In this document: positions 1-64,000 of the stretch, one piece after another
Numbering within the stretch: the first letter of the stretch is position 1
How the letters are laid out: each line of letters begins with the position of its first letter
From: Escherichia phage saus132
DNA: 64,000 bases
Sequence record: NC_047884.1
Reading direction: 5' to 3' (one strand)
The notes under the pieces: generated by a model
The model's database searches: none
What the model was told of the DNA's origin: nothing
Seen by the model: only the letters and a program-made list of their open reading frames with translations
Program-made: the position numbers and the translations under genes

Positions 1-70
1 AGTCACTCAGAATTGAACTGAGTTCCACTGCTTGCAAGGCAGTAAGTTTAACCAAATAACCTATGACCCC
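1..70 (-). tRNA. tRNA-Ala (anticodon UGC), partial; 3' acceptor end lies beyond window start
   Basis: Minus strand: acceptor GGGGTCA, U8, D stem GGTT/AACT, anticodon stem ACTGC/GCAGT with loop CTTGCAA, T arm CTCAG-TTCAATT-CTGAG; G3:U70 pair consistent with Ala identity. Confidence 0.6.
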
Positions 71-75
71 GAATT

Positions 76-154
76 TGGTGGAGAATAACGGAATCGAACC
101 GTTCTGATGTCCTCGGTGCAAGCGAGGTGTCCACTCCATGCAGACCCATTCCCC
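76..154 (-). tRNA. tRNA-like gene, anticodon UGC (Ala-type G3:U70), atypical G8 and 7-nt variable loop
   Basis: Minus strand: acceptor GGGGAAT/ATTCTCC, anticodon arm CCTCG-CTTGCAC-CGAGG, T arm AACGG-TTCGATT-CCGTT, encoded CCA. Confidence 0.45.
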
Positions 155-488
155 AAAATCTTTAAGTTTACTAAGGCTATTAGCTCGGTGTGCGTATTAC
201 CCTCAGACATTATCCAGTAGAGGATAACCGCTCTTCACAAACCCGATACACTATTCAGTTGCCGCTGAATCTAGTGGACTAATCTAGAACTTCTCCCGAG
301 TCGTAGGGATCGTGCTTTTTGGCAGCCAGTCCTAGGTCGAGCTAATACCTTAGTGAACTAAATTGATGGATATCAGACTAATTTTGCTACGGCGTTTATC
401 CTGAGGATCTCTTTTTCGGTAGCTCTGCTAGTGTAGACGTCATACACCTGATATCTAGGCAGCTATTTTCACATCAATTTATATAAAT

Positions 489-517
489 ATTATAACAAGA
501 AATTAAGCATTAAGCAA
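489..517 (-). promoter_or_regulatory. sigma70-type early promoter with conserved downstream UTR; drives ORF-free region and tRNA-Ala genes
   Basis: Minus strand -35 TTGCTT, 17-bp spacer, -10 TATAAT. Confidence 0.55.
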
Positions 518-869
518 GTACATTTTTAGCGATTTCTTGTAGTTCCTTAACGTCGCTAACGAAAAGGTAATCAGAGCTTCCAGAGTGCATACTCTGCATA
601 ACCACACCACCATCCGGTGCATCTTCTTTCAAAGTAATACCTAACCAGAACTTGGCAAAACTAGGTGTTACCTCACCTTGACTTGCCTTGAACACATCGC
701 CTTCTGTGATCTCTTGACCAGTGGAGAGTCCCATGTATGGTACGTTCAGATCAATATCTTTGTAGAACTCAGCTAGATCTTGCTCGAAATCCCAACCTTT
801 AGAGATAGCGAACTCCATTGTTACATGACCGAAATAGCCTTGAACCTTGCTTGATAATTGCATTTGCAA
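510..869 (-). CDS. hypothetical protein (119 aa)
   Basis: Clean ORF on the strand of flanking tRNA genes; no recognisable motif. Confidence 0.5.
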   Translation of the reverse strand: MQMQLSSKVQGYFGHVTMEFAISKGWDFEQDLAEFYKDIDLNVPYMGLSTGQEITEGDVFKASQGEVTPSFAKFWLGITLKEDAPDGGVVMQSMHSGSSDYLFVSDVKELQEIAKNVLA

Positions 870-888
870 TTCCTTATTTTGAGTTAAT

Positions 889-962
889 TGGTACTCGGTG
901 ATAGAATCGAACTATCGCAACCGCCGTGTAAAGACGGGGTTCTCCCATTAAACTAACCGAGC
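889..962 (-). tRNA. tRNA-Val (UAC)
   Basis: Acceptor GCTCGGT/ACCGAGT, anticodon arm CCGTC-TTTACAC-GGCGG, T arm GATAG-TTCGATT-CTATC, CCA encoded. Confidence 0.6.
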
Positions 963-1095
963 AAAAGACGTCCTATAATATAGGCTTCAACTACAAATTC
1001 ACAGAAACCTGCTAAAAACATACCTATTGTAAAATCGGCAGAGAATACATAGGAATCTTTTATTTTCTGCTTCATTAAGTAAAACCAGATAGTCA

Positions 1096-1413
1096 TTAAA
1101 ATCTCTCCATTCTAAAGCCAATGAAGTAAGGTGCATTACATGGAACATGCTTAAGATCTTTAAGAGTAATTTTACGTCCTAAGCGTCGTTCCATACAAGT
1201 GAAACATAGAACAATATCTTTGGGCTGCTCTTTTCTTATCTGATCCCAGACCCAATCTTCAACCATACACATTTCATGGTATTGTTCACAGTCTCGACAA
1301 TAGTGACACTGATGTTCTGGTACTTTTTGATTTTTAATACACAGTTCAGTAAAGCGTTTTCCGGCTCTGCCAGACATTTCTGATATTGTTTCTAGAACTT
1401 TGTTAATATTCAT
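1096..1413 (-). CDS. Cys/His-rich small protein (105 aa), probable zinc binding
   Basis: ORF with HxCHYCxxC and CFTC clusters. Confidence 0.5.
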   Translation of the reverse strand: MNINKVLETISEMSGRAGKRFTELCIKNQKVPEHQCHYCRDCEQYHEMCMVEDWVWDQIRKEQPKDIVLCFTCMERRLGRKITLKDLKHVPCNAPYFIGFRMERF

Positions 1414-1430
1414 AACAAATTCCTTTAAAT

Positions 1431-1509
1431 TGGTAGACCGCCTGGGACTCGAACCCAGAACCTTCCGGTTAAAAGCCGGGTGCTGCTAAACCAATTGAGC
1501 TAGCGATCT
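1431..1509 (-). tRNA. tRNA-Lys (UUU)
   Basis: Acceptor AGATCGC/GCGGTCT, anticodon loop CTTTTAA, T arm CTGGG-TTCGAGT-CCCAG, CCA encoded. Confidence 0.7.
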
Positions 1510-1511
1510 AT

Positions 1512-1676
1512 TTAGTACATATATACTTCTTTAATAGAGTAGACTTTTAAGTAAGGATGATTAATACCAAATTCCGCCATCACTTCGTTTTCATCTTTAC
1601 CGTAATGGGCTAGTGGATACTTCTTACGATCTTTGCTAGAACGTAGATCACTTACTTTTAAGCGAAATAATTTCAT
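1512..1676 (-). CDS. small hypothetical protein (54 aa)
   Basis: ATG with weak SD between two tRNA genes; hand-translated MKLFRLKVSDLRSSKDRKKYPLAHYGKDENEVMAEFGINHPYLKVYSIKEVYMY; below track cutoff. Confidence 0.3.
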   Translation of the reverse strand: MKLFRLKVSDLRSSKDRKKYPLAHYGKDENEVMAEFGINHPYLKVYSIKEVYMY

Positions 1677-1697
1677 TTCGAAATCCTTCTATTAAAT

Positions 1698-1775
1698 TGG
1701 AAGCGGGTGTAGGAATCGAACCTACCTCTTTCTAGCTTATGAGACTAGCGATCTCTACCAGAGATCTAACCCGCA
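1698..1775 (-). tRNA. tRNA with CAU anticodon (Met or Ile2)
   Basis: D stem GATC/GATC, anticodon arm CTAGT-CTCATAA-GCTAG, T arm GTAGG-TTCGATT-CCTAC, CCA encoded; 1-72 pair imperfect. Confidence 0.55.
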
Positions 1776-1781
1776 ATTGTT

Positions 1782-1859
1782 TGGTCTCCGTGGGAGGATT
1801 TGAACCCCCGACCCTACCGCCCCAAACGGAACGCTCTGGCCAAACTGAGCTACACGGAG
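1782..1859 (-). tRNA. tRNA-Pro (UGG)
   Basis: Acceptor CTCCGTG/CACGGAG, anticodon loop TTTGGGG (G37), T arm GGGGG-TTCAAAT-CCTCC, CCA encoded; one U-U mismatch in anticodon stem. Confidence 0.55.
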
Positions 1860-2336
1860 AATATTATCTTTTTAACCATAGTAAGGTTATACCTAACATG
1901 GTAAATCCAGTACCCAGCCCAATACTTTTTTCTATGAAATTGAAGGTATCAGTATTGACTGCGGTAATTAGTATAGGTATAGACCATAGTACCATGAATA
2001 CTTGAGCTATCTTATATTTCACTTTGCTTTCCTTCTTAACATTTTATAAGATATATTATACAGAGAATTAAGCAAAGTAGCAAATGAATTTTTAATAAAT
2101 TTACTTATTGCGTAGGCCACCTGGAGGGTTCAAGCCCCACGGCTGACAAAGAAGTTTGCGAGACTTCTCTTAAACGCCAGAATAGACCCGCCGATCTATC
2201 GGAACCTACTCAATAAGTAAACTTTCATTTACTTACACCTACCTGGTCGGGAGGATTTTCAGCGACTAGAACCGGCCGGAAACTCATCGCCTTGTTTATC
2301 TAGGAGTCCGTTCTCTAGGAAGCAGAAACCTAAATT

Positions 2337-2410
2337 TGGTGCGGTCGGAGGGAATCGAACCCTCAACTTCTGGTTGGCAACCAAAAATTATACCTTTTAA
2401 CTACGAACGC
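2337..2410 (-). tRNA. tRNA-Gly (GCC)
   Basis: Anticodon arm TTTGG-TTGCCAA-CCAGA, T arm GAGGG-TTCGATT-CCCTC, CCA encoded. Confidence 0.65.
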
Positions 2411-2608
2411 ATAATAAGTCAATCTAGGCAGGACTTGAACCTGCTATCACTTGTGCGGATTTACGAGAACCATTCTTTCACTCGAATCGAACGAGCTTCT
2501 ACCCTCGGCAAGCTGGTGTCCCCTCTCCACCACGCTAGAATGTTTGATAAAGAGTCCGGTGTAGCAATCCGTAAGGGTGCACCTACTGTAGCCTTTACTC
2601 TTTAAATT

Positions 2609-2685
2609 TGGTACACCCACTAGGACTTGAACCTAGAACCCTCCGCTTAAGAGGCGGTAGCTCTAACCATTGAGCTATGGATGTA
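2609..2685 (-). tRNA. tRNA with anticodon CUU (Lys-decoding); identity uncertain
   Basis: Acceptor ACATCCA/TGGGTGT, D stem GCTC/GAGC, anticodon arm ACCGC-CTCTTAA-GCGGA (27-43 mismatch), T arm CTAGG-TTCAAGT-CCTAG, CCA encoded. Confidence 0.5.
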
Positions 2686-2690
2686 TTATT

Positions 2691-2767
2691 TGGCGCGACC
2701 GATGGGATTCGAACCCACATTCTCTCCCGTGACAGGGGAGTACCATTACCAAGCCAGCCCCGATCGC
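2691..2767 (-). tRNA. tRNA-Asp (GUC)
   Basis: Acceptor GCGATCG/CGGTCGC, anticodon arm CTCCC-CTGTCAC-GGGAG, T arm GTGGG-TTCGAAT-CCCAT, CCA encoded. Confidence 0.75.
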
Positions 2768-2776
2768 ATAATTTGT

Positions 2777-2962
2777 TTACTCAGCTTTGAGTTTTTCGAT
2801 AGCTTCCTCAACCTCTTTTAGAGCTTCACGACGTGCATTCTGTTGCTGCATATCTTGAATTAATGTCAGTTTTTGGTTTTCAATTTCTTGATCCCAAACC
2901 TTAATATTATTAATCAGACTATCACGATCAGCTTCTAGTCGAGCAATTGCACGAGTTGTCAT
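2777..2962 (-). CDS. small coiled-coil protein (61 aa)
   Basis: ORF immediately upstream of a tRNA block, same strand. Confidence 0.4.
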   Translation of the reverse strand: MTTRAIARLEADRDSLINNIKVWDQEIENQKLTLIQDMQQQNARREALKEVEEAIEKLKAE

Positions 2963-3065
2963 ATCTATTTCCTCAGTTGTTAATGAAAAATGGTATCTGT
3001 GACTGAATTCGATATCAGCAATGATAGCTGGTTGGCTACCGGTTTACTTAACTCTACACAGAATT

Positions 3066-3143
3066 TGGCGGTTCCTGCTGGATTCGAACCAGCAACCCTC
3101 AACTTAACAAGATGCCGCTCTAACCAATTAGAGCTAAGGAACC
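3066..3143 (-). tRNA. tRNA-Asn (GUU)
   Basis: Acceptor GGTTCCT/AGGAACC, D stem GCTC/GAGC, anticodon loop TTGTTAA, T arm GCTGG-TTCGAAT-CCAGC; anticodon stem has mismatches. Confidence 0.55.
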
Positions 3144-3638
3144 ATATAAGTCAGAACTAGAGTTAATACGTTCTAGATATTTACTAAGATCCCTAGAATT
3201 TATACTAAACCACTCATGTTCTTTTAAGTCTTTGAAATATTGGTGAATTTGTTTTTCACCTTTTCGTTTGTCAAACCAAAACGACCAATGCTCTAGTTTA
3301 TAGTCCCTATAAGGACTATAAGTTTGATACTGAGCTAATCTCTCTTTTGGATTTTGACTCATACCTATTTTATACTGGTTTTTCCATGCAGGATTACTGA
3401 TACAGTATACAAAACCTTCAGAAATAGGAAGCTTATTTTCCTGTTTAAACTTTATAAAGGAAAGTGCGGCAAGTTTCCTCGAATACAGAGTATTTGTATT
3501 CTTTTTGGTATTACCACTGGTTCCTGAAAGATTTATATACTCTTCCATAAATCTTTGGATTAGTTCTGTGGTTATGTAGAAAGGCTCATTAGTAACAATG
3601 CCTTTCTCTACCAAGCTGTCAAAAACTTTTGTATGCAC
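3120..3638 (-). CDS. T5orf172-domain (GIY-YIG-like) protein, 172 aa
   Basis: Motif GFVYCISNP...YKIGMSQNPKERLAQY matches the T5orf172 consensus as recalled; 3' end overlaps tRNA-Asn by about 24 nt. Confidence 0.55.
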   Translation of the reverse strand: MHTKVFDSLVEKGIVTNEPFYITTELIQRFMEEYINLSGTSGNTKKNTNTLYSRKLAALSFIKFKQENKLPISEGFVYCISNPAWKNQYKIGMSQNPKERLAQYQTYSPYRDYKLEHWSFWFDKRKGEKQIHQYFKDLKEHEWFSINSRDLSKYLERINSSSDLYGSLALIG

Positions 3639-3659
3639 TACTTCTTTCCTTTAGTAATT

Positions 3660-3734
3660 TGGAGCATCCTGTTGGAATTGAACCAACCTAGACGATTTTG
3701 CAGACCGTCACCTAAGCCACTCGGACAAGGATGC
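3660..3734 (-). tRNA. tRNA-Cys (GCA)
   Basis: Acceptor GCATCCT/AGGATGC, anticodon arm ACGGT-CTGCAAA-ATCGT, T arm GTTGG-TTCAATT-CCAAC, CCA encoded. Confidence 0.65.
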
Positions 3735-3737
3735 AAA

Positions 3738-4010
3738 TTAATCTACTTCACACATATCATCATAGCCACAAGTTGGGCATTCCCAATGACATTCGTCATG
3801 CTCACCGCATTGAGCACATTCATAAATCTTTGGCTTTTCAACTTCTTCTAGATTAATAAATTCTAGATCATCGAAGTTACCAATGGATCTGGCATAGTAA
3901 CCATCGCCTGCGTCATAACCTGATTTACCACACTCACACATCTTAAACTCACGCAGATGTGTGAAGATATGTTCAGAGCCACAACACTTAAATTTAACTA
4001 ACTTTTTCAT
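3738..4010 (-). CDS. Cys-rich zinc-ribbon protein (90 aa)
   Basis: Several CxxC pairs (CCGSEH, CECG, CAQCG, CPTCG); early promoter immediately upstream. Confidence 0.5.
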   Translation of the reverse strand: MKKLVKFKCCGSEHIFTHLREFKMCECGKSGYDAGDGYYARSIGNFDDLEFINLEEVEKPKIYECAQCGEHDECHWECPTCGYDDMCEVD

Positions 4011-4038
4011 TTGCTTCTCCAGTTCAATTTATGTAATA

Positions 4039-4067
4039 ATTATACAGAACTTTAAGCGGTTAAGCAA
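4039..4067 (-). promoter_or_regulatory. early promoter cassette
   Basis: Minus strand -35 TTGCTT, 17 bp, -10 TATAAT. Confidence 0.55.
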
Positions 4068-4347
4068 CTACATTTTTCAGAAATATGATGCCTTTCTTTT
4101 TCTTCTTATACTTCCACGTTAACGGGTTCTGTCGATTATGAACGCTTGAGATCTTTGTCTCGTCAAAGTTCTTCAATACCATGTAATCACAGGCCAACTG
4201 TTCTAGTGGAATGTGATCTCCGTCAAAAGCGTAAACGTAAGGCTGTTGACTGGCACGATAATGATAGACTTTGTTAATTCTGCGTTTCAGTGACTTATCC
4301 GCACAGTAAATAAAGAAGTTTTCAGGATGCATCAGCATCTCCTTCAA
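4060..4347 (-). CDS. hypothetical protein (95 aa)
   Basis: ORF; no recognisable motif. Confidence 0.45.
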   Translation of the reverse strand: MKEMLMHPENFFIYCADKSLKRRINKVYHYRASQQPYVYAFDGDHIPLEQLACDYMVLKNFDETKISSVHNRQNPLTWKYKKKKKGIIFLKNVVA

Positions 4348-4349
4348 AT

Positions 4350-4424
4350 TGGTGCACCCTGTTCGAATTGAACGAACCTCTCAAGCTCTTCAGGCAAGCG
4401 CTAATCCATCTCAGCTAAAGGTGC
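4350..4424 (-). tRNA. tRNA-Phe (GAA)
   Basis: Acceptor GCACCTT/AGGGTGC, D stem GCTG/TAGC, anticodon loop CTGAAGA, T arm GTTCG-TTCAATT-CGAAC; two U-U mismatches in anticodon stem. Confidence 0.55.
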
Positions 4425-4430
4425 AAATAT

Positions 4431-4508
4431 TGGCAAACCTACTAGGACTCGAACCTAGACCGTACGGTTTTGGAGACCGACATGCTGTCCAGTAACACTC
4501 TAGGAATG
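4431..4508 (-). tRNA. tRNA-Trp (CCA); acceptor stem poorly paired
   Basis: Anticodon arm TCGGT-CTCCAAA-ACCGT, T arm CTAGG-TTCGAGT-CCTAG, CCA encoded; 5' boundary approximate. Confidence 0.45.
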
Positions 4509-4515
4509 CAGAAAT

Positions 4516-4592
4516 TGGCGTCCTGTGCGGGGATCGAACCCGCAAATCCTACCTTGAAAGGGTAGTGACTTTACCAGTTTGTCTAACAGGAC
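4516..4592 (-). tRNA. tRNA-Glu (UUC)
   Basis: Acceptor GTCCTGT/ACAGGAC, anticodon arm CTACC-CTTTCAA-GGTAG, T arm GCGGG-TTCGATC-CCCGC, CCA encoded. Confidence 0.8.
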
Positions 4593-4599
4593 TTAAATT

Positions 4600-4690
4600 T
4601 GGTGTTGGATGATGGAGTCGAACCACCCGAGACCCTTCCGAGTCGGCAGATTTACAGTCTACTTCGCTACCTCTACGATACTAATCCAAC
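4600..4690 (-). tRNA. tRNA-Tyr (GUA), long variable arm
   Basis: Acceptor GTTGGAT/ATCCAAC, anticodon arm GTAGA-CTGTAAA-TCTGC, long variable arm, T arm GGTGG-TTCGACT-CCATC, 91 nt with CCA. Confidence 0.75.
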
Positions 4691-4814
4691 ATATTTGAAT
4701 GAAAAGTAAGTCGGTTAAACTCAAGGTGGAATATTTCAGGATTTCCTGACTTTACCCCTAAAAGCAACTCGCTTAATTACTTCTCATTCAGATATGTTTC
4801 CAAATTAGATAAAT

Positions 4815-4843
4815 ATTATATCAAGTTTTAAGGCACTGAGCAA
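4815..4843 (-). promoter_or_regulatory. promoter for tRNA block Tyr-Glu-Trp-Phe; -35 overlaps a 12-bp-stem hairpin (4833-4871)
   Basis: Minus strand -35 TTGCTC, 17 bp, -10 TATAAT; inverted repeat GCACTGAGCAAG/CTTGCTCAGTGC. Confidence 0.5.
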
Positions 4844-4879
4844 GTCAAATTTTAAAGAACTTGCTCAGTGCTGTATCAG

Positions 4880-5173
4880 TTAATCAAATGAAGGAGTGAC
4901 TTTCAAAGTGAATGGAAGTTCGAATACCTCTTCACCTTCATCAGTAACAGTGACTACTCGACCCTCTAGCTTATTCATGCTGATTTCAACATCAGCCGTA
5001 GCATCAGGAGCCATACCAGCCTCAATACATTGAGCTTTGATCTCTGGAAGAAGTTCTACATTGTAGAAATAAAGCCACTCGATCTCACCTTCCCAACCAC
5101 CCCAGGATTTACATACTGAGCTTTCAATACCAGTTGCTGCAAAACGTTTTAACATTCTGATTCCTCTCATCAA
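4880..5173 (-). CDS. hypothetical protein (97 aa)
   Basis: ORF downstream of early promoter cassette. Confidence 0.5.
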   Translation of the reverse strand: MMRGIRMLKRFAATGIESSVCKSWGGWEGEIEWLYFYNVELLPEIKAQCIEAGMAPDATADVEISMNKLEGRVVTVTDEGEEVFELPFTLKVTPSFD

Positions 5174-5184
5174 CTTATATAACT

Positions 5185-5214
5185 ATTATAGCAGAAATCT
5201 TAAGCAAAAAGCAA
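5185..5214 (-). promoter_or_regulatory. early promoter cassette
   Basis: Minus strand -35 TTGCTT, 18 bp, -10 TATAAT. Confidence 0.5.
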
Positions 5215-5244
5215 GTACATTTTTAAAATTTCTGCTTGGAGGAG

Positions 5245-5517
5245 TTAAACTCCTGATTCTTCAGCCAGATCAAGCCCAACCAATGTGATTGCCATAATAG
5301 CCGCGCCATGTTCTTTCTCTCCTAGCTCTTTGGCTTGAGTGAGAATATTGAGGAATTGCTTTTGAAAATCTGCAACTTCTTCTGTCATGCCTGCTTCAGC
5401 AATAATTCCTTTCAGCATAAAGCGTTGTGCCGTAATTTCAGGATTAGCCATTTGTTTTCTCCAGTTATTTAGAATGTAAGCCAAACTTAGGATCATAGCG
5501 ATCGTAAGTAGTACCAT
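5245..5517 (-). CDS. hypothetical protein (90 aa)
   Basis: ORF; hydrophobic N-terminal segment. Confidence 0.45.
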   Translation of the reverse strand: MVLLTIAMILSLAYILNNWRKQMANPEITAQRFMLKGIIAEAGMTEEVADFQKQFLNILTQAKELGEKEHGAAIMAITLVGLDLAEESGV

Positions 5518-5602
5518 TAGTTGAAGCCTTGATGCTATGAAAACGACAATACATAAATTTACGCAGTGCTTTCTTAATAGCTTTCATTTTATTTCCTTAA
5601 TT

Positions 5603-5679
5603 TGGTAGGGGTGGTGGGATTCGAACCCACAAAACCTGAATTTTAAGTCCAGTACCTATGCCAATTCGATTACACCCCC
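5603..5679 (-). tRNA. tRNA with anticodon UAA (Leu-decoding) but short variable loop (type I)
   Basis: Acceptor GGGGGTG/CACCCCT, A73, anticodon arm CTGGA-CTTAAAA-TTCAG, T arm GTGGG-TTCGAAT-CCCAC, CCA encoded. Confidence 0.55.
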
Positions 5680-5687
5680 ATGTAATC

Positions 5688-6041
5688 TTAGCGAATCTCT
5701 AAACCCTGGAAATATCGAGGGAATGGAGAGCCAACTTCAAAATTGATGCCCCAGTTAAGTTCAACGAGTTCAGATTTATTAAGATCTAGGCCATTACCTT
5801 CAAAGATATAGCCGTAAACCGCAGGGAACATAGCTGCTAGATCTTCCATATCGGAATGAGCATTGTGTTCTTCACGTAACTGCTCAAACTCTTCAAAGAA
5901 CTTTTCTAGGAAGAACTCAGGTACGATGAACGTTACCACATCAGTAGAATCATCAGTACGATACACCGTAGCTTGGAACAAGCCAACACCTAAAAGGTTT
6001 ATTGCCGGAGTAGTAAAAATATCCATCTTAACCTCGCTCAA
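5688..6041 (-). CDS. hypothetical protein (117 aa)
   Basis: ORF; no recognisable motif. Confidence 0.45.
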   Translation of the reverse strand: MSEVKMDIFTTPAINLLGVGLFQATVYRTDDSTDVVTFIVPEFFLEKFFEEFEQLREEHNAHSDMEDLAAMFPAVYGYIFEGNGLDLNKSELVELNWGINFEVGSPFPRYFQGLEIR

Positions 6042-6213
6042 TGTCTAGAGAAATACCACATTCAGGATTAATACCAGAACCATTACAATATGTACAAACG
6101 TATGTATTATACCGTGTATCACCGGGTTCAGCATCGTTCCACTCACCTACTCCGAAGCATTTTGGGCAGGCACACTCTTCTAGCTCTTGCTTGAGTTCTT
6201 GAAATTTGGACAT
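6028..6213 (-). CDS. small zinc-finger protein (61 aa)
   Basis: CPKCFGVGEW and CTYCNGSG resemble DnaJ-type CxxCxGxG zinc finger repeats. Confidence 0.45.
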   Translation of the reverse strand: MSKFQELKQELEECACPKCFGVGEWNDAEPGDTRYNTYVCTYCNGSGINPECGISLDIERG

Positions 6214-6221
6214 ATAGTCTC

Positions 6222-6410
6222 CTAGTTAATTACTTTTGAGGCTTCTAAAGCATTGACGTAGTAAACGTCTTCTACTTTATACATATAGTCTACTACTTTG
6301 TCCATAGCATGTAGTTCAGATGTAGCCTTTACTAGTCTGTACCCTTGTTTAAACTCGTCCGAATGTTCTCTATCTTGTGCAAATTTAACAGAAACTATGA
6401 ATAATTCCAT
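6222..6410 (-). CDS. hypothetical protein (62 aa)
   Basis: ORF; no recognisable motif. Confidence 0.4.
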   Translation of the reverse strand: MELFIVSVKFAQDREHSDEFKQGYRLVKATSELHAMDKVVDYMYKVEDVYYVNALEASKVIN

Positions 6411-6429
6411 TAGTTGTCCTTATTTAATT

Positions 6430-6507
6430 TGGTGGCTCCCGGAGGATTCGAACCTACCTACCTTTCGCTTATGAGGCGACGGCTCATACCAAATGAGCTT
6501 GAGAACC
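6430..6507 (-). tRNA. tRNA with CAU anticodon (Met or Ile2), second copy
   Basis: Acceptor GGTTCTC/GGGAGCC, D stem GCTC/GAGC, anticodon arm GTCGC-CTCATAA-GCGAA, T loop TTCGAAT, CCA encoded. Confidence 0.6.
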
Positions 6508-6512
6508 AAATT

Positions 6513-6606
6513 TGGAGGAAGATGCCAGATTCGAACTGGCACACCGTGTCTCCACAGCTACTGGCTGTTTAGCAAACAGCTCCCTTACCTTTAGGGTTAA
6601 TCTTCC
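6513..6606 (-). tRNA. tRNA-Ser (GCU), long variable arm
   Basis: Acceptor GGAAGAT/ATCTTCC, anticodon arm GCTGT-TTGCTAA-ACAGC, long variable arm, T arm GCCAG-TTCGAAT-CTGGC, 94 nt with CCA. Confidence 0.8.
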
Positions 6607-6622
6607 AAATTTATGAATATAT

Positions 6623-6650
6623 TATATTAGAAATTTAGCTTCATGGCAAG
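6623..6650 (-). promoter_or_regulatory. promoter driving tRNA-Ser and tRNA(CAU)
   Basis: Minus strand -10 TATAAT plus conserved UTR-like sequence; -35 TTGCCA at suboptimal spacing. Confidence 0.45.
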
Positions 6651-7028
6651 AAAATTTTTCAAGTTTTCTGTATTCATTTCATCTAAATCCATGAGGGAAG
6701 TAAACCCATTTAGTTTTTTAGCAAAATTCTCACCAGCAGAATCATTATCGCCTACGGCTACTACTTTAAAAGGTTGTAATTTTAGCTGCTTTAGCAATGC
6801 TTTGCTAGGGGAAGATCCTAGCATTGCTAGTGCGGGATATCCCGCGTTGTGTAGTGCCACAGCTTTAAATACAGATTCTGCAACTAATACTAGGTCTTCA
6901 TTACCTGTAAGAGTTTCTAAACCCCATAGACATTGAGTAGAAGAATGCGTAAAATATTTAGCTTCAGAAGGACATTTTCCATGACCTTTAGCTGCACTAG
7001 GGTTATATGTTTGATATCCACGTAACAT
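6627..7028 (-). CDS. Toprim-domain protein (133 aa from first ATG); frame stays open upstream to an in-frame TAA at 7113-7115 that follows a 10-codon ATG-initiated leader
   Basis: Toprim-like Glu (LVLVAESVF) and DxD (VVAVGDNDSAGE) motifs; promoter and strong SD lie upstream of the ATG at 7143, not of the ATG at 7028. Confidence 0.5.
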   Translation of the reverse strand: MLRGYQTYNPSAAKGHGKCPSEAKYFTHSSTQCLWGLETLTGNEDLVLVAESVFKAVALHNAGYPALAMLGSSPSKALLKQLKLQPFKVVAVGDNDSAGENFAKKLNGFTSLMDLDEMNTENLKNFLAMKLNF

Positions 7029-7176
7029 GCCAGAGAAATCATACAGTGGAACTGTTAACCATCCATGTGGAGAGAGCCAACAGTGATACTTATCACTATC
7101 AAAGCCCCTAGATTAAAGATGTTGTTTTAACTCGTCAACAGTCATATATGACTCCTATCTATAATTTATAGAATAT

Positions 7177-7205
7177 ATTATATAGAAAATTTCGGCATTA
7201 AGCAA
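7177..7205 (-). promoter_or_regulatory. early promoter cassette upstream of Toprim-gene leader
   Basis: Minus strand -35 TTGCTT, 17 bp, -10 TATAAT. Confidence 0.6.
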
Positions 7206-7213
7206 GTGAAATT

Positions 7214-7510
7214 TTACTGAACACTGCACTGATACACTTGTTTGATACGTGTCACTGACTTCTTAGTTGGATTGATAGAAGAACCTTGCCACCAACGTGA
7301 TTCTGAGCTGAGAACAGCACCAGGAACAGCTTGTTCTTTTGGCAGAACAATATCAAAACATTGCTCACCCATATTATCTTTAATGTGTGACCAAATATCC
7401 AAAGTAAATCGTTCTAGCTTATTACAAACTTGAACTTGACAAAGTTCCTGTTGTGGAGCAGCAAATACAGAAGTAGATACTAGAGTCAATGCAAGTACAA
7501 TGCGTTTCAT
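7214..7510 (-). CDS. small secreted protein (98 aa) with cleavable signal peptide
   Basis: MKRIVLALTLVSTSVFAAPQQ signal-like N-terminus; start moved to ATG after SD GAGAGAGG (track start is a TTG inside the UTR). Confidence 0.5.
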   Translation of the reverse strand: MKRIVLALTLVSTSVFAAPQQELCQVQVCNKLERFTLDIWSHIKDNMGEQCFDIVLPKEQAVPGAVLSSESRWWQGSSINPTKKSVTRIKQVYQCSVQ

Positions 7511-7540
7511 ATTTGATTCCTCTCTCAAATTTATAAATAT

Positions 7541-7569
7541 ATTATACAGAAATTTTCTATATTAAGCAA
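7541..7569 (-). promoter_or_regulatory. early promoter cassette
   Basis: Minus strand -35 TTGCTT, 17 bp, -10 TATAAT, then ATATATTTATAAATTTGAGAGAGG UTR with SD. Confidence 0.65.
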
Positions 7570-7616
7570 GTGAAAATTTCTGTATAATAGCCCTCTAAGC
7601 GAGGGCTATAACTACT

Positions 7617-8309
7617 TTATTTGTTAACGCGTACAAAGTATCCTTTATAGGCTCCCATAATAGAGTTACCTAAGAATACTAGCCACATTGCTAGGATTGC
7701 ATAAGATGCACCTGTAGATTGAGCAGTTACAAGCCAAATGTATACAGTACCAATGTTAATAGCAATCCAGATCAGCCATTGTTCAGCATATTGTTTGACC
7801 ATAAGCCACATAGCAATCACACTACCAACCGCAGTAAATGCGTCAAGCATTGGGAATGGATCAGCGGTAGTAGCAAGGAAGCTGCCGTAACCTAAAGTAG
7901 CTACTGCTAGAATCCCTAGAGTCAGCAGAGCTTGGGCTTTAGTCAGAACCTTAGTTGGAACATCTGGCAGATTACTTGGCTTATTTTTATGCCATAAGTA
8001 CATTCCATAAAACTGCATAGGAACGTAGTATAGCAGGTTTAGTGCAGCGTTACCATAAAGATCTGCGTTTAAAGCTGTAATACCATATGTAAGAACACCC
8101 ACTAAGCCCCAAATATAGTTGGAAACACGTCCTTTTGCAACCAGAATAACACAAACCACATTGGTTATTGCAGTAGCCCAATCTAGAGCTGTACCATTAT
8201 AGTTTGCTAAACTAATGAAGACAACCGCTATGAACAGCCACAGATATTCCAGAGGTTTCCAGTTTTTAAAGTCATTTACGAGATAGTTAGTCATATTAAA
8301 ACTCTCCAA
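7617..8309 (-). CDS. pnuC: PnuC-like nicotinamide riboside transporter (230 aa)
   Basis: Size and multi-helix hydrophobic profile typical of PnuC; directly downstream of and overlapping the NadR-like gene. Confidence 0.65.
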   Translation of the reverse strand: MESFNMTNYLVNDFKNWKPLEYLWLFIAVVFISLANYNGTALDWATAITNVVCVILVAKGRVSNYIWGLVGVLTYGITALNADLYGNAALNLLYYVPMQFYGMYLWHKNKPSNLPDVPTKVLTKAQALLTLGILAVATLGYGSFLATTADPFPMLDAFTAVGSVIAMWLMVKQYAEQWLIWIAINIGTVYIWLVTAQSTGASYAILAMWLVFLGNSIMGAYKGYFVRVNK

Positions 8310-9351
8310 CGTTAAAGTGATGAATCAGCCAGTCTACTGCGTTTACTGCTTCGTCCATACGAACTTTGTAGTCCGGGGAGTCGATGTAAACAGTACGCCC
8401 TTCAGGGAACTGATTTGGAAATTCTTTCTTCATCTGCTCGAACAGTTCAGAAGTAATTGAACGATCGGAGTTAATACGTAAACCATCATCTACCCACTTG
8501 ACAGTAGGCGCTAGAACAATTACTAAATCGTAATGTTCTTCTTTTGCAATTGCTGTAACCACAGGGTTCTTACTATGTTCATAAAGTCTGTGGTAGAACT
8601 CAGTAATAAAAGCATTTGTATCCACAAACATGATCTTATTTGCAGTACGTTCTGCTTCAAACTCTAGCTCTTTGTGTCTGAACGCAATTTTACTATAGTC
8701 TTCGCTGGTAAGCAGATTTTCGTTACCAACTAGATCAACTTCACAATACGTTCGGCCATATTCTTCTACCCACGAAGTGTTGTATAGCTTCGCAAGGTAT
8801 TTTGTTAAAGTAGTCTTTCCTGAGCTTTCAGTCCCAATGATTACAACCTTACGCACGTAATCTTTACGAACTACGCTAGGAAGAAACTCCCAATACTTCA
8901 TAAGATCATTACGAATCATTGTAGCTGAGATTGGAACACGAGTCCGATCAGAATCTACAATATAATGACCAAACTTCGGCAGATATTTCTTATATTCTGC
9001 ATCATAGTCTAGTTCGCTAGAGAAAATGGTGATCTCAGGCAAATGTCCGTAATTTTCATTAAGGATTCTAGCATATTCCGGCCAACCATTCGGATATTCA
9101 GGAATATCATCTTCAATAGTGTACTCTACCGAAATGTGCTCAATATCCGCGTAAGTTTGTTCTAACCAACGAAGTCGATTCTTTAACTGTAATACTTCCT
9201 GATCACGTGTGTTCTGCTTATCCAACCAACGATTATCATGACTAACTACAACAATAACTCGTTCACACATAGTTGCTGCTGTGTTTATTAGGTTAATATG
9301 ACCACGCGTTAATGGTGCGAACTTACCAATTACTAGACCAGTCTTAATCAT
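8296..9351 (-). CDS. nadR: NadR-like bifunctional NMN adenylyltransferase / ribosylnicotinamide kinase
   Basis: N-terminal GKFAPLTRGH nucleotidyltransferase motif; C-terminal P-loop GTESSGKTTL; start taken at ATG after SD, not the track start inside the promoter. Confidence 0.75.
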   Translation of the reverse strand: MIKTGLVIGKFAPLTRGHINLINTAATMCERVIVVVSHDNRWLDKQNTRDQEVLQLKNRLRWLEQTYADIEHISVEYTIEDDIPEYPNGWPEYARILNENYGHLPEITIFSSELDYDAEYKKYLPKFGHYIVDSDRTRVPISATMIRNDLMKYWEFLPSVVRKDYVRKVVIIGTESSGKTTLTKYLAKLYNTSWVEEYGRTYCEVDLVGNENLLTSEDYSKIAFRHKELEFEAERTANKIMFVDTNAFITEFYHRLYEHSKNPVVTAIAKEEHYDLVIVLAPTVKWVDDGLRINSDRSITSELFEQMKKEFPNQFPEGRTVYIDSPDYKVRMDEAVNAVDWLIHHFNVGEF

Positions 9352-9381
9352 ATTTGATTCCTCTCTCAAATTTATAAATAT

Positions 9382-9410
9382 ATTATACAGAGAATTTAGC
9401 ATTCAAGCAA
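9382..9410 (-). promoter_or_regulatory. early promoter cassette for nadR-pnuC operon
   Basis: 29-nt block identical to the cassette at 7541; -35 TTGCTT, 17 bp, -10 TATAAT. Confidence 0.65.
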
Positions 9411-9562
9411 TCGAATTTTTTAACTTTTTAGTGGAAAAAATCTCAAGGCATTTAGTGGTAGCACGTTGTTGCTACAATAATAGTATATGATTCTAAAGAA
9501 TTAAAGAATTAAATACTAAAGACCTTAGTTGAATAACTTATGGGCTTTTCTTTTGCCTTAAA

Positions 9563-9601
9563 TACAGAAAAGCCCGCGCTCTCGGAGGAAACGCGGGCTT
9601 A
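9563..9601 (-). terminator. rho-independent terminator after SPFH gene
   Basis: GC-rich hairpin AAGCCCGCG...CGCGGGCTT then U-run on minus strand. Confidence 0.7.
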
Positions 9602-9623
9602 TTTCGAAGATTACGTGTAACTA

Positions 9624-10568
9624 TTACTTATTACGCATATCCATAATCATCTGGCCATCATAACCAGTACCTACAACAGTCTGAGGAACGCCACCCTGAT
9701 ATTTTTCAGCGCGTTTCATATCAACTTCCAGCTGTTTCCAGCGAATCATCTCTGGAGTGATGGTACGCTGCAGAGCGGTGTTAGCTTCAGCTTCTTTCTT
9801 AGCCGCATACAGTTTAGCATCTGCGTCACGTTCGTTAGCTACTGCCATATTTTCACGAGCAGAACGATCAGCCTCAGCTTGCTTAACTTTCTGCTGTGCT
9901 TCTTGTTCAACACGAGCTAGTTCAGCTTTTGCAGCGTTAACTTGTTCTTCACGAACTTTGGTGTTTTGTACCTGTTCCATGATTACCGGTGGCAGAGTAA
10001 TATCCTGAAGGAATACTTGCTTAACGGTGTAGCCATAAGGACGCGCATACTCTTCTACTTCTTGCTGAATAGCGGTTTGCAGTTGAGCCTGAATCTTAGC
10101 GTCGAACAGATCTTGTGCTTTTGGTACAGACTTACCAAACTCACGAATCGTAGACAGCATCTTCTCTTCAACGTACTTGTTCAGAGCTTGATCCTGAGTA
10201 CCTGCGTTAACACGGTTCATAGGAGCTTTAGCACCATCAAACTGCAACATAACGGTAATGTCAACTGTAGACTTAAACTTATCCTGGCTAGGAACCTGAA
10301 GTTTATCCAGTTTCATAGAAATATCTTTCGTACTAAAAGTATCAAAAGAGGCGAATGGGTTGACAATATGGAACCCCGGCAATACAGGATTAGGACTAAC
10401 TTTACCCAGGAAAGTCTGAGTTTTAACCGTACCGTCCTGAACAACTGTATAGGAATTGAGAGCCAGAATAAGAGCGCCAAGACCAACTACAGCACCAACA
10501 CCCCAACGTTTAATAGTACGAATTACTTTTTGATCGGAAGTCAGTTCTTTAGTGTTTTTAGTAAACAT
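9624..10568 (-). CDS. SPFH/band-7 (HflK/C, prohibitin-like) membrane protein
   Basis: N-terminal TM helix, central SPFH-like region, C-terminal Ala/Glu/Gln-rich coiled coil; rho-independent terminator downstream. Confidence 0.6.
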   Translation of the reverse strand: MFTKNTKELTSDQKVIRTIKRWGVGAVVGLGALILALNSYTVVQDGTVKTQTFLGKVSPNPVLPGFHIVNPFASFDTFSTKDISMKLDKLQVPSQDKFKSTVDITVMLQFDGAKAPMNRVNAGTQDQALNKYVEEKMLSTIREFGKSVPKAQDLFDAKIQAQLQTAIQQEVEEYARPYGYTVKQVFLQDITLPPVIMEQVQNTKVREEQVNAAKAELARVEQEAQQKVKQAEADRSARENMAVANERDADAKLYAAKKEAEANTALQRTITPEMIRWKQLEVDMKRAEKYQGGVPQTVVGTGYDGQMIMDMRNK

Positions 10569-10579
10569 ATATTTCCTTA

Positions 10580-10780
10580 TTATTTAGAAGAGTTAGCTAC
10601 TACAGTTACTTTAGTTGCAGAAATAAACAGGCTAGCATCCACAGCAAATTCAGGAGCTTTGATATCTCCGTTATGAAATATGACTATACCGGAGACTACT
10701 TCAAATGCTAGCGCTGTAACATCGGTGGTATTTACTTGTGAATGTTCACCTACTACTTTTACTATATATCGTGTTTTCAC
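10580..10780 (-). CDS. hypothetical protein (66 aa)
   Basis: Short ORF between SPFH gene and tRNA-Arg. Confidence 0.35.
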   Translation of the reverse strand: MKTRYIVKVVGEHSQVNTTDVTALAFEVVSGIVIFHNGDIKAPEFAVDASLFISATKVTVVANSSK

Positions 10781-10806
10781 TTTATTTTCCTAGCAGTTAA
10801 TAAAAT

Positions 10807-10881
10807 TGGCCGAGGTGACAGGATTCGAACCTGCATAAAGGAATTTAGAAGACTCCTGCCTATCCCTTAGACTACACCCCG
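10807..10881 (-). tRNA. tRNA-Arg (UCU)
   Basis: Acceptor CGGGGTG/CACCTCG, anticodon arm GGAGT-CTTCTAA-ATTCC, T arm GCAGG-TTCGAAT-CCTGT, CCA encoded. Confidence 0.7.
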
Positions 10882-11740
10882 TTTAGGTATTTTTAAGAAC
10901 TCTTATAAAAGCTCTTAAAGATACCCGACGGTAGGTAGGGTCAGCCCCCTCAGATTAAGCTCTGCAGCCCTTCCGTCAGACAATATCTTCCAGTTTAAGT
11001 CAGGGTGACTTTGTGGTTATGTTCTCCGTATGTGAAGAACTCGGTTAGGCTTAGGTCATGACTCCCAGCCTACTGCTGCCGCTCAACAGGAATTATCGCG
11101 AATTACCTGTACTATTGGGCACCATTAGTGACATCTCTCATGTCAGCGTTTCCCACTCTCATATTCACGCGGTCTGTTAGAATCGCACCTCCGATTTTCG
11201 ATGCGAAGCTGGATGCCTAGTCTCAGGTTAAACGGGGCACACACTAGGCAGTGATCCCGAGTTCCGAGTTTGGTTGAGGCCGTCAGGTTTCCTCGTGGTT
11301 TAGCTGTTTCGATTCTAACCTAATACTGATCAGGTGGCGTACCTCCTGAACTGTCATAGTATGTACTCCAGCAGCGAATGCTTATCCGGTATAAGCCCGA
11401 GTTATCTGATTCTTTCCGACCGCAGGATTCGAACCTGCATCTTCCACCAGTTACGGTTTGATATTACCGTTTATACTAGGACGGCAGTGTTATCACATAA
11501 GTCAGTTCGACACCCCACTAACATAAACTAGAGAAGAGTTTACGAGATTTCGGGACAGCTCCCGAGTTTTCCGCAGATTTTCAGTTCCCTATCAATAGCA
11601 ATAAGCGTTAGCTCGTAGCCTCTCTCAGAGTACTTACTAGTCTCCAACTCACCGACTCTATTCAGTGGAATAGCTATCCTAGTAGGAATCACTAAACTCA
11701 CTCAGCGTAATCGGCTCGCTGTTCTCTAATTTATGAATCT

Positions 11741-11769
11741 ATTATACAGAATTTTGAGGCGTTTAGCAA
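11741..11769 (-). promoter_or_regulatory. early promoter facing an 860-nt ORF-free region and tRNA-Arg
   Basis: Minus strand -35 TTGCTA, 17 bp, -10 TATAAT. Confidence 0.6.
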
Positions 11770-11777
11770 ATCAATTT

Positions 11778-12221
11778 TTAATTAAATTCGCCAGCAACCT
11801 GAGCAGCAATGCCACCGTCGTAACGACCAGGAAACTCTTCCTTAATCGCTTTCATCAGCATACCTTTTGTAATCCCAGGGTTCAACTTAACTAATTCTGC
11901 AAAGTATTTGCGAATCTCAGAATCAGATAACTGAGGCGGCAGATACTGTTGTAGCCATTTGTTCAGTATATACTCATACTGAGCAGACTGCAAGCTATAA
12001 TTATCAAGGTCTTGACCGTGAAGTTTAGCTTTCGTCTGATTAATGCTTTTCAGTTGAGCTTTTAGATAAGATACAAACTGTTCAGAAGTAATGAAGTCTT
12101 TATCAACACGCTGAAGATCTCCGATTATGGTCTGGTAGCTTTTAGCTACTTCTTTATCAGAACCATCAACCTTAGATTCCTGCAAAGCCCTACGCAAAAC
12201 ATCTAGAATATTCTCTTCCAT
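11778..12221 (-). CDS. hypothetical protein (147 aa)
   Basis: ORF; no recognisable motif. Confidence 0.5.
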   Translation of the reverse strand: MEENILDVLRRALQESKVDGSDKEVAKSYQTIIGDLQRVDKDFITSEQFVSYLKAQLKSINQTKAKLHGQDLDNYSLQSAQYEYILNKWLQQYLPPQLSDSEIRKYFAELVKLNPGITKGMLMKAIKEEFPGRYDGGIAAQVAGEFN

Positions 12222-12259
12222 TATTTAATTCCCAGTGCTTGGTTAAAAGATTGTTCTGT

Positions 12260-12391
12260 CATAACTGCCGAGACTTTAGCGAAATCAAACTTCTTAGGGT
12301 TTGTAGTAATTTCAGCAACGTTAGTAGTTTTAACTGTTTTCGTAGTACGGATACCACGAGTATTAACACCAATAATTACAACTGATTTCAT
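12260..12391 (-). CDS. small hypothetical protein (43 aa)
   Basis: ATG with SD GAGAGGAAG directly downstream of early promoter 12423-12451; hand-translated; below track cutoff. Confidence 0.3.
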
Positions 12392-12422
12392 ATTTCGCTT
12401 CCTCTCATTAATTTATGAAAGT

Positions 12423-12451
12423 ATTATACAGAAATTTAAGGCTTTAAGCAA
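12423..12451 (-). promoter_or_regulatory. early promoter cassette
   Basis: Minus strand -35 TTGCTT, 17 bp, -10 TATAAT. Confidence 0.6.
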
Positions 12452-12459
12452 TCGAATTT

Positions 12460-12927
12460 TTAAGTTTTCTTAACCACAGGCTTGTAGAATGTATGGCCTT
12501 GAATCTTCGTTGTTTTCTTAAACTTCTTTGTCCAGTACGGTTTATCTTTACCACTATGGAAGTATAACGCTCCATGTGTTGGATCTTGTGGTAAATCAAC
12601 GTAGTATATCACTCTAGCTAAATTCTTAGCAACTTGCCAAGCCTCATCGGTTTTATCAACTTTTGGTCTCCTGGCCACCCAAGAGAACTGGTTAGACTGA
12701 TATACTACTTTACAGTAAGAATCAGGAAAAGTACCAGAGTTAACACGGTTTTTAGTAACCTGTGCAACTGCGATCATTCCTTTAGTGCCCTCACCTCGTG
12801 CTTCGAAGTAGATATTTTTTGCAATGCAATCAATCTGCTTTGAGTCGTAGGTCGCATGACTATTGAAGCTATAGGTTAGGGCAGCTATTAAAAGCAAAGC
12901 TGCCTTCATTTTATTTACTCCGGCCAA
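12460..12927 (-). CDS. secreted cell-wall hydrolase, SleB/CwlJ-like
   Basis: Signal peptide MKAALLLIAALTYSFNSHA; NIYFEARGE motif characteristic of SleB-type hydrolase domain. Confidence 0.55.
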   Translation of the reverse strand: MAGVNKMKAALLLIAALTYSFNSHATYDSKQIDCIAKNIYFEARGEGTKGMIAVAQVTKNRVNSGTFPDSYCKVVYQSNQFSWVARRPKVDKTDEAWQVAKNLARVIYYVDLPQDPTHGALYFHSGKDKPYWTKKFKKTTKIQGHTFYKPVVKKT

Positions 12928-13232
12928 TCGTACTCAATACGATTAGGGCTTTCTTGATACCCTTCGTCTAAGAGATCATTACGCATGGTCTCTTTAGCTA
13001 CTGGGTTCGAGGTTACTAGTACCACTTTCTTGGGTCTCTGACCAAATTCTAGGAGTAAACGAAGAATTTGATAACCTTCCATACCATCTACAGCCAGATC
13101 GTTATCCATATAAACGAAATGACCTGTGGTATCGGTTTTATTCAGAAACTCAACAGCGGCTTCGGGGGTTCGAATGATAATGTCCATTCCATGAAGGTTA
13201 CGCACATCATCAATCAGAATATGAAAAATCAT
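12915..13232 (-). CDS. hypothetical protein (105 aa)
   Basis: ORF downstream of early promoter cassette. Confidence 0.5.
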   Translation of the reverse strand: MIFHILIDDVRNLHGMDIIIRTPEAAVEFLNKTDTTGHFVYMDNDLAVDGMEGYQILRLLLEFGQRPKKVVLVTSNPVAKETMRNDLLDEGYQESPNRIEYDWPE

Positions 13233-13262
13233 AATAGCCTCGTCTCATCAATTTAAAAATAT

Positions 13263-13291
13263 ATTATACAGAAAACTAAACTAATTAGCAA
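13263..13291 (-). promoter_or_regulatory. early promoter cassette
   Basis: Minus strand -35 TTGCTA, 17 bp, -10 TATAAT. Confidence 0.6.
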
Positions 13292-13675
13292 ATACATTTT
13301 TAAATTGAGAGACTAGTAAACCGATAAACAGCCTAGAGGCGCCACAGGCCATATCTTATGAGCCATGTACCTTTGATCTAGGGTTTGAATCATCAACGAA
13401 TACTTTGCATCTTTTAGCTTTAGAAGGTTAGAAGTTTGAGTGCTTTTAACTTTTCAGCTTTCATACTTGAGCGTTGATCTTTGAAGTTGTGTTGGTACTA
13501 CCAACGACCTTTTGTTTTTACGTGTCAGATTAAATGTCTGATGTAATAAACATAATCTCCAATAGATTATACTTTATAGTATGGTCAGCGGTCTTATTTA
13601 ACCTCGTATTTCAACCGCTGCTGCGAGGTAAGATGCTTGGGCTTTCGTCTACCGATTTACTAGTCTTTTAAATTA

Positions 13676-14314
13676 TTACTCTACTTCGATAAAAGTAGAG
13701 GCGTTGGACTCAGACAGAACAAAGTCAACGTTAGTTGCAAAGTCCTGGTATTCTTCGTCGTGTTGCTTGATCAGCTTTTCCAGCTCCAGCGGATCGATCA
13801 GGAACGGAGTGTTCTTGAGTTCCAGCAGGTTAAGCTGCATCTTAACTTCATCCTCGGAAGTCTTCTTGTCGCGGGTAGCCATGGTATCCTGCAAACGCTC
13901 ATACTTGGCATCAAACTGAGCCTTCTGAGTGTTAAACTTAACAGTAGCAGCATGGAACTGCTTACGCATGTTAGCCAGCAACTGAGCCTTGAGTTCCATA
14001 GAACGCTTAGCTTCGATTGCTTCCGCAACAGTCATAGAGCGAGAGCCGATCTCTACAACAGTTTCAGCATTGCTCTTGATCAGCGCAGCTTTCAGACGAT
14101 CACGCTGGGACATCATATCCAGCAGAGACTGGAAATCAGTCTTAATACGAGTAGACAGAGCATCTACTTCGATTGCAGCGCCAACTACAACTTGGTTCTT
14201 GTCCTTACCTTCACCAACAGCAATCAAAAGCTGTTGTTCAGTAGCTTTACGGATTTTAGCTTCCAGAGACTTGATAGTTGCCAGAGCACGAGTTTTAGAG
14301 ATACGAGTAGTCAT
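13676..14314 (-). CDS. hypothetical coiled-coil protein (212 aa)
   Basis: Long ORF, charged and heptad-like composition. Confidence 0.55.
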   Translation of the reverse strand: MTTRISKTRALATIKSLEAKIRKATEQQLLIAVGEGKDKNQVVVGAAIEVDALSTRIKTDFQSLLDMMSQRDRLKAALIKSNAETVVEIGSRSMTVAEAIEAKRSMELKAQLLANMRKQFHAATVKFNTQKAQFDAKYERLQDTMATRDKKTSEDEVKMQLNLLELKNTPFLIDPLELEKLIKQHDEEYQDFATNVDFVLSESNASTFIEVE

Positions 14315-14367
14315 TATTTGCTTCCTTATATGAAGTTTGAGATTTGAATTTGTTTTAAAATGGTCTA

Positions 14368-14550
14368 TTACAGACCGATTGCCAGCAGAGTGCGCAGAAC
14401 AGTATCAGAACTGTTATCAATATTCGGATTAGCGCGATTCAGCACGTTAAAGATTTTCTGGATGCCGGACTGACGCTCAGCCATACGACGCAGACCCAGG
14501 TTACGTTTTGCTACTTTACCATTTTTACGGACGTTTTTAGATACTGGCAT
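14368..14550 (-). CDS. small basic protein (60 aa)
   Basis: ORF downstream of promoter cassette; Lys/Arg-rich. Confidence 0.4.
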   Translation of the reverse strand: MPVSKNVRKNGKVAKRNLGLRRMAERQSGIQKIFNVLNRANPNIDNSSDTVLRTLLAIGL

Positions 14551-14590
14551 AATTATTTTCCTTTTGTTGTTCTCTCAAATTTATGAATAT

Positions 14591-14619
14591 ATTATACAGA
14601 ATTTTGGAGCTGAAAGCAA
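14591..14619 (-). promoter_or_regulatory. early promoter cassette
   Basis: Minus strand -35 TTGCTT, 17 bp, -10 TATAAT. Confidence 0.6.
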
Positions 14620-14620
14620 A

Positions 14621-15322
14621 TCAAATTTTGATTTTTTCGATCATGATGGCTACACAATAACTTTCAACTAAAGCATCGAATGCTGGATCATGCTTCACGG
14701 GATAGATTCCATAACGAATGGTGTCCATCTTTTCCATTTTAGCTTTTGCCCAGCTAGCACCTTCGGCTTCTAGATCTTTATAACTATAACCAGCTTGCAT
14801 CCACTGATTACGGAAAGATCGAACGTTACCTAAGTTCCAGAATTTCCACGGAACTATTTCTTCATGGGTTCCGGCATGGAACGTATTTGCAGAGTAGATA
14901 GTCATATCAAACTCTGGGCCATTGCCGTAATACAGAGCATTATCTCCTAGAGACAATTCCATAATGTTCTGAGCCATAGAGAAGGCAGCGTAATTAGAAC
15001 CTACATCATTAGTGCAGTGATGCTTACCATCACGGAAGGCAATCAGTTTCGGATTGCGATTAGTCAATGCTTCTACTATATGGCAAGCTGAAGTACTCAG
15101 TCTAGCTTGTTCCATCCAGAATGCAATAGTAGAGGCAGTTACCTTAGCACCCGCATTAAGCTGATCCTGAACGTCTAGAGTAACGAAAACCAGATCAGGA
15201 TCTTTATCAATTCCGTGCATCGCTACAAAAGCGAAAGAAGGCATTGCGATATGAGTAGTACCGCAATTTCCTGGAGTACCTAGAGATTCAATGTCCAGCA
15301 TACCAAAGGGCTTGAATTTCAT
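14621..15322 (-). CDS. putative DEDD-type 3'-5' exonuclease (233 aa)
   Basis: N-terminal LDIESLG (DxE) and C-terminal HDPAFDA (H-x4-D) motifs. Confidence 0.45.
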   Translation of the reverse strand: MKFKPFGMLDIESLGTPGNCGTTHIAMPSFAFVAMHGIDKDPDLVFVTLDVQDQLNAGAKVTASTIAFWMEQARLSTSACHIVEALTNRNPKLIAFRDGKHHCTNDVGSNYAAFSMAQNIMELSLGDNALYYGNGPEFDMTIYSANTFHAGTHEEIVPWKFWNLGNVRSFRNQWMQAGYSYKDLEAEGASWAKAKMEKMDTIRYGIYPVKHDPAFDALVESYCVAIMIEKIKI

Positions 15323-15352
15323 AATTATGTCCTTTATTGTTGTAGAAAACTA

Positions 15353-15565
15353 TTAAAGAGCTGTCTCTTTAATAGACTCCCACTGTTTGGGGTCTTTCAG
15401 AGGAATTTCCTCTTCTTCAAACAGGTCTGTTCCATTTTCGTTAACATCCCAGTTTTCTTCCATGATTTCTTCTAGAAGCTCATGTTTAGAAAGACGAGTG
15501 TAGTCTCTAGCAGACTTATGAGTGCTAGCACGGTTAAAATCATTCTTTGCAACGAAGTTACGCAT
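15353..15565 (-). CDS. hypothetical acidic protein (70 aa)
   Basis: ORF. Confidence 0.4.
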   Translation of the reverse strand: MRNFVAKNDFNRASTHKSARDYTRLSKHELLEEIMEENWDVNENGTDLFEEEEIPLKDPKQWESIKETAL

Positions 15566-15573
15566 AGTTTCTC

Positions 15574-15598
15574 CAAATAAGAGGGGCTTTCGCCCCCT
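15574..15598 (-). terminator. rho-independent terminator
   Basis: Hairpin GGGGC-TTTC-GCCCC with U-rich tail on minus strand. Confidence 0.55.
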
Positions 15599-15606
15599 GA
15601 TTTAAA

Positions 15607-15822
15607 TTACTTGCCCAGTAGTTTAAGGATATTTTCCTTAATAGTTTGAGCAGATTTTTCACTCTTATTGGTTTCAGCCAGTTTCAGAGCGAGTTCTTCC
15701 TGCTGTTTCTGAATATCAGCAGCAGTTTTCTGGTCAGCTTCAATACGAGCTTGAAGTTCATCAGTAATAGTGGTAAAGGAAGCAACGATTTCAGTAACGG
15801 AACGTGGTTTCTTAGAGAACAT
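15607..15822 (-). CDS. hypothetical coiled-coil protein (71 aa)
   Basis: ORF followed by terminator hairpin. Confidence 0.45.
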   Translation of the reverse strand: MFSKKPRSVTEIVASFTTITDELQARIEADQKTAADIQKQQEELALKLAETNKSEKSAQTIKENILKLLGK

Positions 15823-15854
15823 AAAAATATCCTTAATTAGTCAGAGAAAGAGTT

Positions 15855-15878
15855 AATATATGGGGCTTTCGCCCCATC
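15855..15878 (-). terminator. terminator-like hairpin
   Basis: Hairpin GGGGC-TTTC-GCCCC; weak U tract. Confidence 0.4.
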
Positions 15879-15883
15879 AATCA

Positions 15884-16399
15884 TTACTTCGCTTTACGCT
15901 TACGAGCAGGTTTAGCGGATTTACGATCAGAAGCACCAGTAAACTTAATACCGATACCATAGCACAGAGCGCGAACGTTGTCACGGCTGTACTCTACACC
16001 GAAGATATTCGGTTTAACGGAGCCAAACTGTCCACGCGATTCACGCATTACGTCAGCCATTGGCTTACGCTTCTGATTGACTGCTTTTTCGTAGTCTTTC
16101 AGAGCCATACCGTTGCGGGCGAACATTTCAGCACCGCCGTTAAAGCTCAGAGTTACCGGTACAGACTTATGACCTTCACCCTTGATGAACACAACCTGCT
16201 TAGCAGTTGCGCGAGTAGAGTTCTTGGCCTTCGGCTTCTGGCGAACCGGAGCCGGAGACTTCAGGGCAGTCTGAGCCTGAGCATCAGTAGGATGCTTACG
16301 CAGATGACGTTCCAGACGAGCCTTACGATTGGCTTCGGTCTGAGCGAAAGTTTTAACTGCCGGAGCTGCCTGAGTTTTTGCGTTTTTCTGCTTAGCCAT
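15884..16399 (-). CDS. highly basic protein (171 aa), possible nucleic-acid binding
   Basis: Lys/Arg/Ala-rich N- and C-termini; promoter cassette upstream. Confidence 0.5.
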   Translation of the reverse strand: MAKQKNAKTQAAPAVKTFAQTEANRKARLERHLRKHPTDAQAQTALKSPAPVRQKPKAKNSTRATAKQVVFIKGEGHKSVPVTLSFNGGAEMFARNGMALKDYEKAVNQKRKPMADVMRESRGQFGSVKPNIFGVEYSRDNVRALCYGIGIKFTGASDRKSAKPARKRKAK

Positions 16400-16437
16400 T
16401 ATTTGTTTTCCTTTTTGTTGATCAATTTATGAGATAT

Positions 16438-16466
16438 ATTATACGAAATTTTGAAGCGTTTAGCAA
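16438..16466 (-). promoter_or_regulatory. early promoter cassette
   Basis: Minus strand -35 TTGCTA, 17 bp, -10 TATAAT. Confidence 0.6.
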
Positions 16467-16482
16467 ATGAATTTTTTAAAAA

Positions 16483-16761
16483 TTATCTGCCAATCATCTT
16501 AGCTTGTTCCTCACTGGAAACGTACTGATAACCACCCTTGTTATACGCAGGAGCAGTACACAGTTTCTTGCGCTCAATTTCTTCTTGAGCTTTGCGTTCC
16601 CTTTCGGCTAATTCTTCGTCTAGGTAAACTAGACGTTGCTCCGGAGGTGGTGGAAGCCTAGTTTCTGGCTCACCAATATTTGCCTTTCTGATCTGACGCG
16701 GAGGTTGTGCGCGTTTTCTCAAAGGTTTAAATCCTAATGAATTTGAGTTGTAAATTCGCAT
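16483..16761 (-). CDS. hypothetical protein (92 aa)
   Basis: ORF downstream of promoter cassette. Confidence 0.45.
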   Translation of the reverse strand: MRIYNSNSLGFKPLRKRAQPPRQIRKANIGEPETRLPPPPEQRLVYLDEELAERERKAQEEIERKKLCTAPAYNKGGYQYVSSEEQAKMIGR

Positions 16762-16788
16762 AAAGCCCTCCTCACTTTCAATACGAAT

Positions 16789-16817
16789 ATTATACTAAAT
16801 TCGAGGGCTTTAAGCAA
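16789..16817 (-). promoter_or_regulatory. early promoter cassette
   Basis: Minus strand -35 TTGCTT, 17 bp, -10 TATAAT. Confidence 0.6.
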
Positions 16818-16837
16818 GTGAATTTTTAATTTATTTA

Positions 16838-17326
16838 TTACATCTCAGCAAGTTCTTGCTCAGTAATTACAGTATTGCATAGAGCATCAACTTCTTCGTT
16901 ACCACGAATACCTGAGTGACCTTTAACCTTAACAAAGGTTGGGTTAGTATCATGGAAATTAATATACTGTTGAGTTAGTTTAAACGCTTCTTGCCAGAGT
17001 TCTAGATTAAGAGGAGTTTCACCATCTCCTTTCTTCCATCCTTTCTTCTGCCAAGACCACATCCAGCTTTCCATACCATTTTTGCAGTAAGCAGAATCAG
17101 TGTATATAATTACTGGACGATTATCTTTCTTAGTAGACCAACGAAGAACTTCAACAATTGCAGTGAGTTCCATTTCATTGTTAGTAGTTTTAGGACTGAA
17201 GCCAGATTTAGAGCCAATACGATCATCATTATCATTATAGACAACGAATCCCCACGCACCTAAACCAGGATTGCCTTTACATGCACCATCTGTATATATG
17301 TGGAAAACCGACATTATTTGCTCCAA
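16838..17326 (-). CDS. rnhA: ribonuclease H
   Basis: YTDGAC, EMEL, YTDSAY and GHSGxxGNEEVDALC motifs of RNase HI. Confidence 0.85.
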   Translation of the reverse strand: MEQIMSVFHIYTDGACKGNPGLGAWGFVVYNDNDDRIGSKSGFSPKTTNNEMELTAIVEVLRWSTKKDNRPVIIYTDSAYCKNGMESWMWSWQKKGWKKGDGETPLNLELWQEAFKLTQQYINFHDTNPTFVKVKGHSGIRGNEEVDALCNTVITEQELAEM

Positions 17327-17583
17327 TCAATTTCAAGCCAAAAACCTTCACGCTGTTCATACTTAGCTTCCACAACATAACCTAGTTTGCTAAGTTTTTG
17401 CATAACGCTATTTCTAGCGTTTTCTGAGTATTCAGTCAATCCCTGGATGTGACAGTTAAATTCTTTATCTTTGATAGCTTTGTCAATCTCTACGGCAATA
17501 AGTGATTCTAAATCAAGTACTTCCTTTTTAATACTAGCAATAGTATTTTGTTTTGCTTCTAAAGCAGATAAAAGAATAGACAT
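17314..17583 (-). CDS. hypothetical protein (89 aa)
   Basis: ORF. Confidence 0.45.
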   Translation of the reverse strand: MSILLSALEAKQNTIASIKKEVLDLESLIAVEIDKAIKDKEFNCHIQGLTEYSENARNSVMQKLSKLGYVVEAKYEQREGFWLEIDWSK

Positions 17584-17585
17584 AT

Positions 17586-18164
17586 TTATTCTCCAATTAC
17601 TAAAACATCATGTTGAGAAGATACACCACACATATAATCTGCACAATGCGTAAAAGCCAGATCAATGATTTCAAATATATCATCTACATCTAAATCTGTG
17701 GCTCGACAATCCGCAATAGCTAAACCTGTACGAATACTGGAAAGTACATCTTCTCCTCCACAGCCTACACCGGCATATTCAACTTCTAGGATAGAAGCAT
17801 TAGATTGGAAAATAAAGATTCTTCCTTTGTAGAGCATAATAAATTGTCCCAGATTAGGTTCAGCATATTTTTCATTTTTCTTTTCGCCAAAATCTTTCTG
17901 GTTAAACATATCACGTAATTTAGGTACTATTTCCGTATATAAATATTTATCATCGGAAATATCTGCTAAACGTGGTGGTATAGTAAAGCTATGCTCTAGT
18001 AATTGTCCCATGTAGAAGGAACTAGTGTATCCGAAGTACAAATCATCGGAGATTTTGAATACTTTCGGATTTTTAACCAGCAGTTTCGTATAGCCATTAG
18101 AACCCATACGATCACCAGCTAAGTATACTTTATCTTTATATTTAAATGCTACTATGGCTGTCAT
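17586..18164 (-). CDS. Ntn-hydrolase, HslV/proteasome-beta-like protein (192 aa)
   Basis: N-terminal MTAIVAF (Thr2 nucleophile position), VYLAGD and AGVGCGG motifs resemble HslV. Confidence 0.4.
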   Translation of the reverse strand: MTAIVAFKYKDKVYLAGDRMGSNGYTKLLVKNPKVFKISDDLYFGYTSSFYMGQLLEHSFTIPPRLADISDDKYLYTEIVPKLRDMFNQKDFGEKKNEKYAEPNLGQFIMLYKGRIFIFQSNASILEVEYAGVGCGGEDVLSSIRTGLAIADCRATDLDVDDIFEIIDLAFTHCADYMCGVSSQHDVLVIGE

Positions 18165-18194
18165 TATTAAATCCTTCTGTCAAATTAGAAGTAT

Positions 18195-18223
18195 ATTATA
18201 TTTGAATTTCACTAAGTAAGCAA
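18195..18223 (-). promoter_or_regulatory. early promoter cassette
   Basis: Minus strand -35 TTGCTT, 17 bp, -10 TATAAT. Confidence 0.6.
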
Positions 18224-18262
18224 ATGAAATTTAAATATAATAGCCCCGAAGGGCTATTTGAA

Positions 18263-18616
18263 TTAGATTATAATCAAGATTATTAGGGCGTATGTCAGAT
18301 AATGCAGTAACTGATCAAATCCTAAAGCTATCCAAAACTTAGCATCGCTTATAGCATATTTACAGCGTTGTGCTTTCCAATAATCTATAATAAAGTGTAG
18401 AATTAATTCCATAATAGCTAAAGCTATAGACATTCCTGGTGATGTGAATAGGATTAGAATTGCAAATGTTAACCCAGCATGTACTAGCGAATGGGTTAAT
18501 AATGGAAGTTTCCACCCTATTTTATGCGTCTTTCTTAGCATATATGGTGTTTGGAGTGGATAATCGGCCATAAAATGTTTTAGAAAGAATATGACAAATA
18601 ATAGTATAATTAACAT
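18263..18616 (-). CDS. small integral membrane protein (117 aa)
   Basis: Several hydrophobic helices. Confidence 0.5.
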   Translation of the reverse strand: MLIILLFVIFFLKHFMADYPLQTPYMLRKTHKIGWKLPLLTHSLVHAGLTFAILILFTSPGMSIALAIMELILHFIIDYWKAQRCKYAISDAKFWIALGFDQLLHYLTYALIILIII

Positions 18617-18619
18617 ATG

Positions 18620-19474
18620 TTACACCGTAAATGGATATGCAATAGCAGGATGGTGTTCATAGCCATGAACAGTAAAATCATCCTTACTTACCCACGTTAA
18701 TACATCATCCAAAGTTCTAATATTTGGATTGATTTCTAAAGTAGGAGGTGCAAAAGGTTCACGATCGAATTGCTTGTGCTCCATCAGAACATTATACTGA
18801 TCTTCATAGATATGAAGATTGATAATCTTTTGACGAGCAATACCTGGCTTAAGACCTGTAATCTGTGCCATAATAGCTAGAAGTGCATAGCATTGTACCA
18901 TATTAAATACTTGGCCCAGCAAGAAATCATTAGACCTCTGGAAAGAGTTTAGGTATAGTGTATCACCTAAAATAGAGAATTGATGGGTATGCATACACGG
19001 ACGTAGGCATCCTTTACGAAATTCCCCAGGGTTCCAAAAAGTTAAAATTTCTCCACGATCGTCAATCCCTCTTTTCAAATTATGATAGACTTTGGCTAAC
19101 TGATCAAATACCATACCATCAGAATTAGTCCAATGACGTCCTTGAACACCATAGACTCGTCCCATATCATCCTCGCCTTTACGGAATGGATTACCTAGCC
19201 AGGCAATATTTTCATTTGCATTAGCATTCCATGTATTAACACCAATAGCGCGGAATTGTGCTGCTGAGTCGTACCCACGGAGATATCCGATCATTTCCAT
19301 TATTGCTTGTTTAGCAAATGCTTTACGAGTAGTTACTAGCGGCAGTTCTCCTGCTCCTACGTTAAAGGTAAAGTCTGCATCAATAATGGTTAGGCAACGA
19401 ACCCCTGTTCTAGGATTCGTTACCCATACACCCTCTTCAATAATACGTTTTCCAGTTTCAATATATTGGCGCAT
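18620..19474 (-). CDS. thyA: thymidylate synthase
   Basis: [12 protein letters not shown] and PCMHTHQF motifs resembling ThyA signatures; overlaps DHFR stop (ATGA). Confidence 0.75.
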
Positions 19475-20001
19475 TAATAAGTCACCAGTTCTTGTACAAA
19501 AGATAAACTTTTGTCTGCATTATGCCCTACTGCATAGTCCATCCTAGTTGCTGTTGAATTAGTCATAGTAATATGATGGTGAAGATGTACATCAGCAGAT
19601 AATGGTGTAACTGAATTAATAGTAGATACATACGCCATATCTAGATGATTATTGACGTACATTTCAAGAAGCAGAGTTGCTCCTCCTAATACTACAGTTA
19701 CTTCTTCCTTGAGGAAATCAGGCAGACTGTACCCAATATTACTTATGCGTGTGGCTGATCCTACAGAGTTCGGTAGTGGTCTATTTGCATAAATAAATAG
19801 GTCAGAATCCCCTAGTATTCTTTTTTGCAGAGTCTCAGGGAATGCTAACCAAGTTCCTGCTCCTACAATAATATTGTCAGGTGCTAGAGAATCCAAAGTA
19901 GCATAGAAGATATCTAGTTCTTCTTTGAAAGAACCCCAAGGGAGTTTACCATTGAGGCCGAACTCCCCATTCGGCCCAGTTGCATAGATTGCTGCTATCA
20001 T
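19474..20001 (-). CDS. dihydrofolate reductase
   Basis: N-terminal [22 protein letters not shown] typical of DHFR; operon context with thyA and nrdB. Confidence 0.7.
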
Positions 20002-21146
20002 TAGAACATACCCTCAAATTCGTTGCCAAGATCTTTCAGAGTATCCATAGATGTTTCTGTGACTTGACCTACACGATATGCTGCGCCAATCTGAATCTCT
20101 TGCGGAGCAGGTTGTAAAGATGTAGTATCCAACCAGTTCATGATCCACGGAATAGGGTTCTTAGTAATTACAGGTAAGTGGCTTGGCCATTCTACACCAA
20201 TGTGCATAAATGCGTTACGTCCTACAAAGTAAAGGTATTCTTCAAGCAGTTCTGCGTTCAAACCAATCAGACTACGGCCTTTAAAGATAAAGTGACCCCA
20301 TTCAATCTCAGTTTTCAGAGTTTTTAGGAGTTGTGTTGGTGCTTTAGCTAATGCTTCATCTACCAGATCTTTATCAAATTGCTGAAACATAATCTGGATG
20401 ATAGCTTTAGACATTTGAGTATGTAGAGCTTCATCTTTAGCGATTAATTGCAGGTTCTTAGCAATACCTTGCAGAATATCGTTCTCTGCTAGAGCAAAGG
20501 TACATGCAAAGGATGCGTAGAACTGCATTGCTTCCAGACCGTAGATTGCAAAGTAAGCATCTAACAGCTTAGCCTGAGTTTCACGTTTAACTTCAGGGAA
20601 CTCAGTTTCTGGATAAGTATTATCACCACGATGATCACGTACTGCAAGGAAATACTGACCTAACAGATACAATTCATCAAACAGTTCAACAGAATCTGCG
20701 ATACGTGCAAATGCTTCTTGGTTTTTAGTTACAGAATCAATAAATTCTGCTGGATCAGTCAGAACGTTACGAATAATATTACTATACGCACGGCTGTGCA
20801 GATCTTCGAAGTAGCTCCACTGCTTGAGCATACCCTCCAATTCAGGACGGCTTACAAGCGGCATAATAGCTGCTTCAGGAGCACGGCTAATGAAAGAATC
20901 TGTTTGGGTCTGCCATGCTAAGTTCAGGAGAGTAATTTCCTGAATATCACGCGGAAGGTTTGGCCATTGTTTCTTATCGGCTTCCAGACTGATTTCAGTT
21001 TCAGTCCAAAATTGAGAACGTTGCAGAAGTGCTAGACGCTCAAGTTCAGGATGTGCTACACGAACGTAATCTGCGATACCAAGAGAATCGCCCAGGAAAA
21101 GGTCAGCGTTAGTATGATCCCAATTCAGGTTTAGTAAAGTAGTCAT
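20001..21146 (-). CDS. nrdB: ribonucleotide reductase class I small (beta) subunit
   Basis: Size and ferritin-like helical composition; adjacent to nrdA. Confidence 0.8.
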   Translation of the reverse strand: MTTLLNLNWDHTNADLFLGDSLGIADYVRVAHPELERLALLQRSQFWTETEISLEADKKQWPNLPRDIQEITLLNLAWQTQTDSFISRAPEAAIMPLVSRPELEGMLKQWSYFEDLHSRAYSNIIRNVLTDPAEFIDSVTKNQEAFARIADSVELFDELYLLGQYFLAVRDHRGDNTYPETEFPEVKRETQAKLLDAYFAIYGLEAMQFYASFACTFALAENDILQGIAKNLQLIAKDEALHTQMSKAIIQIMFQQFDKDLVDEALAKAPTQLLKTLKTEIEWGHFIFKGRSLIGLNAELLEEYLYFVGRNAFMHIGVEWPSHLPVITKNPIPWIMNWLDTTSLQPAPQEIQIGAAYRVGQVTETSMDTLKDLGNEFEGMF

Positions 21147-21177
21147 TGATTTTCCTCTTTCTCACTATTTCAGGAAT

Positions 21178-21206
21178 ATTATAGCAAATCTGGTAGCGAT
21201 TAGCAA
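21178..21206 (-). promoter_or_regulatory. promoter for nrdB-DHFR-thyA operon
   Basis: Minus strand -35 TTGCTA, 17 bp, -10 TATAAT. Confidence 0.6.
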
Positions 21207-21212
21207 GTAAAA

Positions 21213-21695
21213 TTATAAACTATCAAGCTCCAATAGTTTAGCATCGCGCCATTCTATAGCATCCTCTAATTCTTTAAATGTTTTAGTATGTTTTACACCT
21301 TTCCTAGCTATTTGGACTTGATAAGATCCACTTGCTTTTTGGTGTATATTTTTAATACCTAACTTATTGTCCTTATGTGCTCCAACGTTCTTTCCATTAC
21401 TAAATCTGTTAGAGGCTAGTAAATTAATTGCTCTATTATCATGACGTATTCTATTATCATGATCTACTTCTTTTGGGATGTACCCATGCGTAATATAGAA
21501 TGCTAGGATATGTGCGTAGTATTTTGTACCTCTTACCTGCATTACTATGTATCCTGAGCATTTTTCCAAAGAGCCTGCCTCTTTGCCTGCAAACTTAGTA
21601 TTAAATGATTTATCTTCTCTAGGTTTGTGGGTAAAGATTCCGGTTTCTGGATTATAGTCAAATAACTCAGCTATTTCTTTGTATTTTTCTTCCAT
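21213..21695 (-). CDS. HNH homing endonuclease
   Basis: HNH core DHDNRIRHDNRAINLLASN; lies between nrdA and nrdB. Confidence 0.7.
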   Translation of the reverse strand: MEEKYKEIAELFDYNPETGIFTHKPREDKSFNTKFAGKEAGSLEKCSGYIVMQVRGTKYYAHILAFYITHGYIPKEVDHDNRIRHDNRAINLLASNRFSNGKNVGAHKDNKLGIKNIHQKASGSYQVQIARKGVKHTKTFKELEDAIEWRDAKLLELDSL

Positions 21696-21723
21696 AATCT
21701 AAAATTACAGCCATTATAGGCCT

Positions 21724-21747
21724 AATAAAGGGGCTTTCGCCCCTTAT
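21724..21747 (-). terminator. terminator after nrdA
   Basis: Hairpin AAGGGGC-TTTC-GCCCCTT then U-run on minus strand. Confidence 0.55.
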
Positions 21748-21750
21748 TTA

Positions 21751-24144
21751 TTATAATTGACAACCACCAGATGCGCATCCAGCAGCAGCTTCCTCTCCTG
21801 CACCTCCACCATTTTCAGTGTTGAAGTTTGCATAATAAAAGGTTTTCCAACCGTACTTAACAGCAGTCATAAAGTCACGAACTACTACTGGGCCGGGAAT
21901 GATTTCATTCTCGAACTTGGTGTAGTCATAGTACATATTCGTACTGATAGACTGGCTGAAGAATTTCTGCATGGTTGCTACCCATTTGATCCACTCGATA
22001 CGATCTACATCATAAGCCAGTTTATAGCTCATTAATGTATCCCAATCAGTTGCACCTGGAGCAATTGCAATTACTTTATTCACTGCACTACCCTTGATAG
22101 ATACGATCTTACGGGGCGGTTCGATAGAGTTAGTAACACCTAGCAGTACAGAGGAACTTTCACCTGGCATCTGAGCAGTCAGAACAGAGTTGCGCATACC
22201 ATATTTCAGAATATCTGCACGCAGAGATTCCCAATCCATTTCTAGACCTACAGTTACCAGTTCATCAACAGTTTTCTTGTACGTGTCGATTACCAGAGTT
22301 CCTTGCGAAGGCTTAGTACGATTAAACCAGTCACATGCACCTTGTTCTTTAGCCAGACGTACAGAGGCTTTATGTAGGAAGTAGGACAGCTTTTCAGCTT
22401 CACGGTGAATCCAGTTACGTGCTTCAACACCTTCGTAAGCCAAACCTTCTGCTGCCATTGCACCTGCTGCGTTCATCAGACCAATACCAACGTTACGACG
22501 TTTCTTAGCCGTGTATTCCATAGTTGGGAATGGATAATCCTGAATCTCGATGATTGTATCAACGAATTTCAGAAGGATGTAGCAAGTTTTCTCCCATTCA
22601 GCCAGAGATTCCATGCGGCCTAGTACAACACCACCTAAGTTACACAGAGATACTTCACCAATATCTTCTGGACGCATATCGTCTAACTGATCTTGGGTTT
22701 TATACAGTTCCGTAACGTGATGGAATGGACGGGTTGGCTGAGTAATTTCAACACAAAGGTTGGTCATACGAATCGGGTCAAGGAAGTTACCATGACGGTT
22801 AGATTCACCAATGTGATGAGCATACATACGCCCTGTTTCCATACGGATACGTAACCAAGTATCTAGGATTTCTTTTGCAGAGATTCTAGGAGCTGCTGGA
22901 ATTGTTTTTCCTTCGTGGTCGATCTTTGTAAGAGATGCCACACGTTTCTCCGCTGCCACGTAGATTTCTTCAAACTTAGCCTCATCTTCACCATAAAACG
23001 CTTCATGAACTTCTGGTGCGTAGAAGTAGGACATTAGCGTAATATCTTCGTTTTTCAGGTAACGTTTTAACAGAAGGTTGTTAAAGCTCAGAGAATAATC
23101 CATCTTATCGATTTTATTCTCGTCTGTAGCACGTTGCTGCTTAACCTGCATCAACTGAATGATTTCAGGATCGAAGTATGGATAAGACACAGTAGCAGAA
23201 CCGCCACGGGTTTGCTGAGTGTTAGCTTTTACTGAACGGTCAATGTGTCGATAATATGGCAGTTTTCCGGAATGCGGGAATGCCCCATTTCGCACCGGAT
23301 CAGCAATTGATCGGCTTTCAAGATGATACCCGATTCCCGCTCTGGCTGCGACCATTTTGAAGACGATATGCTCGGCTGTGTCGATTGAATCCAGCGTGTC
23401 AGTGGAATCCACGAGGCAACAACTAGCAAATCCACGGTCACTAGAGCGCAGGCCAACCAGTGGCGGCGTAGGAACGTTGATTTTGTGGAGCGACATTGCA
23501 TTGTAGAGGTCGATTGCATCTAGAATTGTCCAGTTAGGTTGAGATAACATCGCCATTGCCATACCCATGTAGGCAAACTGCGGGGTTTCATAAATTTCAC
23601 CAGTTGCAATATTACGACGAGAATACTTGTCGAAGAACTGTTTCAGTCCACCACTGGTGAATAAACGATCGCGATCATGATCAATAACTTGGTTCAGAGC
23701 GTCAAACTGATCATCGCTAATCCATGCACTCATGTCTTCCCAAGCGCCAACACGAACCATATGATCGTGGAAGAAACGCAGAGAAGGTGGTTCGAAGGAA
23801 TCATATAGGCGTTTACGCATCTGCGCAAGACGTAATTCCTTTGCTGGCACATCGTATGCTGGGTTATCTTTGATAAGACCTTCAGCGGCTTTAATTAACG
23901 CATCCATTAGGGTATCGGAATCTACAACACCTTTAGGTAGAGTTTTTTGAGCAGACATAGTGATGGCTGACCAGCTCACATCAACTGTTTTGCAGCCATA
24001 TACTGCCCAACCATTGAGTTTTTCAGGAGCAAAGTCTTCTACAGTACCGTCACGTTTAATTACTTTTGTAATTCTAAAGTCCATTGCGGTTTCCTTTTTA
24101 TAGTTCTCAGGATTTAGATAGTATTCTACTTTGTTTTGAGTCAT
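21751..24144 (-). CDS. nrdA: ribonucleotide reductase class I large (alpha) subunit
   Basis: 797 aa; NLCVEITQP active-site motif; C-terminal Cys pair. Confidence 0.85.
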   Translation of the reverse strand: MTQNKVEYYLNPENYKKETAMDFRITKVIKRDGTVEDFAPEKLNGWAVYGCKTVDVSWSAITMSAQKTLPKGVVDSDTLMDALIKAAEGLIKDNPAYDVPAKELRLAQMRKRLYDSFEPPSLRFFHDHMVRVGAWEDMSAWISDDQFDALNQVIDHDRDRLFTSGGLKQFFDKYSRRNIATGEIYETPQFAYMGMAMAMLSQPNWTILDAIDLYNAMSLHKINVPTPPLVGLRSSDRGFASCCLVDSTDTLDSIDTAEHIVFKMVAARAGIGYHLESRSIADPVRNGAFPHSGKLPYYRHIDRSVKANTQQTRGGSATVSYPYFDPEIIQLMQVKQQRATDENKIDKMDYSLSFNNLLLKRYLKNEDITLMSYFYAPEVHEAFYGEDEAKFEEIYVAAEKRVASLTKIDHEGKTIPAAPRISAKEILDTWLRIRMETGRMYAHHIGESNRHGNFLDPIRMTNLCVEITQPTRPFHHVTELYKTQDQLDDMRPEDIGEVSLCNLGGVVLGRMESLAEWEKTCYILLKFVDTIIEIQDYPFPTMEYTAKKRRNVGIGLMNAAGAMAAEGLAYEGVEARNWIHREAEKLSYFLHKASVRLAKEQGACDWFNRTKPSQGTLVIDTYKKTVDELVTVGLEMDWESLRADILKYGMRNSVLTAQMPGESSSVLLGVTNSIEPPRKIVSIKGSAVNKVIAIAPGATDWDTLMSYKLAYDVDRIEWIKWVATMQKFFSQSISTNMYYDYTKFENEIIPGPVVVRDFMTAVKYGWKTFYYANFNTENGGGAGEEAAAGCASGGCQL

Positions 24145-24207
24145 TATGCAAGTACAATTTTTCAGATAAAAAGAGCCCGGATATTTTCATACCCAGGCTC
24201 GTCTGTC

Positions 24208-24450
24208 TTACCATTTAAGTTTATCGGCTTGATCAAGTAACTGCTGTTGTATTTCTCGGTTAAAGAGAATATCTACAGAAGTACTTAGTTCATTATAGTT
24301 GAAAGGCCGATTTGGATTAGAGGCTACAATTTTCCACGCTAGGGTAGTCTTAGGACTTTCTTCTCCTTCCTTACGTGTAATCATATTAGCAGCACTCAAT
24401 GAAGTACGGTGGATCTTAGTTTTGCGGTGCAGATGTACGACGTTTCCCAT
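24208..24450 (-). CDS. hypothetical protein (80 aa)
   Basis: ORF between nrdA and phoH. Confidence 0.4.
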   Translation of the reverse strand: MGNVVHLHRKTKIHRTSLSAANMITRKEGEESPKTTLAWKIVASNPNRPFNYNELSTSVDILFNREIQQQLLDQADKLKW

Positions 24451-24451
24451 A

Positions 24452-25213
24452 TTACACCTTCCCCATATCCTTAAAGATATCGTAGAATGCTTTAGACTCT
24501 GGTGAGCGAACGTTGTCGATCAGTTCGATCATAGAGAAAGGAGAGTTTTCGTACTTCTCATAGACTTCCATAAGAAGTGCTAGACCTGAATCACCCTTGA
24601 TGTCTTTCTGAGCTATATCTCCACAGATAATTAGACGACAATCTTGTCCGACACGAGTCAAGAGACAGATCATTGCTTCAACGGAGATATTCTGAGCTTC
24701 ATCGACAATTACATAGGAGTTGTTGAAAGTTCGGCCACGGGCATGTTCGATAGCCAGGAATTTGATTTTCTGACGTTCGACATATCCTTTGTAGGCGTGA
24801 TCACCGATTGCCCATTTCATGCCATCGGCTATTGGTTCCAACCAAGGCTCTAGCTTTTCTGCTAGATCACCTGGGAGCATACCAAGAGATTTACCTAGAG
24901 GTTCGTTCGGACGCACGAGGATCACTTGCTCAATATCTGAGTGAATGTCTACGAGTTCCTGAGCTGCAAGAACGGACGGAATAAAGGTTTTACCAGTACC
25001 TGGTTCACCGATACCCACAGTCACTGTGTTGTTCTTGATCATATTGATATATGATTTTTGCTCACGGTTTTTACCAACTAGGGATTTAGCAACTGGATTG
25101 GCGTAATCACCAGAGAAATCTGCTTGAATTACGTTACTCTCATACTTGTTGCCACGCTTTCTTGAACCATTGCGGTTCTCTCTTTTTTGACGTGCTTTTC
25201 CCATAAATAACAC
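24452..25213 (-). CDS. phoH: PhoH-like ATPase
   Basis: Walker A GEPGTGKTF and Walker B VIVDEAQN. Confidence 0.85.
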   Translation of the reverse strand: MLFMGKARQKRENRNGSRKRGNKYESNVIQADFSGDYANPVAKSLVGKNREQKSYINMIKNNTVTVGIGEPGTGKTFIPSVLAAQELVDIHSDIEQVILVRPNEPLGKSLGMLPGDLAEKLEPWLEPIADGMKWAIGDHAYKGYVERQKIKFLAIEHARGRTFNNSYVIVDEAQNISVEAMICLLTRVGQDCRLIICGDIAQKDIKGDSGLALLMEVYEKYENSPFSMIELIDNVRSPESKAFYDIFKDMGKV

Positions 25214-25277
25214 TCCTATAGTGTACTTCGCTAACAGAGGATCAACAAAAAGATCTTGTTTATCAACTTACAAATAT

Positions 25278-25306
25278 ATTATACCAATATATGCGGGAGA
25301 AAGCAA
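25278..25306 (-). promoter_or_regulatory. promoter for phoH-nrdA block in divergent intergenic region
   Basis: Minus strand -35 TTGCTT, 17 bp, -10 TATAAT. Confidence 0.6.
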
Positions 25307-25498
25307 CTACAATTTTAAATAAGCCTATGATATTGCATTTAAATAAAAAATTTGCTTGCTTTTATTGGGAGATGTATGGTACTAGATAATCATTTTATAT
25401 CGCGTACACGGGCGCGTGATTATACTATTTTTAATAGAGGTTGGCAAATAAAATTTTTTGACTCAGATCATGTTACAGAACTTTATAGTAAAATATTG

Positions 25499-25527
25499 TT
25501 GACATCCGCCTTCGAATGAGTTATAAT
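25499..25527 (+). promoter_or_regulatory. promoter for nrdD
   Basis: -35 TTGACA, 17 bp, -10 TATAAT, SD GAAGGAGGG. Confidence 0.65.
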
Positions 25528-25556
25528 AGTAGTCTTAGTTAGAGAAGGAGGGTATA

Positions 25557-27431
25557 ATGAATCGCAATGAAGAACTAAAATATAAAGGAATGCAGTCCTT
25601 AATTCGAAACTGCAAAGAAATTATCGAAGGTTCAGCAGATGAAGAGCTGCTGTTTAATAATGCCAATAAGCCCTCAGAACGTTTCCCTACACAAAGGGAT
25701 ATGCTTGCAGGGGAATTGAGTAAATATCTGATTCTGGAAGAAATGCCAATCCAGATTCGAAATGCTCACATGATTGGTGATATTCACTTCCATGATGCTG
25801 ATTACGCTGCGTTAGGTATGACTAACTGTTGCCTGGTTGCTTTGGAAGATATGTTGAAGAATGGTATGAAGGTTGGTAATGCTGAAATCAGTACGCCAAA
25901 CTCCATTACTACTGCGGCTGCTATTACAGCTCAGATTATCACTCAGGTTAGCTCACACCAATATGGTGGTACTTCTGTAGACCGATTAGATGAAGTATTG
26001 GCTCCTTATGTTCGTAAGTCTTACGATAAGAATCATGCGTTTGCAAAACGTTGGACTAAGGATGAAGCCAAAGCATCTGTAATGGCTACGGAAATGACTG
26101 AGAAAGAAGTTTACGATGCCTGTCAAGGTCTAGAGTATGAAATCAATACGATGTTCAACTCTAATGGTCAGAGTCCATTTATTACCTTTGGTTTTGGTCT
26201 AGGAACTTCCTGGGAAGCACGTCTTGTACAGAAAGCAATCTTAGAAGTGCGTATGGATGGTTTGGGTATCAATAAACGTACAGCTATCTTCCCTAAACTG
26301 GTATTTGTTTTGCGTGATGGCGTAAATATGAAACCTGGTGATGTTAACTATGATATCAAGAAGTTAGCTATGAAATGTACTGCTGAACGTATGTATCCTG
26401 ACTACATCAGTTATGATAAGGTTGTAGAAGTTACGGGAGACTACAAAGTCTCTATGGGCTGTCGTTCATTCCTGGCTGCTGCGGAAGATGGTGAAACTTC
26501 TGGTCGTAACAACTTAGGCGTTGTTTCCGTAAACCTTCCTCGAATCGCTATCGAAGCGGAAGGAAATATTGATCTATTCTTCGATCTGCTTGAGCTGCGT
26601 GTGGATACCGCGTTAAAAGCATTGGAGTGGAGGGTTGATCGCTTAAAATACATCCAAGCTAAAGCTGCGCCCATCCTCTATATGTCAGGAGCCTTTGGAT
26701 TACGTCTGGGGCCAGATGAATATGTGTTTGATCATTTCTACAAGCGTGCTTCTGTATCTCTAGGATATATTGGTTGCCACGAAATGTTGCAGCTCATGTT
26801 TGGTAAAGATGTAGATACAATGTCTGAGTCTTGTATCAAGTTCGTTCAACGTGTGCTACAATACATGCGTGATCGTGCTGATCAGAAGAAGGAAGAGACT
26901 CAATTAGGGTATAGTCTGTATGCTACACCATCTGAATCTCTATGTGATCGCTTCTGTCGTCTAGATCGTGAGTATTTCCCAGAGCATGAAGATATTCTGG
27001 CTAAAGGATATTACACTAACTCTCATCACCTTGATGTGGAGCGTAAGGTTGCTCCGAACGTGAAGTTCGATTATGAGTCTAACTTTACCCCAATTGCTTC
27101 TGGTGGGTGCATTTCCTATGTGGAATTGCCTGATATGAAACGATTCCCAGATGCGCTGGAGTGGGTTATTAACTATGCTGCAAGTAAAGTTCATTACTTC
27201 GGTATTAATACTCCAGTAGACTCTTGTGGGGAATGTGGATTCTTGGGTGAAACTATAGCTTCTGAGGATGGTTTCAAATGCCCAATTTGTGGCAACCATG
27301 ATCCTGAGACTCTTGAGGTAACTCGTCGAGTTTGCGGATATCTTGGAAATCCAGGTGCTCGTCCATTTAACCCAGGTAAACAACATGAGGTTATGGGTCG
27401 AGTGAAACATCAGGACATTCGCGCTAAATAA
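25557..27431 (+). CDS. nrdD: anaerobic ribonucleoside-triphosphate reductase
   Basis: C-terminal glycyl-radical motif RVCGYLG and CPICGNHD zinc site; SD GGAGGG. Confidence 0.85.
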   Translation: MNRNEELKYKGMQSLIRNCKEIIEGSADEELLFNNANKPSERFPTQRDMLAGELSKYLILEEMPIQIRNAHMIGDIHFHDADYAALGMTNCCLVALEDMLKNGMKVGNAEISTPNSITTAAAITAQIITQVSSHQYGGTSVDRLDEVLAPYVRKSYDKNHAFAKRWTKDEAKASVMATEMTEKEVYDACQGLEYEINTMFNSNGQSPFITFGFGLGTSWEARLVQKAILEVRMDGLGINKRTAIFPKLVFVLRDGVNMKPGDVNYDIKKLAMKCTAERMYPDYISYDKVVEVTGDYKVSMGCRSFLAAAEDGETSGRNNLGVVSVNLPRIAIEAEGNIDLFFDLLELRVDTALKALEWRVDRLKYIQAKAAPILYMSGAFGLRLGPDEYVFDHFYKRASVSLGYIGCHEMLQLMFGKDVDTMSESCIKFVQRVLQYMRDRADQKKEETQLGYSLYATPSESLCDRFCRLDREYFPEHEDILAKGYYTNSHHLDVERKVAPNVKFDYESNFTPIASGGCISYVELPDMKRFPDALEWVINYAASKVHYFGINTPVDSCGECGFLGETIASEDGFKCPICGNHDPETLEVTRRVCGYLGNPGARPFNPGKQHEVMGRVKHQDIRAK

Positions 27432-27436
27432 TGAAT

Positions 27437-27470
27437 CAGCCAGGTTGCTAGTCGACCTGGCTTTTATTTT
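27437..27470 (+). terminator. rho-independent terminator after nrdD
   Basis: Hairpin AGCCAGGT...ACCTGGCT then TTTTATTTT. Confidence 0.7.
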
Positions 27471-27473
27471 ATT

Positions 27474-27502
27474 TGCTTTCGAGCTAAAACTTAGGTATAA
27501 TT
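27474..27502 (+). promoter_or_regulatory. promoter
   Basis: -35 TTGCTT, 17 bp, -10 TATAAT. Confidence 0.6.
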
Positions 27503-27518
27503 GTACAAGGAGGGCTAA

Positions 27519-28205
27519 ATGGTACGAAGGAAGTTAGATAAAGACACTATCAATAAAGATTTAGAGCCTAGAAGAATTAAGCTAATAAGTGAGTATTCTG
27601 GAATCCTTAATAAAGGCACATTCATATGTAGTGTAGGTCATACATGGGAAGCTACTGTTAATAATGTAAGGAATAGCAAATCTGGCTGTCCAATATGCGC
27701 AGGTACTTTTAAACTTACTAAAGATTCGGTAAATGAAGGGTTACGTAGTAGGGGTATTACTCTTATTGGAGAGTATAAAAATAATGCTACTAAAACTCTT
27801 TTTGAATGTGAGCATGGGCATAGGTGGGAAGCCACAGTAGGCAATGTAAAGAATAAAAATTCTGGGTGTCCTGTGTGCGATACTGATTGGAATACCCCTG
27901 GTTTTATATACATTATGTGTAGTAGTATGGGAACTAAAATAGGAATTAGTATCTCTCCTGAAAGACGGTGGAAAGAGATAGTTAAAAGCTCCAATATACT
28001 AGATTTATATATTTTTGGTGTCTATTCAATAGATTCTGGTACCAAATCTAAAAGTAGGTCTATCGAGAAACAGACTCATGAATATTTTTCAGAATATAGA
28101 TTAAAGTATACAGGATTTGCTGGATGTACTGAATTCTTTGATATATCTCCCATAGCCGTAGAAAAGCACTTAATTAATAATGGGTGTATAAAGGTAGAAA
28201 AATAA
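27519..28205 (+). CDS. zinc-ribbon repeat protein with C-terminal T5orf172 (GIY-YIG-like) domain
   Basis: Two repeats CxxGHxWEATVxNVxNxxSGCPxC, then GFIYIMCSSMGTKIGIS. Confidence 0.5.
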   Translation: MVRRKLDKDTINKDLEPRRIKLISEYSGILNKGTFICSVGHTWEATVNNVRNSKSGCPICAGTFKLTKDSVNEGLRSRGITLIGEYKNNATKTLFECEHGHRWEATVGNVKNKNSGCPVCDTDWNTPGFIYIMCSSMGTKIGISISPERRWKEIVKSSNILDLYIFGVYSIDSGTKSKSRSIEKQTHEYFSEYRLKYTGFAGCTEFFDISPIAVEKHLINNGCIKVEK

Positions 28206-28214
28206 ATAAAGTAC

Positions 28215-28245
28215 TTGCTTATATTACTTTTATTTGATATTATAT
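28215..28245 (+). promoter_or_regulatory. promoter
   Basis: -35 TTGCTT, about 17 bp, AT-rich -10, conserved UTR-like sequence. Confidence 0.5.
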
Positions 28246-28270
28246 TATTATAAATTAGAGAGGAGGGTGT

Positions 28271-28630
28271 ATGAAATTAAAACCATTTATTGTTGTATCT
28301 AAACTAGGGCATTATCACGTAGGAGTAGATACAATTCAGGAAGCTATTTTTGCTGCTACAGGTGATTACTCATTACTAGAAGGTATTGGGTATCCTACAT
28401 TACTAGGAGACTTCGTAGAGCAAGAACTAGATATTACTGTCTATAATCCTATATATGAAGAACCTGAAGACTTAAAAGAGACTCTAGAATTTGTATACTG
28501 GAACCACTTACAAGTATTTAATGTTACCTCTAATGGCACAGAGGATTTCTCTTCTGCTATTAAGTATTATATTAAACAAGTTTACTATGATTATTTCTAT
28601 GAGGATATTGGAGCGGAGCTAAAAGTATGA
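28271..28630 (+). CDS. hypothetical protein (119 aa)
   Basis: ORF with SD GAGGAGGG. Confidence 0.5.
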   Translation: MKLKPFIVVSKLGHYHVGVDTIQEAIFAATGDYSLLEGIGYPTLLGDFVEQELDITVYNPIYEEPEDLKETLEFVYWNHLQVFNVTSNGTEDFSSAIKYYIKQVYYDYFYEDIGAELKV

Positions 28631-28830
28631 AAAACGTAAAACATCTTAAGTATCGCTTAATTTACAACGGACGTATGGAAATAGAAGATCTAGCTCAGCT
28701 AGCGATCAATTCAGATGAAGTTACAGTTCGTGCTTTGTCCATCGAGAAGCTGCGTGCTTCTTACGAAAATCGTATTATGGAATTAGAGGAGAAACTTTAT
28801 GGCATTCTCGAGTCAGAAGCTACCAGGTGA
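28627..28830 (+). CDS. hypothetical protein (67 aa)
   Basis: ORF overlapping upstream stop. Confidence 0.4.
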   Translation: MKNVKHLKYRLIYNGRMEIEDLAQLAINSDEVTVRALSIEKLRASYENRIMELEEKLYGILESEATR

Positions 28831-29044
28831 AAATGTTAGTCTTATTGATCTGAATAAGCTCAATCAAGAGTTTCAGGGAGTTTTAATGAAGCACTGGGAA
28901 ACTGGTTATAAGGATGGTGTTGAATCCTGTGCTACTATGCTAGAAGTTCTTGCTGATAACCTAGTGGAGAAAGGCAATAAAGAATTAGCTGAGCTGTTAG
29001 ACAGTATTGGGCAAAACTTTAGAGAACAGGTGAAAAATGCGTAG
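28799..29044 (+). CDS. hypothetical protein (81 aa)
   Basis: ORF. Confidence 0.4.
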   Translation: MAFSSQKLPGENVSLIDLNKLNQEFQGVLMKHWETGYKDGVESCATMLEVLADNLVEKGNKELAELLDSIGQNFREQVKNA

Positions 29045-29888
29045 ACTAATCGTTGTTAGTGGTGCAGGTTTGAGTGTAGATAGTGGTGTTCGTGCTTTCC
29101 GTACTGATACTGCTAGTGGGAAATCCTTGTGGGATGAGTACGATCTAGAGGAAGTATGTAGCTTGCCTAACTTTGAAGCTGGCTTCCGTCGCTTCTGTGG
29201 TGAAGATGATCCTAACTACTTCAGTGCTCGTTTCCCTGGCATTGATGAAGATGGTAACGATCTGTATCTCAAGACTCATGAGTTCTACAACATGCGTCGT
29301 CAGGAATTACAGACTGTTGAGCCTAACATTGCCCATCTGCGAATTGCAGAATGGTTCCAGCGTTATGGTGCGGATAGCGTGAAGAACTTCACTACTAACG
29401 TTGATGACCTTCTGGAGCGCGCTGGTATCCCTCGTGATGAAATCATCCATGCTCACGGATACTTGAAAGAGGTGATCTATCGTCGGGGTCGCAATCAAAT
29501 CATCGAAGATGTTGGATACACTGCAATTGTTCCTGAAGATTACGAATGGGTAAAACCAAACGTGGTGTTCTTTGGTGAAACAGCTCCGTGGTACATGGGT
29601 CAGATCAACCTGTTTGATACGCTTACTAGCAATGATATGGTTATTGTGGTGGGTTGTAGCAACCAAGTTATCAACTTCAACTGGGAATTATTCCCTGCTG
29701 TATGTCGTGGAACTAAGATGATGGTTGTTAACCCTCAAGTTCGTTATGATGAACAGCTTGAGTATGAGAAACGTGGTGTTACTGTATGGCGGGCTGGAGC
29801 TGCCGAAGTTTTTGGTAACAAGAATTTCATTGGTCAAGTAGAAGCCTTTATGGAAGGAACTATTTATGCACCGCAAGAGCATGTGTGA
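29037..29888 (+). CDS. SIR2-like NAD-binding protein (283 aa)
   Basis: VVSGAGLSVDSGVRAFR NAD-binding motif and IHAHGY catalytic His region; no clear CxxC...CxxC zinc ribbon. Confidence 0.6.
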   Translation: MRRLIVVSGAGLSVDSGVRAFRTDTASGKSLWDEYDLEEVCSLPNFEAGFRRFCGEDDPNYFSARFPGIDEDGNDLYLKTHEFYNMRRQELQTVEPNIAHLRIAEWFQRYGADSVKNFTTNVDDLLERAGIPRDEIIHAHGYLKEVIYRRGRNQIIEDVGYTAIVPEDYEWVKPNVVFFGETAPWYMGQINLFDTLTSNDMVIVVGCSNQVINFNWELFPAVCRGTKMMVVNPQVRYDEQLEYEKRGVTVWRAGAAEVFGNKNFIGQVEAFMEGTIYAPQEHV

Positions 29889-30048
29889 TCTTTTAGTATG
29901 GCCGGACGGTAGTTGGTGCTACCGTTTCGAATTTGCTACCGATGACTTCTCATGGAAGAGTGATGATTTCTGCGTTATCTATGAGGATACAGCAGAATGG
30001 AAAGAGTTCCTTATTAAGGAGGGAGAATATGGTGAAGAAGATTTTTAA
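29866..30048 (+). CDS. hypothetical protein (60 aa)
   Basis: ORF. Confidence 0.35.
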   Translation: MHRKSMCDLLVWPDGSWCYRFEFATDDFSWKSDDFCVIYEDTAEWKEFLIKEGEYGEEDF

Positions 30049-30214
30049 GGGTATCTGGAAGGGTCTAGTATGGTTTGTCAACCTAATTGGTATGATTACC
30101 ATTTATTCTCTGTTCCTATCTGTTATGTGGGGTAAAGGTGAGCTGAAGGTTCCGGTTCCTTTTACTGATGAAGTTAAAGTCTGGACGTGGGATGCTACTG
30201 GTGGAAATAAGTAA
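30029..30214 (+). CDS. small membrane protein (61 aa)
   Basis: ATG after SD AAGGAGGGAG; hydrophobic core. Confidence 0.4.
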   Translation: MVKKIFKGIWKGLVWFVNLIGMITIYSLFLSVMWGKGELKVPVPFTDEVKVWTWDATGGNK

Positions 30215-30707
30215 TACTCCTGTGATTTTCCTGGATATTGATGGGGTACTCAATTCGAGCATCTCTCACCATCATGCTCTAGACAGTGAAAAGCTGTTCT
30301 TTGGCAGTGATTGGGTTTATAAGCCATTACTCCAGGTTTTTCAGAACTTTCTTAAACCCTCCCCAATAATGATTGTTGGGGTCTCTTCATGGTTTTCTGT
30401 ACGAAATGAAATGGAGAACGTTCAGATTATGACCGGACTCGGTTTGATCGATCGTTTCCTTGGTACAACAGATTTTACTGGAGGTGGTTTATATCGGGGT
30501 AATTCTGTTTTACGTTTCGTCGAAAAACATAAGCTCAAGCATTGGTGTGTCTTAGACGATGCTGGTGCTATGATGTATCAATTTCCTACTGTTATTGTAA
30601 ATGGCAGGACTGGAGTAAACCTTCAAGATTTAAATGCTATAAGCTATATGCTGGAATTTAGTCCAGATCTTGAAATGTGTAAGGCTCTTCAGAAACTTAA
30701 GGTATAA
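30168..30707 (+). CDS. HAD-superfamily phosphatase-like protein
   Basis: N-terminal VIFLDIDGVLN (DxDG) motif; start may be ATG at 30192. Confidence 0.5.
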   Translation: MKLKSGRGMLLVEISNTPVIFLDIDGVLNSSISHHHALDSEKLFFGSDWVYKPLLQVFQNFLKPSPIMIVGVSSWFSVRNEMENVQIMTGLGLIDRFLGTTDFTGGGLYRGNSVLRFVEKHKLKHWCVLDDAGAMMYQFPTVIVNGRTGVNLQDLNAISYMLEFSPDLEMCKALQKLKV

Positions 30708-30709
30708 GC

Positions 30710-31138
30710 ATGTTCAATAATATTTTCATGAAAGAGGTAAATCCTATGCTCCTCAACTTCTGGCGTTCTCTCCCTAATGGTATGTATAATGAAACCATCA
30801 ATCTGCTTAAGATTTGGTGTGAGAATAATGATATCTTCTTATCCTTTAAAGGCCCACTAGAGGAAGCTCCATGTATTGGAGTTAGTGTGGATTTAGGTGA
30901 GGGAGTAGAAGAGATTGTAGACTGGAAAGAACTCGATGAAATGGGTCTGGTTTTTGCCTTAAATCATAAGCTGTTTATGCCTGCAAATCACCGTCTTATT
31001 GTAAATTATCGCACTGGTGAAGCTCCTGCTTTCCAGGTAAATGAACGTGAGGGCTGGTCATATTCGCCCGAGGAAGTAAATGAGGGGATTCAGAAACTTC
31101 GTCGTTTCGGGTATATGATCCCAGGTTTAACTGCTTAA
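30710..31138 (+). CDS. hypothetical protein (142 aa), paralog of next gene
   Basis: Shares FALNxxxF...ETGExP and LxRxGxxxPGL motifs with 31148-31543. Confidence 0.5.
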   Translation: MFNNIFMKEVNPMLLNFWRSLPNGMYNETINLLKIWCENNDIFLSFKGPLEEAPCIGVSVDLGEGVEEIVDWKELDEMGLVFALNHKLFMPANHRLIVNYRTGEAPAFQVNEREGWSYSPEEVNEGIQKLRRFGYMIPGLTA

Positions 31139-31147
31139 GGAGGCAGA

Positions 31148-31543
31148 ATGGAACAAGTATTTTGGCGTCAGATAGATCCTAGTTTGGTAGAGCGTGCTGA
31201 GGGGCTCCTTGCACGTTGGTTGGGGGTTGACAAGGTTAGTGTAACATTTCCGTTTACTTCTGTAACAGACCCTAGTGTAGGTGTCTTTGTGGACGAAGAT
31301 GAAGATGATGGTTGGGAAGCTGACTGGAATGAATTGTCCAGTATGGGCTTGATTGTTGCCCTCAACTTCTCTATATTCCATCCACGTGGCTTAGCCATTA
31401 CACGTGACCCCGAAACTGGTGAATCCCCTTATCTTTTGCAAGTAGAAGATGATATTTGGGAGTACACCGAAGATATTCTCGAAGAAGCTAAAGGTCAATT
31501 AAATCGCATTGGGATCTATGTTCCAGGCCTAAATGATGATTGA
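31148..31543 (+). CDS. hypothetical protein (131 aa), paralog of previous gene
   Basis: Tandem paralog; SD AAGGAGG. Confidence 0.5.
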   Translation: MEQVFWRQIDPSLVERAEGLLARWLGVDKVSVTFPFTSVTDPSVGVFVDEDEDDGWEADWNELSSMGLIVALNFSIFHPRGLAITRDPETGESPYLLQVEDDIWEYTEDILEEAKGQLNRIGIYVPGLNDD

Positions 31544-31634
31544 TTTTCATTAGTCCAATCCTGATTACCGAGTCATTTTGGCTCGGTTTTCTCTGTGCTC
31601 AAAGACACTGATAGCACCTTCGGAAAAATTTTAC

Positions 31635-31663
31635 TTGCAGGATGCTCAAAATCTTGATATAAT
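31635..31663 (+). promoter_or_regulatory. promoter with conserved UTR-like sequence but no ORF for about 500 nt
   Basis: -35 TTGCAG, 17 bp, -10 TATAAT. Confidence 0.55.
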
Positions 31664-32159
31664 ATTTATATTGAATTGAGAGACATTAGTAAAAATTGAT
31701 TTTGCTAATTTTTCTTGTTTACAATCCGCAATACGGAACAGTTAGGCTGCCCCATTAAGGGTTGTTTTAACTATTACTAGTGTTTATACTGCATTAGTTA
31801 ATTATCAATTAAGTGATCTGCGTACCCTGAATTCGGAAAGGTAAATCCAAACCGTGCATATTTAGCTCGTTATATAGGCAGAGCTTTATATGGGGGTGCG
31901 AACGAAAAGAGCAGCGAATGGTGACACGTCCAGTAGCCACCTACCAATAGGATAGTGAGGGCAATCAGAATCGGCTTAGCGGCCAATGACCTAGGTTCTG
32001 ATCTGGATAAGAGTTAAGAGAGCGCAGCACTGAGGTATGATAACTTATTCATACTGCTTGATGATGATTAATGTTTGTGTAAATGGTAGTAATAGTTGTT
32101 CTATTCTTTTGAATAGTCCTAAAGAAAGATATCCGAATAACCAACATAGGAGTATTGTT

Positions 32160-34949
32160 GTGTTCTCAATCCTACAAGGTCACGCAGGATTTTCCAGAGA
32201 TAAAGCCACTGGCATCTGGAAAGAGATCAAAGTGGAAGACTACACCTTTGCAAAGCGATTCTCTAAAGAGCATCCAGAAGGTAAACCAGCTTCCATGCCC
32301 TTCAAATTTGATGTACTTGAAGAACTTGACCCGCAAAACCTTGCTGAAATGTTACCTATCATGCGTCGTCTTACCAAAGACCCGCATATTGTAGCTATTC
32401 GTGGTAAATGTTTAGCTCCAAAAGATAATGTGCGTCGTACCAGAGGAAACTTTAATGTATCCAATCCTAGTCATATTATTGCTATGGACGTGGATGGTAT
32501 TGTAGATACTGGTGGCTATGACAAGTTTAATCTTGTCGGCATGGCACGTCATATTATTAAGATGTTGAATAGTATTAGTGAGGATATGTTTCCTCTTGAT
32601 GCAGGGTTTATTGCTCATGCATCGTCTTCGGCTGGCTTAAAACCAGGTATCCGAATGCACTTAATGCTAGAATCTAATGTCAAGGTAACGCAGGGGCAAT
32701 TAAAATTCCTATTTACATCCATCAATGACAGTAGTAAGCAAAAGTATGGCTTTGATATTGCTGACTTAGCTTATTATTCTTCTGTTCAGCTTCACTATTT
32801 CGCAGATCCCTTATTTGATGATGGTATAGTCGATCCGTTTAAAGCGGAGAATAAACCACGTCTTGTGTATGTTAAGGGTTCGAAAGTGAATCTACCCAAT
32901 AACCTAGTTGACTTTGAAACAACTAGAGGTGAGTTTAAAGAAGAATTCTACTCCTTACTTGACCAAATTAAAGGCAAGAAGGCTGCATCTGATAAAGTGG
33001 AAGAAACCATCAGCGAACTAGAAGAAGCTGAGGATGGGGTGTACCTGCGTATTATCCCAAAACTTTATCACAGAGCGTTAGAAGATGGTGTTGACTTTAC
33101 GTGGTTAGAACGTGAGATTAAACCAGCTTTATCTGAGTATATTGCGACTAAAGATAATAGTCGTAATATTCAAGATTACTTTAATAACGGTCGTAAGCAG
33201 GCTCTCAAAGCCTTTGTAAATAACTCCAAACGTGAGATTCCACCAAACTTAAAAGGTGTACCATTAAAACGTCTAGACACAGATTCTCCACCAGAAGTTC
33301 CATACCTGAAAATTAACATTGTACCACCAAAAGGACATTTAACATTTGTTAAGGCAAGTCTTGGTACGGGTAAAACTACAGCAGTAACTAAGTGGCTAGA
33401 TGCAGGTGTTCTTCCAGGGAACTTTATTGCAATCACAAATACTAGGGCACTTGTATCTTCTAACGCGAAGAAATTCGGTGCTGGCCAGTATGATAAGTCA
33501 GTTGATATGCTGAACTTCAAACGTGGTGCTATTGATCGTATGTCTTCAACTATTCACTCTATCCATAAGTTCAAGAGCTTTGTGGGTCAGATTGATACGA
33601 TCTTTATTGATGAATGTGATGCAGTAATGAACGATCTGTTATTCGCTCCGGTTGTTAAAAACCGTCGTGAATGTATTCAGGTTCTTCGTGATATTCTTAT
33701 TACTGCAAAAACGGTGATCTTATCTGATGGGGATATCAGTGCAGAAACGATTGAAGCCTATGGTTCTTTGATTGATTTTGATAAACCGGTTGCGTTCTAT
33801 AATCATCACCGTAAAATGCTGGCAAAAGCTCATGCTTATGAATTCCCTGACGAATCCAGTATTTGGGTTGCACTTCAAACATCTCTAGAGATGGGTGAGA
33901 AGTCAATCCTAGTATCTGACTGTGGACCAGATGAACTGAATGAAAAGGGAATGGCATTACGTCGTAATACGGGTGCGTTAGTTAAAGAAATTCACTCAAA
34001 CTCTACGTCTGATGTAGATATCCGTCGTATTCTGGATTATACAACTAATGAGCTAATTGATCAACAGATTGATTGTTTGTTATGTAGTCCATCTGTAACG
34101 AGTGGTGTTGACTTTAACTATTTTGATAACGTATTCGTAATCACTAGAACCTCAAACCAAGCGCCAAACATGCGTTTTCAAGCAATCAGGCGCGACCGTG
34201 GTGCTCAGAACATTTATTATTTTATTGATAAATCTACGAGTGGATTTTCTGCGGGTTCCGAGCAATATAATATTGACGAAGGTTGGATTGAGTTAGCCCA
34301 ACAACTGTACGCACGTCGCCGTGAGCTGGAATCTAGAAACTATACCAGTACTTTGCGTTATTATCTTCTCGATCAAGGTGCAACTATCGATATTTTCAGC
34401 GAAAGCTGGGGAACTATCGAAGGTGCAGGCAAAGAGTATATAGAAGAGCGAATCAAAGCTATTTTGCACTCAACTCCTGAATATTGCGCACCACGTCATG
34501 CAGACGCCTATGAAGCCAAGTTACTTCTGGTTCGCTATTATCATCTGGATTCTATTAAAGATGTAATAGTGGAACACGTTGAACAGTATATTAAGGATAA
34601 ACCAAACGATAGAGCTGCATTCTTCCATAAGATGCACGACATGTTCTGGGAAGATATTAAAAAGTGTTCAAACGTAACAATCAAACCGTTTATCGAAGCT
34701 CTTAAGAATAAGAAGAAGGATTTCTTCCTTAAGACAGGTCAGAGCGCTAACCCAAAATATGCTCGTATGTATCTTGGCATGATGGGTATCGGTAAAGATC
34801 TGGATACGGAAAAGATTGTGGACTGGTACAGAACTTACTGTAAGATCGAATGTATGCCGATTCCAGTTAAGTTTATGACAGATGAAGAACGTCAGATGCA
34901 TGAGGAAGCTCTTGCTGAATTGGGGGCTAGAAATGACAGCGAAGAATAA
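32160..34949 (+). CDS. putative replication helicase / origin-binding protein (about 930 aa)
   Basis: Walker A FVKASLGTGKTT and Walker B IFIDECDA; start set at GTG 32160 after SD AGGAG (track start ATG 32037 has no SD). Confidence 0.55.
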   Translation: MFSILQGHAGFSRDKATGIWKEIKVEDYTFAKRFSKEHPEGKPASMPFKFDVLEELDPQNLAEMLPIMRRLTKDPHIVAIRGKCLAPKDNVRRTRGNFNVSNPSHIIAMDVDGIVDTGGYDKFNLVGMARHIIKMLNSISEDMFPLDAGFIAHASSSAGLKPGIRMHLMLESNVKVTQGQLKFLFTSINDSSKQKYGFDIADLAYYSSVQLHYFADPLFDDGIVDPFKAENKPRLVYVKGSKVNLPNNLVDFETTRGEFKEEFYSLLDQIKGKKAASDKVEETISELEEAEDGVYLRIIPKLYHRALEDGVDFTWLEREIKPALSEYIATKDNSRNIQDYFNNGRKQALKAFVNNSKREIPPNLKGVPLKRLDTDSPPEVPYLKINIVPPKGHLTFVKASLGTGKTTAVTKWLDAGVLPGNFIAITNTRALVSSNAKKFGAGQYDKSVDMLNFKRGAIDRMSSTIHSIHKFKSFVGQIDTIFIDECDAVMNDLLFAPVVKNRRECIQVLRDILITAKTVILSDGDISAETIEAYGSLIDFDKPVAFYNHHRKMLAKAHAYEFPDESSIWVALQTSLEMGEKSILVSDCGPDELNEKGMALRRNTGALVKEIHSNSTSDVDIRRILDYTTNELIDQQIDCLLCSPSVTSGVDFNYFDNVFVITRTSNQAPNMRFQAIRRDRGAQNIYYFIDKSTSGFSAGSEQYNIDEGWIELAQQLYARRRELESRNYTSTLRYYLLDQGATIDIFSESWGTIEGAGKEYIEERIKAILHSTPEYCAPRHADAYEAKLLLVRYYHLDSIKDVIVEHVEQYIKDKPNDRAAFFHKMHDMFWEDIKKCSNVTIKPFIEALKNKKKDFFLKTGQSANPKYARMYLGMMGIGKDLDTEKIVDWYRTYCKIECMPIPVKFMTDEERQMHEEALAELGARNDSEE

Positions 34950-35166
34950 AAAGTGGGAAACAAGGAAGTTTCCCGTAAAAGAACGTAAAACTTCTGTTTA
35001 CGATACTGCGGAGAAACTATGTAGGGTTGTACCACCTCGTCTCGCGGGCATCCCTAACGTCTCCATATGGTTACTTAAACAACGGAAGACTCGTGTGTCT
35101 CTTCGCATTGGCTTTGAGTTAGATAAAGTCTATGCTGAACTTGCTTCTTTGCTCAAAGAATCGTAA
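34932..35166 (+). CDS. hypothetical basic protein (78 aa)
   Basis: ORF overlapping helicase stop. Confidence 0.35.
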
Positions 35167-35174
35167 AAATTTAT

Positions 35175-35203
35175 TTGCTTTCAGAAAAATTTTTCTGTAT
35201 AAT
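35175..35203 (+). promoter_or_regulatory. promoter
   Basis: -35 TTGCTT, 17 bp, -10 TATAAT, conserved UTR and SD. Confidence 0.65.
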
Positions 35204-35234
35204 AGATTCATAAATTTGAGAGAGGAGTTTAAAT

Positions 35235-35939
35235 ATGGCTGGTTCTCGTAGAAAGAAACTTATCCATGAAATCCCTGATGAAACCTTTAAAAAGGTTATT
35301 GAACATCTAGAGAATGGTGGTACTAAGAAAGCAGCATGTGAAATGCTCGGCGTTTCTTCTAACCCAACTATGGAACGAATGATCGAGGAATGGAGAGATC
35401 GTCAGGTTCAAGTTGCGGAAATGAAAAAGAAGAAGCGCGGAACACTGATTGAAGGTGTTGAGCTTGCAAACGTAATTGAACAGTATCTTTCTGGTGATTC
35501 TTTTGAAGAAATCGCTGATCGTAATTATCGTTCTGTAGCGATGATTAAATCTGTTCTAGAACGTTACGGTGCTCTGCTTCGTTTAAATGATACTGTTGAT
35601 CCATTGAATCCTCCATTGATTCCTGATGATGCAATGGCAGAGGAATTTGAAGTTGGTGAACTTGTTTGGGTTCCTGGCTATCAGTGTATTGGTGAAATCA
35701 AGAAAGCAATGACTAACCCAGTTGGTTGCTATCGTGTTTGGTTGTTATCAGAAGGTAAACAACAGAACGTTCACTATATGCACTACGAATTAGCTTCTGT
35801 TAAACATCTGGAAAAGCTGGGAGTTGATGTTAAAGCTCTTGGCTTTAAATGGAGCCGTGAAGAAGTTATCACGTTGGTTAATGAAGCTGTTAAAGCTGCA
35901 CTGAAACTCGATAAAGAGAAAGGAAAACGCCGTGAGTAA
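35235..35939 (+). CDS. putative HTH DNA-binding protein (234 aa)
   Basis: N-terminal HTH-like GGTKKAACEMLGVSSNPTMERMIE; promoter cassette upstream. Confidence 0.5.
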   Translation: MAGSRRKKLIHEIPDETFKKVIEHLENGGTKKAACEMLGVSSNPTMERMIEEWRDRQVQVAEMKKKKRGTLIEGVELANVIEQYLSGDSFEEIADRNYRSVAMIKSVLERYGALLRLNDTVDPLNPPLIPDDAMAEEFEVGELVWVPGYQCIGEIKKAMTNPVGCYRVWLLSEGKQQNVHYMHYELASVKHLEKLGVDVKALGFKWSREEVITLVNEAVKAALKLDKEKGKRRE

Positions 35940-36186
35940 ACTAACTGATCTGTTAAAAGCTGGAGACGTAAAATATCTCCAGCGAGATAGCTGGGAAAAT
36001 AATACTTATTCTACCACTATCATCAAAGTAGATGTTGATAATAACAACATTATAGAATTTACTTGGTGGTGGTCTAAAGATGGGCGCACTAAACCCACGC
36101 TAGACGATGCATCGTGGAAAACCACTGAGCTAACTCTAGACGAAGCCCTAGCTGACGATTGGGAGATCGTTGAACTAGATGTGTAG
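35932..36186 (+). CDS. hypothetical protein (84 aa)
   Basis: ORF. Confidence 0.45.
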   Translation: MSKLTDLLKAGDVKYLQRDSWENNTYSTTIIKVDVDNNNIIEFTWWWSKDGRTKPTLDDASWKTTELTLDEALADDWEIVELDV

Positions 36187-36206
36187 CAGTTACTGAAAAA
36201 TTTCAG

Positions 36207-36235
36207 TTGCTCAATCCTATAATTCTTGATATAAT
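36207..36235 (+). promoter_or_regulatory. promoter
   Basis: -35 TTGCTC, 17 bp, -10 TATAAT. Confidence 0.55.
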
Positions 36236-36293
36236 ATTCTCATAGTTTGAAAGAACTATTCTGTTTAATTCTTAATTAAGGAAATTCAAAAAT

Positions 36294-36704
36294 ATGACTA
36301 CTCCAACTCAGTGGACTGATGAACTGTTCGAAAAAATGTCTTCCGATTACGTTGCTCGTATGGAGCAATTCCCAGAAGATGAGCGTCCGGGCGTTAGCAT
36401 GGAAATTGTTAGCGAAATTGCTCAGGAAAATGGTGTAACTCCGAACGGTTTCCGTATGAAGCTGACCAAAGCAGGTCTGTATATCAAGAAAGCTGCTGGC
36501 TCTACTTCTAAATCAAGCGCATCTACTGGAGAAAAAGCTTCTGGTGGTTCTCGTACTTCCAAAGCTCAGGCTCACTCCGATCTTCGCTCTGCATTCTCTG
36601 ATGCTGGCTTAGCACCGGACTTCCTGGACGACGCAATCATCGACAAGCTGACTGGTAAAGCAGCTGCTCATCTGGCAGAAGCTATCAGAGCTATCACTAA
36701 GTAA
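36294..36704 (+). CDS. hypothetical protein (136 aa) with one HTH-like module; host-like codon usage
   Basis: Module EIAQENGVTPNGFRMKLTKAGLYIK; codons rich in CTG/CGT/GCT/GGT. Confidence 0.5.
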   Translation: MTTPTQWTDELFEKMSSDYVARMEQFPEDERPGVSMEIVSEIAQENGVTPNGFRMKLTKAGLYIKKAAGSTSKSSASTGEKASGGSRTSKAQAHSDLRSAFSDAGLAPDFLDDAIIDKLTGKAAAHLAEAIRAITK

Positions 36705-36740
36705 TTCTTAGATAAATCCACCAACACAAGGAATACAGTT

Positions 36741-37037
36741 ATGAATAAAGCTGAAATTATTGCTCAATGCGAAAAATTTGGTGAGTTTTATCTTCATTAC
36801 GAAAAACTTCGTCAGAAAGGAACCACGTATCTTCAGGGTACGATGGAATTTGATCCAGCTCAGGATAAATACCTGGCTGAGCGTATTAAACGTGAGCGCA
36901 TCCGTAAGCCGAAAGAGGATGAAATCCTCGTTTTCTCTCGTACTAACGATAGCTTCCGTTTCATTCCTGTTGCGAAAGTTCGCCGTGTGACGAGCCTCCA
37001 GTCAGAGTTAGATCGTGCTTCTCCAGTAGGCCGATAA
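36741..37037 (+). CDS. hypothetical protein (98 aa)
   Basis: ORF followed by terminator. Confidence 0.5.
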   Translation: MNKAEIIAQCEKFGEFYLHYEKLRQKGTTYLQGTMEFDPAQDKYLAERIKRERIRKPKEDEILVFSRTNDSFRFIPVAKVRRVTSLQSELDRASPVGR

Positions 37038-37045
37038 GAAACCAA

Positions 37046-37070
37046 TTAGCCCCTATATGGGGCTTTTTGT
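37046..37070 (+). terminator. rho-independent terminator
   Basis: Hairpin AGCCCC-TATAT-GGGGCT then TTTTTG. Confidence 0.65.
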
Positions 37071-37087
37071 GTATTTGGGATATGTAA

Positions 37088-37396
37088 ATGAGCGATCAGG
37101 TAAATCAAAACTATGAAGGACACGTTGACGACCAGTCCATCATGCTTTGGGAGAAGGAGGGGGAACAAGTAAGACTAACCGTATCTGAATTTCGTGGGAA
37201 TCTATACATGGGAATTCGTTACTGGCTCCAAGATATTACTGGAGAGTGGTTTCCAACGAAATCCGGCTTCTCTTTTCCTTATACCCTAGAAACTACATCA
37301 CAGCTATTCTACGCTTTTACGCAAATCCTCAGTGAATCCGAGGTCTTGCATGAAGTACAGAAACGAGCTGAAGAACTCAAAGCCAAGAATGCCTAG
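37088..37396 (+). CDS. hypothetical protein (102 aa)
   Basis: ORF. Confidence 0.45.
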   Translation: MSDQVNQNYEGHVDDQSIMLWEKEGEQVRLTVSEFRGNLYMGIRYWLQDITGEWFPTKSGFSFPYTLETTSQLFYAFTQILSESEVLHEVQKRAEELKAKNA

Positions 37397-37423
37397 TTCT
37401 TGGCTTTTTCTTTATAAATGTAC

Positions 37424-37452
37424 TTGCTTTCATCCCTATTTTCTTATATAAT
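37424..37452 (+). promoter_or_regulatory. promoter
   Basis: -35 TTGCTT, 17 bp, -10 TATAAT, conserved UTR. Confidence 0.6.
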
Positions 37453-37481
37453 AGTTATATAAATTAATGAGAGGGGTGAAT

Positions 37482-37754
37482 ATGAAAAAGATAAAAATAA
37501 GTCCACTTAAACCTTTACCGTACATAGGACAGTCTTTAGTTCTTTCCTGGGAAGAAAAGCTCAATGGAGAGAAGGTACGTATGGTTCGACAGGGGTATAA
37601 ACTTATATCTCTCGCTTACGAAGCAAACACATTAGTTGCTGATATTTACTCTCCAATAACTCAAAGAGTGGGAAGTACTACCTATCTTTGCTTATGTAAG
37701 AACTTTACATGGCAGGGGGATACTATTCAGCCTAAAGCATATGAGGTACAGTAA
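37482..37754 (+). CDS. hypothetical protein (90 aa)
   Basis: ATG after SD GAGAGGGG. Confidence 0.45.
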   Translation: MKKIKISPLKPLPYIGQSLVLSWEEKLNGEKVRMVRQGYKLISLAYEANTLVADIYSPITQRVGSTTYLCLCKNFTWQGDTIQPKAYEVQ

Positions 37755-37949
37755 ATGGCAATAACACTTCCAAAGATTCAAGCAAAACTTAATTTGCTCT
37801 CCATAGCAAGAATCAATTACCAGGATAGTATCGGCACTCCAAACCAGAAAGCGTACAAAGATGCGTGGTTGAAAGAAGCTGCTGATTTAGCTGGTATGGC
37901 TGCGCAGTATAGTAAAGAACTCAAAATGGAAATCGCAGATGATGAATAA
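37755..37949 (+). CDS. hypothetical protein (64 aa)
   Basis: ATG directly after upstream TAA, SD GAGGT 9 nt upstream. Confidence 0.4.
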   Translation: MAITLPKIQAKLNLLSIARINYQDSIGTPNQKAYKDAWLKEAADLAGMAAQYSKELKMEIADDE

Positions 37950-38913
37950 TGTAAAAGACTTTATTAAACGTTGTCAAGAAGCGTACTACCAGGGAATGAG
38001 TCTTATTTCCGATGAAGAATATGATCGTCTGATTAAAAGATTCCCACTAGAGGAAGAAATCGGACCGAAAGGTGATATCCCTCATTTGTATCGTATGTAT
38101 TCTTTGCAGAAAGTCTATTACGATCGTGGTGATAAAGCTCCATTCAACCCACTTGGTCAGGTTGAAACTGATAAGTTAGATGGTTGTGCGATTTCTCTAT
38201 TATATATTAATGGTGAATTTATTCAAGCGTTAACTCGTGGTAACGGTATTCTAGGGAATGATGTAACGCATAATGTTAAAATGCTGAACATCCCTAAAAC
38301 TATCTCCCAAAAAGTTCCAACTCAAATCACTGGTGAAGTTCTCATCACTAAAGAAGTAGAGAACAAACGTAACTATGCTTCCGGTGCTATTAACTTGAAA
38401 GATAGTGATGATTTCATGCAACGTATTGGTGAAGGTGGTTTAATCTTCGTTGCATATGGTATCCAGTGTTCAGCGGAAACAGTCGGTATTACAGAAGCCT
38501 ATTTAAAAGATATGCTTTGGCTAGAGAATGAGAACTTCTTGACAGTTGTTAATGTTCGTTCCTTCTTTAAGTGGATTCCGACGGATGGTAAAGTTGTTCG
38601 TATTAATGATAACAACAAATTCTTCCGTGAAGGTTGGACTAATAAATTTCCTCGCGGTGCATTTGCTATTAAAGAGGATGAAGAAGGCGAAATTACCACA
38701 CTTGTTAAAGTTGAATGGCAAGTAGGGGCTTCTGGTAAAGTAACTCCAGTTGGTTATTTCGAACCGGTGATTATTGATGATGCCACAATCGTTAAAGCAA
38801 CTCTTAATAACGTTGATTATATTAACGCTCTCGATTTAGAGATCGGTTGCCAGATTCGAGTGATTCGTGCTGGTGGTGTAATCCCTTGTATAGTAGAGCG
38901 AGTATACGACTAA
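37939..38913 (+). CDS. NAD-dependent DNA ligase, adenylation-domain part
   Basis: KxDG adenylation motif (VETDKLDGCAIS). Confidence 0.75.
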   Translation: MMNNVKDFIKRCQEAYYQGMSLISDEEYDRLIKRFPLEEEIGPKGDIPHLYRMYSLQKVYYDRGDKAPFNPLGQVETDKLDGCAISLLYINGEFIQALTRGNGILGNDVTHNVKMLNIPKTISQKVPTQITGEVLITKEVENKRNYASGAINLKDSDDFMQRIGEGGLIFVAYGIQCSAETVGITEAYLKDMLWLENENFLTVVNVRSFFKWIPTDGKVVRINDNNKFFREGWTNKFPRGAFAIKEDEEGEITTLVKVEWQVGASGKVTPVGYFEPVIIDDATIVKATLNNVDYINALDLEIGCQIRVIRAGGVIPCIVERVYD

Positions 38914-38963
38914 TTCGTAACCCTTTGCTACCCGTTTACCATGTCGGAATTATAAAGTGGTTA

Positions 38964-38992
38964 TTGACATTTTCGCCGCTTAGGTATATACT
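38964..38992 (+). promoter_or_regulatory. promoter in the gap between the two ligase ORFs
   Basis: -35 TTGACA, 17 bp, -10 TATACT. Confidence 0.55.
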
Positions 38993-39056
38993 ATTATCAT
39001 TCAGTTGAGGGATAGAAAGTTATGGCGAGGGTAAGCAAAGTTAGTTAAAATTGTAG

Positions 39057-39085
39057 TTGCTAAATGCTTAAATACTTGCTATAAT
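39057..39085 (+). promoter_or_regulatory. promoter immediately upstream of ligase C-terminal ORF
   Basis: -35 TTGCTA, 17 bp, -10 TATAAT, conserved UTR. Confidence 0.6.
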
Positions 39086-39115
39086 ATTTATATAAATTGA
39101 TAAGGAAGAAATTTG

Positions 39116-39895
39116 ATGAAAATCGAAATTCCAACACAATGTCCCTCTTGTGGTTCTAAGCTAGATCTTGTCAACGGGCAATTATTCTGTAGGAATAAGT
39201 CCAACTGTCCAGCACAATCAAGTAAGTTAATCGAGAACTTCTGCACAAAAATGAAGTTAAAGGGCTTTGGCCCGAAAACTATTGAGAAGCTGGAACTGAC
39301 TAAGATCTCAGAACTGTTTTACCTGACCGAAGAAGATTTGGTCGGAGCTGTGGGTAGCAAGGTTGCCGCTAAGTTGATTAGCGAGTTAAATACTAAGGTT
39401 CGCGGAGACATTGACTTTGGTTCGGTTCTCGGTTCTTTAGGAATTCCTCTTATTGGAGAGGTTGCAGCAAAGAAACTGTCCCAAAATTGCACTAGCTTCC
39501 ACGATGTGAAGGCTGACGGCAAGGCTGGAGAAAATTACAAAACCTGGCTAAATTCCCCACAAGGCAAGGATGTTATTGAATTACCATGGAAATTCTCAAC
39601 TGGTATTCGAGGTACTAAAGCTGATATCATCATTACGGATGATTTAGTTGCCCAGCCAAATGGAATCACGATCTGTATTACCGGATCTTTGCAAGATTTT
39701 GCAAATCGAACGGATGCAACAAACTATTTAGAAAGTCTAGGATATACGGTTAAGAAATCCGTTACCAAAGACGTCAAATACCTAATCTGTGAGGATGAAT
39801 CAAAACGTTCTTCCTCATCTTATAAGAAAGCCGAAACGAATGGGATAGAAATCCTGTCGATTAAAGAACTATTGGAGAAAAATAATAATGTCTAA
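39116..39895 (+). CDS. NAD-dependent DNA ligase, C-terminal part (zinc finger, HhH, BRCT-like)
   Basis: Cys4 site CPSCGSKL...CRNKSNCP; own promoter and SD upstream. Confidence 0.7.
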   Translation: MKIEIPTQCPSCGSKLDLVNGQLFCRNKSNCPAQSSKLIENFCTKMKLKGFGPKTIEKLELTKISELFYLTEEDLVGAVGSKVAAKLISELNTKVRGDIDFGSVLGSLGIPLIGEVAAKKLSQNCTSFHDVKADGKAGENYKTWLNSPQGKDVIELPWKFSTGIRGTKADIIITDDLVAQPNGITICITGSLQDFANRTDATNYLESLGYTVKKSVTKDVKYLICEDESKRSSSSYKKAETNGIEILSIKELLEKNNNV

Positions 39896-40655
39896 ACTGA
39901 ACTGGAACGTAGAAGGTGTAACCGAGTCTCTGAAAGCAAAAGCCACTGCTCTGGGTGTTGCTGTAATCTCTCAAGAACAAGTAGCTGCTATCGCTGCTGA
40001 ACTGGCTACCGAGACTGGTAAAGACGTTACCGCTCGCTCTGTTGGCTCTAAGCTGCGTAAAGAAGGTTTCGAAGTACAGAAAGCTAACGAAGTACAGAAA
40101 TCCCCGTGGACTCCTGAGCAGGAAGCTGAACTAGTTGATTTCCTGAACGCTCATGCTGGTCAGTATACTTACGCTGAAATCGCTGCTGCTGTAGCTGGTG
40201 GTCAGTTCGGTGCTAAGCAGGTACAGGGTAAGATCCTGAGTCTGGAAATGACTGCTTCTGTTAAGCCAACTGAAAAAGCTGCTGCTGTTCGTTCCTTCAC
40301 TCCTGACGAAGAAACTGATTTCGTTAATCAGGTTGTTGCTGGTGCTACTATTGAAGCTATCGCTGCTCACTTCGGTCGTAATATTAAGCAGATCCGTGGT
40401 AAAGCTCTGAGCCTGCTTCGTGAAGGTCGTATCGCTGCTATGCCGGTACAGGAAACATCAAGTGCTAAGACTCGTGAAGATCTGTTAGAAGGTCTGGATC
40501 TGGCTTCCATGACTGTTGCAGAAGTTGCTGAGAAAACTGGTAAGTCTGAGCGCGGTGTTAAATCTATGCTGTCTCGTCGTGGTCTGGTTGCTAAGGACTA
40601 TGATGGTGCTGCTAAGCGTGCTAAACTGGATGCAAAAGCTGCGGCTGCTGAATAA
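39888..40655 (+). CDS. protein with four tandem HTH-like modules (255 aa); host-like codon usage
   Basis: Repeated modules (ELATETGKDVTARSVGSKLRKEGFEVQK, EAIAAHFGRNIKQIRGKALSLLREG, EVAEKTGKSERGVKSMLSRRGLVAKD); terminator downstream. Confidence 0.5.
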   Translation: MSKLNWNVEGVTESLKAKATALGVAVISQEQVAAIAAELATETGKDVTARSVGSKLRKEGFEVQKANEVQKSPWTPEQEAELVDFLNAHAGQYTYAEIAAAVAGGQFGAKQVQGKILSLEMTASVKPTEKAAAVRSFTPDEETDFVNQVVAGATIEAIAAHFGRNIKQIRGKALSLLREGRIAAMPVQETSSAKTREDLLEGLDLASMTVAEVAEKTGKSERGVKSMLSRRGLVAKDYDGAAKRAKLDAKAAAAE

Positions 40656-40671
40656 TCTGGTAAATTAAACC

Positions 40672-40706
40672 TAAGGGGAGGGGGCTATGCTCCTTCCCCT
40701 TTTTGC
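40672..40706 (+). terminator. rho-independent terminator
   Basis: G/C-rich imperfect hairpin AAGGGGAGG...CCTTCCCC then TTTTTG. Confidence 0.55.
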
Positions 40707-40737
40707 ATTTAGAAGGCACGAAAGCGTGCAAAGGAGA

Positions 40738-42210
40738 ATGACCTTGTTTAACGTGCAAGCTGTAGTGTTGAAGATGCTTCTCGCTTCTGAACAGAAGCAA
40801 ATAGCATTGGAAACATTCTCAAAACTGCATAAAGATCATTTTAATGACGCTTTCTCCTCAATTTACCAAGCCGTCCAGAATTATTATAAGAAATATAACG
40901 CAATGCCGTCCATTGACGCACTGATGCTTGAGGCCAATAGGAACGCCCGCCTTTCTCAAGCTCTTGTCGTCTTAGCTAACACTCAAATTCCAGAAGTGAG
41001 CATGGAACAGGCACTTGAAGTCCTAGAAGCTGAATATACACAGGATCTATTCCTGAAACTTCTAGAAACAGACGTGCTTCAAGATTTAACAATGCTGGAT
41101 CAGGGAGAAATTCTCAATCGAGTTGCCTCCCTTCACTTAAAATTAGAAGAGAAAGTAACGAATACTGGAAAGGTATTCAACGCAGACACAATGCGTATTT
41201 TCCAGAGAGAAGAAGATACCAAACTGAACTTGATCGCTCTTGGTATTTGTAATGAGTTCGACGCTCAAATTGGTTTAGCTCGCACAGAAACGTTACTGCT
41301 TGGTGGTTGGCGTGGTACTGGTAAATCCATTATCTGTTCAAACATACAGGTTCAGCAATATTTGAATGGAGACATTGCTCCATATTTCTCAATTGAGATG
41401 AAAGAGCACGAAGTGTTTAGACGTAATCTGGCTATGTTAGCTGGAGTATCTGCATTAGCAATGCGTAATAACACTCTTGAAGGTGCTGCTCTGTTGAGAT
41501 TAGCCAGAACTAGGGCTAGAATGTTTAATGGTGGTGAAGAGCTTTTCGATAGTTTCGTTAAGCAATACACTATGGCTAAAATGAGTGACTTCTATGATAT
41601 GGAAAGTAAACTCCTTGAAGGCTATGAGCTTCACACTCCTATGATCATCGTTTACGATCCTGAACTGTCTATTACGACGGTTGACGTAGAATTAAATAAA
41701 CTAGTTGCTAAGTATGGTGATAAGGTTACTGTAGCTCTTCTAGACTATATTAACCAAACAAGACTTCCAGATTCAAAGACCATTGACATGTATGACTGGA
41801 AAGAACAGATGGTTGTTAGTTCGTCTTTCAAATCTATCTGCCAGAAACATAACGTGGCTGGTGTTGCTCCTTACCAGATTGACCAAGATGGTAGAACGCG
41901 TATGTCTAAAGGGATTCTTGATTCCGCAGATATGGCTGCTAATCTTAATGCTGCAAAAGCTGATAATGGTCAAGGTGCTATTATGTTTGACTTCGTTAAG
42001 ACTCGTTCCTCTGATAGTGTGAAGTTTATGCCTAAGATGAACTGGGAAACTCTGCGAATGGATAACACTACCAACCTAGCAATGGAAGATATTGCGCAAA
42101 TGGAAGCTGAGTTCGTTATTCCTATTGAAAAGGATAAACCAGCTCAACCTAAACGTGCTAAGAAAGACAAAGCTGAAAATTCAACAGGTGAACAGGCCAG
42201 CGATATATGA
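40738..42210 (+). CDS. putative replicative helicase (DnaB/RecA-fold ATPase)
   Basis: Walker A-like GGWRGTGKS; start at ATG after SD AAGGAGA (track start lies in the upstream terminator). Confidence 0.6.
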   Translation: MTLFNVQAVVLKMLLASEQKQIALETFSKLHKDHFNDAFSSIYQAVQNYYKKYNAMPSIDALMLEANRNARLSQALVVLANTQIPEVSMEQALEVLEAEYTQDLFLKLLETDVLQDLTMLDQGEILNRVASLHLKLEEKVTNTGKVFNADTMRIFQREEDTKLNLIALGICNEFDAQIGLARTETLLLGGWRGTGKSIICSNIQVQQYLNGDIAPYFSIEMKEHEVFRRNLAMLAGVSALAMRNNTLEGAALLRLARTRARMFNGGEELFDSFVKQYTMAKMSDFYDMESKLLEGYELHTPMIIVYDPELSITTVDVELNKLVAKYGDKVTVALLDYINQTRLPDSKTIDMYDWKEQMVVSSSFKSICQKHNVAGVAPYQIDQDGRTRMSKGILDSADMAANLNAAKADNGQGAIMFDFVKTRSSDSVKFMPKMNWETLRMDNTTNLAMEDIAQMEAEFVIPIEKDKPAQPKRAKKDKAENSTGEQASDI

Positions 42211-43097
42211 GTAGAATAACAGAACTACTTGATCTGAAAGGCATTGAATACAAAGACACAGGTGGGGACATCCTCATCTGTTGTCTCAATCCAGATCATG
42301 ATGATAAACACCCAAGCTTGCGTATTGATCCTGAATCAGGTATTATGCATTGCTTGAGCTGTGGCTTCGGTAGAGGAATACCGAGCATTTACCATTATTT
42401 TAATGAGACTCAGTACAGACAGTCCCCAAGATTGTCACAAGTACATAAAAAGATTTCAGAGATTAGGAATGGATCTACGAATCTTGCAATTCCTGAATCT
42501 GCTTACCTTTTCGAAGGTGATTTCCGAGGTATCAGTTCTAAGACCTTGAAGAAATATTTTGCTTTCCAACATCAAGCAGACTGGGAAGGCAGAATTGTAT
42601 TCCCAATAACAGATGCTGTTGGACGCAATATCCTATTCCTGGGACGTTCTATAAACAGTTCTGCCCCTCCTAAATACTTAGTAAAACCAAAACAAGTTTC
42701 ACCACCGATTTTCCCTGTACGATATAATACACCAGTTCTTGTTCTAGTTGAAGGTATCTTTGATATGTTAAATCTAGAAGACAATGGTGTAGATTATGCT
42801 TCTTGCTGCTTTGGTACACATCAGTTTACATCTGATAACATTGCGGATAAGTTTAGTCCTTACATTATTGCTGGAGTAAGAGTAGTTGTTATCTTGCTAG
42901 ATAATGATGCCTCTGGTAATAAAGCTGCCCAAGCACTAGCGAAGCTAATTCGTACAAAAACACGTTTAACACCTGTAGTTGGTAACTTCCTTCTTCCAGA
43001 AGGCAAAGACCCAGGTGACTTAAATAAAGAAGAGATCGATATGTTGGCTCAACGTATTGAAATTTTAGTTGCCGAATCGCTCAAAGATTTGGTATAA
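42207..43097 (+). CDS. DNA primase (zinc-binding plus Toprim)
   Basis: Zinc motif CCLNPDHDDKHPSL...HCLSCG; Toprim EGIFD and LLDNDASG. Confidence 0.8.
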   Translation: MSRITELLDLKGIEYKDTGGDILICCLNPDHDDKHPSLRIDPESGIMHCLSCGFGRGIPSIYHYFNETQYRQSPRLSQVHKKISEIRNGSTNLAIPESAYLFEGDFRGISSKTLKKYFAFQHQADWEGRIVFPITDAVGRNILFLGRSINSSAPPKYLVKPKQVSPPIFPVRYNTPVLVLVEGIFDMLNLEDNGVDYASCCFGTHQFTSDNIADKFSPYIIAGVRVVVILLDNDASGNKAAQALAKLIRTKTRLTPVVGNFLLPEGKDPGDLNKEEIDMLAQRIEILVAESLKDLV

Positions 43098-43159
43098 TAT
43101 ATTGGTAAGTTAGAGAAGAAACACTGAAGTTATACTTACTTACCAAAAGGAGACTAAAT

Positions 43160-45727
43160 TTGAAAATTGCAGTAGTTGATAAAGCTCTAAATAACACTCG
43201 TTATGATAAACACTTCCAGCTTTATGGTGAGGAAGTTGATGTATTCCATATGTGTAACGAGAAGTTATCTGGCCGTTTGCTGAAAAAGCATATTACAATC
43301 GGAACTCCAGATAACCCGTTCGATCCGAACGATTACGATTTTGTTGTACTAGTTGGTGCTGAACCTTTCCTGTATTTCGCAGGTAAGAAAGGTATCGGTG
43401 ATTATACTGGTAAACGTGTAGAGCATGGAGGCTATGCCAACTGGATTGCAAGTATTAGTCCAGCTCAGCTACACTTTAAACCTGAAATGAAACCAGTTTT
43501 CGATGCAACTGTTGAAAGTATTCATGACATTATTAATGGTCGTGAGAAGATTGCAAAAGCTGGTGATTATCGTCCTATTACTGATCCAGATGAAGCTGAA
43601 GAATACATCAAGATGGTGTATAATATGGTTATCGGACCTATCGCATTCGACTCCGAAACCTCAGCTCTGTATGCTCGTGATGGTTATCTTCTTGGTGTTT
43701 CTATGTCTCACCAAGAGTATCAGGGTGTCTATATTGACTCTGACAGCATTACCGAAGTAGCTGTACATTATCTCCAGAAAATTCTGGATAGCAAGAATCA
43801 TCAGATCGTTTTTCATAACTTGAAGTTCGATATGCACTTTTACTCCTATCATCTAGGACTTTCCTTCGAGAAAGCACATAAAGAGCGTAGACTTCATGAT
43901 ACCATGTTGCAACACTATGTTCTTGATGAACGTCGTGGTACTCACGGCTTGAAATCTCTGGCTATGAAGTATACTGACATGGGCGATTATGACTTTGAAC
44001 TGGATAAGTTCAAGGATGATTATTGCAAGGCACATAAGATCAAAAAAGAGGATTTCAGCTATGATCTGATTCCTTTTGATATTATGTGGCCATATGCTGC
44101 AAAAGATACCGATGCTACTCTGCGTCTGCATAACTTCTTCTTACCAAAAATTGAGAAGAACGAAAAGCTTTGCAGTCTATACTACGAAGTTCTGATGCCT
44201 GGTTGTGTATTCCTGCAACGTGTTGAAGATCGTGGTGTACCGATTTCCGTTGATCGCTTGAAAGAAGCTCAGTATCAGTTGACACATCGATTAAATATGG
44301 CTCGTGAGAAGCTGTATACTTATCCAGAAGTCGTTCAGCTGGAGAAGAATCAGAACGAAGCGTTTAACCCGAACTCTGTTAAGCAACTCCGTGTTCTTCT
44401 GTTTGATTATGTTGGTTTGACTCCAACTGGTAAACTGACGGATACAGGTGCAGATTCTACAAATGCAGAAGCTCTGAATGAACTGGCTACTCAGCACCCG
44501 ATTGCTAAAACTCTGCTAGAGATTCGTAAGCTGACTAAGCTGATCTCTACTTATGTTGAGAAGATTCTTCTGAGCATCGATGCAGATGGTTGCATTCGTA
44601 CCGGTTTCCACGAACACATGACTACTTCTGGTCGTCTGAGTTCTTCTGGTAAGCTAAACCTGCAACAGTTACCACGTGATGAATCTATTATCAAGGGTTG
44701 TGTAGTAGCTCCCCCTGGATATCGTGTAATCGCATGGGACTTAACAACTGCGGAAGTTTATTACGCTGCTGTACTGTCTGGTGACAGAAACATGCAACAA
44801 GTATTTATCAACATGAAGAATGAGCCGGATAAATACCCTGACTTCCACTCAAACATCGCACACATGGTATTTAAACTGACCTGTGAACCACGTGATGTTA
44901 AAAAGCTGTTCCCAGCTCTGCGTCAGGCTGCTAAGGCAATTACCTTCGGTATTCTGTATGGTTCTGGCCCAGCGAAAGTAGCTCATTCTGTTAACGAAGC
45001 TCTTCTGGAACAGGCTGCTAAGACAGGTGAACCGTTTGTTGAATGTACCGTTGCAGATGCTAAGGACTATATCGAAACTTACTTCGGTCAGTTCCCTCAG
45101 CTTAAGCGTTGGATTGATAAGTGCCACGATCAGATCAAGAACTTTGGATTCATCTATAGTCACTTTGGTCGTAAGCGTCGTCTGCACAACATCCATTCCG
45201 AAGATCGTGGTGTTCAGGGTGAAGAAATCCGTTCTGGATTTAACGCAATCATTCAGTCTGCATCTTCTGATAGCCTGTTGTTAGGTGCTATTGATGCTGA
45301 TGAAGAAATCCTGTCACTGGGTCTAGGAAAAGAGATGAAGATCGTCATGTTGGTTCACGACTCCGTGGTTGCCATTGTACGTGAAGATCTGATCGATCAG
45401 TATAACGAGATTCTGATTCGTAACATCCAGAAGGATCGTGGTATTAGTATCCCTGGCTGCCCAATCGGTATTGATTCTGATTCTGAGAAAGGTGGTTCTC
45501 GCGACTACTCTTGTGGTAAGATGAAGAAACAGCACCCATCAATCGCTTGTATTGATGATGATGAATATACTCGTTATGTTAAGGGTGTATTACTCGATGC
45601 AGATTTCGAGTATAAGAAGTTAGCTGCAATGGATAAAGAGCATCCAGACCACAGCAAGTACAAGGATGATAAGTTTATTGCTGTATGTAAAGATCTGGAT
45701 AATGTGAAAAGGATTTTAGGTGCTTGA
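43160..45727 (+). CDS. DNA polymerase, family A, with 3'-5' exonuclease domain (855 aa)
   Basis: Exo I FDSETSAL, motif B RQAAKAITFGILYG, motif C VHDS; length matches T5 polymerase as recalled; TTG start. Confidence 0.9.
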   Translation: MKIAVVDKALNNTRYDKHFQLYGEEVDVFHMCNEKLSGRLLKKHITIGTPDNPFDPNDYDFVVLVGAEPFLYFAGKKGIGDYTGKRVEHGGYANWIASISPAQLHFKPEMKPVFDATVESIHDIINGREKIAKAGDYRPITDPDEAEEYIKMVYNMVIGPIAFDSETSALYARDGYLLGVSMSHQEYQGVYIDSDSITEVAVHYLQKILDSKNHQIVFHNLKFDMHFYSYHLGLSFEKAHKERRLHDTMLQHYVLDERRGTHGLKSLAMKYTDMGDYDFELDKFKDDYCKAHKIKKEDFSYDLIPFDIMWPYAAKDTDATLRLHNFFLPKIEKNEKLCSLYYEVLMPGCVFLQRVEDRGVPISVDRLKEAQYQLTHRLNMAREKLYTYPEVVQLEKNQNEAFNPNSVKQLRVLLFDYVGLTPTGKLTDTGADSTNAEALNELATQHPIAKTLLEIRKLTKLISTYVEKILLSIDADGCIRTGFHEHMTTSGRLSSSGKLNLQQLPRDESIIKGCVVAPPGYRVIAWDLTTAEVYYAAVLSGDRNMQQVFINMKNEPDKYPDFHSNIAHMVFKLTCEPRDVKKLFPALRQAAKAITFGILYGSGPAKVAHSVNEALLEQAAKTGEPFVECTVADAKDYIETYFGQFPQLKRWIDKCHDQIKNFGFIYSHFGRKRRLHNIHSEDRGVQGEEIRSGFNAIIQSASSDSLLLGAIDADEEILSLGLGKEMKIVMLVHDSVVAIVREDLIDQYNEILIRNIQKDRGISIPGCPIGIDSDSEKGGSRDYSCGKMKKQHPSIACIDDDEYTRYVKGVLLDADFEYKKLAAMDKEHPDHSKYKDDKFIAVCKDLDNVKRILGA

Positions 45728-46217
45728 TTTCAAATTGCCCGTATATGCTTTACGGGCGTTTGTATCAATTGAGCAGGAAGGTGATTATTCCGTAATTACA
45801 ACAAGATATAATAAATATGTGCTAGATAACAGGAAGTTGCCTGGCACATTCTCTCAACGTAGATTAGACCTATTCGAGAAGCGGAAAGAATTACCTTATA
45901 AGCTCTATCCTATTCGTGGTAGAATATCAATGTTGTCCCAATTAGTTGGGTCAAAGCGTAGCCAGTTCATAGATTCTGATGGAAATCTTATTAATTGGAA
46001 GAAAACTACGTTCTATGATGTTATCACGTCTAAAGTTCTGCATTCTGCAAGAATTTATAATGGAAAGTATCAATGTTATGTGGCCAAAGTTCCATATCCA
46101 TTCGTACTATCCTATGTTCCAGCTTATATAAGCTATATTCTGGTAAATAATAGCCCTGTTATTTACCAAGTCCATCAAGAGGAGCCTGAAATTCCTAGAC
46201 TTAGAATAAAATTATGA
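45720..46217 (+). CDS. hypothetical protein (165 aa)
   Basis: ORF overlapping polymerase stop. Confidence 0.45.
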   Translation: MLDFKLPVYALRAFVSIEQEGDYSVITTRYNKYVLDNRKLPGTFSQRRLDLFEKRKELPYKLYPIRGRISMLSQLVGSKRSQFIDSDGNLINWKKTTFYDVITSKVLHSARIYNGKYQCYVAKVPYPFVLSYVPAYISYILVNNSPVIYQVHQEEPEIPRLRIKL

Positions 46218-47560
46218 AGGTTGTTATATCTAATAAAGCCTATTTCAAGCCCGATGATGAACTCTGGGATTACTGTAGTAAACAAACTACTTATCACATC
46301 GAGACAATGACTAGTAAATACCCTATTATGTATAAGAATAGTGGTGTTGTTGCTAAAGAGATTAAGTGGATTCCCGTTACGCGTCTGGATTTACTAGAGG
46401 CTAAGGGAGTAAAATACGAATTAGTTGATAAACGCACGTTATCTCCGGTAGAAATACCAGAACCTCAGTTCAAGCTACGTGAAGAAGATCAGCTTCCTAT
46501 ATATGAAGAGTGTGATGATACTTGTATTATCAATGGTAAGCCTGGATTTGGTAAAACTATCTTAGCTCTAGCTCTTGCGTATAAGTTTGGTCAGAAAACT
46601 CTGGTAATCTGCACTAACACATCCATTCGTGAAATGTGGGCTGCAGAAGTTCGTAAATGGTTTGGGTTCGAGCCTGGTATTATAGGTTCTGGAAAGTATA
46701 ATATTGATCCACCAATCGTGGTCAGTAATATACAAACAGTGAACAAACATGCGAATAATCTTTCTAAGGTATTCGGTACTGTTATAGTTGATGAAGTTCA
46801 CCACTGTGTAGCTACAACTTTCACTAATTTCCTAGAGATCTCATGTGCTCGCTACAAGATCGGTCTATCAGGTACATTAAAACGTAAAGATGGGCTACAA
46901 GTTATGTTCAAAGATTTCTTTGGATATAAGATCTTTAGTCCCCCTGTTAATAACACTGTTCCACCCACAATCCATAGGTACTCCGTACCTGTCGAGTTAT
47001 CAGGAAACCAGAACGTACCGTGGGCACTACGTGCTAATGATGTATATAATCATCCTGAATATCGGGAAACTATTATAAACCTAGCACATTTATATGTGTC
47101 TATGGGGCATAAGGTTCTCTTTGTAAGTGATAGGACGGAACTAATCCAAACAATATTAGAAGCTCTCGCACAACGTGGTGTTACAACCTATGAGATTATA
47201 GGTGCAACTCCTTTGGATGACCGATTGAGAATCCAGAAAGATGTAGCGGAGGGCGGACCCTGTGTGCTTGCAGCAGCTCAGAGTATCTTCTCAGAAGGTA
47301 TTTCTCTTAACGAGCTGTCTTGTTTAATAATGGGAAGTCTCATTAATAATGAATCTCTCATAGAACAGTTAGCAGGCCGCGTTCAACGTATTGTTGACGG
47401 AAAGTTAGATCCGATTGTTGTAGATTTAATTATGAAAGGAGGTACTGGTTTAAGACAGGCTTCTGGACGTATGGCCGTGTATCGCAATAATGCATGGAAA
47501 ACTATTACTATGACTCCGGAGAAAGCAGTTAGATTAGCCCAGGAAGTATTTAAGGCATAA
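46214..47560 (+). CDS. SF2 DNA helicase
   Basis: Walker A GKPGFGKT and DEVH box VIVDEVHH. Confidence 0.8.
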   Translation: MKVVISNKAYFKPDDELWDYCSKQTTYHIETMTSKYPIMYKNSGVVAKEIKWIPVTRLDLLEAKGVKYELVDKRTLSPVEIPEPQFKLREEDQLPIYEECDDTCIINGKPGFGKTILALALAYKFGQKTLVICTNTSIREMWAAEVRKWFGFEPGIIGSGKYNIDPPIVVSNIQTVNKHANNLSKVFGTVIVDEVHHCVATTFTNFLEISCARYKIGLSGTLKRKDGLQVMFKDFFGYKIFSPPVNNTVPPTIHRYSVPVELSGNQNVPWALRANDVYNHPEYRETIINLAHLYVSMGHKVLFVSDRTELIQTILEALAQRGVTTYEIIGATPLDDRLRIQKDVAEGGPCVLAAAQSIFSEGISLNELSCLIMGSLINNESLIEQLAGRVQRIVDGKLDPIVVDLIMKGGTGLRQASGRMAVYRNNAWKTITMTPEKAVRLAQEVFKA

Positions 47561-47561
47561 A

Positions 47562-48092
47562 ATGATAACACAAGATAAGCTCAAAGAACTTTTCGAGTAT
47601 AACCCAGATACAGGTGATTTTACTCGTAGAGTAGCTAAAGGTAGAGCTGCAAAAGGAAGTATTGCTGGATCTCGTAACTCTAATGGTTATGTCTATATAA
47701 AAATAGATAAAATATCTTATCCTGCACATAGGCTTGCCTTCCTATACGTGGAAGGCAGGCTTCCTGAAGAGATAGACCATATTAATCGTATAAGATGGGA
47801 TAATAGGTGGAATAACTTGCGAGAGACCACACATCAACAAAACTGCAGAAATAGAAACACTAGAAGTACTTCTGGATATTTAGGCGTACATTGGGATAAT
47901 AATTCTTCTAAATGGAAGGTAGAGATAACTAACTGTATAGGTGTTAAAATATACGGTGGGTTATTCCCTTATGAGGAATTAGAGTTAGCTATAGATAAAG
48001 CTAATGAACTTAGAGCACAGCATCTAGGCATGGATTCCAGACAAGAACTATTCAAAGGATATATTTGTCGACGTGAGGACTTAGATAAGTAA
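47562..48092 (+). CDS. HNH homing endonuclease
   Basis: HNH core DHINRIRWDNRWNNLRETTHQQN; N-terminus similar to the nrd HNH. Confidence 0.75.
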   Translation: MITQDKLKELFEYNPDTGDFTRRVAKGRAAKGSIAGSRNSNGYVYIKIDKISYPAHRLAFLYVEGRLPEEIDHINRIRWDNRWNNLRETTHQQNCRNRNTRSTSGYLGVHWDNNSSKWKVEITNCIGVKIYGGLFPYEELELAIDKANELRAQHLGMDSRQELFKGYICRREDLDK

Positions 48093-48100
48093 AATTGCAT

Positions 48101-48129
48101 TTGGCAACTGCTCATAATTATTGTATAAT
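48101..48129 (+). promoter_or_regulatory. orphan promoter cassette (no ORF follows; hairpin 48155-48178 downstream)
   Basis: -35 TTGGCA, 17 bp, -10 TATAAT, UTR ATACACATAAATTTGAGAGAG. Confidence 0.5.
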
Positions 48130-48201
48130 ATACACATAAATTTGAGAGAGAAAGTTTCGGATTGATAAGAAAGTCCGAAGCAGAAAAATAAAAATTGTAC
48201 T

Positions 48202-48230
48202 TGTCAAATCCTCCCGATTTAATGTATAAT
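48202..48230 (+). promoter_or_regulatory. promoter
   Basis: -35 TTGTCA, 17 bp, -10 TATAAT, conserved UTR then ATG. Confidence 0.6.
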
Positions 48231-48257
48231 ATATACATAAATTGATGAGAGACAAAA

Positions 48258-48620
48258 ATGAAATTCTTTGATTACGAGAGAATTTACCTCTTAGCTAGAG
48301 GAAACTCCGACCTGATTGTCAAGCTATTTAATAGAATGCTTGCAGAGCCTGATGCTCACCAGTTACTGGTCGGTTCTTCATTCATCTTGAATGAATCAAC
48401 TATTGTTGATAACCCTTACAAATTGTCTAATAGACAACTGGCAGAATATCTAGGAATTCTAAGTCTACGAAATTATGCCGAATATAAGTTTACAAACGAT
48501 CCGAGTTTGGACATGCAATATGTCCCCATATGGATACCACGTTCTGTAATCGACACTAACCCACTAATTGCAATCAATAAATCGAAGATAATCTTTAAAG
48601 AGGAAATAAAATATGGCTAA
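48258..48620 (+). CDS. hypothetical protein (120 aa)
   Basis: ORF after promoter cassette. Confidence 0.5.
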   Translation: MKFFDYERIYLLARGNSDLIVKLFNRMLAEPDAHQLLVGSSFILNESTIVDNPYKLSNRQLAEYLGILSLRNYAEYKFTNDPSLDMQYVPIWIPRSVIDTNPLIAINKSKIIFKEEIKYG

Positions 48621-49386
48621 GTCTTGGGGCGAAACTACTGGCGGTTCTAACGATAAAATCGACTTCCTGAAATTCAACAACGGTGTAACTCGTGTTCGTA
48701 TCGTTTCTGGTGTTCTTCCACGTTATGTCTACTGGCTGACTAACAAAGATGGTAATGCAGCTCCGTTTGAGTGCCTGCGTTTCAACCGTACTAAAGAGAG
48801 CTTCGTTCGCGGTAAAGCTGACCCGATTCACGAAATGGGCTTCTTCGAGAAAGAGCTGGACAAAGATGGTAATCGTGTTCCGCTGAAACCGAAGAAAAAC
48901 TACATCGCTTTCGTTATCGACCGTTCTGATAACAAACTGAAAGTTATGGAAGTTAAAGCTACGATCCTGAAAGGCATCCAGTCTATCATGAAGCAGCTGA
49001 AACTGTCCGACCCGTTCGATATCGATATTTCTATCGAGAAGAAAGGTAAAGGCTTCGATACTGAGTACGATGTACAGCAGATCGCAGCAATGCAGTTCCA
49101 GATGGCTCTGAAAGATCCTACTAGCGCAGAAGCTAAACTGCACGCCGCAGATGCCGATATCCTCGGTGAAGCTATGTGTGATGATACTGGTGAGTTCATC
49201 AAGTTTGAAAAAGTTCCTTCTCTGGAAGAAACCTACCCGGTTCCGTCCTACGAAGAGCAGAAAGAAGCTATTCTCGCCTTCATGGAAGGTCGTGAGAAGC
49301 AAGACGGCGGTGACGCTAAGTCTGGTGGTGATGCTGGTTCTCAGAAAGGCATCGACGCTGAAGCTGCTAGCGATCTGGACGACTAA
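48613..49386 (+). CDS. putative ssDNA-binding protein (257 aa)
   Basis: Acidic C-terminal tail (ASDLDD) typical of SSBs, host-like codon usage, position before recombination nuclease genes. Confidence 0.45.
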   Translation: MAKSWGETTGGSNDKIDFLKFNNGVTRVRIVSGVLPRYVYWLTNKDGNAAPFECLRFNRTKESFVRGKADPIHEMGFFEKELDKDGNRVPLKPKKNYIAFVIDRSDNKLKVMEVKATILKGIQSIMKQLKLSDPFDIDISIEKKGKGFDTEYDVQQIAAMQFQMALKDPTSAEAKLHAADADILGEAMCDDTGEFIKFEKVPSLEETYPVPSYEEQKEAILAFMEGREKQDGGDAKSGGDAGSQKGIDAEAASDLDD

Positions 49387-49391
49387 TAAAC

Positions 49392-49420
49392 CAAGGGGAG
49401 CTACGGCTCCCTTTCTTTTT
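49392..49420 (+). terminator. rho-independent terminator after SSB-like gene
   Basis: Hairpin AAGGGGAGC-TACG-GCTCCCTT then TCTTTTT. Confidence 0.7.
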
Positions 49421-49425
49421 AACTT

Positions 49426-50403
49426 ATGAGAATACTATTTAGTGCTGATCATCATATCAAATTAGGACAAGATAAAGTTCCAAAGGAATGGCAGAAGCGT
49501 CGCTTCCTGATGCTAGGAGAACGGTTAAATGACATATTCCATAATCATAACTGTGATCTGCATATTGCTGGTGGTGATATTCTTGATGTTGCCGACCCAT
49601 CGTCGGAAGAAATAGAACTTCTTGAACAGTTCATGTCAAGACTTGACCATTCAGGCAAGATCTTCACTGGGAACCATGAAATGTTAACTAAAACTATTTC
49701 ATGTCTGTATCATTATGCAGGAGTTATTAATAAAGTAACAAACGGAAATTGGGAAGTCATTACTAAACCATATCGTTCTCCTGAATTTGATATTATCCCT
49801 TATGATGAAATCCACAAACCAAAGTGGAAACCATCTGAGTCAAAACTATGTTTCACGCATGTTCGTGGTGAAATCCCTCCACATGTAAAACCAGAGATTG
49901 ATCTAACGAGGTATAACTGTTATGACACTGTAATTGCTGGCGATTTACATTCTTATACTAATAGTCAAACTGTTGGTTCTACTAGACTTCTTTATCCAGG
50001 ATCTCCATTAACTACATCGTTCCATAGAGAACGAACAAAAGGTACAAATGGTTGTTTTATCATTGATACCGACACATTAAAAGTAGAATGGATTGAACTT
50101 GGTGACTTACCACAACTGATTCGTAAAACAATCGGAGTTGGTGAGGAAATGGAGCCTAGTGACTATGACCGTGTAATTTATGAAGTCACTGGTGACGTCG
50201 TTCAGTTAAAGTCTATTAAAGATTCTGATCTCTTAGATAAAAAGATTAACCATCGAGTTACTAAAGATGCTAAGTTAAATCTTGTTGATCTTGATATGTT
50301 AGGCGAGCTTGAGCTTTACTTCCGTGAAGTTGAAAAGCTGTCTCAAGACGACATTGATAGAATCTTGGCTAGAGCTGCTAAATATGTCAAAGATTATAAT
50401 TAA
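49426..50403 (+). CDS. SbcD/Mre11-like nuclease
   Basis: Phosphoesterase motifs ADHH, GGDILD, GNHE. Confidence 0.85.
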   Translation: MRILFSADHHIKLGQDKVPKEWQKRRFLMLGERLNDIFHNHNCDLHIAGGDILDVADPSSEEIELLEQFMSRLDHSGKIFTGNHEMLTKTISCLYHYAGVINKVTNGNWEVITKPYRSPEFDIIPYDEIHKPKWKPSESKLCFTHVRGEIPPHVKPEIDLTRYNCYDTVIAGDLHSYTNSQTVGSTRLLYPGSPLTTSFHRERTKGTNGCFIIDTDTLKVEWIELGDLPQLIRKTIGVGEEMEPSDYDRVIYEVTGDVVQLKSIKDSDLLDKKINHRVTKDAKLNLVDLDMLGELELYFREVEKLSQDDIDRILARAAKYVKDYN

Positions 50404-52222
50404 GACACTAAAATTCAGCAACGTTATGTCTTACGGTAAGGATACCGTAATTCATTTCGATAAGAATCCAGTTACTCAGTTAATCGGAGGAAACGGTCTA
50501 GGGAAGTCCACTATTGCTACTGTTATTGAGGAATTGTTTTATAACAAGAACTCACGTGGTATCAAGAAGGACGCCCTATTCTCTTGGGGTTCTCCGAAGA
50601 AAGAGTATGATATGCATGCTTACTTCTCGAAAGATGAAGATGAGTATGAATTGCATAAAGTAGTTAAATCAACTGCTAAGGTTACACTGATTAAGAATGG
50701 AGAAGATATCAGTGGACACACAGCAACTCAAACGTACAAGATGATTGAAGAGATTATGGGTGGTGACTTCCAAACATTCACTAAACTAATCTATCAATCT
50801 GTTGGTTCCAATCTAGACTTCCTCAAAGCAACTGATGCAACACGTAAAGCTTTTCTTGTTAATCTGTTCAATCAGGAACAGTATAAAGAGATGTCAGAAA
50901 CTATTAAGGCTGATCGTAAAGAAGTGGCAAGTACGTTAAGTAACTTGCAAGGCCAGATGGCCGTAATTACGAAGATCCTCAATGGAAAAGGTAATCTCGG
51001 AAGTTTACAGGAGCCAGTTGAAGTTCCAGAATTTGATGAAGAACCGTTAGCACAAGAACTTACTGAATCGAAAATTAAGGCGGCATTAGCCAAGTCACAA
51101 GAGGCTAATATTACTAAACTCCGTAATTTGGACAAAGCTGTACAAGTTGCCGAACAATCTTTCGAGCCTTTCAAAAATTTCCCTGCGCCCACCGACCAAT
51201 CTGAAGAGATCTCAAGTGTTACGCGTGACTTAACGATTGTTGCCTCACGTGCGGGAGAAGTCAAGAAACGTTATCAGAAGTTTAAGCAAGAGGCTTCAAA
51301 TACTGAATGTCCTACTTGTGGTACGCATCTTGATACAACTGCTGCTCAAAAAGCAATGGATATGGCTAGAACAGAATATGATCCTCTGTTTAAAGAGAAA
51401 CAATCTCTTGAAGCTACATTGGAGCAGTTGAAGAAAGAACAAGTCGAGTACACTGCGTATACTAGAGCTAAGGATGCTTTGGATAAGGCAATAGAAGCTA
51501 GGGACGAGTTCAAAAATTCAATGAGTGATGCTTCTTTTGAAGAACTCAATGTGCAAATCCTACAGGTGCAAATCCGACAATTAGAACAGGAAATCGCTGA
51601 TGGCCGTTCTAAAGTTGCAATTGCCAAAGAGCATAATGTAAATGTCGAATTAGCCAATGCAAAATATAAAGCGAAACTAGAACAGATTGAAAAAGCTGAG
51701 GCAGAAATGTCTGAGATAACGTCCAAACTGGATGGAGTATCAGAAGCTGTTGCTGATCTTGATATTCTGATCGCTGCATTGAAAAATCTGGTAGGATATA
51801 AACTAGAGCATAGTGTGAAAGTATTTGAGGAATTGATTAATAAATATCTTTCTATTATGACTGGTGGTAAGTTCGCACTTGGATTTGAACTTGATGAAAC
51901 TAAATTACAAGTAGTAATCTTCAATGATGGAAACCGCACCAGTATGGAGAACTGCTCTACAGGTCAGCAAAGTAGAATTAACCTAGCAACTCTGTTAGCA
52001 ATTCGAATGCTGTTAACATCTATTAGTAAAGTTAATATTAATCTTCTGTTCCTTGACGAAGTTATTAGCTTTATTGATACGAAAGGACTTGATACTCTCG
52101 TTGAATTATTAAATGAGGAGGATAGTCTGAATTCTATCATTGTTTCTCATGGGCATACGCATCCATTAGCCCATAAGATTACTGTCAAAAAAGATGCAGA
52201 AGGATTTTCCTACTTAGAATAA
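50384..52222 (+). CDS. SbcC/Rad50-like ATPase
   Basis: N-terminal Walker A GGNGLGKST, central coiled coil, C-terminal Walker B LLFLDE; start at in-frame ATG 50384. Confidence 0.85.
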   Translation: MSKIIIKTLKFSNVMSYGKDTVIHFDKNPVTQLIGGNGLGKSTIATVIEELFYNKNSRGIKKDALFSWGSPKKEYDMHAYFSKDEDEYELHKVVKSTAKVTLIKNGEDISGHTATQTYKMIEEIMGGDFQTFTKLIYQSVGSNLDFLKATDATRKAFLVNLFNQEQYKEMSETIKADRKEVASTLSNLQGQMAVITKILNGKGNLGSLQEPVEVPEFDEEPLAQELTESKIKAALAKSQEANITKLRNLDKAVQVAEQSFEPFKNFPAPTDQSEEISSVTRDLTIVASRAGEVKKRYQKFKQEASNTECPTCGTHLDTTAAQKAMDMARTEYDPLFKEKQSLEATLEQLKKEQVEYTAYTRAKDALDKAIEARDEFKNSMSDASFEELNVQILQVQIRQLEQEIADGRSKVAIAKEHNVNVELANAKYKAKLEQIEKAEAEMSEITSKLDGVSEAVADLDILIAALKNLVGYKLEHSVKVFEELINKYLSIMTGGKFALGFELDETKLQVVIFNDGNRTSMENCSTGQQSRINLATLLAIRMLLTSISKVNINLLFLDEVISFIDTKGLDTLVELLNEEDSLNSIIVSHGHTHPLAHKITVKKDAEGFSYLE

Positions 52223-52225
52223 AAC

Positions 52226-52708
52226 ATGGCCGTAGATAGTAGAGAGAAAGGTAAACGTGGTGAATATCAGGTAAGAGATATACTGCGTGAACGTACAGGT
52301 CTTGAGTGGGAACGTGTTCCAGGTTCTGGTGCTTTTGGCCAGAGCCATGGACTGAAAGGTGACATCTACCTTCCACCACAAAGCGGACACATTAGTAAAT
52401 ACTGCTTCGAAGTTAAGTGGTATAAAGATGATAACATATCAAGTAATTTATTTAACGTTGGTGAATCCACTCTAGAGAAGTGGTGGCAGCAGTGTTCCCG
52501 TGAAGGTGAACAGATGAACTCCAAACCAGCTTTAATATTCAAGAAAGACAGAGGACAGTGGTTAATTGCTTTGGATAGCTCAGACCCGATGGTCGACAAC
52601 TTAATGAGTCGTACCCATATGGTGTTAAATAAGAAAGACATGGAAATCGTAATCGGGTTATTCGAACCGTGGTTACATCACGCATCTGTTGAGGACTTAA
52701 TTAAATAA
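52226..52708 (+). CDS. putative PD-(D/E)xK nuclease (160 aa)
   Basis: GDIYL...EVK arrangement resembles D...ExK core. Confidence 0.45.
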   Translation: MAVDSREKGKRGEYQVRDILRERTGLEWERVPGSGAFGQSHGLKGDIYLPPQSGHISKYCFEVKWYKDDNISSNLFNVGESTLEKWWQQCSREGEQMNSKPALIFKKDRGQWLIALDSSDPMVDNLMSRTHMVLNKKDMEIVIGLFEPWLHHASVEDLIK

Positions 52709-53583
52709 TGAGTAAATCCTGGGGAAAATTTATTGAAGAGGAAGAAGCTGAGCTGGCTTCTCGTCGCAACCTAATGATTGTTGATGGAACTAACTTAGGC
52801 TTCCGCTTCAAACATAATAATAGTAAGAAACCATTCGCTTCAAGTTATGTTTCTACAATTCAATCTTTAGCAAAATCCTATTCAGCTAGAACTACAATCG
52901 TTCTCGGCGATAAAGGAAAGTCTGTATTCCGTTTAGAACATCTTCCCGATTACAAAGGGAACCGTGACGAAAAGTATGCACAACGTACAGAAGAAGAGAA
53001 AGCACTAGATGAACAGTTCTTCGAGTATCTTCGTGATGCTTTCGAGTTGTGTGAAACCACATTCCCAACTTTCACTATTCGTGGTGTAGAAGCAGACGAT
53101 ATGGCAGCTTATATTGTTAAGCTCATTGGTCATTTATATGATCACGTTTGGCTGATCTCTACTGATGGTGACTGGGATACTCTATTAACTGATCGAGTTT
53201 CTCGCTTCTCCTTCACCACACGTCGTGAGTACCATCTTCGTGATATGTATGAACATCATAACGTTGATGATGTAGATCAGTTTATCTCTCTGAAAGCAAT
53301 TATGGGAGATCTTGGTGATAACATCCGTGGTGTTGAAGGCATCGGTGCAAAACGTGGTTATAATATTATCCGTGAATTTGGTAATGTTCTGGATATTATT
53401 GATCAACTCCCTCTGCCTGGGAAACAGAAATATATACAGAATCTAAATGCATCGGAGGAGTTGCTTTTCCGAAATTTGATTCTGGTTGATTTACCGACCT
53501 ATTGTATAGATGCTATTGCTGCTGTGGGTCAAGACGTACTAGATAAGTTTACGAAAGATATTTTGGAGATCGCAGGACAATGA
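52708..53583 (+). CDS. flap endonuclease / 5'-3' exonuclease (291 aa)
   Basis: N-terminal MSKSWGKFIEEEE...MIVDGTNLGFR and length match T5 flap endonuclease as recalled. Confidence 0.9.
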   Translation: MSKSWGKFIEEEEAELASRRNLMIVDGTNLGFRFKHNNSKKPFASSYVSTIQSLAKSYSARTTIVLGDKGKSVFRLEHLPDYKGNRDEKYAQRTEEEKALDEQFFEYLRDAFELCETTFPTFTIRGVEADDMAAYIVKLIGHLYDHVWLISTDGDWDTLLTDRVSRFSFTTRREYHLRDMYEHHNVDDVDQFISLKAIMGDLGDNIRGVEGIGAKRGYNIIREFGNVLDIIDQLPLPGKQKYIQNLNASEELLFRNLILVDLPTYCIDAIAAVGQDVLDKFTKDILEIAGQ

Positions 53584-54026
53584 TTAAAATTAAACTAACT
53601 CATCCAGATTGCATGCCAAAGATTGGTTCTAATGATGCCGCAGGTATGGATCTGCGTGCATTCTTTGGTACTAACCTTGCAGCAGATTTACGTGCTATTG
53701 CACCAGGCAAATCCCTTATGATTGACACCGGTGTCGCGGTGGAAATTCCGCGAGGTTGGTTTGGTCTGGTAGTTCCTCGCAGCTCTTTAGGTAAGCGTAA
53801 ACTGATGATCGCAAACACCGCAGGAGTGATCGACTCAGACTACCGTGGTACTATTAAGATGAACCTTTATAACTATGGTTCTGAAATGCAAACTCTGGAG
53901 AATTTCGAGAGACTTTGTCAGCTAGTAGTACTACCACACTACTCAACTCATCATTTTGAAATCGTTGACGAACTAGAGGAGACTGATCGTGGAGAAGGCG
54001 GCTTTGGAAGCTCAGGAAGTAAGTAA
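53580..54026 (+). CDS. dut: dUTPase
   Basis: dUTPase motifs AGMDL, PRSSL, GVIDSDYRG, RGEGGFGSSG. Confidence 0.9.
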   Translation: MIKIKLTHPDCMPKIGSNDAAGMDLRAFFGTNLAADLRAIAPGKSLMIDTGVAVEIPRGWFGLVVPRSSLGKRKLMIANTAGVIDSDYRGTIKMNLYNYGSEMQTLENFERLCQLVVLPHYSTHHFEIVDELEETDRGEGGFGSSGSK

Positions 54027-54255
54027 TTTTGTTGGTCCTACTATGGTAGGAGTAGGCGTAGATCAATCTAACTTTTACAAGATTGACGTTAAATACGTTG
54101 AACCTGAGAAAATAGTACTGAGAGTTGGTGCATCTGGTGTAGTAGAACAGTGGGATGAAGAAGGATTTATCGCACTTTGCACTGAATCTCAAGATCCTAT
54201 GCTTAAAGCCATGCTAGCAGTATATAACTTAGGTAGTATTGCAGGTAGTAGATAA
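53989..54255 (+). CDS. hypothetical protein (88 aa)
   Basis: ORF overlapping dut 3' end, before bidirectional terminator. Confidence 0.35.
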   Translation: MEKAALEAQEVSNFVGPTMVGVGVDQSNFYKIDVKYVEPEKIVLRVGASGVVEQWDEEGFIALCTESQDPMLKAMLAVYNLGSIAGSR

Positions 54256-54257
54256 TA

Positions 54258-54295
54258 AGAAACCCCAGTGGACAATCCACTGGGGTTTCTTTATA
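54258..54295. terminator. bidirectional terminator between convergent early (plus) and tail (minus) transcription units
   Basis: 12-bp perfect stem AAACCCCAGTGG/CCACTGGGGTTT with A/T tracts on both sides. Confidence 0.7.
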
Positions 54296-54314
54296 TTACG
54301 TATATATATATATA

Positions 54315-55640
54315 TTATGAGTTATCTGGCGTAATGAGCTCGCTCACAAGTTTTTTCAGTTCGTCTAGCTCTTGTTCTAAAGTAGCAACTTTTAGTTTCA
54401 ATTCGTCTGTTTCCTTCTGTTGCTTATCATTATCCTCAATTATTTCTTTAATTGCGTTGGTGAGTAACGCCGTCACACCTGCATAGTTAATTGAAAGATA
54501 ATCCGTGTCTGCTACTTTGTAGACAGCTTCTGGTAAAACAGTTACAACGTCTTGAGCAATTAAACCAGCTTCTTCCGTGTAAAAAGAATGTTCGTTTTCC
54601 TCTAAGCTATTACGTTTGAAGTAGGTGTATCCCTGTAAGACTTTAACTTTATCTTTTGCGGATACTATTTCTTTTAACTGAGCTTTAAGGCGTATATCAG
54701 ATGTGCTTTGCCATGCGACGGCCGTAGCTTGTCCCGCGCTATTGAAACCATAAGATGTATTTCCAACTAGAAGACGCTGGTAGGGGTTCCCATCCCCATA
54801 AATAACAACATCAGCGCCAGATGCAAAAGTATCACCCCATCTAACTGATTTCCAAATATTTACACCGCCGTCCCTAGACGGGATTTCCACTAACAGACCA
54901 GCCGCCCGATCTCGCCATTCACCATGACCGCCAGCTTGCACTTGACCCGCTATAAGCGCACTACCGGCCCCAGCACGAACACCGTATACATACATACCAC
55001 GAGAGTCATTAGGCGCTGAACTGGAGATAGCGCGTAGGGTGGAAAATCCATTCCCATTAAAAGTACAGAGATTAAGTGAATCGGTATAAACATCTAAAAC
55101 ACCATCACTACGCTGTGCAAATCCAGTGTCACTATCACCAATAGCAATAGATCGAGCACCTAAACCCTGTGCGTCACCCGGAGTACCAATTGACATACGA
55201 TCGGTTACTGCTAATGTTGCTGTACGGGATTTGCCAGAAACACCCAAAGCGTTAATAGATAAAAGCCCTGAATTATTGAACGTACAATATGATTCTATAT
55301 TATTTGATAGATTCTTAGTGTGAATTACGGTTTGGGTTTCACCAGTGGCACCATTAATCGCATTATAAAAACGCGATTGGGAACGTGCCGAGCCTGACGT
55401 AGAATATAATGTACTATGATAGATCCCACCATTAGTAGATTCAATATCATAACGAGTAAGAGCATTAACACCGCTAAAGGTAACAGTTTGACCTTCGCCT
55501 AATCGAAGATTAGTACGAGCACCGTTTACATCTGTTGCACCTGTACCGCCAGCACCAATAGGAAGAGCTGATGTAGCGTTATCGCTATTTCTAGCAACTC
55601 GCCAATCGCCATTATTAGCAATCCGGAGTTCATATGTGGC
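54315..55640 (-). pseudogene. ltf: L-shaped tail fibre distal segment with C-terminal S74 chaperone domain; in frame with upstream segment, no own ATG/SD
   Basis: 442 sense codons directly after the TAA in the same frame; Gly-rich fibre sequence; C-terminal TSDIRLK...coiled coil matches the autoproteolytic chaperone-domain signature. Confidence 0.65.
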
Positions 55641-57242
55641 TTATGGGTTAGTAAATGCGTTATAATCACCTAAAGTAGTTCCAGTTGTTTGTCTAACAGA
55701 ATCAACGCCGAGATTCCCTCGAGCTGAAACTTTATCTGTAAGGTCCGCGAGGTTCTGGTCCTTTTTCAAAGACGCTTGCATAACCTGTGCTGCAGATGCA
55801 GCCGCTGTCTCCGCTCTATCTGCTGCACTGGTGGCGTTAGTAGCTTTCTCACTTGCCGTTGTAGCGCTACCAGCGGCCTCTGTAGCCTTTTGCGTAGCTG
55901 TGGTAGCCTTTTGTGTAGCTAAAGCCGCAGCATCTTCTGCTGCTTCTCTCAGCGGTGTCATTGCGTTCAGTGATTCAGTTTTAGCAGTATTAATAGCGTT
56001 AACACCAGCGACCTTGGCTGTGTTAACACCACCAATCGCGCTAGATTTAGCACTTCCTATTGCCGTTAACGCTGCGTCTTTTGACTGGGTAATGCTGGTT
56101 GTTGCATCCGTTTTAGCGGTATTAATTTCTCCAACAGCACCGTCTTTAATAGTTTGCGTGTCGCTCTTTAACTGCTCAACGTCGGACTTAAGATTCTGTA
56201 CTGTGATCACAGCTTGCATAGCAGTACTCGCGCTACCTGATGCAGCTTGTTGAGCTAACTTAGCAGCGTCTTCACTAGCTTTTGAGTTAATTTCGCTAGT
56301 CTTTGCATTAGTTTCTGAATTTTTTGCTGCTAATGCTGATGTAGAGGCTTGTGTAGCGAATGTTTCTGCTTCATCTCTGAATCCTTTGGATTCAGAGGCA
56401 GAGGCAGCGGATAGGGCAGCATTAGTCTCACTATTTTTTGCTGCTGCTGCATATGCTGCTGCATTAGTCTCACTAGTTTTTGCCTTAGTCTCACTAGTTT
56501 TTGCATTAGTCTCACTAGTTTTTGCATTAGTCTCACTAGTTTTTGCCTTAGTCTCACTAGTTTTTGCATTAGTCTCACTAGTTTTTGCTGCTATTTGTGA
56601 TGTAGCAGCAGCATTTTTACTTGCTAATGCATTAGTTTCGCTAGTAGCAGCATTCATAGCCGAAGTAGCTGCCGCTAATTCGGAAGCTTTAGCGTTAGTC
56701 TCTGAAACTTCAGCGTTAGTCTCAGAAGTTTTTGCTGCTGTTTGTGAAGCTGCTGCCGCATTTTTACTTGCTAATGCATTAGTTTCAGAAGTCTTGGCAT
56801 TAGTCTCAGAAGTTTTTGCGTTAGTTTCAGAAGTTTTTGCTGCGTTTTTGCTTGCTAAAGCTGCTATTTCAGAAGCCTTAGCACTAGTTTCAGAAGTCTT
56901 GGCATTAGTTTCTGAAGTTTTAGCATTTGTAGCAGAAGTTGCTGCGGCTGTTTGAGAGGCGGCAGCTGCATTTTTACTAGTTAATGCATTAGTCTCGGAA
57001 GTCTTAGCGTTTGTCTCAGAAGTTTTTGCATTGATTTCTGATGTTTTTGCAGCATTCTCAGAATCTTTTGCTGCCGCAGCAGAAGCAGCAGAGGCCTCAA
57101 CAGCCGCTGTTAGTTGACCAGCAGTAATAGAACTAATAGAATTACCTAAAACTACTGTATATTTAGGATACTTACTAGCAGTAGTTGTAGTGTCATCTAT
57201 GTTCAGAGTCTGCTGTACAATAATTTTAGTTTTAAGTGCCAT
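55641..57242 (-). CDS. ltf: L-shaped tail fibre, N-terminal 533-codon segment ending at in-frame TAA (55641-55643)
   Basis: Fibrous Ala/Thr/Ser/Asn-rich heptad repeats; first gene after the pb4-like gene; frame continues past the TAA. Confidence 0.7.
   Translation of the reverse strand: MALKTKIIVQQTLNIDDTTTTASKYPKYTVVLGNSISSITAGQLTAAVEASAASAAAAKDSENAAKTSEINAKTSETNAKTSETNALTSKNAAAASQTAAATSATNAKTSETNAKTSETSAKASEIAALASKNAAKTSETNAKTSETNAKTSETNALASKNAAAASQTAAKTSETNAEVSETNAKASELAAATSAMNAATSETNALASKNAAATSQIAAKTSETNAKTSETKAKTSETNAKTSETNAKTSETKAKTSETNAAAYAAAAKNSETNAALSAASASESKGFRDEAETFATQASTSALAAKNSETNAKTSEINSKASEDAAKLAQQAASGSASTAMQAVITVQNLKSDVEQLKSDTQTIKDGAVGEINTAKTDATTSITQSKDAALTAIGSAKSSAIGGVNTAKVAGVNAINTAKTESLNAMTPLREAAEDAAALATQKATTATQKATEAAGSATTASEKATNATSAADRAETAAASAAQVMQASLKKDQNLADLTDKVSARGNLGVDSVRQTTGTTLGDYNAFTNP
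56419..57080. repeat. tandem 21-bp repeat array inside ltf (6 near-perfect copies 56461-56586, degenerate copies flanking), encoding heptad repeats of type TSETNAK
   Basis: Direct reading: GCATTAGTCTCACTAGTTTTT / GCCTTAGTCTCACTAGTTTTT repeated head-to-tail. Confidence 0.85.
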
Positions 57243-57664
57243 TATTTAGTTACTCCATCGCTGATGTATACTTTACCTTCCATAATACGGAAAGAATTGA
57301 CTTCAGAGCCAATCACATCACGAGTCATTAGGATATCATAATAACCAGCAAAACGTTGTCTTGGGTTATACTTATCACGTTCTTTAGATGCTTTTTCACC
57401 AATATTAGTAGTGTCTACAATGGAAAGACTAATTGCAGCAGCACCTTGAGCAGCATCAATAACATGAGTTTTAAAGTTAGCTAGAACCTCGGCGTTCTCA
57501 TCTAGACTAGATTTAATAGTTCCTCGGAGTGAATATCCGGTTAAGTTAATAGGAACTTCTGTTGGTGGATATACACTGTCGTCAACATCCATAAACTGCA
57601 TGATAAGACCATAAGGCACTTTCTCATCAACAATAATATCAATAACTCGGTTTTCTGTACTCAT
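57242..57664 (-). CDS. small tail protein (140 aa), possibly collar/fibre-attachment
   Basis: Position between pb4-like and ltf genes; 1-nt ATGA overlap with ltf. Confidence 0.4.
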
Positions 57665-57669
57665 TATAA

Positions 57670-59727
57670 TTACCTTATATGGATATACCCACTATTTAGG
57701 TCTATCTTCATCTTGTAGTATGCTTCAGGGTTTCCTGATAACGCAGCATTTCTATCGTATATTATATTAACACCTATTTGTGATAAGAAGGCATTTCCTG
57801 CCACAATCTTATCAGCAGTTACAGTTCCATTAACAATCATGTTGCCATGAAGAACCATTGCAGGGTTAATCCATCCACCCCCGTTCCATTGGCGGGTAAA
57901 TGCTGTTTGTGGAGCATTACTGTTAAATTGTGTTAAGACATCGTATTTAACTGGAGGTTTTCCAAAGTTATTTTGGAAGAATGCATTAGCCTGTCCATCA
58001 TCCCAACCACCTAATCCAGGAATACCCATGGAGTACATCCCAGGACCACGCTGTCCATCACGCCCTATAGTACCTTCAGTACCACTCCACTGAACCACAT
58101 CAGACCAGCTAGTACCTTCAAGAAGTTTGTTAGTAACTGGATCAAGTGTACCAGTAGTAGTATAGATATTTTGTGTCATATCTGTACGATTAGGTGGAGT
58201 TTTTGACCAACCAGGAGGTGGATAATCTTGTTCTAGCGGTTTGGTGGGTAGAGATGTTGCTAACTTATAAACAAATACTGTTTGTTTACCCTGTAATCCA
58301 GTACCAATATCTACGTCACCATTTGGTGTTCCAATTACTACACCACTAGAAATACGTAGGGTAGTACCATCATAACGTATCCATTGTGTAGCATTACCAA
58401 TATCTAATTTAGCTTTGGCAGAGGTATTATCCATGCCCATCCAAATACCAGAGTTATTATCTCCCCAAGATTTACCTTGAGTGTAAATTGCTGGATTATC
58501 TTTACCAGACAAGTTAGTCATAATAAAGTTTGCAGCATTAATATCTCTAGTGATTACTTTACCATCAACGTTAACAACACGGTTTATAGGGTCGAAAGAA
58601 ATAGGTGCTTTACCTTCTCTATCTAGCAGACCAATGTTAATAGCACCAGTAGCTGCATCAATTAGGAATGTTTGTCTCCATATTTCCCCATCTTTCATAC
58701 TACCCTTAATAAAGGCATAGTTAACATCAATACCCGTCTCATTGACAAAACTATTATCTAGAGGAGTATCTTCATTCAGAATAAATGTTACAGGAGCTGA
58801 TTCTGTTATATCTTGTTTGTTTGGTCCCCAGGCAATTGATGAAACCTTAAAGGTATGTTCAACTTTCCATGGGAATGATATAATCGTTGCAGCTCTAGCA
58901 GCACCCACGTTTATCTTTTGAGCTTTAGCCCATCCGGTTTTAGCGTATTCCTCGGAGTTTATATAAGTAACCAAGAACTCACGAACATTAGCACCAGCAC
59001 CGCGTTCCCAATCCCACTCAATTCTAACATCATATCGTTCTTTACCATCAGCAATTCGTGCAGCTTTAAAAACAATATCGATAGGTGCAGTAGGAGGAAC
59101 AAAATTATAAGCTACAGTTAGAATACTAGGGGACTCATAGTAACCAGAAGAATCAACTGTAACACCATCAGGCATAGTTACTTGACCAGATATTCTGATC
59201 TTATAATCTCCGATAGGAACTCCACCAAATTTAATAGTAGAACCTAAAGCCCCAATGTAATACTTAGTCCAAGGACTATCTTCCGTGGCTGTACTTTTTA
59301 ACTCAATAGTACAGTAACTTGCTTCACCAGTAGTTTCCACAACAACTATCGGTGCGCCCACCCCAACATCCACTGGTTCTGACTCAGACCTTGCTGTAAC
59401 AATTATTGGCTTCTCTTTTGTTTTAAAGTTAGTTTCATTAGAGAGGTTAATACCAATTTTTGCATTTAAAAGTTCTGAGTCAATAATTGAGTCATAAAAA
59501 GCTCCCTGAACCTGATAGGTAGTTGAGGGAGTTAAATTATTGATCATAACAAAGAAAGTGTCGATCCCAGTGAAATCTCTTCTATCCACTTCTTCGCCAA
59601 GTTTAAGCCAGAATGATCTACCGATAACATCGTAGTCGGTATAGATAGAATGCTGGATATACGCCATCGTATACCCAGTCATAATACTATTTAAGACCAT
59701 CTTGGCTGGTGCATTATTAGAAATCAT
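57670..59727 (-). CDS. tail baseplate protein, T5 pb4-like (685 aa)
   Basis: Size and gene order relative to T5 (pb4 about 688 aa). Confidence 0.55.
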
Positions 59728-62577
59728 TTAAATAGATGCCCAATCCACAGATTGCTCGCCATTATCACCTTCTGCTCTTATACGGAAGCGTAACTTCCTA
59801 TTAATACCTAGAGCATCCTCGTTATGAAGAGCATAGTCTGCCTTATTGTATATCAGTAGATAATCGTAGACATACTGATCTTCAATTCGTACACTTCTTA
59901 ATAAACGATCTAGGTTATCGTAGATTTCGAGAGTGTAGAAGATTCCATCAATGATATCTTCTTCTGGAATTCTATCCCAGGCCAACTTAACGTCTGGTCC
60001 TACAAACTCCGATGCATCTCCTGAAGCTGTATTAGTAACCCTGAAATTACTAACGACGCTTAAGTTTTTAGCAGAGTTAAGTTCTACCGATAGTGTTACA
60101 GGAGAACTTCGTCTACCATTAATATCTACAGCTCTAATCTCAAAGACTGCTAAACCAGCAGGTTCTCCAATAATTTCTTGGATCATTCGTAGATTTGGAT
60201 TAGTTTCTAGTTGCTGTACGATATAAGGATCAGCATGTCCAGAATGAACGATGGAGTAATAAACAACGTTATTAGTTAAGCTAGGAAGCCAAGATAGCTC
60301 ACCATTCTTACCAATAGATCCTACTTGTCCACCCGGTGTTGGTGTGTACATAAAGTCTCTAGGGGGCAGTACGTTATTACTAACATCAGGGATATCGTTA
60401 CCACTATTATCAACCTGCTCGGAGTTAATGAATACATCCTCACCATACTCTTGCAGTGTAATATTAATCTTACCTTCTCTAGAGTTTTCAACTTCATCAA
60501 CTAGGAAGTATTTCTTATCCCAACCATAACGACCATATGTAAAAGCAACCGGATCGTTAGGCTCAATACCTATGAAATGATATGGTAATGAGAATGTGAG
60601 AGTTCGTGAGTAACGAGATTTTTTCAGTTCTCTATCTGCAAAGCTACGTGCAGTATAATAGTTAGTGATGTTTGCAAAAGAAAGCTGAAGTTTTTTATCT
60701 AATCCTTTATCTTGTTCTTTAAATACAGAATTAAAGAATGTGATAGAGTTAGTTTTCCAACTTAATGCAGGATCTAATATAGAGGCTTGTACTGAGTTGA
60801 ATTTATTTCTGCCAGTAGTATCTGACAATTCCAGATCACCATAGGTATCTAAGAAGTCAATCTCCAGTGGAGTATTCGAGAACTTCTCAACAGTTATTCT
60901 ATACTGACCAGATAAGTTGTTGATAGCACCCCCATAAGACTCTATTAATCCCTGCACGTTTTTAAATACTGACTCAGAGGTATCGAGAATAGTGTTCATT
61001 TGAACTATTTGTCTATTCTCTCCTACAGCATCAGTCCATCCAACGTATCTCCAGTAGGGTTGCCAAGAAACCTGATAGGATTCATCAATTATATCCAGAA
61101 TAGCTGCTTCTTGAATAAGTTGCTGGAGAGGGAACTGATCAATAGTGATATTAGCACCATAGCGATCAGAGGTTAGGTAGTCCAGAGTTTGCCAGATACC
61201 ATTTAAGCTAGTCTTATCAGCAGTTACTCTACCATCTGAATGATAGATCTTAATCTTCTTACCTTGAACTTCAGCGCTAACTTCTGGAATTTCTGTTCTG
61301 TTTTCATTAATAGTAAAGCGAACAATAGCGTAAGCAGTATCTAACAGTTTATAACGAGAGTCCCAGTATTCTGGTCCATTCTCATTCATGTTCTGTAGGT
61401 AGAAACCTTTCTCTTTTGCAATGTTAACTAGAACATCCGCAGCAGATTGGTCTGCTTTACCATGATAAGTCCAGATACGTATATCGCCATTACCATCGTT
61501 ATACCTATATTCCTGTCCATGAACAGAGGGTTCAGAGCTTGATTGACCAGAAGCAATACGTTGCATGGTATCTCCAGCTACTTTCTTAGTACCAAAGCAA
61601 GTACGAGACTTACTATCGTTAGGATCAATACAGATCATTGGTACATCACCAAAGTAGAAATCTAGAAATCCATCAATCTCACCCTCACAGAAGGCGTATA
61701 CTATATATACGATATTAGGGTTATGCAGCTCAGTATCCGCAAATACGGGGATTCCAGGGATTTTCTGAGTTCCATACACTACTGGAAGGAACTTAGCCGC
61801 TAAGTTAAAATCGATGTCAACTTCCTTAGTCACAGTCTCATAGTATTTCTTTAGGCTATAGCTTCTAGAAAGACCAAATAACTTTTTCTTAGACTGTAAC
61901 TTGTAACGCTCTTCCTGAACCTGATATTTAGCAAGAATAGAAATACTCTTGTTAGCGTGGAAGAATCCATAGTCCTCTTGATATTCAGGTCGCTTAGCAC
62001 CATTAGATGGAACTAATTGGCCAGCAACAATCTCAAGTCCCCTATGGTCAGCATCGTCTGTGAAACGTCCGTTTACTCTATCAAAGTCGTAAAACTGGTT
62101 CGAACAGTTCCATGTGATAGTGGATGTGCTAATTCCAGAAGTACCAATGTTATCCTTAATACCACCACCAGTGATTTTACCACGGAAGTAAAGTAAAGGA
62201 CCATTAGTGTCTGGATCTACAGGAAGAATGTTACCTTCTTCATCAATAACCGCTTGATGGATTGAGATGGATCTATCTAGGAATGATACACCATTTTGGA
62301 CTAGTTTTAATACTTCATCCTCAGCAGTACCTGTGATAGTAAAAGAAAGACTACCAATGGAAAGATCTCTATTTTGTTTATGTGTTGTTATAGACTTAAC
62401 CTTACCGGATGTATAAAGAATCCCATTATATCTTACATCTCTAAAATAATCTGTAAGATATATGTAGGCAGAACTTGATCCAGTAGAGCTTGGCAATTCA
62501 AGAGTAATAAGGCATGCAGTTTTTATTTTATTATTAGTTCTTAAATACTCTCTTGCACTGTCAAGAATTTTCTTCAT
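59728..62577 (-). CDS. baseplate hub protein, T5 pb3-like (949 aa)
   Basis: Length identical to T5 pb3 as recalled; gene order. Confidence 0.6.
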   Translation of the reverse strand: MKKILDSAREYLRTNNKIKTACLITLELPSSTGSSSAYIYLTDYFRDVRYNGILYTSGKVKSITTHKQNRDLSIGSLSFTITGTAEDEVLKLVQNGVSFLDRSISIHQAVIDEEGNILPVDPDTNGPLLYFRGKITGGGIKDNIGTSGISTSTITWNCSNQFYDFDRVNGRFTDDADHRGLEIVAGQLVPSNGAKRPEYQEDYGFFHANKSISILAKYQVQEERYKLQSKKKLFGLSRSYSLKKYYETVTKEVDIDFNLAAKFLPVVYGTQKIPGIPVFADTELHNPNIVYIVYAFCEGEIDGFLDFYFGDVPMICIDPNDSKSRTCFGTKKVAGDTMQRIASGQSSSEPSVHGQEYRYNDGNGDIRIWTYHGKADQSAADVLVNIAKEKGFYLQNMNENGPEYWDSRYKLLDTAYAIVRFTINENRTEIPEVSAEVQGKKIKIYHSDGRVTADKTSLNGIWQTLDYLTSDRYGANITIDQFPLQQLIQEAAILDIIDESYQVSWQPYWRYVGWTDAVGENRQIVQMNTILDTSESVFKNVQGLIESYGGAINNLSGQYRITVEKFSNTPLEIDFLDTYGDLELSDTTGRNKFNSVQASILDPALSWKTNSITFFNSVFKEQDKGLDKKLQLSFANITNYYTARSFADRELKKSRYSRTLTFSLPYHFIGIEPNDPVAFTYGRYGWDKKYFLVDEVENSREGKINITLQEYGEDVFINSEQVDNSGNDIPDVSNNVLPPRDFMYTPTPGGQVGSIGKNGELSWLPSLTNNVVYYSIVHSGHADPYIVQQLETNPNLRMIQEIIGEPAGLAVFEIRAVDINGRRSSPVTLSVELNSAKNLSVVSNFRVTNTASGDASEFVGPDVKLAWDRIPEEDIIDGIFYTLEIYDNLDRLLRSVRIEDQYVYDYLLIYNKADYALHNEDALGINRKLRFRIRAEGDNGEQSVDWASI

Positions 62578-63188
62578 AGACTTTCCCTCAAGGAAAGTGA
62601 AATACCAGTATATGTACCATTGCTATTTAACGTAGAGCCGAAGCTATCTCCATTCATTAATTTAGTTCTAAATAGAATACCATTAAATACCGGTTTCTCA
62701 CTACCCGTAGTAGTAATGAATAGATCAGGATAAACACTTATATTCCAAGTATTTCCTGCTGTGTTGATAGAAGTGATTTTATACACTTTTGGATGATTGG
62801 ACAACTTAAATAAATCGCCTGGTTTAGGCAGTCCACGAAGTGTACCTTTAGTGTACATAATAACTGTTGAACCTTTTTGTCCAGCAGGAATATTTACAGC
62901 ACTAGTATCACCACGAACTCGGAAAGCCTCATATTGTGGTAATAACACATCAATATAGCTACCTGTTCTTTTATAATCTAGGATGAATGAGTCTAATTTA
63001 GCAAATTCATCTGGGAATAATTCTGGATAAGAGATATTAATACCCCAATATTGAGCAGACACCTTAACCTCCCTAACTTTACCATTGGGTAATTCATCAC
63101 GAATCATAGGGTCATTGTCTACTAAGTTAACGCTTTCAAAACCTAACCCTGATAGCTCTGGGTTCGTGTATGGGTCTGGTAGTCTCAT
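62574..63188 (-). CDS. distal tail protein, T5 pb9-like (204 aa)
   Basis: Length identical to T5 pb9 as recalled; follows tape measure gene. Confidence 0.55.
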   Translation of the reverse strand: MRLPDPYTNPELSGLGFESVNLVDNDPMIRDELPNGKVREVKVSAQYWGINISYPELFPDEFAKLDSFILDYKRTGSYIDVLLPQYEAFRVRGDTSAVNIPAGQKGSTVIMYTKGTLRGLPKPGDLFKLSNHPKVYKITSINTAGNTWNISVYPDLFITTTGSEKPVFNGILFRTKLMNGDSFGSTLNSNGTYTGISLSLRESL

Positions 63189-63214
63189 AGTTAATTTCTC
63201 CTCTTAATAACAAT

Positions 63215-63243
63215 ATTATAATAGGATTGGAAAATTTTATCAA
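63215..63243 (-). promoter_or_regulatory. promoter-like element upstream of pb9-like gene
   Basis: Minus strand -35 TTGATA, 17 bp, -10 TATAAT, SD GAGGAG. Confidence 0.4.
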
Positions 63244-63261
63244 GAAATTTTTATTTTTCCA

Positions 63262-63290
63262 TAAAGAAAAGGAGGACATAAAGTCCTCCT
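63262..63290 (-). terminator. hairpin with U tract directly after tape-measure stop codon
   Basis: Stem GGAGGAC/GTCCTCC followed by UUUUCUUU on minus strand. Confidence 0.45.
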
Positions 63291-63296
63291 CCAGTA

Positions 63297-64000
63297 TTAA
63301 GAATTACCAAGTGATTTCAGGGTGGTTCCATTCTCATTAAGAGCCTGTTCCACGGCATCCCTGAAAGCAGCACTGTTACTCGAAGCAAAGTCTCGGAAGC
63401 TAGCCGCATCCATCGTACTGATGTTCAGCACAATAGGTCTACCCGATGTACTCTTTGAAGATCCTTTGAGTTCATCAGTAGGAGTAGCCTTCATCGGAAC
63501 CATAGGAGTGATTACTTCGGTACCATGCTCACCCATCTGGTAACTAACTCCAGGGTACATATTACCACCTTCTGCACGAGGTACGAAAGAGTTCGCATTA
63601 CCAATCCCTTGATCTCCTCTAATATAAGAAAGTTCTCCTGCGTTAGCCGACATAGAAACGTCCACGTTCTTCTGGCGCTCTCCAAGAGACAAGTATTGAG
63701 CTGTATCAGTACCCGAGTCTCCAATAGAAGACATACCAGATGCAGAGGATGCTTGTGCAAGAGACAATGCACCTGCAACACCTGCGGCAATCATAAGAGG
63801 AATAGACCAGGGGTAGGGAACAGCTGTTGCTGCTTGCATCACCGCTACTGCCGTCTGAATAATGATTTGCTTCTTAGCTGCATCCTGCTGGATCTTAACC
63901 TTTTCCGCTTCCAGTTTCTTGAGCTTAGCTTTAGATGCTTCGGATTTACCGTCACGTTTTTGCTCTGCTGCAATAGCCTGATCAATAGCGGATACTTGAT
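63297..64000 (-). CDS. tail tape measure protein (pb2-like), C-terminal part; gene continues beyond window end
   Basis: Frame open to the window edge; Ala/Ser/Gly-rich C-terminus; position upstream of pb9-like gene. Confidence 0.55.
   Translation of the reverse strand, partial: QVSAIDQAIAAEQKRDGKSEASKAKLKKLEAEKVKIQQDAAKKQIIIQTAVAVMQAATAVPYPWSIPLMIAAGVAGALSLAQASSASGMSSIGDSGTDTAQYLSLGERQKNVDVSMSANAGELSYIRGDQGIGNANSFVPRAEGGNMYPGVSYQMGEHGTEVITPMVPMKATPTDELKGSSKSTSGRPIVLNISTMDAASFRDFASSNSAAFRDAVEQALNENGTTLKSLGNS

What the first reader, a model, noticed from the sequence alone, without database searches (positions are those of the whole stretch)
7617..9410. Phage-borne NAD+ salvage operon: NadR-like enzyme plus PnuC-like transporter
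Seen in sequence: one promoter cassette drives a protein with nucleotidyltransferase motif GKFAPLTRGH and P-loop GTESSGKTT (NadR-type NMNAT plus ribosylnicotinamide kinase), then an overlapping 230-aa polytopic membrane protein of PnuC size. Established knowledge: PnuC imports nicotinamide riboside and NadR converts it to NMN and NAD+. Inference: the phage can rebuild NAD+ during infection, which could feed its NAD-dependent ligase and counter NAD-depleting abortive-infection systems, similar in principle to described NAD-reconstitution anti-defence pathways but using a different route. Whether this module is standard in T5 or an accessory here cannot be decided without comparison.
Basis: partly seen in the sequence, partly recalled or inferred. 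Interest (0 to 1): 0.55.

Follow-up and report, generated by a model that had tools for sequence, protein, structure and literature searches.

The report
Known phage NAD+ rebuilding module (NARP3)

Summary
On the minus strand, one T5-type early promoter cassette (9420..9348) precedes a 351-aa NadR-like gene (9351..8296). That protein has an NMN adenylyltransferase domain and a ribosylnicotinamide kinase domain but no HTH. A 225-aa PnuC-like transporter gene follows (8294..7617).

Profile hits are very strong. The window is 100% identical over this region to the T5-like Epseptimavirus chee130_1 (MF431736), where both genes are already annotated.

The NadR-like protein is 350/351 identical to Bas30_86 (PDB 9X6F/9X6H). 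The PnuC-like protein is 225/225 identical to Bas30_87 of phage TrudiRoth. Yan et al. (Sci Adv 2026, PMC13464706) showed that this pair, named NARP3, imports nicotinamide riboside, converts it to NAD+, and rescues phages from Sir2-HerA and DSR1. Osterman et al. had predicted the pathway in 2024.

New here:
- The module is accessory. T5 itself has no copy, and about half of T5-like records carry it.
- It lies in a mosaic locus bounded by repeated promoter cassettes.
- The best-supported PnuC start is an ATG one base after the NadR stop, so the genes do not overlap.
- A conserved secreted 98-aa protein next to the module also neighbours NadR/PnuC in two other phage lineages. Its function is unknown.

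The parts
9348..9420 (-). T5-type early promoter plus RBS cassette that drives the operon. -35 TTGCTT at 9410..9405, -10 TATAAT at 9387..9382, RBS GAGAGAGGA at 9367..9359.
   Evidence: Sequence read. 89% identical to T5 37794-37910, which holds annotated promoter P15a. One of four copies of a 73-nt direct repeat. Function as a promoter is inferred from homology and was not measured.
8296..9351 (-). NadR-like bifunctional enzyme, 351 aa. N-terminal NMN adenylyltransferase domain (GKFAPLTRGH, ISATMIR) and C-terminal ribosylnicotinamide kinase domain (P-loop GTESSGKTT). No HTH domain.
   Evidence: Family hits. 350/351 identical (T78 versus I78) to Bas30_86, PDB 9X6F/9X6H. All 17 published site or mutated residues are conserved. 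The NF005988 match starts at model position 65 of 411, so the HTH is absent.
7617..8294 (-). PnuC-like nicotinamide riboside transporter, 225 aa. The ATG at 8294 lies one base after the NadR stop codon.
   Evidence: Family hits. 225/225 identical to Bas30_87. N45, Q94 and N180 are present. E 3e-32 to Neisseria mucosa PnuC 4QTN. GenBank CDS of MF431736 at 39617-40294.
7587..7609 (-). 9-bp GC-rich hairpin just after the pnuC stop, with no U-tract. Possibly a weak terminator or RNA end, so read-through into the next gene is possible.
   Evidence: RNA fold -18 kcal/mol for the 46-nt stretch folded, 7620..7575. Not flagged by the terminator scan because there is no T-run.
9570..9600 (-). Intrinsic-terminator-like hairpin with a T-run after the upstream SPFH gene. 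It separates that gene from the NadR promoter.
   Evidence: Terminator scan: 12-bp stem, 7 GC pairs, T-rich tail. Aligns with the region of T5's annotated bidirectional terminator.
7214..7510 (-). orf98: a secreted-type 98-aa protein with four invariant Cys and its own copy of the promoter cassette (7507-7579). It travels with the module, but it has not been shown to be part of it.
   Evidence: = Bas30_0088, 97/98 identical. PHROG 6894, function unknown. Absent from T5. Sits next to NadR/PnuC in two other phage lineages.

Best explanation
This is a copy of the phage NAD+ reconstitution pathway NARP3, as one early-expressed transcription unit of a T5-like Epseptimavirus.

Proposed mechanism:
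1. The PnuC-like trimeric inner-membrane facilitator lets external nicotinamide riboside (NR) into the infected cell.
2. The HTH-less NadR-like enzyme traps NR by phosphorylating it to NMN in its C-terminal kinase domain.
3. The N-terminal domain adenylylates NMN to NAD+.

This refills the NAD+/NADH pool from an outside precursor. It does not depend on the host's own regulated salvage or on the ADPR and nicotinamide left by NADases. Replication can therefore continue when Sir2-HerA, DSR1 or similar NAD-depleting defences fire.

What is shown and what is inferred:
- Shown by others for identical or 1-aa-different proteins: NR binding, both enzyme steps, the crystal structure with NAD+, NAD+ restoration and phage rescue. 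All of this was done with plasmid expression and heterologous phages.
- Shown here: the identity of the genes, the conserved functional residues, the operon layout, and the accessory status.
- Inferred: early transcription from the P15a-like promoter, and that the module has the same anti-defence role in its native phage.
For: - Family membership.
- NadR-like protein is 350/351 identical to PDB 9X6F/9X6H, which are Bas30_86 alone and with NAD+.
- PnuC-like protein is 225/225 identical to Bas30_87, and the DNA of the cassette is 96.6% identical to TrudiRoth.
- All published functional residues are conserved: K10, F11, S37, E80, P84, G89, F110, S112, D115, V139, I141, K163, D164, R167, K168, E230 and D275 in the enzyme; N45, Q94 and N180 in the transporter.
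- Experimental demonstration of the pathway and of counter-defence: PMC13464706.
- Earlier prediction of a NadR+PnuC phage pathway: bioRxiv 10.1101/2024.02.11.579819.
- Operon layout: promoter cassette, 1-nt intercistronic gap and upstream terminator.
Against: - The published work itself states that NARP3 was never tested in its native phage. A native anti-defence role is therefore extrapolated.
- The pathway needs exogenous NR, whose availability in natural settings is unknown.
- About half of T5-like phages, including T5, do without the module. It is dispensable for the basic life cycle.
- The T78/I78 difference was not tested, but it is not among the reported site residues.
Confidence: 0.9

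Rival explanations
1. The module is mainly an auxiliary metabolic unit. It raises NAD+ supply for the phage's own NAD-consuming enzymes and for the heavy nucleotide metabolism of a phage that destroys host DNA. Counter-defence would be secondary. This does not exclude the best explanation.
For: - The same window encodes a Sir2-family protein (29037-29888) and a split NAD-dependent DNA ligase (37942-38913, 39116-39895).
- The module sits among early nucleotide-metabolism genes.
- NadR/PnuC pairs occur in many unrelated large phages.
Against: - T5 and about half of its relatives have the same ligase and Sir2 genes but no NadR/PnuC. The phage's own NAD consumers therefore do not require the module.
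- The only experimental phenotype on record is counter-defence.
Confidence: 0.3
2. The NadR-like protein is a transcriptional regulator, as many GenBank records name it ('NadR transcriptional regulator').
For: Annotation strings in MF431736 and other records.
Against: - The match to the full-length NadR model begins at model position 65 of 411, so the N-terminal HTH DNA-binding domain is missing.
- No HTH Pfam hit.
- The paper describes Bas30_86 as lacking the HTH.
Confidence: 0.02
3. The PnuC-like protein carries a different Pnu-family substrate (thiamine, riboflavin or a deoxynucleoside) rather than nicotinamide riboside.
For: The Pnu family includes transporters of other B-type vitamins (PMC5749112 abstract).
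Against: - The identical protein Bas30_87 binds NR with Kd about 0.66 uM. N45A, Q94A and N180A each abolish both binding and NAD+ restoration.
- It passes the PnuC equivalog model TIGR01528.
- It is paired with an NR kinase.
Confidence: 0.03

Closest known systems
NARP3 (Bas30_86/Bas30_87 of Escherichia phage TrudiRoth; Yan et al., Sci Adv 2026, PMC13464706; PDB 9X6H, 9X6F)
   Same: - Same two genes, order, spacing and flanking orf98.
- Proteins 350/351 and 225/225 identical, and DNA 96.6% identical over 2.5 kb.
- Same phage genus, Epseptimavirus.
   Different: - One substitution (T78 here, I78 in Bas30_86).
- This phage keeps a Toprim-domain gene (6627-7028) downstream of orf98 that is not annotated at that place in Bas30.
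Bacterial PnuC-NadR salvage (E. coli/Salmonella NadR NF005988; Haemophilus influenzae NadR 1LW7; Neisseria mucosa PnuC 4QTN)
   Same: - Same two-domain NMNAT+RNK enzyme and the same transporter fold family.
- E 2e-54 to 1LW7 and E 3e-32 to 4QTN.
- Same chemistry: NR -> NMN -> NAD+.
   Different: - No HTH regulator domain.
- The genes are fused into one phage operon under a strong phage promoter. In E. coli pnuC and nadR lie at separate loci.
NARP1 (Adps+Namat) and NARP2 (Nampt+Nmnat) of Osterman et al. 2024
   Same: Phage-encoded two-gene units that rebuild NAD+ to defeat NAD-depleting defences.
   Different: - A different substrate and different enzymes. NARP1 recycles ADPR plus nicotinamide, and NARP2 uses nicotinamide plus PRPP.
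- This module imports NR and includes a transporter.
- The two genes here have no Pfam or NCBIfam hit to PRPS-like or Nampt families.

Membership tests
NARP3 (phage NadR-like + PnuC-like NAD+ reconstitution pathway) | Bifunctional RNK+NMNAT NadR-like enzyme that lacks the HTH domain | tested here: met
   Both domains hit. The NF005988 match starts at model position 65. 350/351 identical to Bas30_86.
NARP3 (phage NadR-like + PnuC-like NAD+ reconstitution pathway) | PnuC-type NR transporter encoded directly next to it on the same strand, in a phage genome | tested here: met
   pnuC ATG is one base after the nadR stop. 225/225 identical to Bas30_87. The genome is a T5-like Epseptimavirus.
NARP3 (phage NadR-like + PnuC-like NAD+ reconstitution pathway) | Residues shown by mutation to be needed (enzyme K10, F11, S37, E80, P84, G89, F110, S112, D115, V139, I141, E230, D275; transporter N45, Q94, N180) | tested here: met
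   All are present at the same positions.
NARP3 (phage NadR-like + PnuC-like NAD+ reconstitution pathway) | Restores NAD+ and rescues phage from NAD-depleting defence | not testable with these tools
   Shown experimentally for the identical or 1-aa-different proteins expressed from plasmids. Not shown for any native phage.
NadR family (trifunctional regulator/NMNAT/RNK, NF005988; TIGR01526) | (T/H)xGH and ISxxxxR nucleotidyltransferase motifs, and a P-loop kinase domain | tested here: met
   TRGH at 15-18, ISATMIR at 141-147, GTESSGKTT at 173-181. NF005988 at 252.8 bits, above its cut-off of 201.
NadR family (trifunctional regulator/NMNAT/RNK, NF005988; TIGR01526) | N-terminal HTH DNA-binding (repressor) domain | tested here: not met
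   Model positions 1-64 are unmatched, and there is no HTH Pfam hit. TIGR01526 scores 270.3 bits, below its strict cut-off of 341. The protein is a NadR-like enzyme, not the trifunctional regulator.
PnuC family (PF04973, TIGR01528) | Profile score above the curated cut-offs, and a polytopic membrane protein | tested here: met
   PF04973 at 148.3 bits (cut-off 27.3) and TIGR01528 at 121.2 bits (cut-off 42.45). Hydrophobic stretches span the protein. Aligns to 4QTN over residues 10-216.
NARP1 / NARP2 | Adps (PRPS-like) + Namat, or Nampt + Nmnat enzymes | tested here: not met
   Neither gene hits PRPS-like or Nampt families. The rest of the window was not scanned for them.

The most novel reading that the evidence does not exclude
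The conserved secreted 98-aa, four-cysteine protein next to the module (orf98, window 7214-7510, = Bas30_0088, PHROG 6894) may be an unrecognised accessory partner of phage NR salvage. It might act in the periplasm on NR supply or on PnuC.

Evidence for linkage:
- It is absent from T5 together with nadR and pnuC.
- It sits directly beside NadR (with PnuC nearby) in three unrelated phage lineages.
- All three genes have diverged deeply and congruently between those lineages.
- The NARP3 paper does not mention it.

Evidence that weakens this:
- 13 of 22 viral loci that hold a homologue have no NadR/PnuC within 10 kb.
- Two genes suffice for NARP3 activity on plasmids.
- Fold searches gave no match.
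Probability: 0.15. Interest if true: 0.45.

Novelty: already known. Interest (0 to 1): 0.15.

Why it matters
NAD+ depletion is a common bacterial anti-phage strategy, and NARP3 is one of three known phage routes that undo it. This window adds no new mechanism. It does give the native genomic setting of NARP3:
- an accessory, promoter-flanked cassette present in about half of T5-like phages;
- placement in the same genome as NAD-consuming phage enzymes;
- a conserved secreted neighbour gene of unknown function.

These points matter for anyone testing NARP3 in its native phage, which the published study could not do. They also matter when choosing or engineering T5-like therapeutic phages for hosts that carry NADase defences.

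Tried and rejected
- Two literature or find calls failed because the term 'T5' is too short. I rephrased them.
- tblastn of NadR, PnuC and orf98 against the full T5 genome gave only noise (best E 0.05-0.19). T5 has no copy.
- orf98 has no Pfam hit, and its PHROG has unknown function.
- The afdb50 library was unavailable.
- Large neighbours of orf98 in NadR-less loci are ribonucleotide reductase, RNA ligase, SPFH and unknowns. None is NAD-related, which weakens the idea of a strict link.
- Rfam found only tRNAs in 5000-12500 and nothing inside the module, so a riboswitch or other known RNA element was rejected.
- The 'transcriptional regulator' annotation was rejected because the HTH is missing.
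- I guessed BASEL accession numbers to reach TrudiRoth. MZ501075, MZ501100 and MZ501108 were other phages.

Full report
**What is there**

The genes of the finding lie on the minus strand. The ORF list and the sequence show three features:
- A 351-aa protein starting at the ATG at 9351 and ending with TAA at 8298..8296.
- A 225-aa protein starting at the ATG at 8294 and ending at 7617.
- A promoter-like cassette upstream of the first gene: TTGCTT at 9410..9405, 17 nt, TATAAT at 9387..9382, then GAGAGAGGA at 9367..9359.

GKFAPLTRGH is at residues 9-18 and GTESSGKTT at 173-181. The second nucleotidyltransferase motif, ISATMIR, is at 141-147.

The ATG at 8294 is the start used in GenBank. It has a GGAG about 9 nt upstream. 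It also puts the published functional residues N45, Q94 and N180 on N, Q and N. The two genes are therefore separated by one base and do not overlap.

**Family assignment**

The first protein:
- It matches the NadR model NF005988 at 252.8 bits (cut-off 201). The match covers only model positions 65-407 of 411, so the N-terminal HTH repressor domain is missing.
- It also hits TIGR01526 (E 2e-80), Pfam AAA_28 (1e-31), CTP_transf_like (3e-07) and PHROG 3462, 'nicotinamide-nucleotide adenylyltransferase' (1.5e-153).

The second protein:
- It passes Pfam NMN_transporter (148 bits, cut-off 27) and the PnuC equivalog TIGR01528 (121 bits, cut-off 42). It also hits PHROG 1880 (3e-74).
- It aligns to Neisseria mucosa PnuC 4QTN at E 3e-32.
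- It is hydrophobic throughout.

**Where the window comes from**

Region 7400-9650 is 100% identical to the T5-like phages chee130_1, poul149 and others (MF431736 etc.; species Epseptimavirus saus132). In those records the two genes are already annotated as 'NadR transcriptional regulator' and 'PnuC-like ribosyl nicotinamide transporter'. Window coordinate = record coordinate minus 32000.

**It is the published NARP3 system**

- A search of solved structures returned PDB 9X6F/9X6H at E 8e-241, with a single difference.
- These entries are Bas30_86 alone and with NAD+, from Yan et al., Sci Adv 12:eaee9000, 12 Aug 2026 (PMC13464706).
- I fetched phage TrudiRoth (Bas30, MZ501109) and compared directly. 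NadR-like is 350/351 identical (T78 here, I78 there). PnuC-like is 225/225 identical. The next gene, Bas30_0088, is 97/98 identical. The cassette DNA is 96.6% identical over 2.5 kb.

The paper shows the following:
- Bas30_87 is a trimeric NR-binding transporter with Kd about 0.66 uM. N45A, Q94A and N180A each abolish binding.
- Bas30_86 converts NR to NMN in the kinase domain and NMN to NAD+ in the NMNAT domain.
- Co-expressing both genes restores NAD+/NADH depleted by EcSir2-HerA or AbSir2-HerA and raises T7 and lambda plating 10^3- to 10^4-fold. Neither gene alone does this.
- DSR1 is also counteracted.

Every residue named in the paper's site descriptions and mutants is conserved in the window proteins. 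The pathway had already been proposed from annotation by Osterman et al. in 2024, who listed BASEL phages with the NadR+transporter operon.

**Standard in T5, or accessory?**

Accessory.
- I assembled the whole T5 reference (NC_005859). tblastn with NadR, PnuC and orf98 gave only noise (best E 0.05-0.19).
- At the syntenic place T5 has three plus-strand genes of unknown function, T5.077-079, with promoter P12.
- The flanks align. Window 6421-7215 matches T5 37077-37866 (tRNAs, Toprim gene T5.076, promoter P15a). Window 9465-10578 matches T5 39640-40748 (terminator, SPFH/Band 7 gene T5.080).
- Across the phage collection, NadR at 90% identity or more occurs in 203 records, PnuC in 203 and orf98 in 192.
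- The flanking SPFH protein occurs at 90% identity or more in 415 records, and the DNA query touched 419 records. About half of T5-like records therefore carry the module, mostly Salmonella phages.
- The two cassettes are not mutually exclusive. Phage Sepoy has pnuC, orf98 and a T5.077 homologue side by side.

**How the locus is built**

A 73-nt promoter/RBS cassette occurs four times on the minus strand, at 6587-6659, 7143-7215, 7507-7579 and 9348-9420. The last two copies are 84% identical over the 73 nt, with a long identical 5' stretch that runs into the start codon.

This gives three consecutive transcription units, each behind a copy: nadR-pnuC, then orf98, then the Toprim gene. A terminator-like hairpin with a T-run at 9600..9570 closes the upstream SPFH gene. 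A 9-bp hairpin without a U-tract at 7609..7587 follows pnuC, so read-through into orf98 is possible.

Repeated promoter cassettes at the borders of the variable segment are a plausible substrate for cassette exchange by recombination. This is an inference. Rfam finds only tRNAs nearby and nothing within the module.

**Context relevant to NAD**

The same window encodes a Sir2-family protein (29037-29888) and the split NAD-dependent DNA ligase (37942-38913 and 39116-39895). However, T5 has the same consumers without the module, so they do not require it.

**A side observation: orf98**

orf98 (7510..7214) has a signal-peptide-like N-terminus (MKRIVLALTLVSTSVFA/AP). It also has four invariant cysteines and a nearly invariant SRW(Y/W)QGSSINPTKKSVT stretch across 46 homologues. 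There are 75 homologous clusters, all about 100 aa, with no Pfam family.

Arrangement of its homologues relative to NadR and PnuC:
- In Eneladusvirus-like jumbo phages (about 355-371 kb) the homologue lies immediately upstream of nadR-pnuC.
- In Vequintavirinae (GAP31, 4MG-like) it lies one small gene, or none, upstream of nadR, with pnuC a few genes further on.
- In T5-like phages it follows pnuC.

Pairwise identities are congruent for the three genes:

| Gene | jumbo vs Vequintavirinae | T5-like vs jumbo | T5-like vs Vequintavirinae |
|---|---|---|---|
| orf98 | 70% | 60% | 57% |
| NadR | 43% | 36% | 36% |
| PnuC | 56% | 35% | 37% |

So the linkage has survived deep divergence.

Points against a strict functional link:
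- 13 of 22 IMG/VR loci with a homologue have no NadR/PnuC within 10 kb.
- Neighbours in those loci are ribonucleotide reductase, RNA ligase, SPFH or unknown proteins.
- Two genes suffice for NARP3 activity on plasmids.
- The structure model (pLDDT 76) has no informative fold match.
- The NARP3 paper does not mention this gene or the periplasm.

I record it as a lead, not a finding.

**Verdict**

- Observation: confirmed.
- Interpretation: supported.
- Novelty: already known. The genes have been annotated in GenBank records such as MF431736, the pathway was predicted in 2024, and it was demonstrated and named NARP3 in August 2026 with essentially these exact proteins.

What remains open is the role in the native phage, which the published study could not test, and the function of orf98.

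Noticed in passing
window 7214-7510 (-), with promoter copy 7507-7579: orf98 is a secreted-type 98-aa protein with four invariant Cys (PHROG 6894, function unknown, = Bas30_0088). It is absent from T5 together with nadR and pnuC. Its homologues sit next to NadR/PnuC in Eneladusvirus-like jumbo phages and in Vequintavirinae. However, 13 of 22 viral loci with a homologue lack NadR/PnuC within 10 kb. No fold match was found.
   Followed up: partly
window 6587-6659, 7143-7215, 7507-7579, 9348-9420 (-): Four copies of a 73-nt T5-type promoter/RBS cassette bound the variable segment. T5 has T5.077-079 (plus strand, function unknown) at this place instead. Phage Sepoy has both cassettes. The locus looks like a mosaic built by cassette exchange at promoter repeats.
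   Followed up: partly
window 29037-29888 (+); 37942-38913 (+) and 39116-39895 (+): The phage encodes its own NAD+ consumers: a Sir2-family protein and an NAD-dependent DNA ligase split into two genes (adenylation+OB and HhH+BRCT). T5 has the same genes without the NAD salvage module.
   Followed up: partly
window 30192-30707 (+); 30710-31138 and 31148-31543 (+): The homologue of T5.105, which the T5 RefSeq record labels 'Sir2', hits only the HAD_SAK_2 domain (HAD domain of RNA-repair 'Swiss Army Knife' proteins). The Sir2 label on T5.105 looks wrong. Two DUF7415 proteins follow it.
   Followed up: no
window 8296-9351 (-): Many GenBank records call this protein 'NadR transcriptional regulator'. 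It lacks the HTH domain, so that name is misleading.
   Followed up: yes
window 9624-10568 (-); L017 3918-5234; L037 10400-11722: An SPFH/Band 7 membrane protein (T5.080 homologue) lies just upstream of the module. In two unrelated metagenomic phage contigs that lack NadR/PnuC nearby, an SPFH gene also lies next to, or two genes from, the orf98 homologue.
   Followed up: no
window 6627-7028 (-): A small Toprim-only protein (133 aa as the mechanical ORF; homologue of T5.076, 'DNA primase') follows orf98 under its own promoter copy. No such gene is annotated at the corresponding place in Bas30.
   Followed up: no
window 1-12500 (-): There are 18 tRNA genes on the minus strand. The NAD module sits inside the tRNA-rich early region, between tRNA-Ser (6513-6606) and tRNA-Arg (10807-10881). 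A weak extra tRNA-like Rfam hit at 11414-11485 falls in the region that aligns to T5's 'RNAX'.
   Followed up: no

What the first reader, a model, noticed from the sequence alone, without database searches (positions are those of the whole stretch)
9624..10568. SPFH/band-7 membrane scaffold protein encoded next to the NAD+ salvage operon
Seen in sequence: single N-terminal TM helix, SPFH-like core, long Ala/Glu/Gln coiled coil, own terminator. Established knowledge: SPFH proteins organise membrane microdomains and regulate membrane proteases. Inference: may modulate host membrane proteases or superinfection or lysis timing.
Basis: partly seen in the sequence, partly recalled or inferred. Interest (0 to 1): 0.35.

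Follow-up and report, generated by a model that had tools for sequence, protein, structure and literature searches.

The report
Phage T5-type SPFH membrane scaffold gene
The ORF is a real, strongly conserved gene for an SPFH/band-7 membrane-scaffold protein that nearly all T5-like phages carry; public records already annotate it as such, its function has never been tested, and its position next to the NAD+ salvage genes is specific to one sub-lineage.

Summary
Window 9624-10568 (- strand) encodes a 314-aa protein with one N-terminal TM helix, a Pfam Band_7 domain (72 bits against a 23.6-bit cut-off), a long Ala/Glu/Lys/Gln-rich helix, a conserved C-terminal tail and a strong terminator.

The window is a T5-like phage (Epseptimavirus). 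The gene is the orthologue of T5.080. An identical protein is already annotated "SPFH/band 7" in phage bombadil.

The AlphaFold model (pLDDT 78) matches cage-forming SPFH protomers over their full length: erlin, prohibitin, HflK/C, stomatin and QmcA.

- All 28 family members examined have a positively charged N-terminus. This predicts an N-in anchor with the SPFH body in the periplasm.
- The protein has no cysteine, so the common "lipoprotein" label is wrong.
- The "HflK" label is over-specific. No NCBIfam hit was found, the gene is single-copy, and it is closer in sequence to QmcA.
- The gene is under strong purifying selection (dN/dS 0.02-0.07).
- It is restricted to virulent phages: T5-like, T4-like and 7-11-like.
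- It is absent from E. coli genomes and plasmids.

NadR/PnuC is a separate transcription unit and is present in only 4 of 31 T5-like loci. Even so, NAD+ genes, the rI antiholin or a periplasmic cell-wall hydrolase recur near the gene in other lineages.

The function remains inferred. The gene is ordinary but unexplained.

The parts
9624..10568 (-). CDS, 314 aa, phage-clade SPFH/band-7 protein (orthologue of T5.080, YP_006908.1)
   Evidence: ORF. Pfam Band_7 at 72 bits. PHROG 200, E=3.5e-85. 100% identical to proteins annotated 'SPFH domain-containing/band 7' in Salmonella phage bombadil. T5 orthologue identified.
10443..10505 (-). Signal-anchor TM helix (residues about 22-42), preceded by a K/R-rich N-terminus (residues 1-21)
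   Evidence: Kyte-Doolittle maximum 1.8-1.9. N-terminal net charge is +2 to +6 against about 0 after the helix in all 28 homologues. The AF2 model has a helix at 10-36.
9897..10421 (-). SPFH (Band_7) alpha/beta domain, residues 50-224, including the invariant VPSQDKFK loop (residues 91-98)
   Evidence: Pfam envelope. Invariant columns. The loop aligns to IPSQE of E. coli QmcA.
9705..9992 (-). Long Ala/Glu/Lys/Gln-rich helices CC1 (193-268) and CC2 (271-288), the predicted cage wall and roof
   Evidence: AF2 secondary structure. Composition and 3.5-residue periodicity. Homologues differ here only by insertions of exactly 11 or 22 residues.
9627..9704 (-). Conserved C-terminal tail (residues 289-314, consensus Y-x-GGVPQTVVG-x-x-Y-x-G-x-MIMDMR-x-K)
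   Evidence: Mean column conservation 0.70; Y289, G291, P294, T296 and G299 are nearly invariant. The model has low confidence here, with short strands at 299-300 and 306-307.
10574..10578 (-). Shine-Dalgarno AAGGA, 5 nt before the ATG
   Evidence: Read from the sequence.
9570..9600 (-). Intrinsic terminator closing the transcription unit. It contains the GAGA|GCGC motif that marks a major nick site in T5.
   Evidence: Scan result. Fold of -23.5 kcal/mol, z=-2.9. Conserved in T5. T5 nick annotation.
10580..10780 (-). 66-aa ORF immediately upstream (its stop codon abuts the SPFH Shine-Dalgarno), PHROG 11609, unknown function. It is an insertion relative to T5.
   Evidence: Absent from T5. Present in only 5 of 31 T5-like loci.
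10807..10881 (-). tRNA-Arg(UCU), upstream in the same transcription unit
   Evidence: ARAGORN. Rfam 49 bits. Same arrangement in T5.
11741..11769 (-). Sigma-70-type promoter TTGCTA-17-TATAAT, equivalent to T5 early promoter P16-17. It is the likely start of the unit RNAX-like RNA, tRNA-Arg, orf66, SPFH.
   Evidence: Scan, 10 of 12 matches. T5 annotation. Alignment.
7617..9402 (-). Neighbouring separate unit: NadR-type NMN adenylyltransferase/ribosylnicotinamide kinase without an HTH domain (8296-9402; annotated start in phage 8sent65 corresponds to 9351) and the PnuC transporter (7617-8309)
   Evidence: Pfam and PHROG hits. Annotation. Present in 4 of 31 T5-like loci. Absent from T5.

Best explanation
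The ORF is a genuine phage gene, the orthologue of T5.080.

**What the protein is.** It belongs to a virulent-phage-specific clade of the SPFH (stomatin/prohibitin/flotillin/HflK-C) superfamily. It has a short, positively charged cytoplasmic N-terminus, one signal-anchor TM helix and an SPFH alpha/beta domain. These are followed by a wall helix about 75 residues long built from 11-residue repeats, a second helix and a conserved C-terminal tail.

**How it most likely works (inferred).** By analogy with every SPFH protein of this architecture whose structure is solved, it most likely assembles into a homo-oligomeric ring or dome. The dome would sit on the periplasmic face of the host inner membrane and fence off a patch of that membrane.

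**Expression (inferred from sequence and the T5 annotation).** It is the last gene of an early transcription unit: promoter, stable RNA, tRNA-Arg, orf66, SPFH, terminator.

**Relation to NAD+ salvage.** The NadR/PnuC genes downstream are a separate, lineage-specific insertion.

**What is shown and what is not.** Identity, fold, conservation and genomic organisation are shown. Topology and oligomerisation are inferred. The client enclosed is unknown; candidates are FtsH-type protease, holin/antiholin or another envelope protein, or simply membrane stabilisation during infection.
For: - **Domain and fold.** Band_7 at 72 bits. AF2 pLDDT 78. Foldseek full-length matches (268-305 aligned columns, probability 1.00) to erlin1/2, prohibitin, HflK/C, stomatin and QmcA cage protomers, and to other viral SPFH proteins.
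- **Topology.** The positive-inside rule gives N-in in 28 of 28 homologues.
- **Helix packing.** Indels in the wall helix are exactly 11 or 22 residues. This is expected if the helix packs periodically against its neighbours.
- **Homo-oligomer.** The gene is single-copy per genome (737 places in 736 records). No NfeD-like neighbour was found.
- **Selection and age.** dN/dS is 0.02-0.07 within T5-likes. About 75% amino-acid identity to T4-like copies persists although synonymous sites are saturated.
- **Distribution.** About 432 records have a DNA match, against about 443 records with a T5-type DNA polymerase at >=80% identity. The gene keeps the same syntenic slot in a distant T5-like contig at 60% identity.
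- **Transcription unit.**
Against: - No experiment exists on any member. The papers found say the role in phages is unclear (PMC13239085, PMC7760394; listed only as a Pfam hit in PMC1524935).
- Topology rests on the charge rule alone.
- The closest E. coli relative by sequence is QmcA (hhalign 96.5%). From my own knowledge (Chiba et al. 2006), QmcA faces the cytoplasm.
- Oligomerisation could not be modelled with the tools available.
- The C-terminal 25 residues are modelled at pLDDT below 50.
- No gene partner is conserved across all lineages, so nothing points to a client.
Confidence: 0.6

Rival explanations
1. HflK/HflC mimic. The protein binds host FtsH in the periplasm, in place of or alongside HflK/C, and changes which membrane proteins FtsH degrades. 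This is the role implied by the GenBank label 'modulator of FtsH protease HflK' in phage 8sent65.
For: - The predicted topology is the same as HflC, with a weak N-terminal match to HflC (E=0.0095; probability 69% over 42 columns).
- The fold matches HflK/C chains from FtsH complexes (7vhq, 7wi3, 9cz2).
- HflK/C is the only periplasm-facing SPFH cage in E. coli (own knowledge).
Against: - No NCBIfam HflK or HflC equivalog hit, even at E<=1.
- hhalign to HflK gives 8% probability.
- Sequence is closer to QmcA and prohibitin.
- The gene is single-copy, not a K/C pair.
- T5 and T4 are strictly virulent, so the classical HflKC/FtsH/CII lysogeny circuit is irrelevant to them.
Confidence: 0.15
2. Envelope, lysis-timing or superinfection module. 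The cage acts on phage or host envelope proteins (holin/antiholin, exported cell-wall hydrolase, DNA-entry sites). Its effect would be to keep the inner membrane intact and energised until programmed lysis, or to exclude superinfecting phages.
For: - In T4-like phages from 57% to 81% identity the order tk, rI antiholin (PF24205), DUF5856, SPFH is conserved.
- In Matisse the annotators place rI, DUF5856, SPFH and NMNAT between two terminators.
- An exported Hydrolase_2 cell-wall hydrolase lies within 0.4-2 kb of SPFH in T5-likes, L030, L031 and L033 and in the distant T5-like L055, and about 6 kb away in phage 7-11.
Against: - T5-likes have no rI.
- The adjacencies can be explained by shared ancestry of mosaic blocks and by clustering of accessory genes in hyperplastic early regions.
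- No lineage-independent partner was found.
Confidence: 0.15
3. Counter-defence or host-maintenance gene functionally linked to NAD+ salvage. The SPFH cage would protect the membrane against abortive-infection effectors, or support a membrane step, as part of the same accessory island as the NAD+-restoring enzymes.
For: Three different NAD+ solutions lie near the gene in three phage families.
- NadR+PnuC lies 0.2 kb downstream in this window.
- NMNAT/Nudix lies 0.2 kb downstream in enterobacterial T4-likes and 2-6 kb downstream in Aeromonas-type and other T4-likes.
- A PRPP-synthetase-like plus NAMPT-like pair lies 2 kb downstream in phage 7-11 and 6-8 kb upstream in L033/L034.
- In T5-likes the gene lies in the tRNA/accessory region.
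Against: - 27 of 31 T5-like loci, including T5 itself, have no NAD+ gene within 10 kb.
- L030, L031 and L051-L054 have none either.
- In the window a strong terminator separates the two units.
- There is no PADLOC hit.
- The enzymes are cytoplasmic while the SPFH body is predicted to be periplasmic.
- The test was made post hoc.
Confidence: 0.08
4. Cytoplasm-facing QmcA/stomatin-like scaffold (N-out/C-in), acting on the cytoplasmic side of the membrane.
For: The best sequence relative among solved structures and E. coli paralogues is QmcA (E=7e-5; E=2.8e-7; probability 96.5%, 210 columns).
Against: - All 28 homologues have 2-7 K/R before the TM helix and about 1-2 after it. QmcA has no charged residue before its helix (sequence shown).
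- There is no NfeD partner gene, unlike qmcA-ybbJ.
Confidence: 0.1
5. Lipoprotein, as annotated for T5.080 and PHROG 200.
For: Only the inherited database label.
Against: The protein has no cysteine at all, as do 25 of 28 homologues, so there is no lipobox.
Confidence: 0.01

Closest known systems
T5.080 (YP_006908.1) of phage T5 and its orthologues in Markadamsvirinae, e.g. the 'putative SPFH domain-containing protein/band 7 family protein' of Salmonella phage bombadil
   Same: It is the same gene: 91% amino-acid identity to T5 and 100% to bombadil. It sits in the same position after tRNA-Arg and before the conserved hairpin.
   Different: This phage has an extra 66-aa ORF between tRNA-Arg and the gene. 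It also has NadR/PnuC downstream where T5 has T5.077-079 on the other strand.
RB43ORF139c / 44RRORF098c / Aeh1ORF064c and Slopekvirus 'PHB/SPFH domain' proteins of T4-like phages (Nolan et al. 2006, PMC1524935)
   Same: Same phage-specific clade, 62-83% identity from the TM helix to the C-terminus, with the same architecture.
   Different: The N-terminal cytoplasmic stretch is unrelated. The genomic slot is different (after rI/DUF5856, before NMNAT/Nudix). Synonymous sites are saturated, so the sharing is ancient.
E. coli QmcA (SPFH-NfeD complex, PDB 8z5g)
   Same: Best sequence match among solved structures and host paralogues. It shares the PSQ[DE] loop, the SPFH domain and an Ala/Glu-rich helix. 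It is also a homo-oligomer built from one gene.
   Different: About 18-24% identity only. The predicted membrane orientation is opposite. The phage gene has no NfeD (YbbJ) partner.
HflK/HflC-FtsH complex (PDB 7vhq, 7wi3, 9cz2)
   Same: Type II anchor with a predicted periplasmic SPFH body. The protomer shape matches over its full length.
   Different: No family-level sequence match. The phage has a single gene rather than a K/C pair. Any FtsH interaction is untested.
Eukaryotic prohibitin 1/2 and erlin 1/2 cages (PDB 8rrh, 9o9z, 9vvj, 9o9u)
   Same: Top structural matches (E 1e-12 to 1e-14). They share the N-terminal anchor, SPFH domain, wall helix, roof helix and a similar length of about 270-305 residues. 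There is weak sequence similarity to PHB1/2.
   Different: 15-20% identity. Those are hetero-oligomers of two paralogues in organelle membranes.

Membership tests
SPFH / Band 7 superfamily (Pfam PF01145) | Band_7 profile match above the curated gathering score | tested here: met
   72 bits against 23.6, E=8e-20, residues 50-224.
SPFH / Band 7 superfamily (Pfam PF01145) | SPFH alpha/beta fold followed by long helix or helices, as in solved cage protomers | tested here: met
   AF2 pLDDT 78. Foldseek probability 1.00 with 268-305 aligned columns to erlin, prohibitin, HflK/C, stomatin and QmcA.
SPFH / Band 7 superfamily (Pfam PF01145) | Membrane attachment at the N-terminus | tested here: met
   One hydrophobic helix at residues about 22-42, present in all 28 homologues.
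SPFH / Band 7 superfamily (Pfam PF01145) | Assembly into a large ring or cage | not testable with these tools
   Only monomer prediction was available. Indirect support comes from 11- and 22-residue indels in the wall helix and the conserved C-terminal tail.
HflK/HflC (FtsH modulators) | Match to the HflK or HflC family models or sequences | tested here: not met
   NCBIfam gave 0 families at E<=1. hhalign to E. coli HflK gave 8% probability, and to HflC 69% over 42 N-terminal columns only.
HflK/HflC (FtsH modulators) | Two paralogous subunits encoded together | tested here: not met
   One copy per phage genome. No second copy in the window.
HflK/HflC (FtsH modulators) | N-in anchor with the SPFH domain in the periplasm | tested here: inconclusive
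   The positive-inside rule predicts N-in in 28 of 28 homologues. There is no experimental topology.
HflK/HflC (FtsH modulators) | Physical association with FtsH | not testable with these tools
   Needs pull-down or structure work.
Stomatin/QmcA-type SPFH with NfeD partner | Adjacent NfeD-family gene | tested here: not met
   Neighbouring ORFs give no NfeD Pfam hit. No partner is shared between lineages. Compare qmcA-ybbJ in E. coli.
Stomatin/QmcA-type SPFH with NfeD partner | Sequence relationship to QmcA | tested here: met
   hhalign 96.5%, E=9e-10, 210 columns. PDB profile search E=2.8e-7.
Flotillin (FloT/YqiK type) | Long protein (over 400 aa) with an extended flotillin EA-repeat domain | tested here: not met
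   The protein is 314 aa. Flotillin chains are weaker Foldseek matches, TM-score by target 0.32-0.34.
Bacterial lipoprotein (label on T5.080 and PHROG 200) | Lipobox ending in an invariant cysteine after the signal peptide | tested here: not met
   No cysteine anywhere in the protein, nor in 25 of 28 homologues.
Known anti-phage defence proteins (PADLOC) | Match to a defence-system model | tested here: not met
   Only a spurious DpdA hit at E=0.18.

The most novel reading that the evidence does not exclude
The virulent-phage SPFH clade may be a virus-built periplasmic membrane cage with a dedicated infection role. That role would be tied either to lysis-inhibition and envelope control, or to the accessory and counter-defence islands that also carry NAD+-restoring enzymes.
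- In T4-likes it sits in one unit with the rI antiholin.
- Three different NAD+ salvage solutions lie beside it in three phage families.

If so, it would be the first SPFH scaffold shown to be deployed by a virus to remodel a bacterial membrane.
Probability: 0.12. Interest if true: 0.65.

Novelty: already known. Interest (0 to 1): 0.28.

Why it matters
SPFH cages (HflK/C, prohibitin, erlin, stomatin, flotillin) have only recently been understood structurally, and what they enclose is still debated.

This is a single-gene, phage-specific version. It is kept under strong purifying selection in nearly all T5-like phages and is shared with T4-like and other virulent phages.

That makes it a simple, genetically tractable system for asking what such a cage does, because a phage deletion mutant has an easily measured phenotype.

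As a genome-scan finding it is not new. Identical proteins are already labelled SPFH/band 7.

The practical gains here are:
- correcting two misleading labels ('lipoprotein' and 'HflK');
- defining the transcription unit;
- documenting that the link to NAD+ salvage is not general.

Tried and rejected
- **NCBIfam scan.** No family at E<=1, so no equivalog naming is possible.
- **PADLOC scan.** No meaningful hit.
- **Literature.** 'T5.080' returned 0 papers. Searches for SPFH with phage T5, phage-encoded, anti-phage or superinfection found only passing mentions and no functional study. The T5-like phiR2-01 proteogenomics paper does not mention the gene. A T5 transcriptomics search gave nothing usable.
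- **NfeD-like partner idea for the upstream 66-aa ORF.** There is no Pfam hit. Single-sequence AF2 gave pLDDT 42, too poor for a fold search. The ORF is absent from T5 and from most T5-likes. Rejected as a general partner.
- **Second SPFH paralogue (heteromer idea).** None in the window, and one place per record in the phage collection.
- **Prophage, plasmid or host origin.** No DNA match in 5,426 complete E. coli genomes and no tblastn match in 72,556 plasmids. More distant relatives at 28-50% identity are mostly unnamed metagenomic proteins. One, at 28% identity, sits on a 6.5-Mb contig.
- **Universal conserved neighbour.** All-against-all comparison of ORFs within 10 kb in 10 lineages found none. 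Apart from antisense shadow ORFs, only Hydrolase_2 recurs, in 5 lineages.
- **Lipoprotein reading.** Rejected because the protein has no cysteine.
Full report
**Observation.** The window is a T5-like phage. The 1.4 kb around the finding is 100% identical to 'Bacteriophage T5-like chee130_1' and 99.9% identical to Salmonella phages bombadil and 8sent65 (genus Epseptimavirus, Demerecviridae). ORF 9624..10568 on the - strand encodes 314 aa behind an AAGGA ribosome-binding site.
- One hydrophobic helix lies at residues about 22-42.
- A Pfam Band_7/SPFH domain scores 72 bits against a 23.6-bit cut-off.
- An Ala/Glu/Lys/Gln-rich helix covers residues 193-288.
- A 12-bp G+C-rich hairpin with a T-rich tail lies at 9600..9570 on the coding strand. 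Its fold is -23.5 kcal/mol, z=-2.9.

**The gene is real and constrained.**
- Against other T5-likes, dN/dS is 0.02-0.07.
- Against T4-like, 7-11-like and Aeromonas-phage copies, the protein stays 56-76% identical over the full-length alignments although synonymous sites are saturated. The sharing between phage families is therefore old and the protein is strongly constrained.
- tblastn finds the protein in 736 phage records, one copy each.
- DNA-level matches occur in 432 records. About 443 records carry a T5-type DNA polymerase at >=80% identity, so nearly all Markadamsvirinae have the gene.
- A distant T5-like contig (60% identity) keeps it in the same slot, after Hydrolase_2 and YqeY.
- It is absent from 5,426 complete E. 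coli genomes at the DNA level and from 72,556 plasmids at the protein level.
- Among 5.8 billion clustered proteins, the closest 120 relatives sit on phage-sized contigs or carry phage names. A few carry bacterial names on phage-sized contigs of 174-178 kb.
- More distant relatives are mostly unnamed metagenomic sequences.

**Anatomy.** An AlphaFold2 model built from 28 homologues (pLDDT 78) shows these elements:
- an N-terminal helix;
- the SPFH beta/alpha body;
- one unbroken helix at 193-268;
- a second helix at 271-288;
- a poorly resolved tail with two short strands.

Foldseek aligns it over 268-305 columns, at probability 1.00, to cage-forming protomers of erlin1/2, prohibitin, HflK/C, stomatin and QmcA. 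It also matches other viral SPFH proteins.

Conservation is low in the N-terminus (0.26), moderate in the TM helix (0.48) and high everywhere else (0.70-0.78), including the tail.

Homologues differ in the wall helix only by insertions of exactly 11 or 22 residues that repeat the motif A-x-A-x-x-[FY]-A-x-[KR]-[QK]-x-A-E. That is what one expects of a helix packing periodically against neighbouring helices. I take it as indirect support for ring or cage assembly, which could not be modelled directly.

The invariant VPSQDKFK loop aligns with IPSQE of QmcA. It is therefore a general SPFH feature, not a phage novelty.

**Topology and labels.**
- All 28 homologues carry 2-7 Lys/Arg before the TM helix and 1-3 (mostly 1-2) in the 15 residues after it. 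The positive-inside rule therefore predicts N-in, with the SPFH body in the periplasm. This is the orientation of HflC, prohibitin and erlin, and from my own knowledge (Chiba et al. 2006) the opposite of QmcA.
- The protein has no cysteine. The 'lipoprotein' label inherited from T5.080 and PHROG 200 therefore cannot be right.
- The label 'modulator of FtsH protease HflK' is over-specific. NCBIfam gives nothing. hhalign gives 8% to E. coli HflK and 69% over only 42 N-terminal columns to HflC, but 96.5% over 210 columns to QmcA. PDB sequence searches rank QmcA and prohibitins first.
- There is one gene, not a K/C pair, and no NfeD partner.

The protein is thus a member of the SPFH superfamily. 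It is not demonstrably a member of the HflK/C, stomatin-NfeD or flotillin subfamilies.

**Transcription context.** Alignment with T5 and the curated T5 annotation place the gene at the end of an early unit. In order, the unit consists of:
- promoter TTGCTA-17-TATAAT at 11769..11741 (equivalent to T5 P16-17);
- a region of about 850 nt homologous to the T5 'RNAX' stable RNA, containing a tRNA-like element at 11414-11485 (Rfam tRNA, 29.3 bits);
- tRNA-Arg at 10807-10881;
- a 66-aa ORF that T5 lacks;
- the SPFH gene;
- the terminator.

In T5 the 3' arm of the equivalent hairpin carries the annotated major single-strand interruption (GAGA|GCGC). The motif is conserved in the window at 9576-9583.

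**The NAD+ neighbourhood.** NadR (NMNAT plus ribosylnicotinamide kinase domains, no HTH) and PnuC lie directly downstream, but beyond the terminator. T5 has different genes on the other strand at this position.

Of 31 T5-like loci examined, only 4 have NadR/PnuC within 10 kb.

NAD+ genes do nevertheless recur near the SPFH gene elsewhere:
- NMNAT/Nudix lies about 0.2 kb downstream in all enterobacterial T4-like loci.
- The same gene lies 2-6 kb downstream in Aeromonas-type and other T4-likes.
- A PRPP-synthetase-like plus NAMPT-like pair lies 2 kb downstream in phage 7-11 and 6-8 kb upstream in two 90-kb phages.

Five other lineages have none. I regard this as suggestive co-location in accessory-gene islands, not as evidence of a functional unit. 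The test was post hoc and accessory genes cluster anyway.

**Other recurrent neighbours.**
- In T4-like phages the order tk, rI antiholin (PF24205), DUF5856, SPFH is conserved from 57% to 81% SPFH identity.
- An exported SleB-type Hydrolase_2 cell-wall hydrolase (window 12460-12927, with a signal peptide) lies within 0.4-2 kb of SPFH in four lineages and about 6 kb away in phage 7-11.

Both neighbours act in the envelope, which fits a periplasm-facing protein. Shared mosaic ancestry is an adequate alternative explanation.

**Mechanism.**
- *Shown:* identity, fold class, single-copy status, purifying selection, phage-restricted distribution and the organisation of the transcription unit.
- *Inferred:* N-in topology, homo-oligomeric dome on the periplasmic face, and early expression.
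- *Unknown:* the client.

My best reading is a phage-made SPFH cage that fences a patch of inner membrane during infection. The specific sub-hypotheses are FtsH modulation (about 0.15), envelope, lysis-timing or superinfection control (about 0.15), a counter-defence or NAD-linked role (about 0.08), and a cytoplasm-facing QmcA-like scaffold (about 0.1).

The literature I could search treats phage SPFH proteins as unexplained (PMC13239085, PMC7760394; first listed for T4-like phages in PMC1524935).

**Verdict.** It is also already present in public annotation of identical proteins, so as a discovery it is ordinary.

What this work adds:
- correction of two labels;
- the predicted topology;
- the 11-residue indel rule;
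- the evidence that the NAD+ adjacency is lineage-specific;
- a short list of testable roles.

Interest is modest.

Noticed in passing
window 9570-9600 (motif at 9576-9583, - strand): The hairpin that terminates the SPFH unit contains GAGA|GCGC. In T5 this exact position (39746/39747, 32.6% of the genome) is annotated as a major single-strand DNA interruption. The nick site and the terminator stem therefore overlap and are conserved together.
   Followed up: partly
window 10882-11740 (- strand), tRNA-like element at 11414-11485: This region is homologous to the 719-nt T5 'RNAX' stable RNA of unknown function. It lies between the early promoter and tRNA-Arg. It contains a tRNA-like element that Rfam scores at 29.3 bits (the gathering score is 29) and that ARAGORN did not call. 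The window also has an insertion of about 180 nt relative to T5 just after the promoter.
   Followed up: partly
window 10580-10780 (- strand): A 66-aa beta-rich ORF (PHROG 11609, unknown function) is inserted between tRNA-Arg and the SPFH gene, with its stop codon abutting the SPFH ribosome-binding site. It is absent from T5 and present in only 5 of 31 T5-like loci. The single-sequence AF2 model was unusable (pLDDT 42).
   Followed up: partly
window 12460-13232 (- strand): An exported SleB-type cell-wall hydrolase (Pfam Hydrolase_2, signal peptide; annotated 'endolysin' in T5 as T5.083) is preceded by a cREC_REC 'cyclic-phosphate processing receiver' domain protein (T5.084 homologue). This two-gene pair recurs next to the SPFH gene, in a different order, in an unrelated 90-kb phage (L033 11194-12015). 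There it also lies near an RtcB-like gene.
   Followed up: partly
L003 3170-6069 (Klebsiella phage Matisse); L057 7275-12376: In T4-like phages the SPFH gene sits in the conserved run tk, rI antiholin, DUF5856, SPFH, (0-4 genes), NMNAT/Nudix. In Matisse the annotators place the four genes rI, DUF5856, SPFH and NMNAT between two terminators.
   Followed up: partly
L004 3865-4783 / L046 10080-10922 (Salmonella phage 7-11): The SPFH gene of phage 7-11 is annotated as two CDSs (the N-terminal TM part and the rest). tblastn covers only residues 55-314. This may be a frameshift, a pseudogene or a sequencing error.
   Followed up: no
L030 7341-11823 (153-kb IMG/VR contig): Here the SPFH gene lies in the run TelA (toxic anion resistance), unassigned 215-aa ORF (no Pfam hit), PRTase_3 (ComF-like), SPFH, a 117-aa ORF with a short repeated Gly/Val-rich motif (no Pfam hit), then Hydrolase_2. 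Part of this resembles Ter-type stress-response gene clusters.
   Followed up: no
window 8296-9402 (- strand): The NadR-type protein has only the NMNAT (CTP_transf_like) and AAA_28 kinase domains, with no HTH. The mechanical ORF is 368 aa, but the annotated start in phage 8sent65 corresponds to window 9351 (351 aa, behind GAGGAA). That leaves about 220 nt of promoter region after the SPFH terminator.
   Followed up: partly
window 76-6606 (- strand): A cluster of 17 tRNA genes lies downstream of the NAD+ genes, typical of the T5 tRNA/accessory region. A bioRxiv preprint (10.1101/2023.03.15.532788) reports that tRNA-Tyr and a protein called Rad, from the T5 phage family, counter retron defence.
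   Followed up: no
window 9942-10676 (+ strand): A 244-aa ORF lies antisense to the SPFH gene. It is a shadow ORF. Equivalent antisense ORFs appear opposite the gene in 9 of the 10 lineage groups compared, simply because the sense frame is conserved.
   Followed up: yes

What the first reader, a model, noticed from the sequence alone, without database searches (positions are those of the whole stretch)
10882..11740. 860-bp ORF-free, GC-elevated region transcribed from a strong early promoter, with a tRNA-like remnant
Seen in sequence: promoter 11741-11769 points into about 860 bp with no ORF over 65 codons on either strand and visibly higher GC than neighbours, ending at tRNA-Arg. It contains a perfect T arm (GCAGG-TTCGAAT-CCTGC, plus coordinates about 11420-11440) and a D-stem-like element but no acceptable anticodon arm or CCA, and the motif CCCGAGTT occurs three times. 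Inference: one or more structured non-coding RNAs, decayed tRNA genes, or a long processed leader.
Basis: partly seen in the sequence, partly recalled or inferred. Interest (0 to 1): 0.5.

Follow-up and report, generated by a model that had tools for sequence, protein, structure and literature searches.

The report
RNAX, a large structured phage RNA
This protein-free 860-base stretch of a T5-like phage is the gene for "RNAX", a large, intricately folded non-coding RNA with a built-in tRNA look-alike; relatives already carry the annotation, but its function is unknown.

Summary
The window is an Epseptimavirus (a T5-like phage). The interval is orthologous to "rnaX: stable RNA with unknown functions", annotated in BF23 and DT571/2, and to the "pseudo-tRNA" interval of T5.

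It is not a decaying tRNA gene or junk spacer. Comparison across Markadamsvirinae, Klebsiella T5-likes and Pectobacterium DU_PP_V shows a mosaic, multi-domain RNA with many compensatory base-pair changes:
- a 5' stem (P1) carrying a variable insert;
- a four-way-junction domain in which a non-decoding tRNA-like cloverleaf sits on a 12-bp leader–trailer helix (P2), closed by a long-range helix (Pc);
- a second closed domain displaying an invariant palindromic loop, AGUCAUGA;
- a 3' module ending in a nearly invariant 18-bp hairpin that abuts tRNA-Arg.

No Rfam family matches except a borderline tRNA hit. I found no homologue in E. coli genomes or outside T5-like phages. The viable T5 st0 mutant lacks the region.

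My best reading is an early, co-transcribed, RNase-P-released stable RNA that acts as a tRNA-mimicking scaffold or decoy. Its closest analogues in genomic context are the GOLLD and ROOL RNAs. No tool here tested function.

The parts
11741..11769 (-). Sigma-70 promoter of the PN25-like early type (TTGCTA-17-TATAAT). It corresponds to 'promoter P16-17' of BF23.
   Evidence: consensus scan; BF23 annotation. Early timing is inferred from similarity to T5 early promoters, not measured.
11523..11734 (-). 5' domain. Stem P1 pairs 11722-11734 with 11523-11535 and encloses a ~190-nt lineage-variable insert. In T5 and DT571/2 the same stem is a simple hairpin with a 6-nt loop.
   Evidence: independent folds of WIN, 26175I, BF23, T5 and DT571/2 give the same closing stem. 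One compensatory G-C to A-U change in DU_PP_V was read from the sequence.
11295..11520 (-). Domain I, a four-way junction. It is closed by the long-range helix Pc: UAGUGG (11515-11520) pairs with the CCAC of UAAACCAC (11295-11302).
   Evidence: Compensatory variants are UAUGG/CCAUG (bobsandoy), UACGG/CCGUA (DU_PP_V and L044) and UGUGG/CCACA (Eos).
11505..11514 (-). Conserved joiner GGUGUCGAAC. It contains GUCGAA, which equals the first six positions (GNCGAA) of the Ro60-associated YrlA motif GNCGAAN0-1G.
   Evidence: near-invariant; Tequintavirus has GUGGAA instead. The motif definition comes from PMC4201824.
11397..11505 (-). P2, a 12-bp leader-trailer helix (11492-11505 with 11397-11410) that carries the tRNA-like domain. 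It keeps conserved C.C and G.G mismatches.
   Evidence: Exchanges seen: AU<->CG, CG<->GC, UA<->CG (three pairs), GC<->AU (8:7) and AU<->GC.
11414..11486 (-). Non-decoding tRNA-like structure (TLS). Acceptor stem of 7-8 bp with a conserved U.U; D arm; T arm at 11422-11438; a short hairpin ACCG[UAAC]UGGU in place of the anticodon arm; no encoded CCA.
   Evidence: On the alignment, 12 pairs changed on both sides against 5.3+-1.2 in shuffles (0/500), and slid controls gave at most 4.
11380..11396 (-). P3 hairpin, GCUUAU[ACCGG]AUAAGC.
   Evidence: Covarying forms are GCUUUU/AAAAGC, GCUUC/GAAGC and GGUUC/GAACC.
11303..11375 (-). P4, the expanded 'alpha' form (GCUG...CAGC). T5, ende, S124 and Eos instead have a short 'beta' hairpin, GGCAG[UUGCGCA]CUGCC.
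   Evidence: beta-form covariation GGCAG/CUGCC <-> GACAG/CUGUC. The internal fold of the alpha form was not resolved.
11168..11294 (-). Domain II, made of optional or variable modules: a GAGG[..]CCUC hairpin at 11276-11294, the repeated AACUCGG, the conserved hairpin P5 (UUCGCAUC..GGUGCGAUU, 11181-11207) and AGACCGCG (11168-11175).
   Evidence: P5 shows a G-C to A-U compensatory change in Klebsiella phages. Eos has the minimal version.
11013..11157 (-). Domain III, closed by AGUGG (in 11149-11157) pairing with CCAC (in 11013-11020). It contains hairpins IIIa (11129-11145), IIIb (11086-11110, apical UCGCGA) and IIIc (11021-11040).
   Evidence: 98% of cells are paired; 11 pairs changed on both sides against 3.6+-1.4 in shuffles (0/500); slid controls gave at most 2.
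11047..11071 (-). Hairpin presenting the invariant 8-nt loop AGUCAUGA, whose core UCAUGA is a palindrome. The 12-mer GGAGUCAUGACC is identical in every lineage, while the supporting stems are unrelated in sequence.
   Evidence: same architecture in 6 of 7 lineages folded independently; helix 4 covaries.
10882..11009 (-). 3' module. H1 is GUCACCCUGAC (10999-11009). H2 is a branched hairpin (10927-10977) with a lineage-specific closing helix and a conserved CUUAAU. H3 is a 17-19-bp AU-rich hairpin (10885-10926), followed by UAAA and then tRNA-Arg.
   Evidence: z = -3.1 to -5.1 in six lineages. Changes in H3 are A-U<->G.U swaps that keep pairing only on this strand.
10807..10881 (-). tRNA-Arg(UCU), co-transcribed. 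Its 5' end defines the RNAX 3' boundary, presumably through RNase P cleavage.
   Evidence: No terminator-like site on this strand until 9600-9570. RNase P cleavage is inferred.

Best explanation
The interval is the rnaX gene of a T5-like phage. It encodes a genuine, selected, multi-domain structured non-coding RNA of about 850 nt here and 0.63-1.6 kb in relatives.

Proposed steps, with their status:
1. Transcription from the strong PN25-type promoter as the 5' part of an RNAX - tRNA-Arg - orf66 - SPFH transcript. The promoter consensus and the absence of a terminator are shown; early timing is inferred.
2. RNase P cleavage at the 5' end of tRNA-Arg releases RNAX. Its ends are then protected by the P1 stem (5') and the 18-bp H3 hairpin (3'), which would explain the 'stable RNA' label. 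This step is inferred.
3. The RNA folds into closed domains. Domain I holds a tRNA-shaped module (acceptor stem, D/T elbow, no decoding loop, no CCA) on a rigid 12-bp helix in a four-way junction. Domain III presents an invariant self-complementary loop. The folds are shown by covariation.
4. It acts in trans as an accessory tRNA-mimicking scaffold or decoy for a tRNA-recognising host or phage factor, possibly as a dimer or oligomer. This is inferred and is the least certain step.

RNAX is dispensable under laboratory conditions.
For: - Orthology to the annotated RNAX. Synteny (YqeY-like gene - promoter - RNAX - tRNA-Arg - SPFH) holds in T5 and BF23.
- No ORF and elevated GC.
- No protein family for the small ORFs.
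- Single-nucleotide indels between lineages inside the conserved core are incompatible with a conserved reading frame.
- Structure statistics: TLS core, 12 double-change pairs against 5.3 in shuffles, 0/500. P2 has 7 covarying pairs. Pc has three independent compensatory variants. Domain III has 11 double-change pairs against 3.6, 0/500. H3 changes are G.U-compatible on the sense strand only. The 3' module folds alike in six lineages, z = -3.1 to -5.1.
- The tRNA-like arm varies freely: an 85-nt version in Roth39, a GCGAA-capped stem in phiR2-01, a CUAG loop in DU_PP_V. So it does not decode.
- All 18 real tRNA genes found in the window carry a CCA end in the ARAGORN gene span (checked for the seven printed); the TLS has none.
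- Inserted ORFs in relatives always lie outside the unit, directly after H3 or at the 5' side. Two of the six tested are homing endonucleases, and the other four have no Pfam match.
- The viable T5 st0 mutant lacks the locus.
Against: - No expression or processing data were accessible. The 'stable RNA' label is only a GenBank note, and I found no paper on RNAX.
- The sequences come from one phage family and are related. The covariation controls are not probabilities, and parts of the model (Pc, H2, P1) rest on a few independent changes read by eye.
- In the SLAM_phiST45 / L017 lineage the cloverleaf is replaced by a different 48-nt hairpin between identical flanks. The tRNA shape is therefore not indispensable.
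- The middle modules are highly mosaic.
- P2 pairing of leader and trailer might hinder RNase P at the TLS.
- Function is untested, and the region can be deleted.
Confidence: 0.7

Rival explanations
1. Self-assembling 'ornate' RNA in the manner of ROOL or GOLLD. RNAX would form homo-dimers or oligomers through its invariant palindromic loop (AGUCAUGA) and a second CG-palindromic apical loop, building an RNA-only particle associated with the phage tRNA island.
For: - Same genomic niche as GOLLD and ROOL: phage-encoded, beside a tRNA island, 0.6-1.6 kb, an embedded tRNA-like element, conserved regions joined by variable ones, non-essential (PMC12286853).
- The loop is invariant on covarying stems in all lineages.
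- The IIIb apex stays palindromic while its sequence changes: UCGCGA, CGCGCG, CUCGAG, GUGCGCAC, UCCGCGGA (read by eye).
Against: - No Rfam GOLLD or ROOL match, even with lax filters.
- Short palindromes are common by chance, and S124 and Eos keep only CGCG.
- Homology of the IIIb hairpins in distant lineages is assumed, not shown.
- Oligomerisation was not testable here.
Confidence: 0.2
2. Y-RNA-like tether or decoy for host Ro60/Rsr, or the linked Rtc RNA-repair pathway. A Ro-binding motif followed by a stem topped with a tRNA-like domain would resemble D. radiodurans Yrn1.
For: - The conserved joiner GGUGUCGAA contains GNCGAA, and it lies immediately 5' of a stem that carries a tRNA-like domain whose 'anticodon' loop is 6 nt. 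Chen et al. describe the same features for Yrn1.
- Salmonella, the main host genus, encodes Rsr and YrlA (PMC4201824).
Against: - No Y_RNA or YrlA hit at E<=10 on a 261-nt query.
- YrlA is circularly permuted (T - acceptor hairpin - D); RNAX is not.
- Tequintaviruses have GUGGAA, and the trailing G of the motif is absent.
- No Ro60 gene was noticed nearby.
- E. coli K-12, a T5 host, lacks rsr (my own knowledge, not tested).
- A 5-base motif has about a 3% chance of occurring in such a leader.
Confidence: 0.07
3. Mainly a processing cassette or long leader. The tRNA-like element and the long hairpins would serve only as RNase P, RNase III or RNase E signals controlling maturation and dosage of tRNA-Arg and the downstream SPFH mRNA, with no trans-acting role.
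For: - Co-transcription with no intervening terminator.
- H3 abuts the 5' end of tRNA-Arg.
- P2 plus the acceptor stem resembles the leader-trailer processing stems of rRNA operons (the analogy is my own knowledge).
Against: - RNAX is conserved as a unit even where homing-endonuclease or other ORFs separate it from tRNA-Arg. In Klebsiella phages different genes follow it.
- 0.6-1.6 kb with two closed multi-helix domains and invariant loops is far more than a processing signal needs.
Confidence: 0.12
4. Neutral debris: decayed tRNA genes and spacer left over from the tRNA island (the 'remnant' reading).
For: - T5 and several RefSeq records call the element a pseudo-tRNA or tRNA-OTHER.
- The locus lies in the deletable tRNA region.
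- The mosaic structure suggests frequent recombination.
Against: - Compensatory substitutions occur in every stem of the cloverleaf and in at least eight other helices.
- Motifs are invariant across subfamilies whose neighbouring sequence is unalignable.
- No second tRNA-like hit exists anywhere in the interval.
Confidence: 0.03
5. A DNA-level element, such as a replication or recombination site, an operator array, or homing-endonuclease targets, made of palindromes and inverted repeats rather than an RNA.
For: - Palindromes GTCATGAC and TCGCGA, long inverted repeats, and endonuclease genes inserted at the borders.
Against: - Many stems keep pairing only through G.U on the transcribed strand, which would be A.C on the other strand.
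- Long-range helices P2 and Pc covary over 100-220 nt.
- A strong promoter points into the region.
Confidence: 0.03

Closest known systems
rnaX ('RNAX, stable RNA with unknown functions') of phage BF23 (AJ604530) and DT571/2 (KM979355); the 'pseudo-tRNA' interval of T5 (AY587007 40701-41537)
   Same: Orthologous. The position is the same: promoter P16-17, then RNAX, then tRNA-Arg(UCU), then the SPFH gene. Identity is 72-83% over the shared modules (domain I, domain III and the 3' module).
   Different: The window's copy has a ~190-nt insert in P1, the expanded alpha form of P4, and extra domain II modules. T5 has a duplicated H1 module. The public records give only an extent and a note. I could not find any published structure or function.
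GOLLD and ROOL large ornate RNAs of phages and prophages
   Same: Phage-encoded, beside tRNA islands, several hundred to more than 800 nt, elaborate covarying structure. A tRNA is sometimes embedded in a GOLLD linker. Conserved regions are joined by variable ones; the RNAs are non-essential; function is unknown (PMC12286853).
   Different: There is no sequence or structure homology, since the Rfam models do not match. The host range differs (enterobacterial virulent phages). Here the tRNA-like part cannot decode. Oligomerisation is only hypothesised.
Bacterial Y RNAs (D. radiodurans Yrn1; YrlA of Salmonella, mycobacteria and mycobacteriophages)
   Same: A non-coding RNA containing a tRNA-mimicking domain with D/T elbow features. 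A short GNCGAA-type motif lies near the 5' side. The Yrn1 'anticodon' loop is 6 nt.
   Different: YrlA is permuted and about 100 nt long, and it lies next to a Ro60 gene. RNAX is not permuted and is 6-15 times larger. No Ro60 gene was noticed nearby, and there is no Rfam match.
mascRNA/MALAT1 and other tRNA-like elements embedded in long transcripts
   Same: A cloverleaf without decoding capacity sits inside a long non-coding transcript, where the tRNA-processing machinery could define the ends (my own knowledge; one search lists such papers).
   Different: Those cases are eukaryotic. In them the tRNA-like element lies at the 3' end and is released. Here it sits on a base-paired leader-trailer helix inside a four-way junction.
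Small stable RNAs of phage tRNA regions (T5 RNAI, RNAIII, RNAIV, RNA1, RNA2H, rna2; T4 species 1 and 2)
   Same: Non-coding, encoded in the tRNA cluster, co-transcribed with tRNAs, and of unknown function. Three of them have homologues in this window.
   Different: They are 100-170 nt long. I detected no sequence similarity between them and RNAX.

Membership tests
RNAX of T5-like phages (GenBank misc_RNA rnaX) | Sequence homology to the annotated BF23 and DT571/2 rnaX | tested here: met
   72-83% identity over q5-421 and q644-994. Hits H72 and H87 lie under the rnaX features.
RNAX of T5-like phages (GenBank misc_RNA rnaX) | Synteny: early promoter upstream, tRNA-Arg(UCU) immediately downstream, SPFH/band-7 gene next | tested here: met
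RNAX of T5-like phages (GenBank misc_RNA rnaX) | Accumulates as a stable RNA in infected cells | not testable with these tools
   Only the GenBank note is available. No paper was found.
tRNA (Rfam RF00005) | Cloverleaf with acceptor, D and T arms and elbow nucleotides (GG in the D loop, UUCRA in the T loop) | tested here: met
   29.3 bits against a gathering score of 29.
tRNA (Rfam RF00005) | 5-bp anticodon stem with a 7-nt loop (U33, purine 37) presenting an anticodon | tested here: not met
   The arm is a 3-5-bp stem with a 4-6-nt loop (UAAC, UAAA, CUAG, GCGAA), or an extended arm in Roth39. Where the loop is 7 nt (26175I), position 37 is C.
tRNA (Rfam RF00005) | Encoded 3'-CCA, as in the other tRNA genes of this phage, and free 5'/3' flanks | tested here: not met
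   the element ends ..GGUCGGAAAGAA; the flanks form a 12-bp helix.
tRNA (Rfam RF00005) | Detected by a standard tRNA finder | tested here: not met
   (ARAGORN at default finds nothing). It is found only at relaxed settings, with inconsistent identities: Ser(act), SeC(tca), Leu(tag) or undetermined.
Y RNA / YrlA | Match to the Rfam covariance models | tested here: not met
   no hit at E<=10.
Y RNA / YrlA | GNCGAAN0-1G motif near the 5' end | tested here: inconclusive
   GUCGAA or GCCGAA is present in most lineages, but the trailing G is missing and Tequintaviruses have GUGGAA.
Y RNA / YrlA | Permuted order T arm - closed acceptor hairpin - D arm (YrlA) | tested here: not met
   RNAX has the normal tRNA order.
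Y RNA / YrlA | Encoded next to a Ro60 (TROVE) gene and bound by Ro60 | not tested
   The flanking genes are a YqeY-like gene, DUF7616, a cell-wall hydrolase and an SPFH gene. The rest of the window was not scanned.
GOLLD / ROOL | Match to the Rfam covariance models | tested here: not met
GOLLD / ROOL | Large structured RNA in a phage beside a tRNA island | tested here: met
   context as described.
GOLLD / ROOL | Homo-oligomeric nanocage | not testable with these tools
   The only hints are the invariant palindromic loop and the palindromic IIIb apex.
tmRNA | tRNA-like domain formed by the 5' and 3' ends, plus a tag ORF | tested here: not met
   (ARAGORN tmRNA search).

The most novel reading that the evidence does not exclude
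RNAX is the founding member of a previously undescribed class of large 'ornate' phage RNAs, confined to T5-like phages. In it, a non-decoding tRNA mimic is displayed on a rigid helix within a four-way junction, and a second domain carries an invariant self-complementary loop. The RNA would work as an RNA-only or RNP machine that dimerises or oligomerises and captures a tRNA-recognising factor, for example a tRNA-targeting defence nuclease, Ro60/Rtc, RNase P or the CCA-adding enzyme. It would then be an enterobacterial counterpart of ROOL and GOLLD in a genetically tractable model phage.
Probability: 0.3. Interest if true: 0.8.

Novelty: new member of a known kind. Interest (0 to 1): 0.55.

Why it matters
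T5 is a classical model phage, and its tRNA region has recently been shown to hold anti-defence tRNAs (against PARIS and retron Eco7). RNAX occupies up to 1.5% of the genome and is driven by one of the strongest promoter types known. It is conserved in more than 500 sequenced phages of Salmonella, E. coli, Klebsiella, Yersinia and Pectobacterium, yet it has no known function and no Rfam family.

The structural model here gives concrete, mutable targets: P2, Pc, the tRNA mimic, the AGUCAUGA loop and H3. Viable deletion mutants (st0) already exist, so the function of a large phage RNA that sits beside a tRNA island, as ROOL and GOLLD do, becomes directly testable in E. coli and Salmonella.

Tried and rejected
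- Rfam, whole window at gathering scores and three lax sub-scans. Only the borderline tRNA hit appeared: no tmRNA, RNase P, Y RNA/YrlA, GOLLD, ROOL, group I/II intron or riboswitch.
- ARAGORN tmRNA search: nothing.
- Small ORFs inside the interval (53, 33 and 65 aa): no Pfam family. The antisense 65-codon ORF overlaps the conserved core, but lineages differ there by single-nucleotide indels, so coding was rejected.
- ORFs that relatives carry 'inside' the interval are insertions at the borders, not coding versions of RNAX. Two are homing endonucleases (T5orf172/MUG113 and HNH_3); the others have no Pfam match.
- IMG/VR scans by protein and by TLS pattern and a metagenome scan with the H3 motif returned only T5-like phages, or true tRNA-Arg/Glu genes. 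No new lineage was found.
- The genome-contig scan used too loose a pattern (14 fixed bases). It returned 120 scattered chance hits and was wasted.
- E. coli genomes (5,426): no match, so there is no host homologue.
- Literature searches for RNAX or T5 stable RNAs in the held library: nothing on RNAX.
- Closest tRNA parent of the TLS: none stands out, at 48-49 of 74 identities to six different tRNAs.
- Y-RNA membership was considered and rejected on topology and on the covariance model.
Full report
**Identity of the window.** The 1.2 kb around the finding is 100% identical to 'Bacteriophage T5-like chee130_1' and to Salmonella phage SB6, and 99-100% identical to many Epseptimavirus genomes. 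The window is therefore a T5-like phage (Demerecviridae, Markadamsvirinae). The finding lies at the edge of its tRNA island: 18 tRNA genes were found by ARAGORN, all on the minus strand.

**Check of the observation.**
- A TTGCTA-17-TATAAT promoter lies at 11769-11741 on the minus strand.
- No ORF exceeds 65 codons between it and tRNA-Arg(UCU) at 10807-10881.
- 10781-11777 is the longest stretch of the 64-kb window without a six-frame ORF of at least 66 aa.
- GC is 0.461 against a window mean of 0.399, in the top 1.3% of equal-sized windows.
- The perfect T arm is at 11422-11438, inside a 73-nt cloverleaf at 11414-11486. ARAGORN ignores it at default settings, and Rfam's tRNA model scores it at 29.3 bits against a gathering score of 29. 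The anticodon arm is skipped in that alignment.
- CCCGAGTT occurs three times in the window, all inside the interval.
- The whole 854-nt RNA folds 3 standard deviations better than its shuffles, on only 20 shuffles.

**The locus is already annotated.** A distant BLAST of the interval finds 525 phage records: Salmonella 268, Escherichia 130, Klebsiella 81, plus Pectobacterium, Yersinia, Shigella and Citrobacter.
- In the BF23 tRNA-region record the homologous stretch is 'misc_RNA rnaX, RNAX, stable RNA with unknown functions'. It runs from 'promoter P16-17' to the first base of tRNA-Arg.
- DT571/2 carries the same annotation at 636 nt.
- T5 records show an ORF-free interval there with a 'pseudo' tRNA.
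- Other annotators call the internal element tRNA-OTHER, tRNA-Sec, tRNA-Ser or tRNA-Pseudo, or place short hypothetical ORFs over it.
- I found no paper on RNAX in the searchable library.
- The genome of the viable T5 st0 deletion mutant lacks the whole locus (one search compared). RNAX is therefore dispensable in the laboratory.

**Mosaic conservation.** BLAST of the RNA-sense sequence against 15 lineages shows conserved blocks separated by unrelated or absent segments.
- Universal blocks are the tRNA-like core (about 11540-11370), a 45-nt block (11210-11166), the stretch around GGAGUCAUGACC, and the last ~130 nt before tRNA-Arg.
- RNAX length ranges from about 630 nt (DT571/2) to about 1.6 kb of ORF-poor sequence in phiR2-01.
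- Where relatives have extra ORFs, they sit outside the unit: directly after the last hairpin and before tRNA-Arg (S124, 26175I, ende, bobsandoy, phiR2-01, Eos, Klebsiella phages), or at the 5' side (vaffelhjerte).
- Of the six inserted ORFs tested against Pfam, two are homing endonucleases: T5orf172/MUG113 in phiR2-01 and HNH_3 in vaffelhjerte. The other four have no Pfam match.
Relatives do not encode proteins across the interval; ORFs have been inserted at its borders.

**The tRNA-like element is selected but does not decode.** It is present from Epseptimavirus to Pectobacterium DU_PP_V, which belongs to a different subfamily.
- T stem: GCAGG/CCUGC exchanges with GUAGG/CCUAC and GUGGG/CCCAC.
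- D stem: GUAU/AUAU exchanges with GCUU/GAGC (phiR2-01).
- Acceptor stem: CCGUCC/GGUCGG exchanges with CUGAC/GUCAG, and it keeps a conserved U.U.
- 'Anticodon' hairpin: ACCG[UAAC]UGGU, GGCG[UAAC]UGCC, AGGCG[UAAA]UGCCU, CCGG[GCGAA]CCGG, GUACC[CUAG]GGUAC, and an extended two-tier arm in Roth39.
- On a 15-sequence alignment, 87% of cells pair. Twelve pairs changed on both sides against 5.3+-1.2 in shuffles (0 of 500 reached the observed value). Slid controls gave at most 4.
- The loop is rarely 7 nt, there is no encoded CCA although the phage's real tRNA genes have one, and no particular tRNA is its closest relative.
- In the SLAM_phiST45 / L017 / L018 lineage the cloverleaf is replaced by an unrelated 48-nt hairpin between identical flanks.

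**Domain I.** RNAalifold on the same alignment revealed that the 5' leader and 3' trailer of the cloverleaf form a 12-bp helix, P2 (window 11492-11505 with 11397-11410).
- Seven of its pairs covary: AU/CG, CG/GC, three UA/CG, GC/AU at 8:7, and AU/GC. Two mismatches (C.C and G.G) are conserved.
- P2 is followed directly by hairpin P3 (GCUUAU/AUAAGC, covarying), the conserved string UCGC, and a hairpin P4 of variable size. P4 is ~70 nt here and a 17-nt GGCAG..CUGCC hairpin in T5, ende, S124 and Eos.
- Next comes the conserved (U/A)AAACCAC.
- That CCAC pairs with the conserved UAGUGG upstream of P2. bobsandoy has UAUGG/CCAUG, DU_PP_V has UACGG/CCGUA and Eos has UGUGG/CCACA.
- Domain I (11520-11295) is therefore a closed four-way junction (Pc, P2 with the tRNA mimic, P3, P4) with conserved joiners.
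- One joiner, GGUGUCGAA, contains the GNCGAA core of the motif that Chen et al. associate with Ro60 binding in bacterial Y RNAs.

**Domain 0 and domain II.**
- The first 13 transcribed nucleotides pair with 11523-11535 to form P1. In T5 and DT571/2 this is a plain hairpin. Here and in BF23 a ~150-190-nt variable insert sits in its loop.
- Between domains I and III lie optional modules and a conserved hairpin P5, UUCGCAUC..GGUGCGAUU. In Klebsiella phages P5 changes G-C to A-U on both strands.

**Domain III (11157-11013).** It is closed by AGUGG/CCAC again.
- Hairpins IIIa (UGACAU/AUGUCA, also UGGCAU/AUGCCA, UCACAU/AUGUGA, UCACG/CGUGA) and IIIc covary strongly.
- 98% of cells pair. Eleven pairs changed on both sides against 3.6+-1.4 in shuffles (0/500). 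Slid controls gave at most 2.
- Its most striking feature is a hairpin (11047-11071) whose 8-nt loop AGUCAUGA, with closing GG/CC, is identical in every lineage examined. The supporting stems are unrelated in sequence: AGGCU/AGCCU, GUGAC/GUCAC, UACUAAAC/GUUUAGUA and CCUAGAC/GUCUAGG.
- The 12-mer occurs once in the window.
- The loop core UCAUGA is self-complementary.
- The apex of hairpin IIIb is also palindromic, and it stays so while changing: UCGCGA, CGCGCG, CUCGAG, GUGCGCAC, UCCGCGGA. I read this by eye and its significance is modest.

**The 3' module (11009-10882).**
- H1 is GUCACCYUGAC.
- H2 has a closing helix that differs by lineage: GACGG/CCGUC, CAGUAG/CUACUG, GACAG/CUGUC and AGACG/CGUCU. 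A covarying hairpin lies immediately 5' of the conserved CUUAAU.
- H3 is a 17-19-bp AU-rich hairpin that is ~95% identical even in DU_PP_V.
- The few changes in H3 are A-U/G.U swaps that keep pairing only on the transcribed strand. One internal position is C.A, U-A or C-G.
- Six lineages fold independently into the same H1-H2-H3 layout, with z from -3.1 to -5.1.
- H3 is followed by UAAA and tRNA-Arg. The next terminator-like site on this strand is at 9600-9570, after the SPFH gene.

**What it is not.**
- No Rfam family matches at gathering scores over the window, or at E<=10 with lax filters over three sub-regions, apart from the borderline tRNA hit.
- No tmRNA was found.
- The small ORFs match no Pfam family. 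The conserved core differs between lineages by single-nucleotide indels.
- There is no homologue in 5,426 complete E. coli genomes.
- Pattern scans of IMG/VR and of metagenomes recovered only T5-like phages.

**How it most likely works.**
- Shown: a strong promoter, no terminator before tRNA-Arg, and a conserved multi-domain fold with a tRNA-shaped module and invariant loops.
- Inferred: the primary transcript is RNAX-tRNA-Arg-orf66-SPFH, and RNase P cutting at tRNA-Arg frees RNAX. P1 and H3 cap its ends against exonucleases, which would account for its being called a stable RNA.
- Inferred: the tRNA mimic keeps exactly the features read by enzymes that recognise tRNA shape (acceptor helix and D/T elbow) and discards those needed for decoding. 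I therefore favour a trans-acting scaffold or decoy for a tRNA-recognising factor.
- That fits a region whose real tRNAs are now known to neutralise tRNA-cleaving defences, and it fits dispensability in defence-poor laboratory strains.
- The invariant self-complementary loop suggests dimerisation or a fixed partner.
- Rivals are given with their weights: a ROOL/GOLLD-like self-assembly, a Y-RNA-like Ro60 tether, a mere processing cassette, neutral debris, and a DNA-level element.

**Comparison with what is known.**
- By homology and synteny this is a member of the annotated but uncharacterised RNAX family.
- By architecture and genomic niche its nearest analogues are GOLLD and ROOL: phage-borne, next to tRNA islands, sometimes with an embedded tRNA, non-essential, function unknown. 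It fails their covariance models.
- It shares tRNA mimicry and a GNCGAA-type motif with bacterial Y RNAs. It fails their models and the YrlA topology.

**Verdict.**
- The finding is real and the 'structured ncRNA' reading is right. The 'remnant' reading is wrong.
- The locus is already in public annotation, so existence is not new.
- What appears new is the domain model and the evidence that a 0.6-1.6-kb ornate RNA with a non-decoding tRNA mimic is conserved across T5-like phages.
- Interest is moderate to fairly high because the system is immediately testable.

Noticed in passing
window 235-347, 2109-2209, 2418-2542 (minus strand): Homologues of three other T5 'stable RNAs' annotated in AY692264: RNA2H (96% over 113 nt), RNAIV (94%) and rna2 (90%). 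They lie between tRNA genes of this window. Like RNAX they have no known function.
   Followed up: partly
window 11778-12221 (minus strand): The gene just upstream of the RNAX promoter gives a sub-threshold Pfam YqeY hit (25.4 bits against a cutoff of 27). RefSeq names it 'tRNA amidotransferase / YqeY domain protein'. A GatB/YqeY-type tRNA-binding domain next to a tRNA mimic could be a partner. In Klebsiella phages it is not adjacent.
   Followed up: no
L070 1743-2303; L013 215-697; L006 1205-1714; L069 1921-2247; L007 1712-2217: ORFs are inserted exactly at the RNAX borders in relatives. Two are homing endonucleases: T5orf172/MUG113 in phiR2-01, where it is unannotated in the record, and HNH_3 in vaffelhjerte. 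The others have no Pfam match. The RNAX/tRNA-Arg junction looks like an insertion hotspot for extra genes, including a homing endonuclease.
   Followed up: partly
L004 ~838-885; L017 ~3918-3965; L018: In the SLAM_phiST45 lineage the tRNA-like cloverleaf is replaced by an unrelated 48-nt element (CCAGA-UGCUCA[..]UGAGC..-UCUGG) between identical flanks. This is a natural 'swap' mutant of the tRNA mimic.
   Followed up: partly
L010 735-821 (Klebsiella phage Roth39): Here the tRNA-like element has a long two-tier arm (CUGCA..GGGGA[GCUA]UCCCC..UGCGG) in place of the short 'anticodon' hairpin, giving 85 nt in all.
   Followed up: no
L005 655-728; L008 833-906 (26175I, ende, vaffelhjerte lineage): In this lineage the mimic has a 7-nt loop CUUCACC, and tRNA finders call it tRNA-SeC(UCA), an opal-suppressor-like anticodon. 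Position 37 is C and there is no CCA, so function as a suppressor seems unlikely. I did not test it.
   Followed up: no
L016 (T5, AY587007 ~40.75 kb) and L193: T5 and one metagenomic relative carry a ~100-nt tandem duplication of the H1 module AGUCACCUUGAC(U/A)UAAACUGGAA within the 3' part of RNAX.
   Followed up: no
AY587007 ~37865 (L016), also BF23 and several Tequintavirus loci: A second copy of the UAGUGGGGU...ACCACUUA motif lies elsewhere in Tequintavirus genomes, just upstream of another early promoter. It is absent from this window.
   Followed up: no
AACUCGG occurs four times: once as the 3' strand of P2, twice in tandem in domain II (CAAACUCGGAACUCGGG), and once in the P1 insert. It might offer alternative pairing partners for the P2 5' strand. 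The domain II copy does not covary with P2 in other lineages.
   Followed up: partly
window 31544-32036 and 13233-13675: These are the other long stretches outside the tRNA island without any six-frame ORF of at least 66 aa: 493 nt and 443 nt. The second borders a GC-rich patch at about 13.7-14.1 kb.
   Followed up: no
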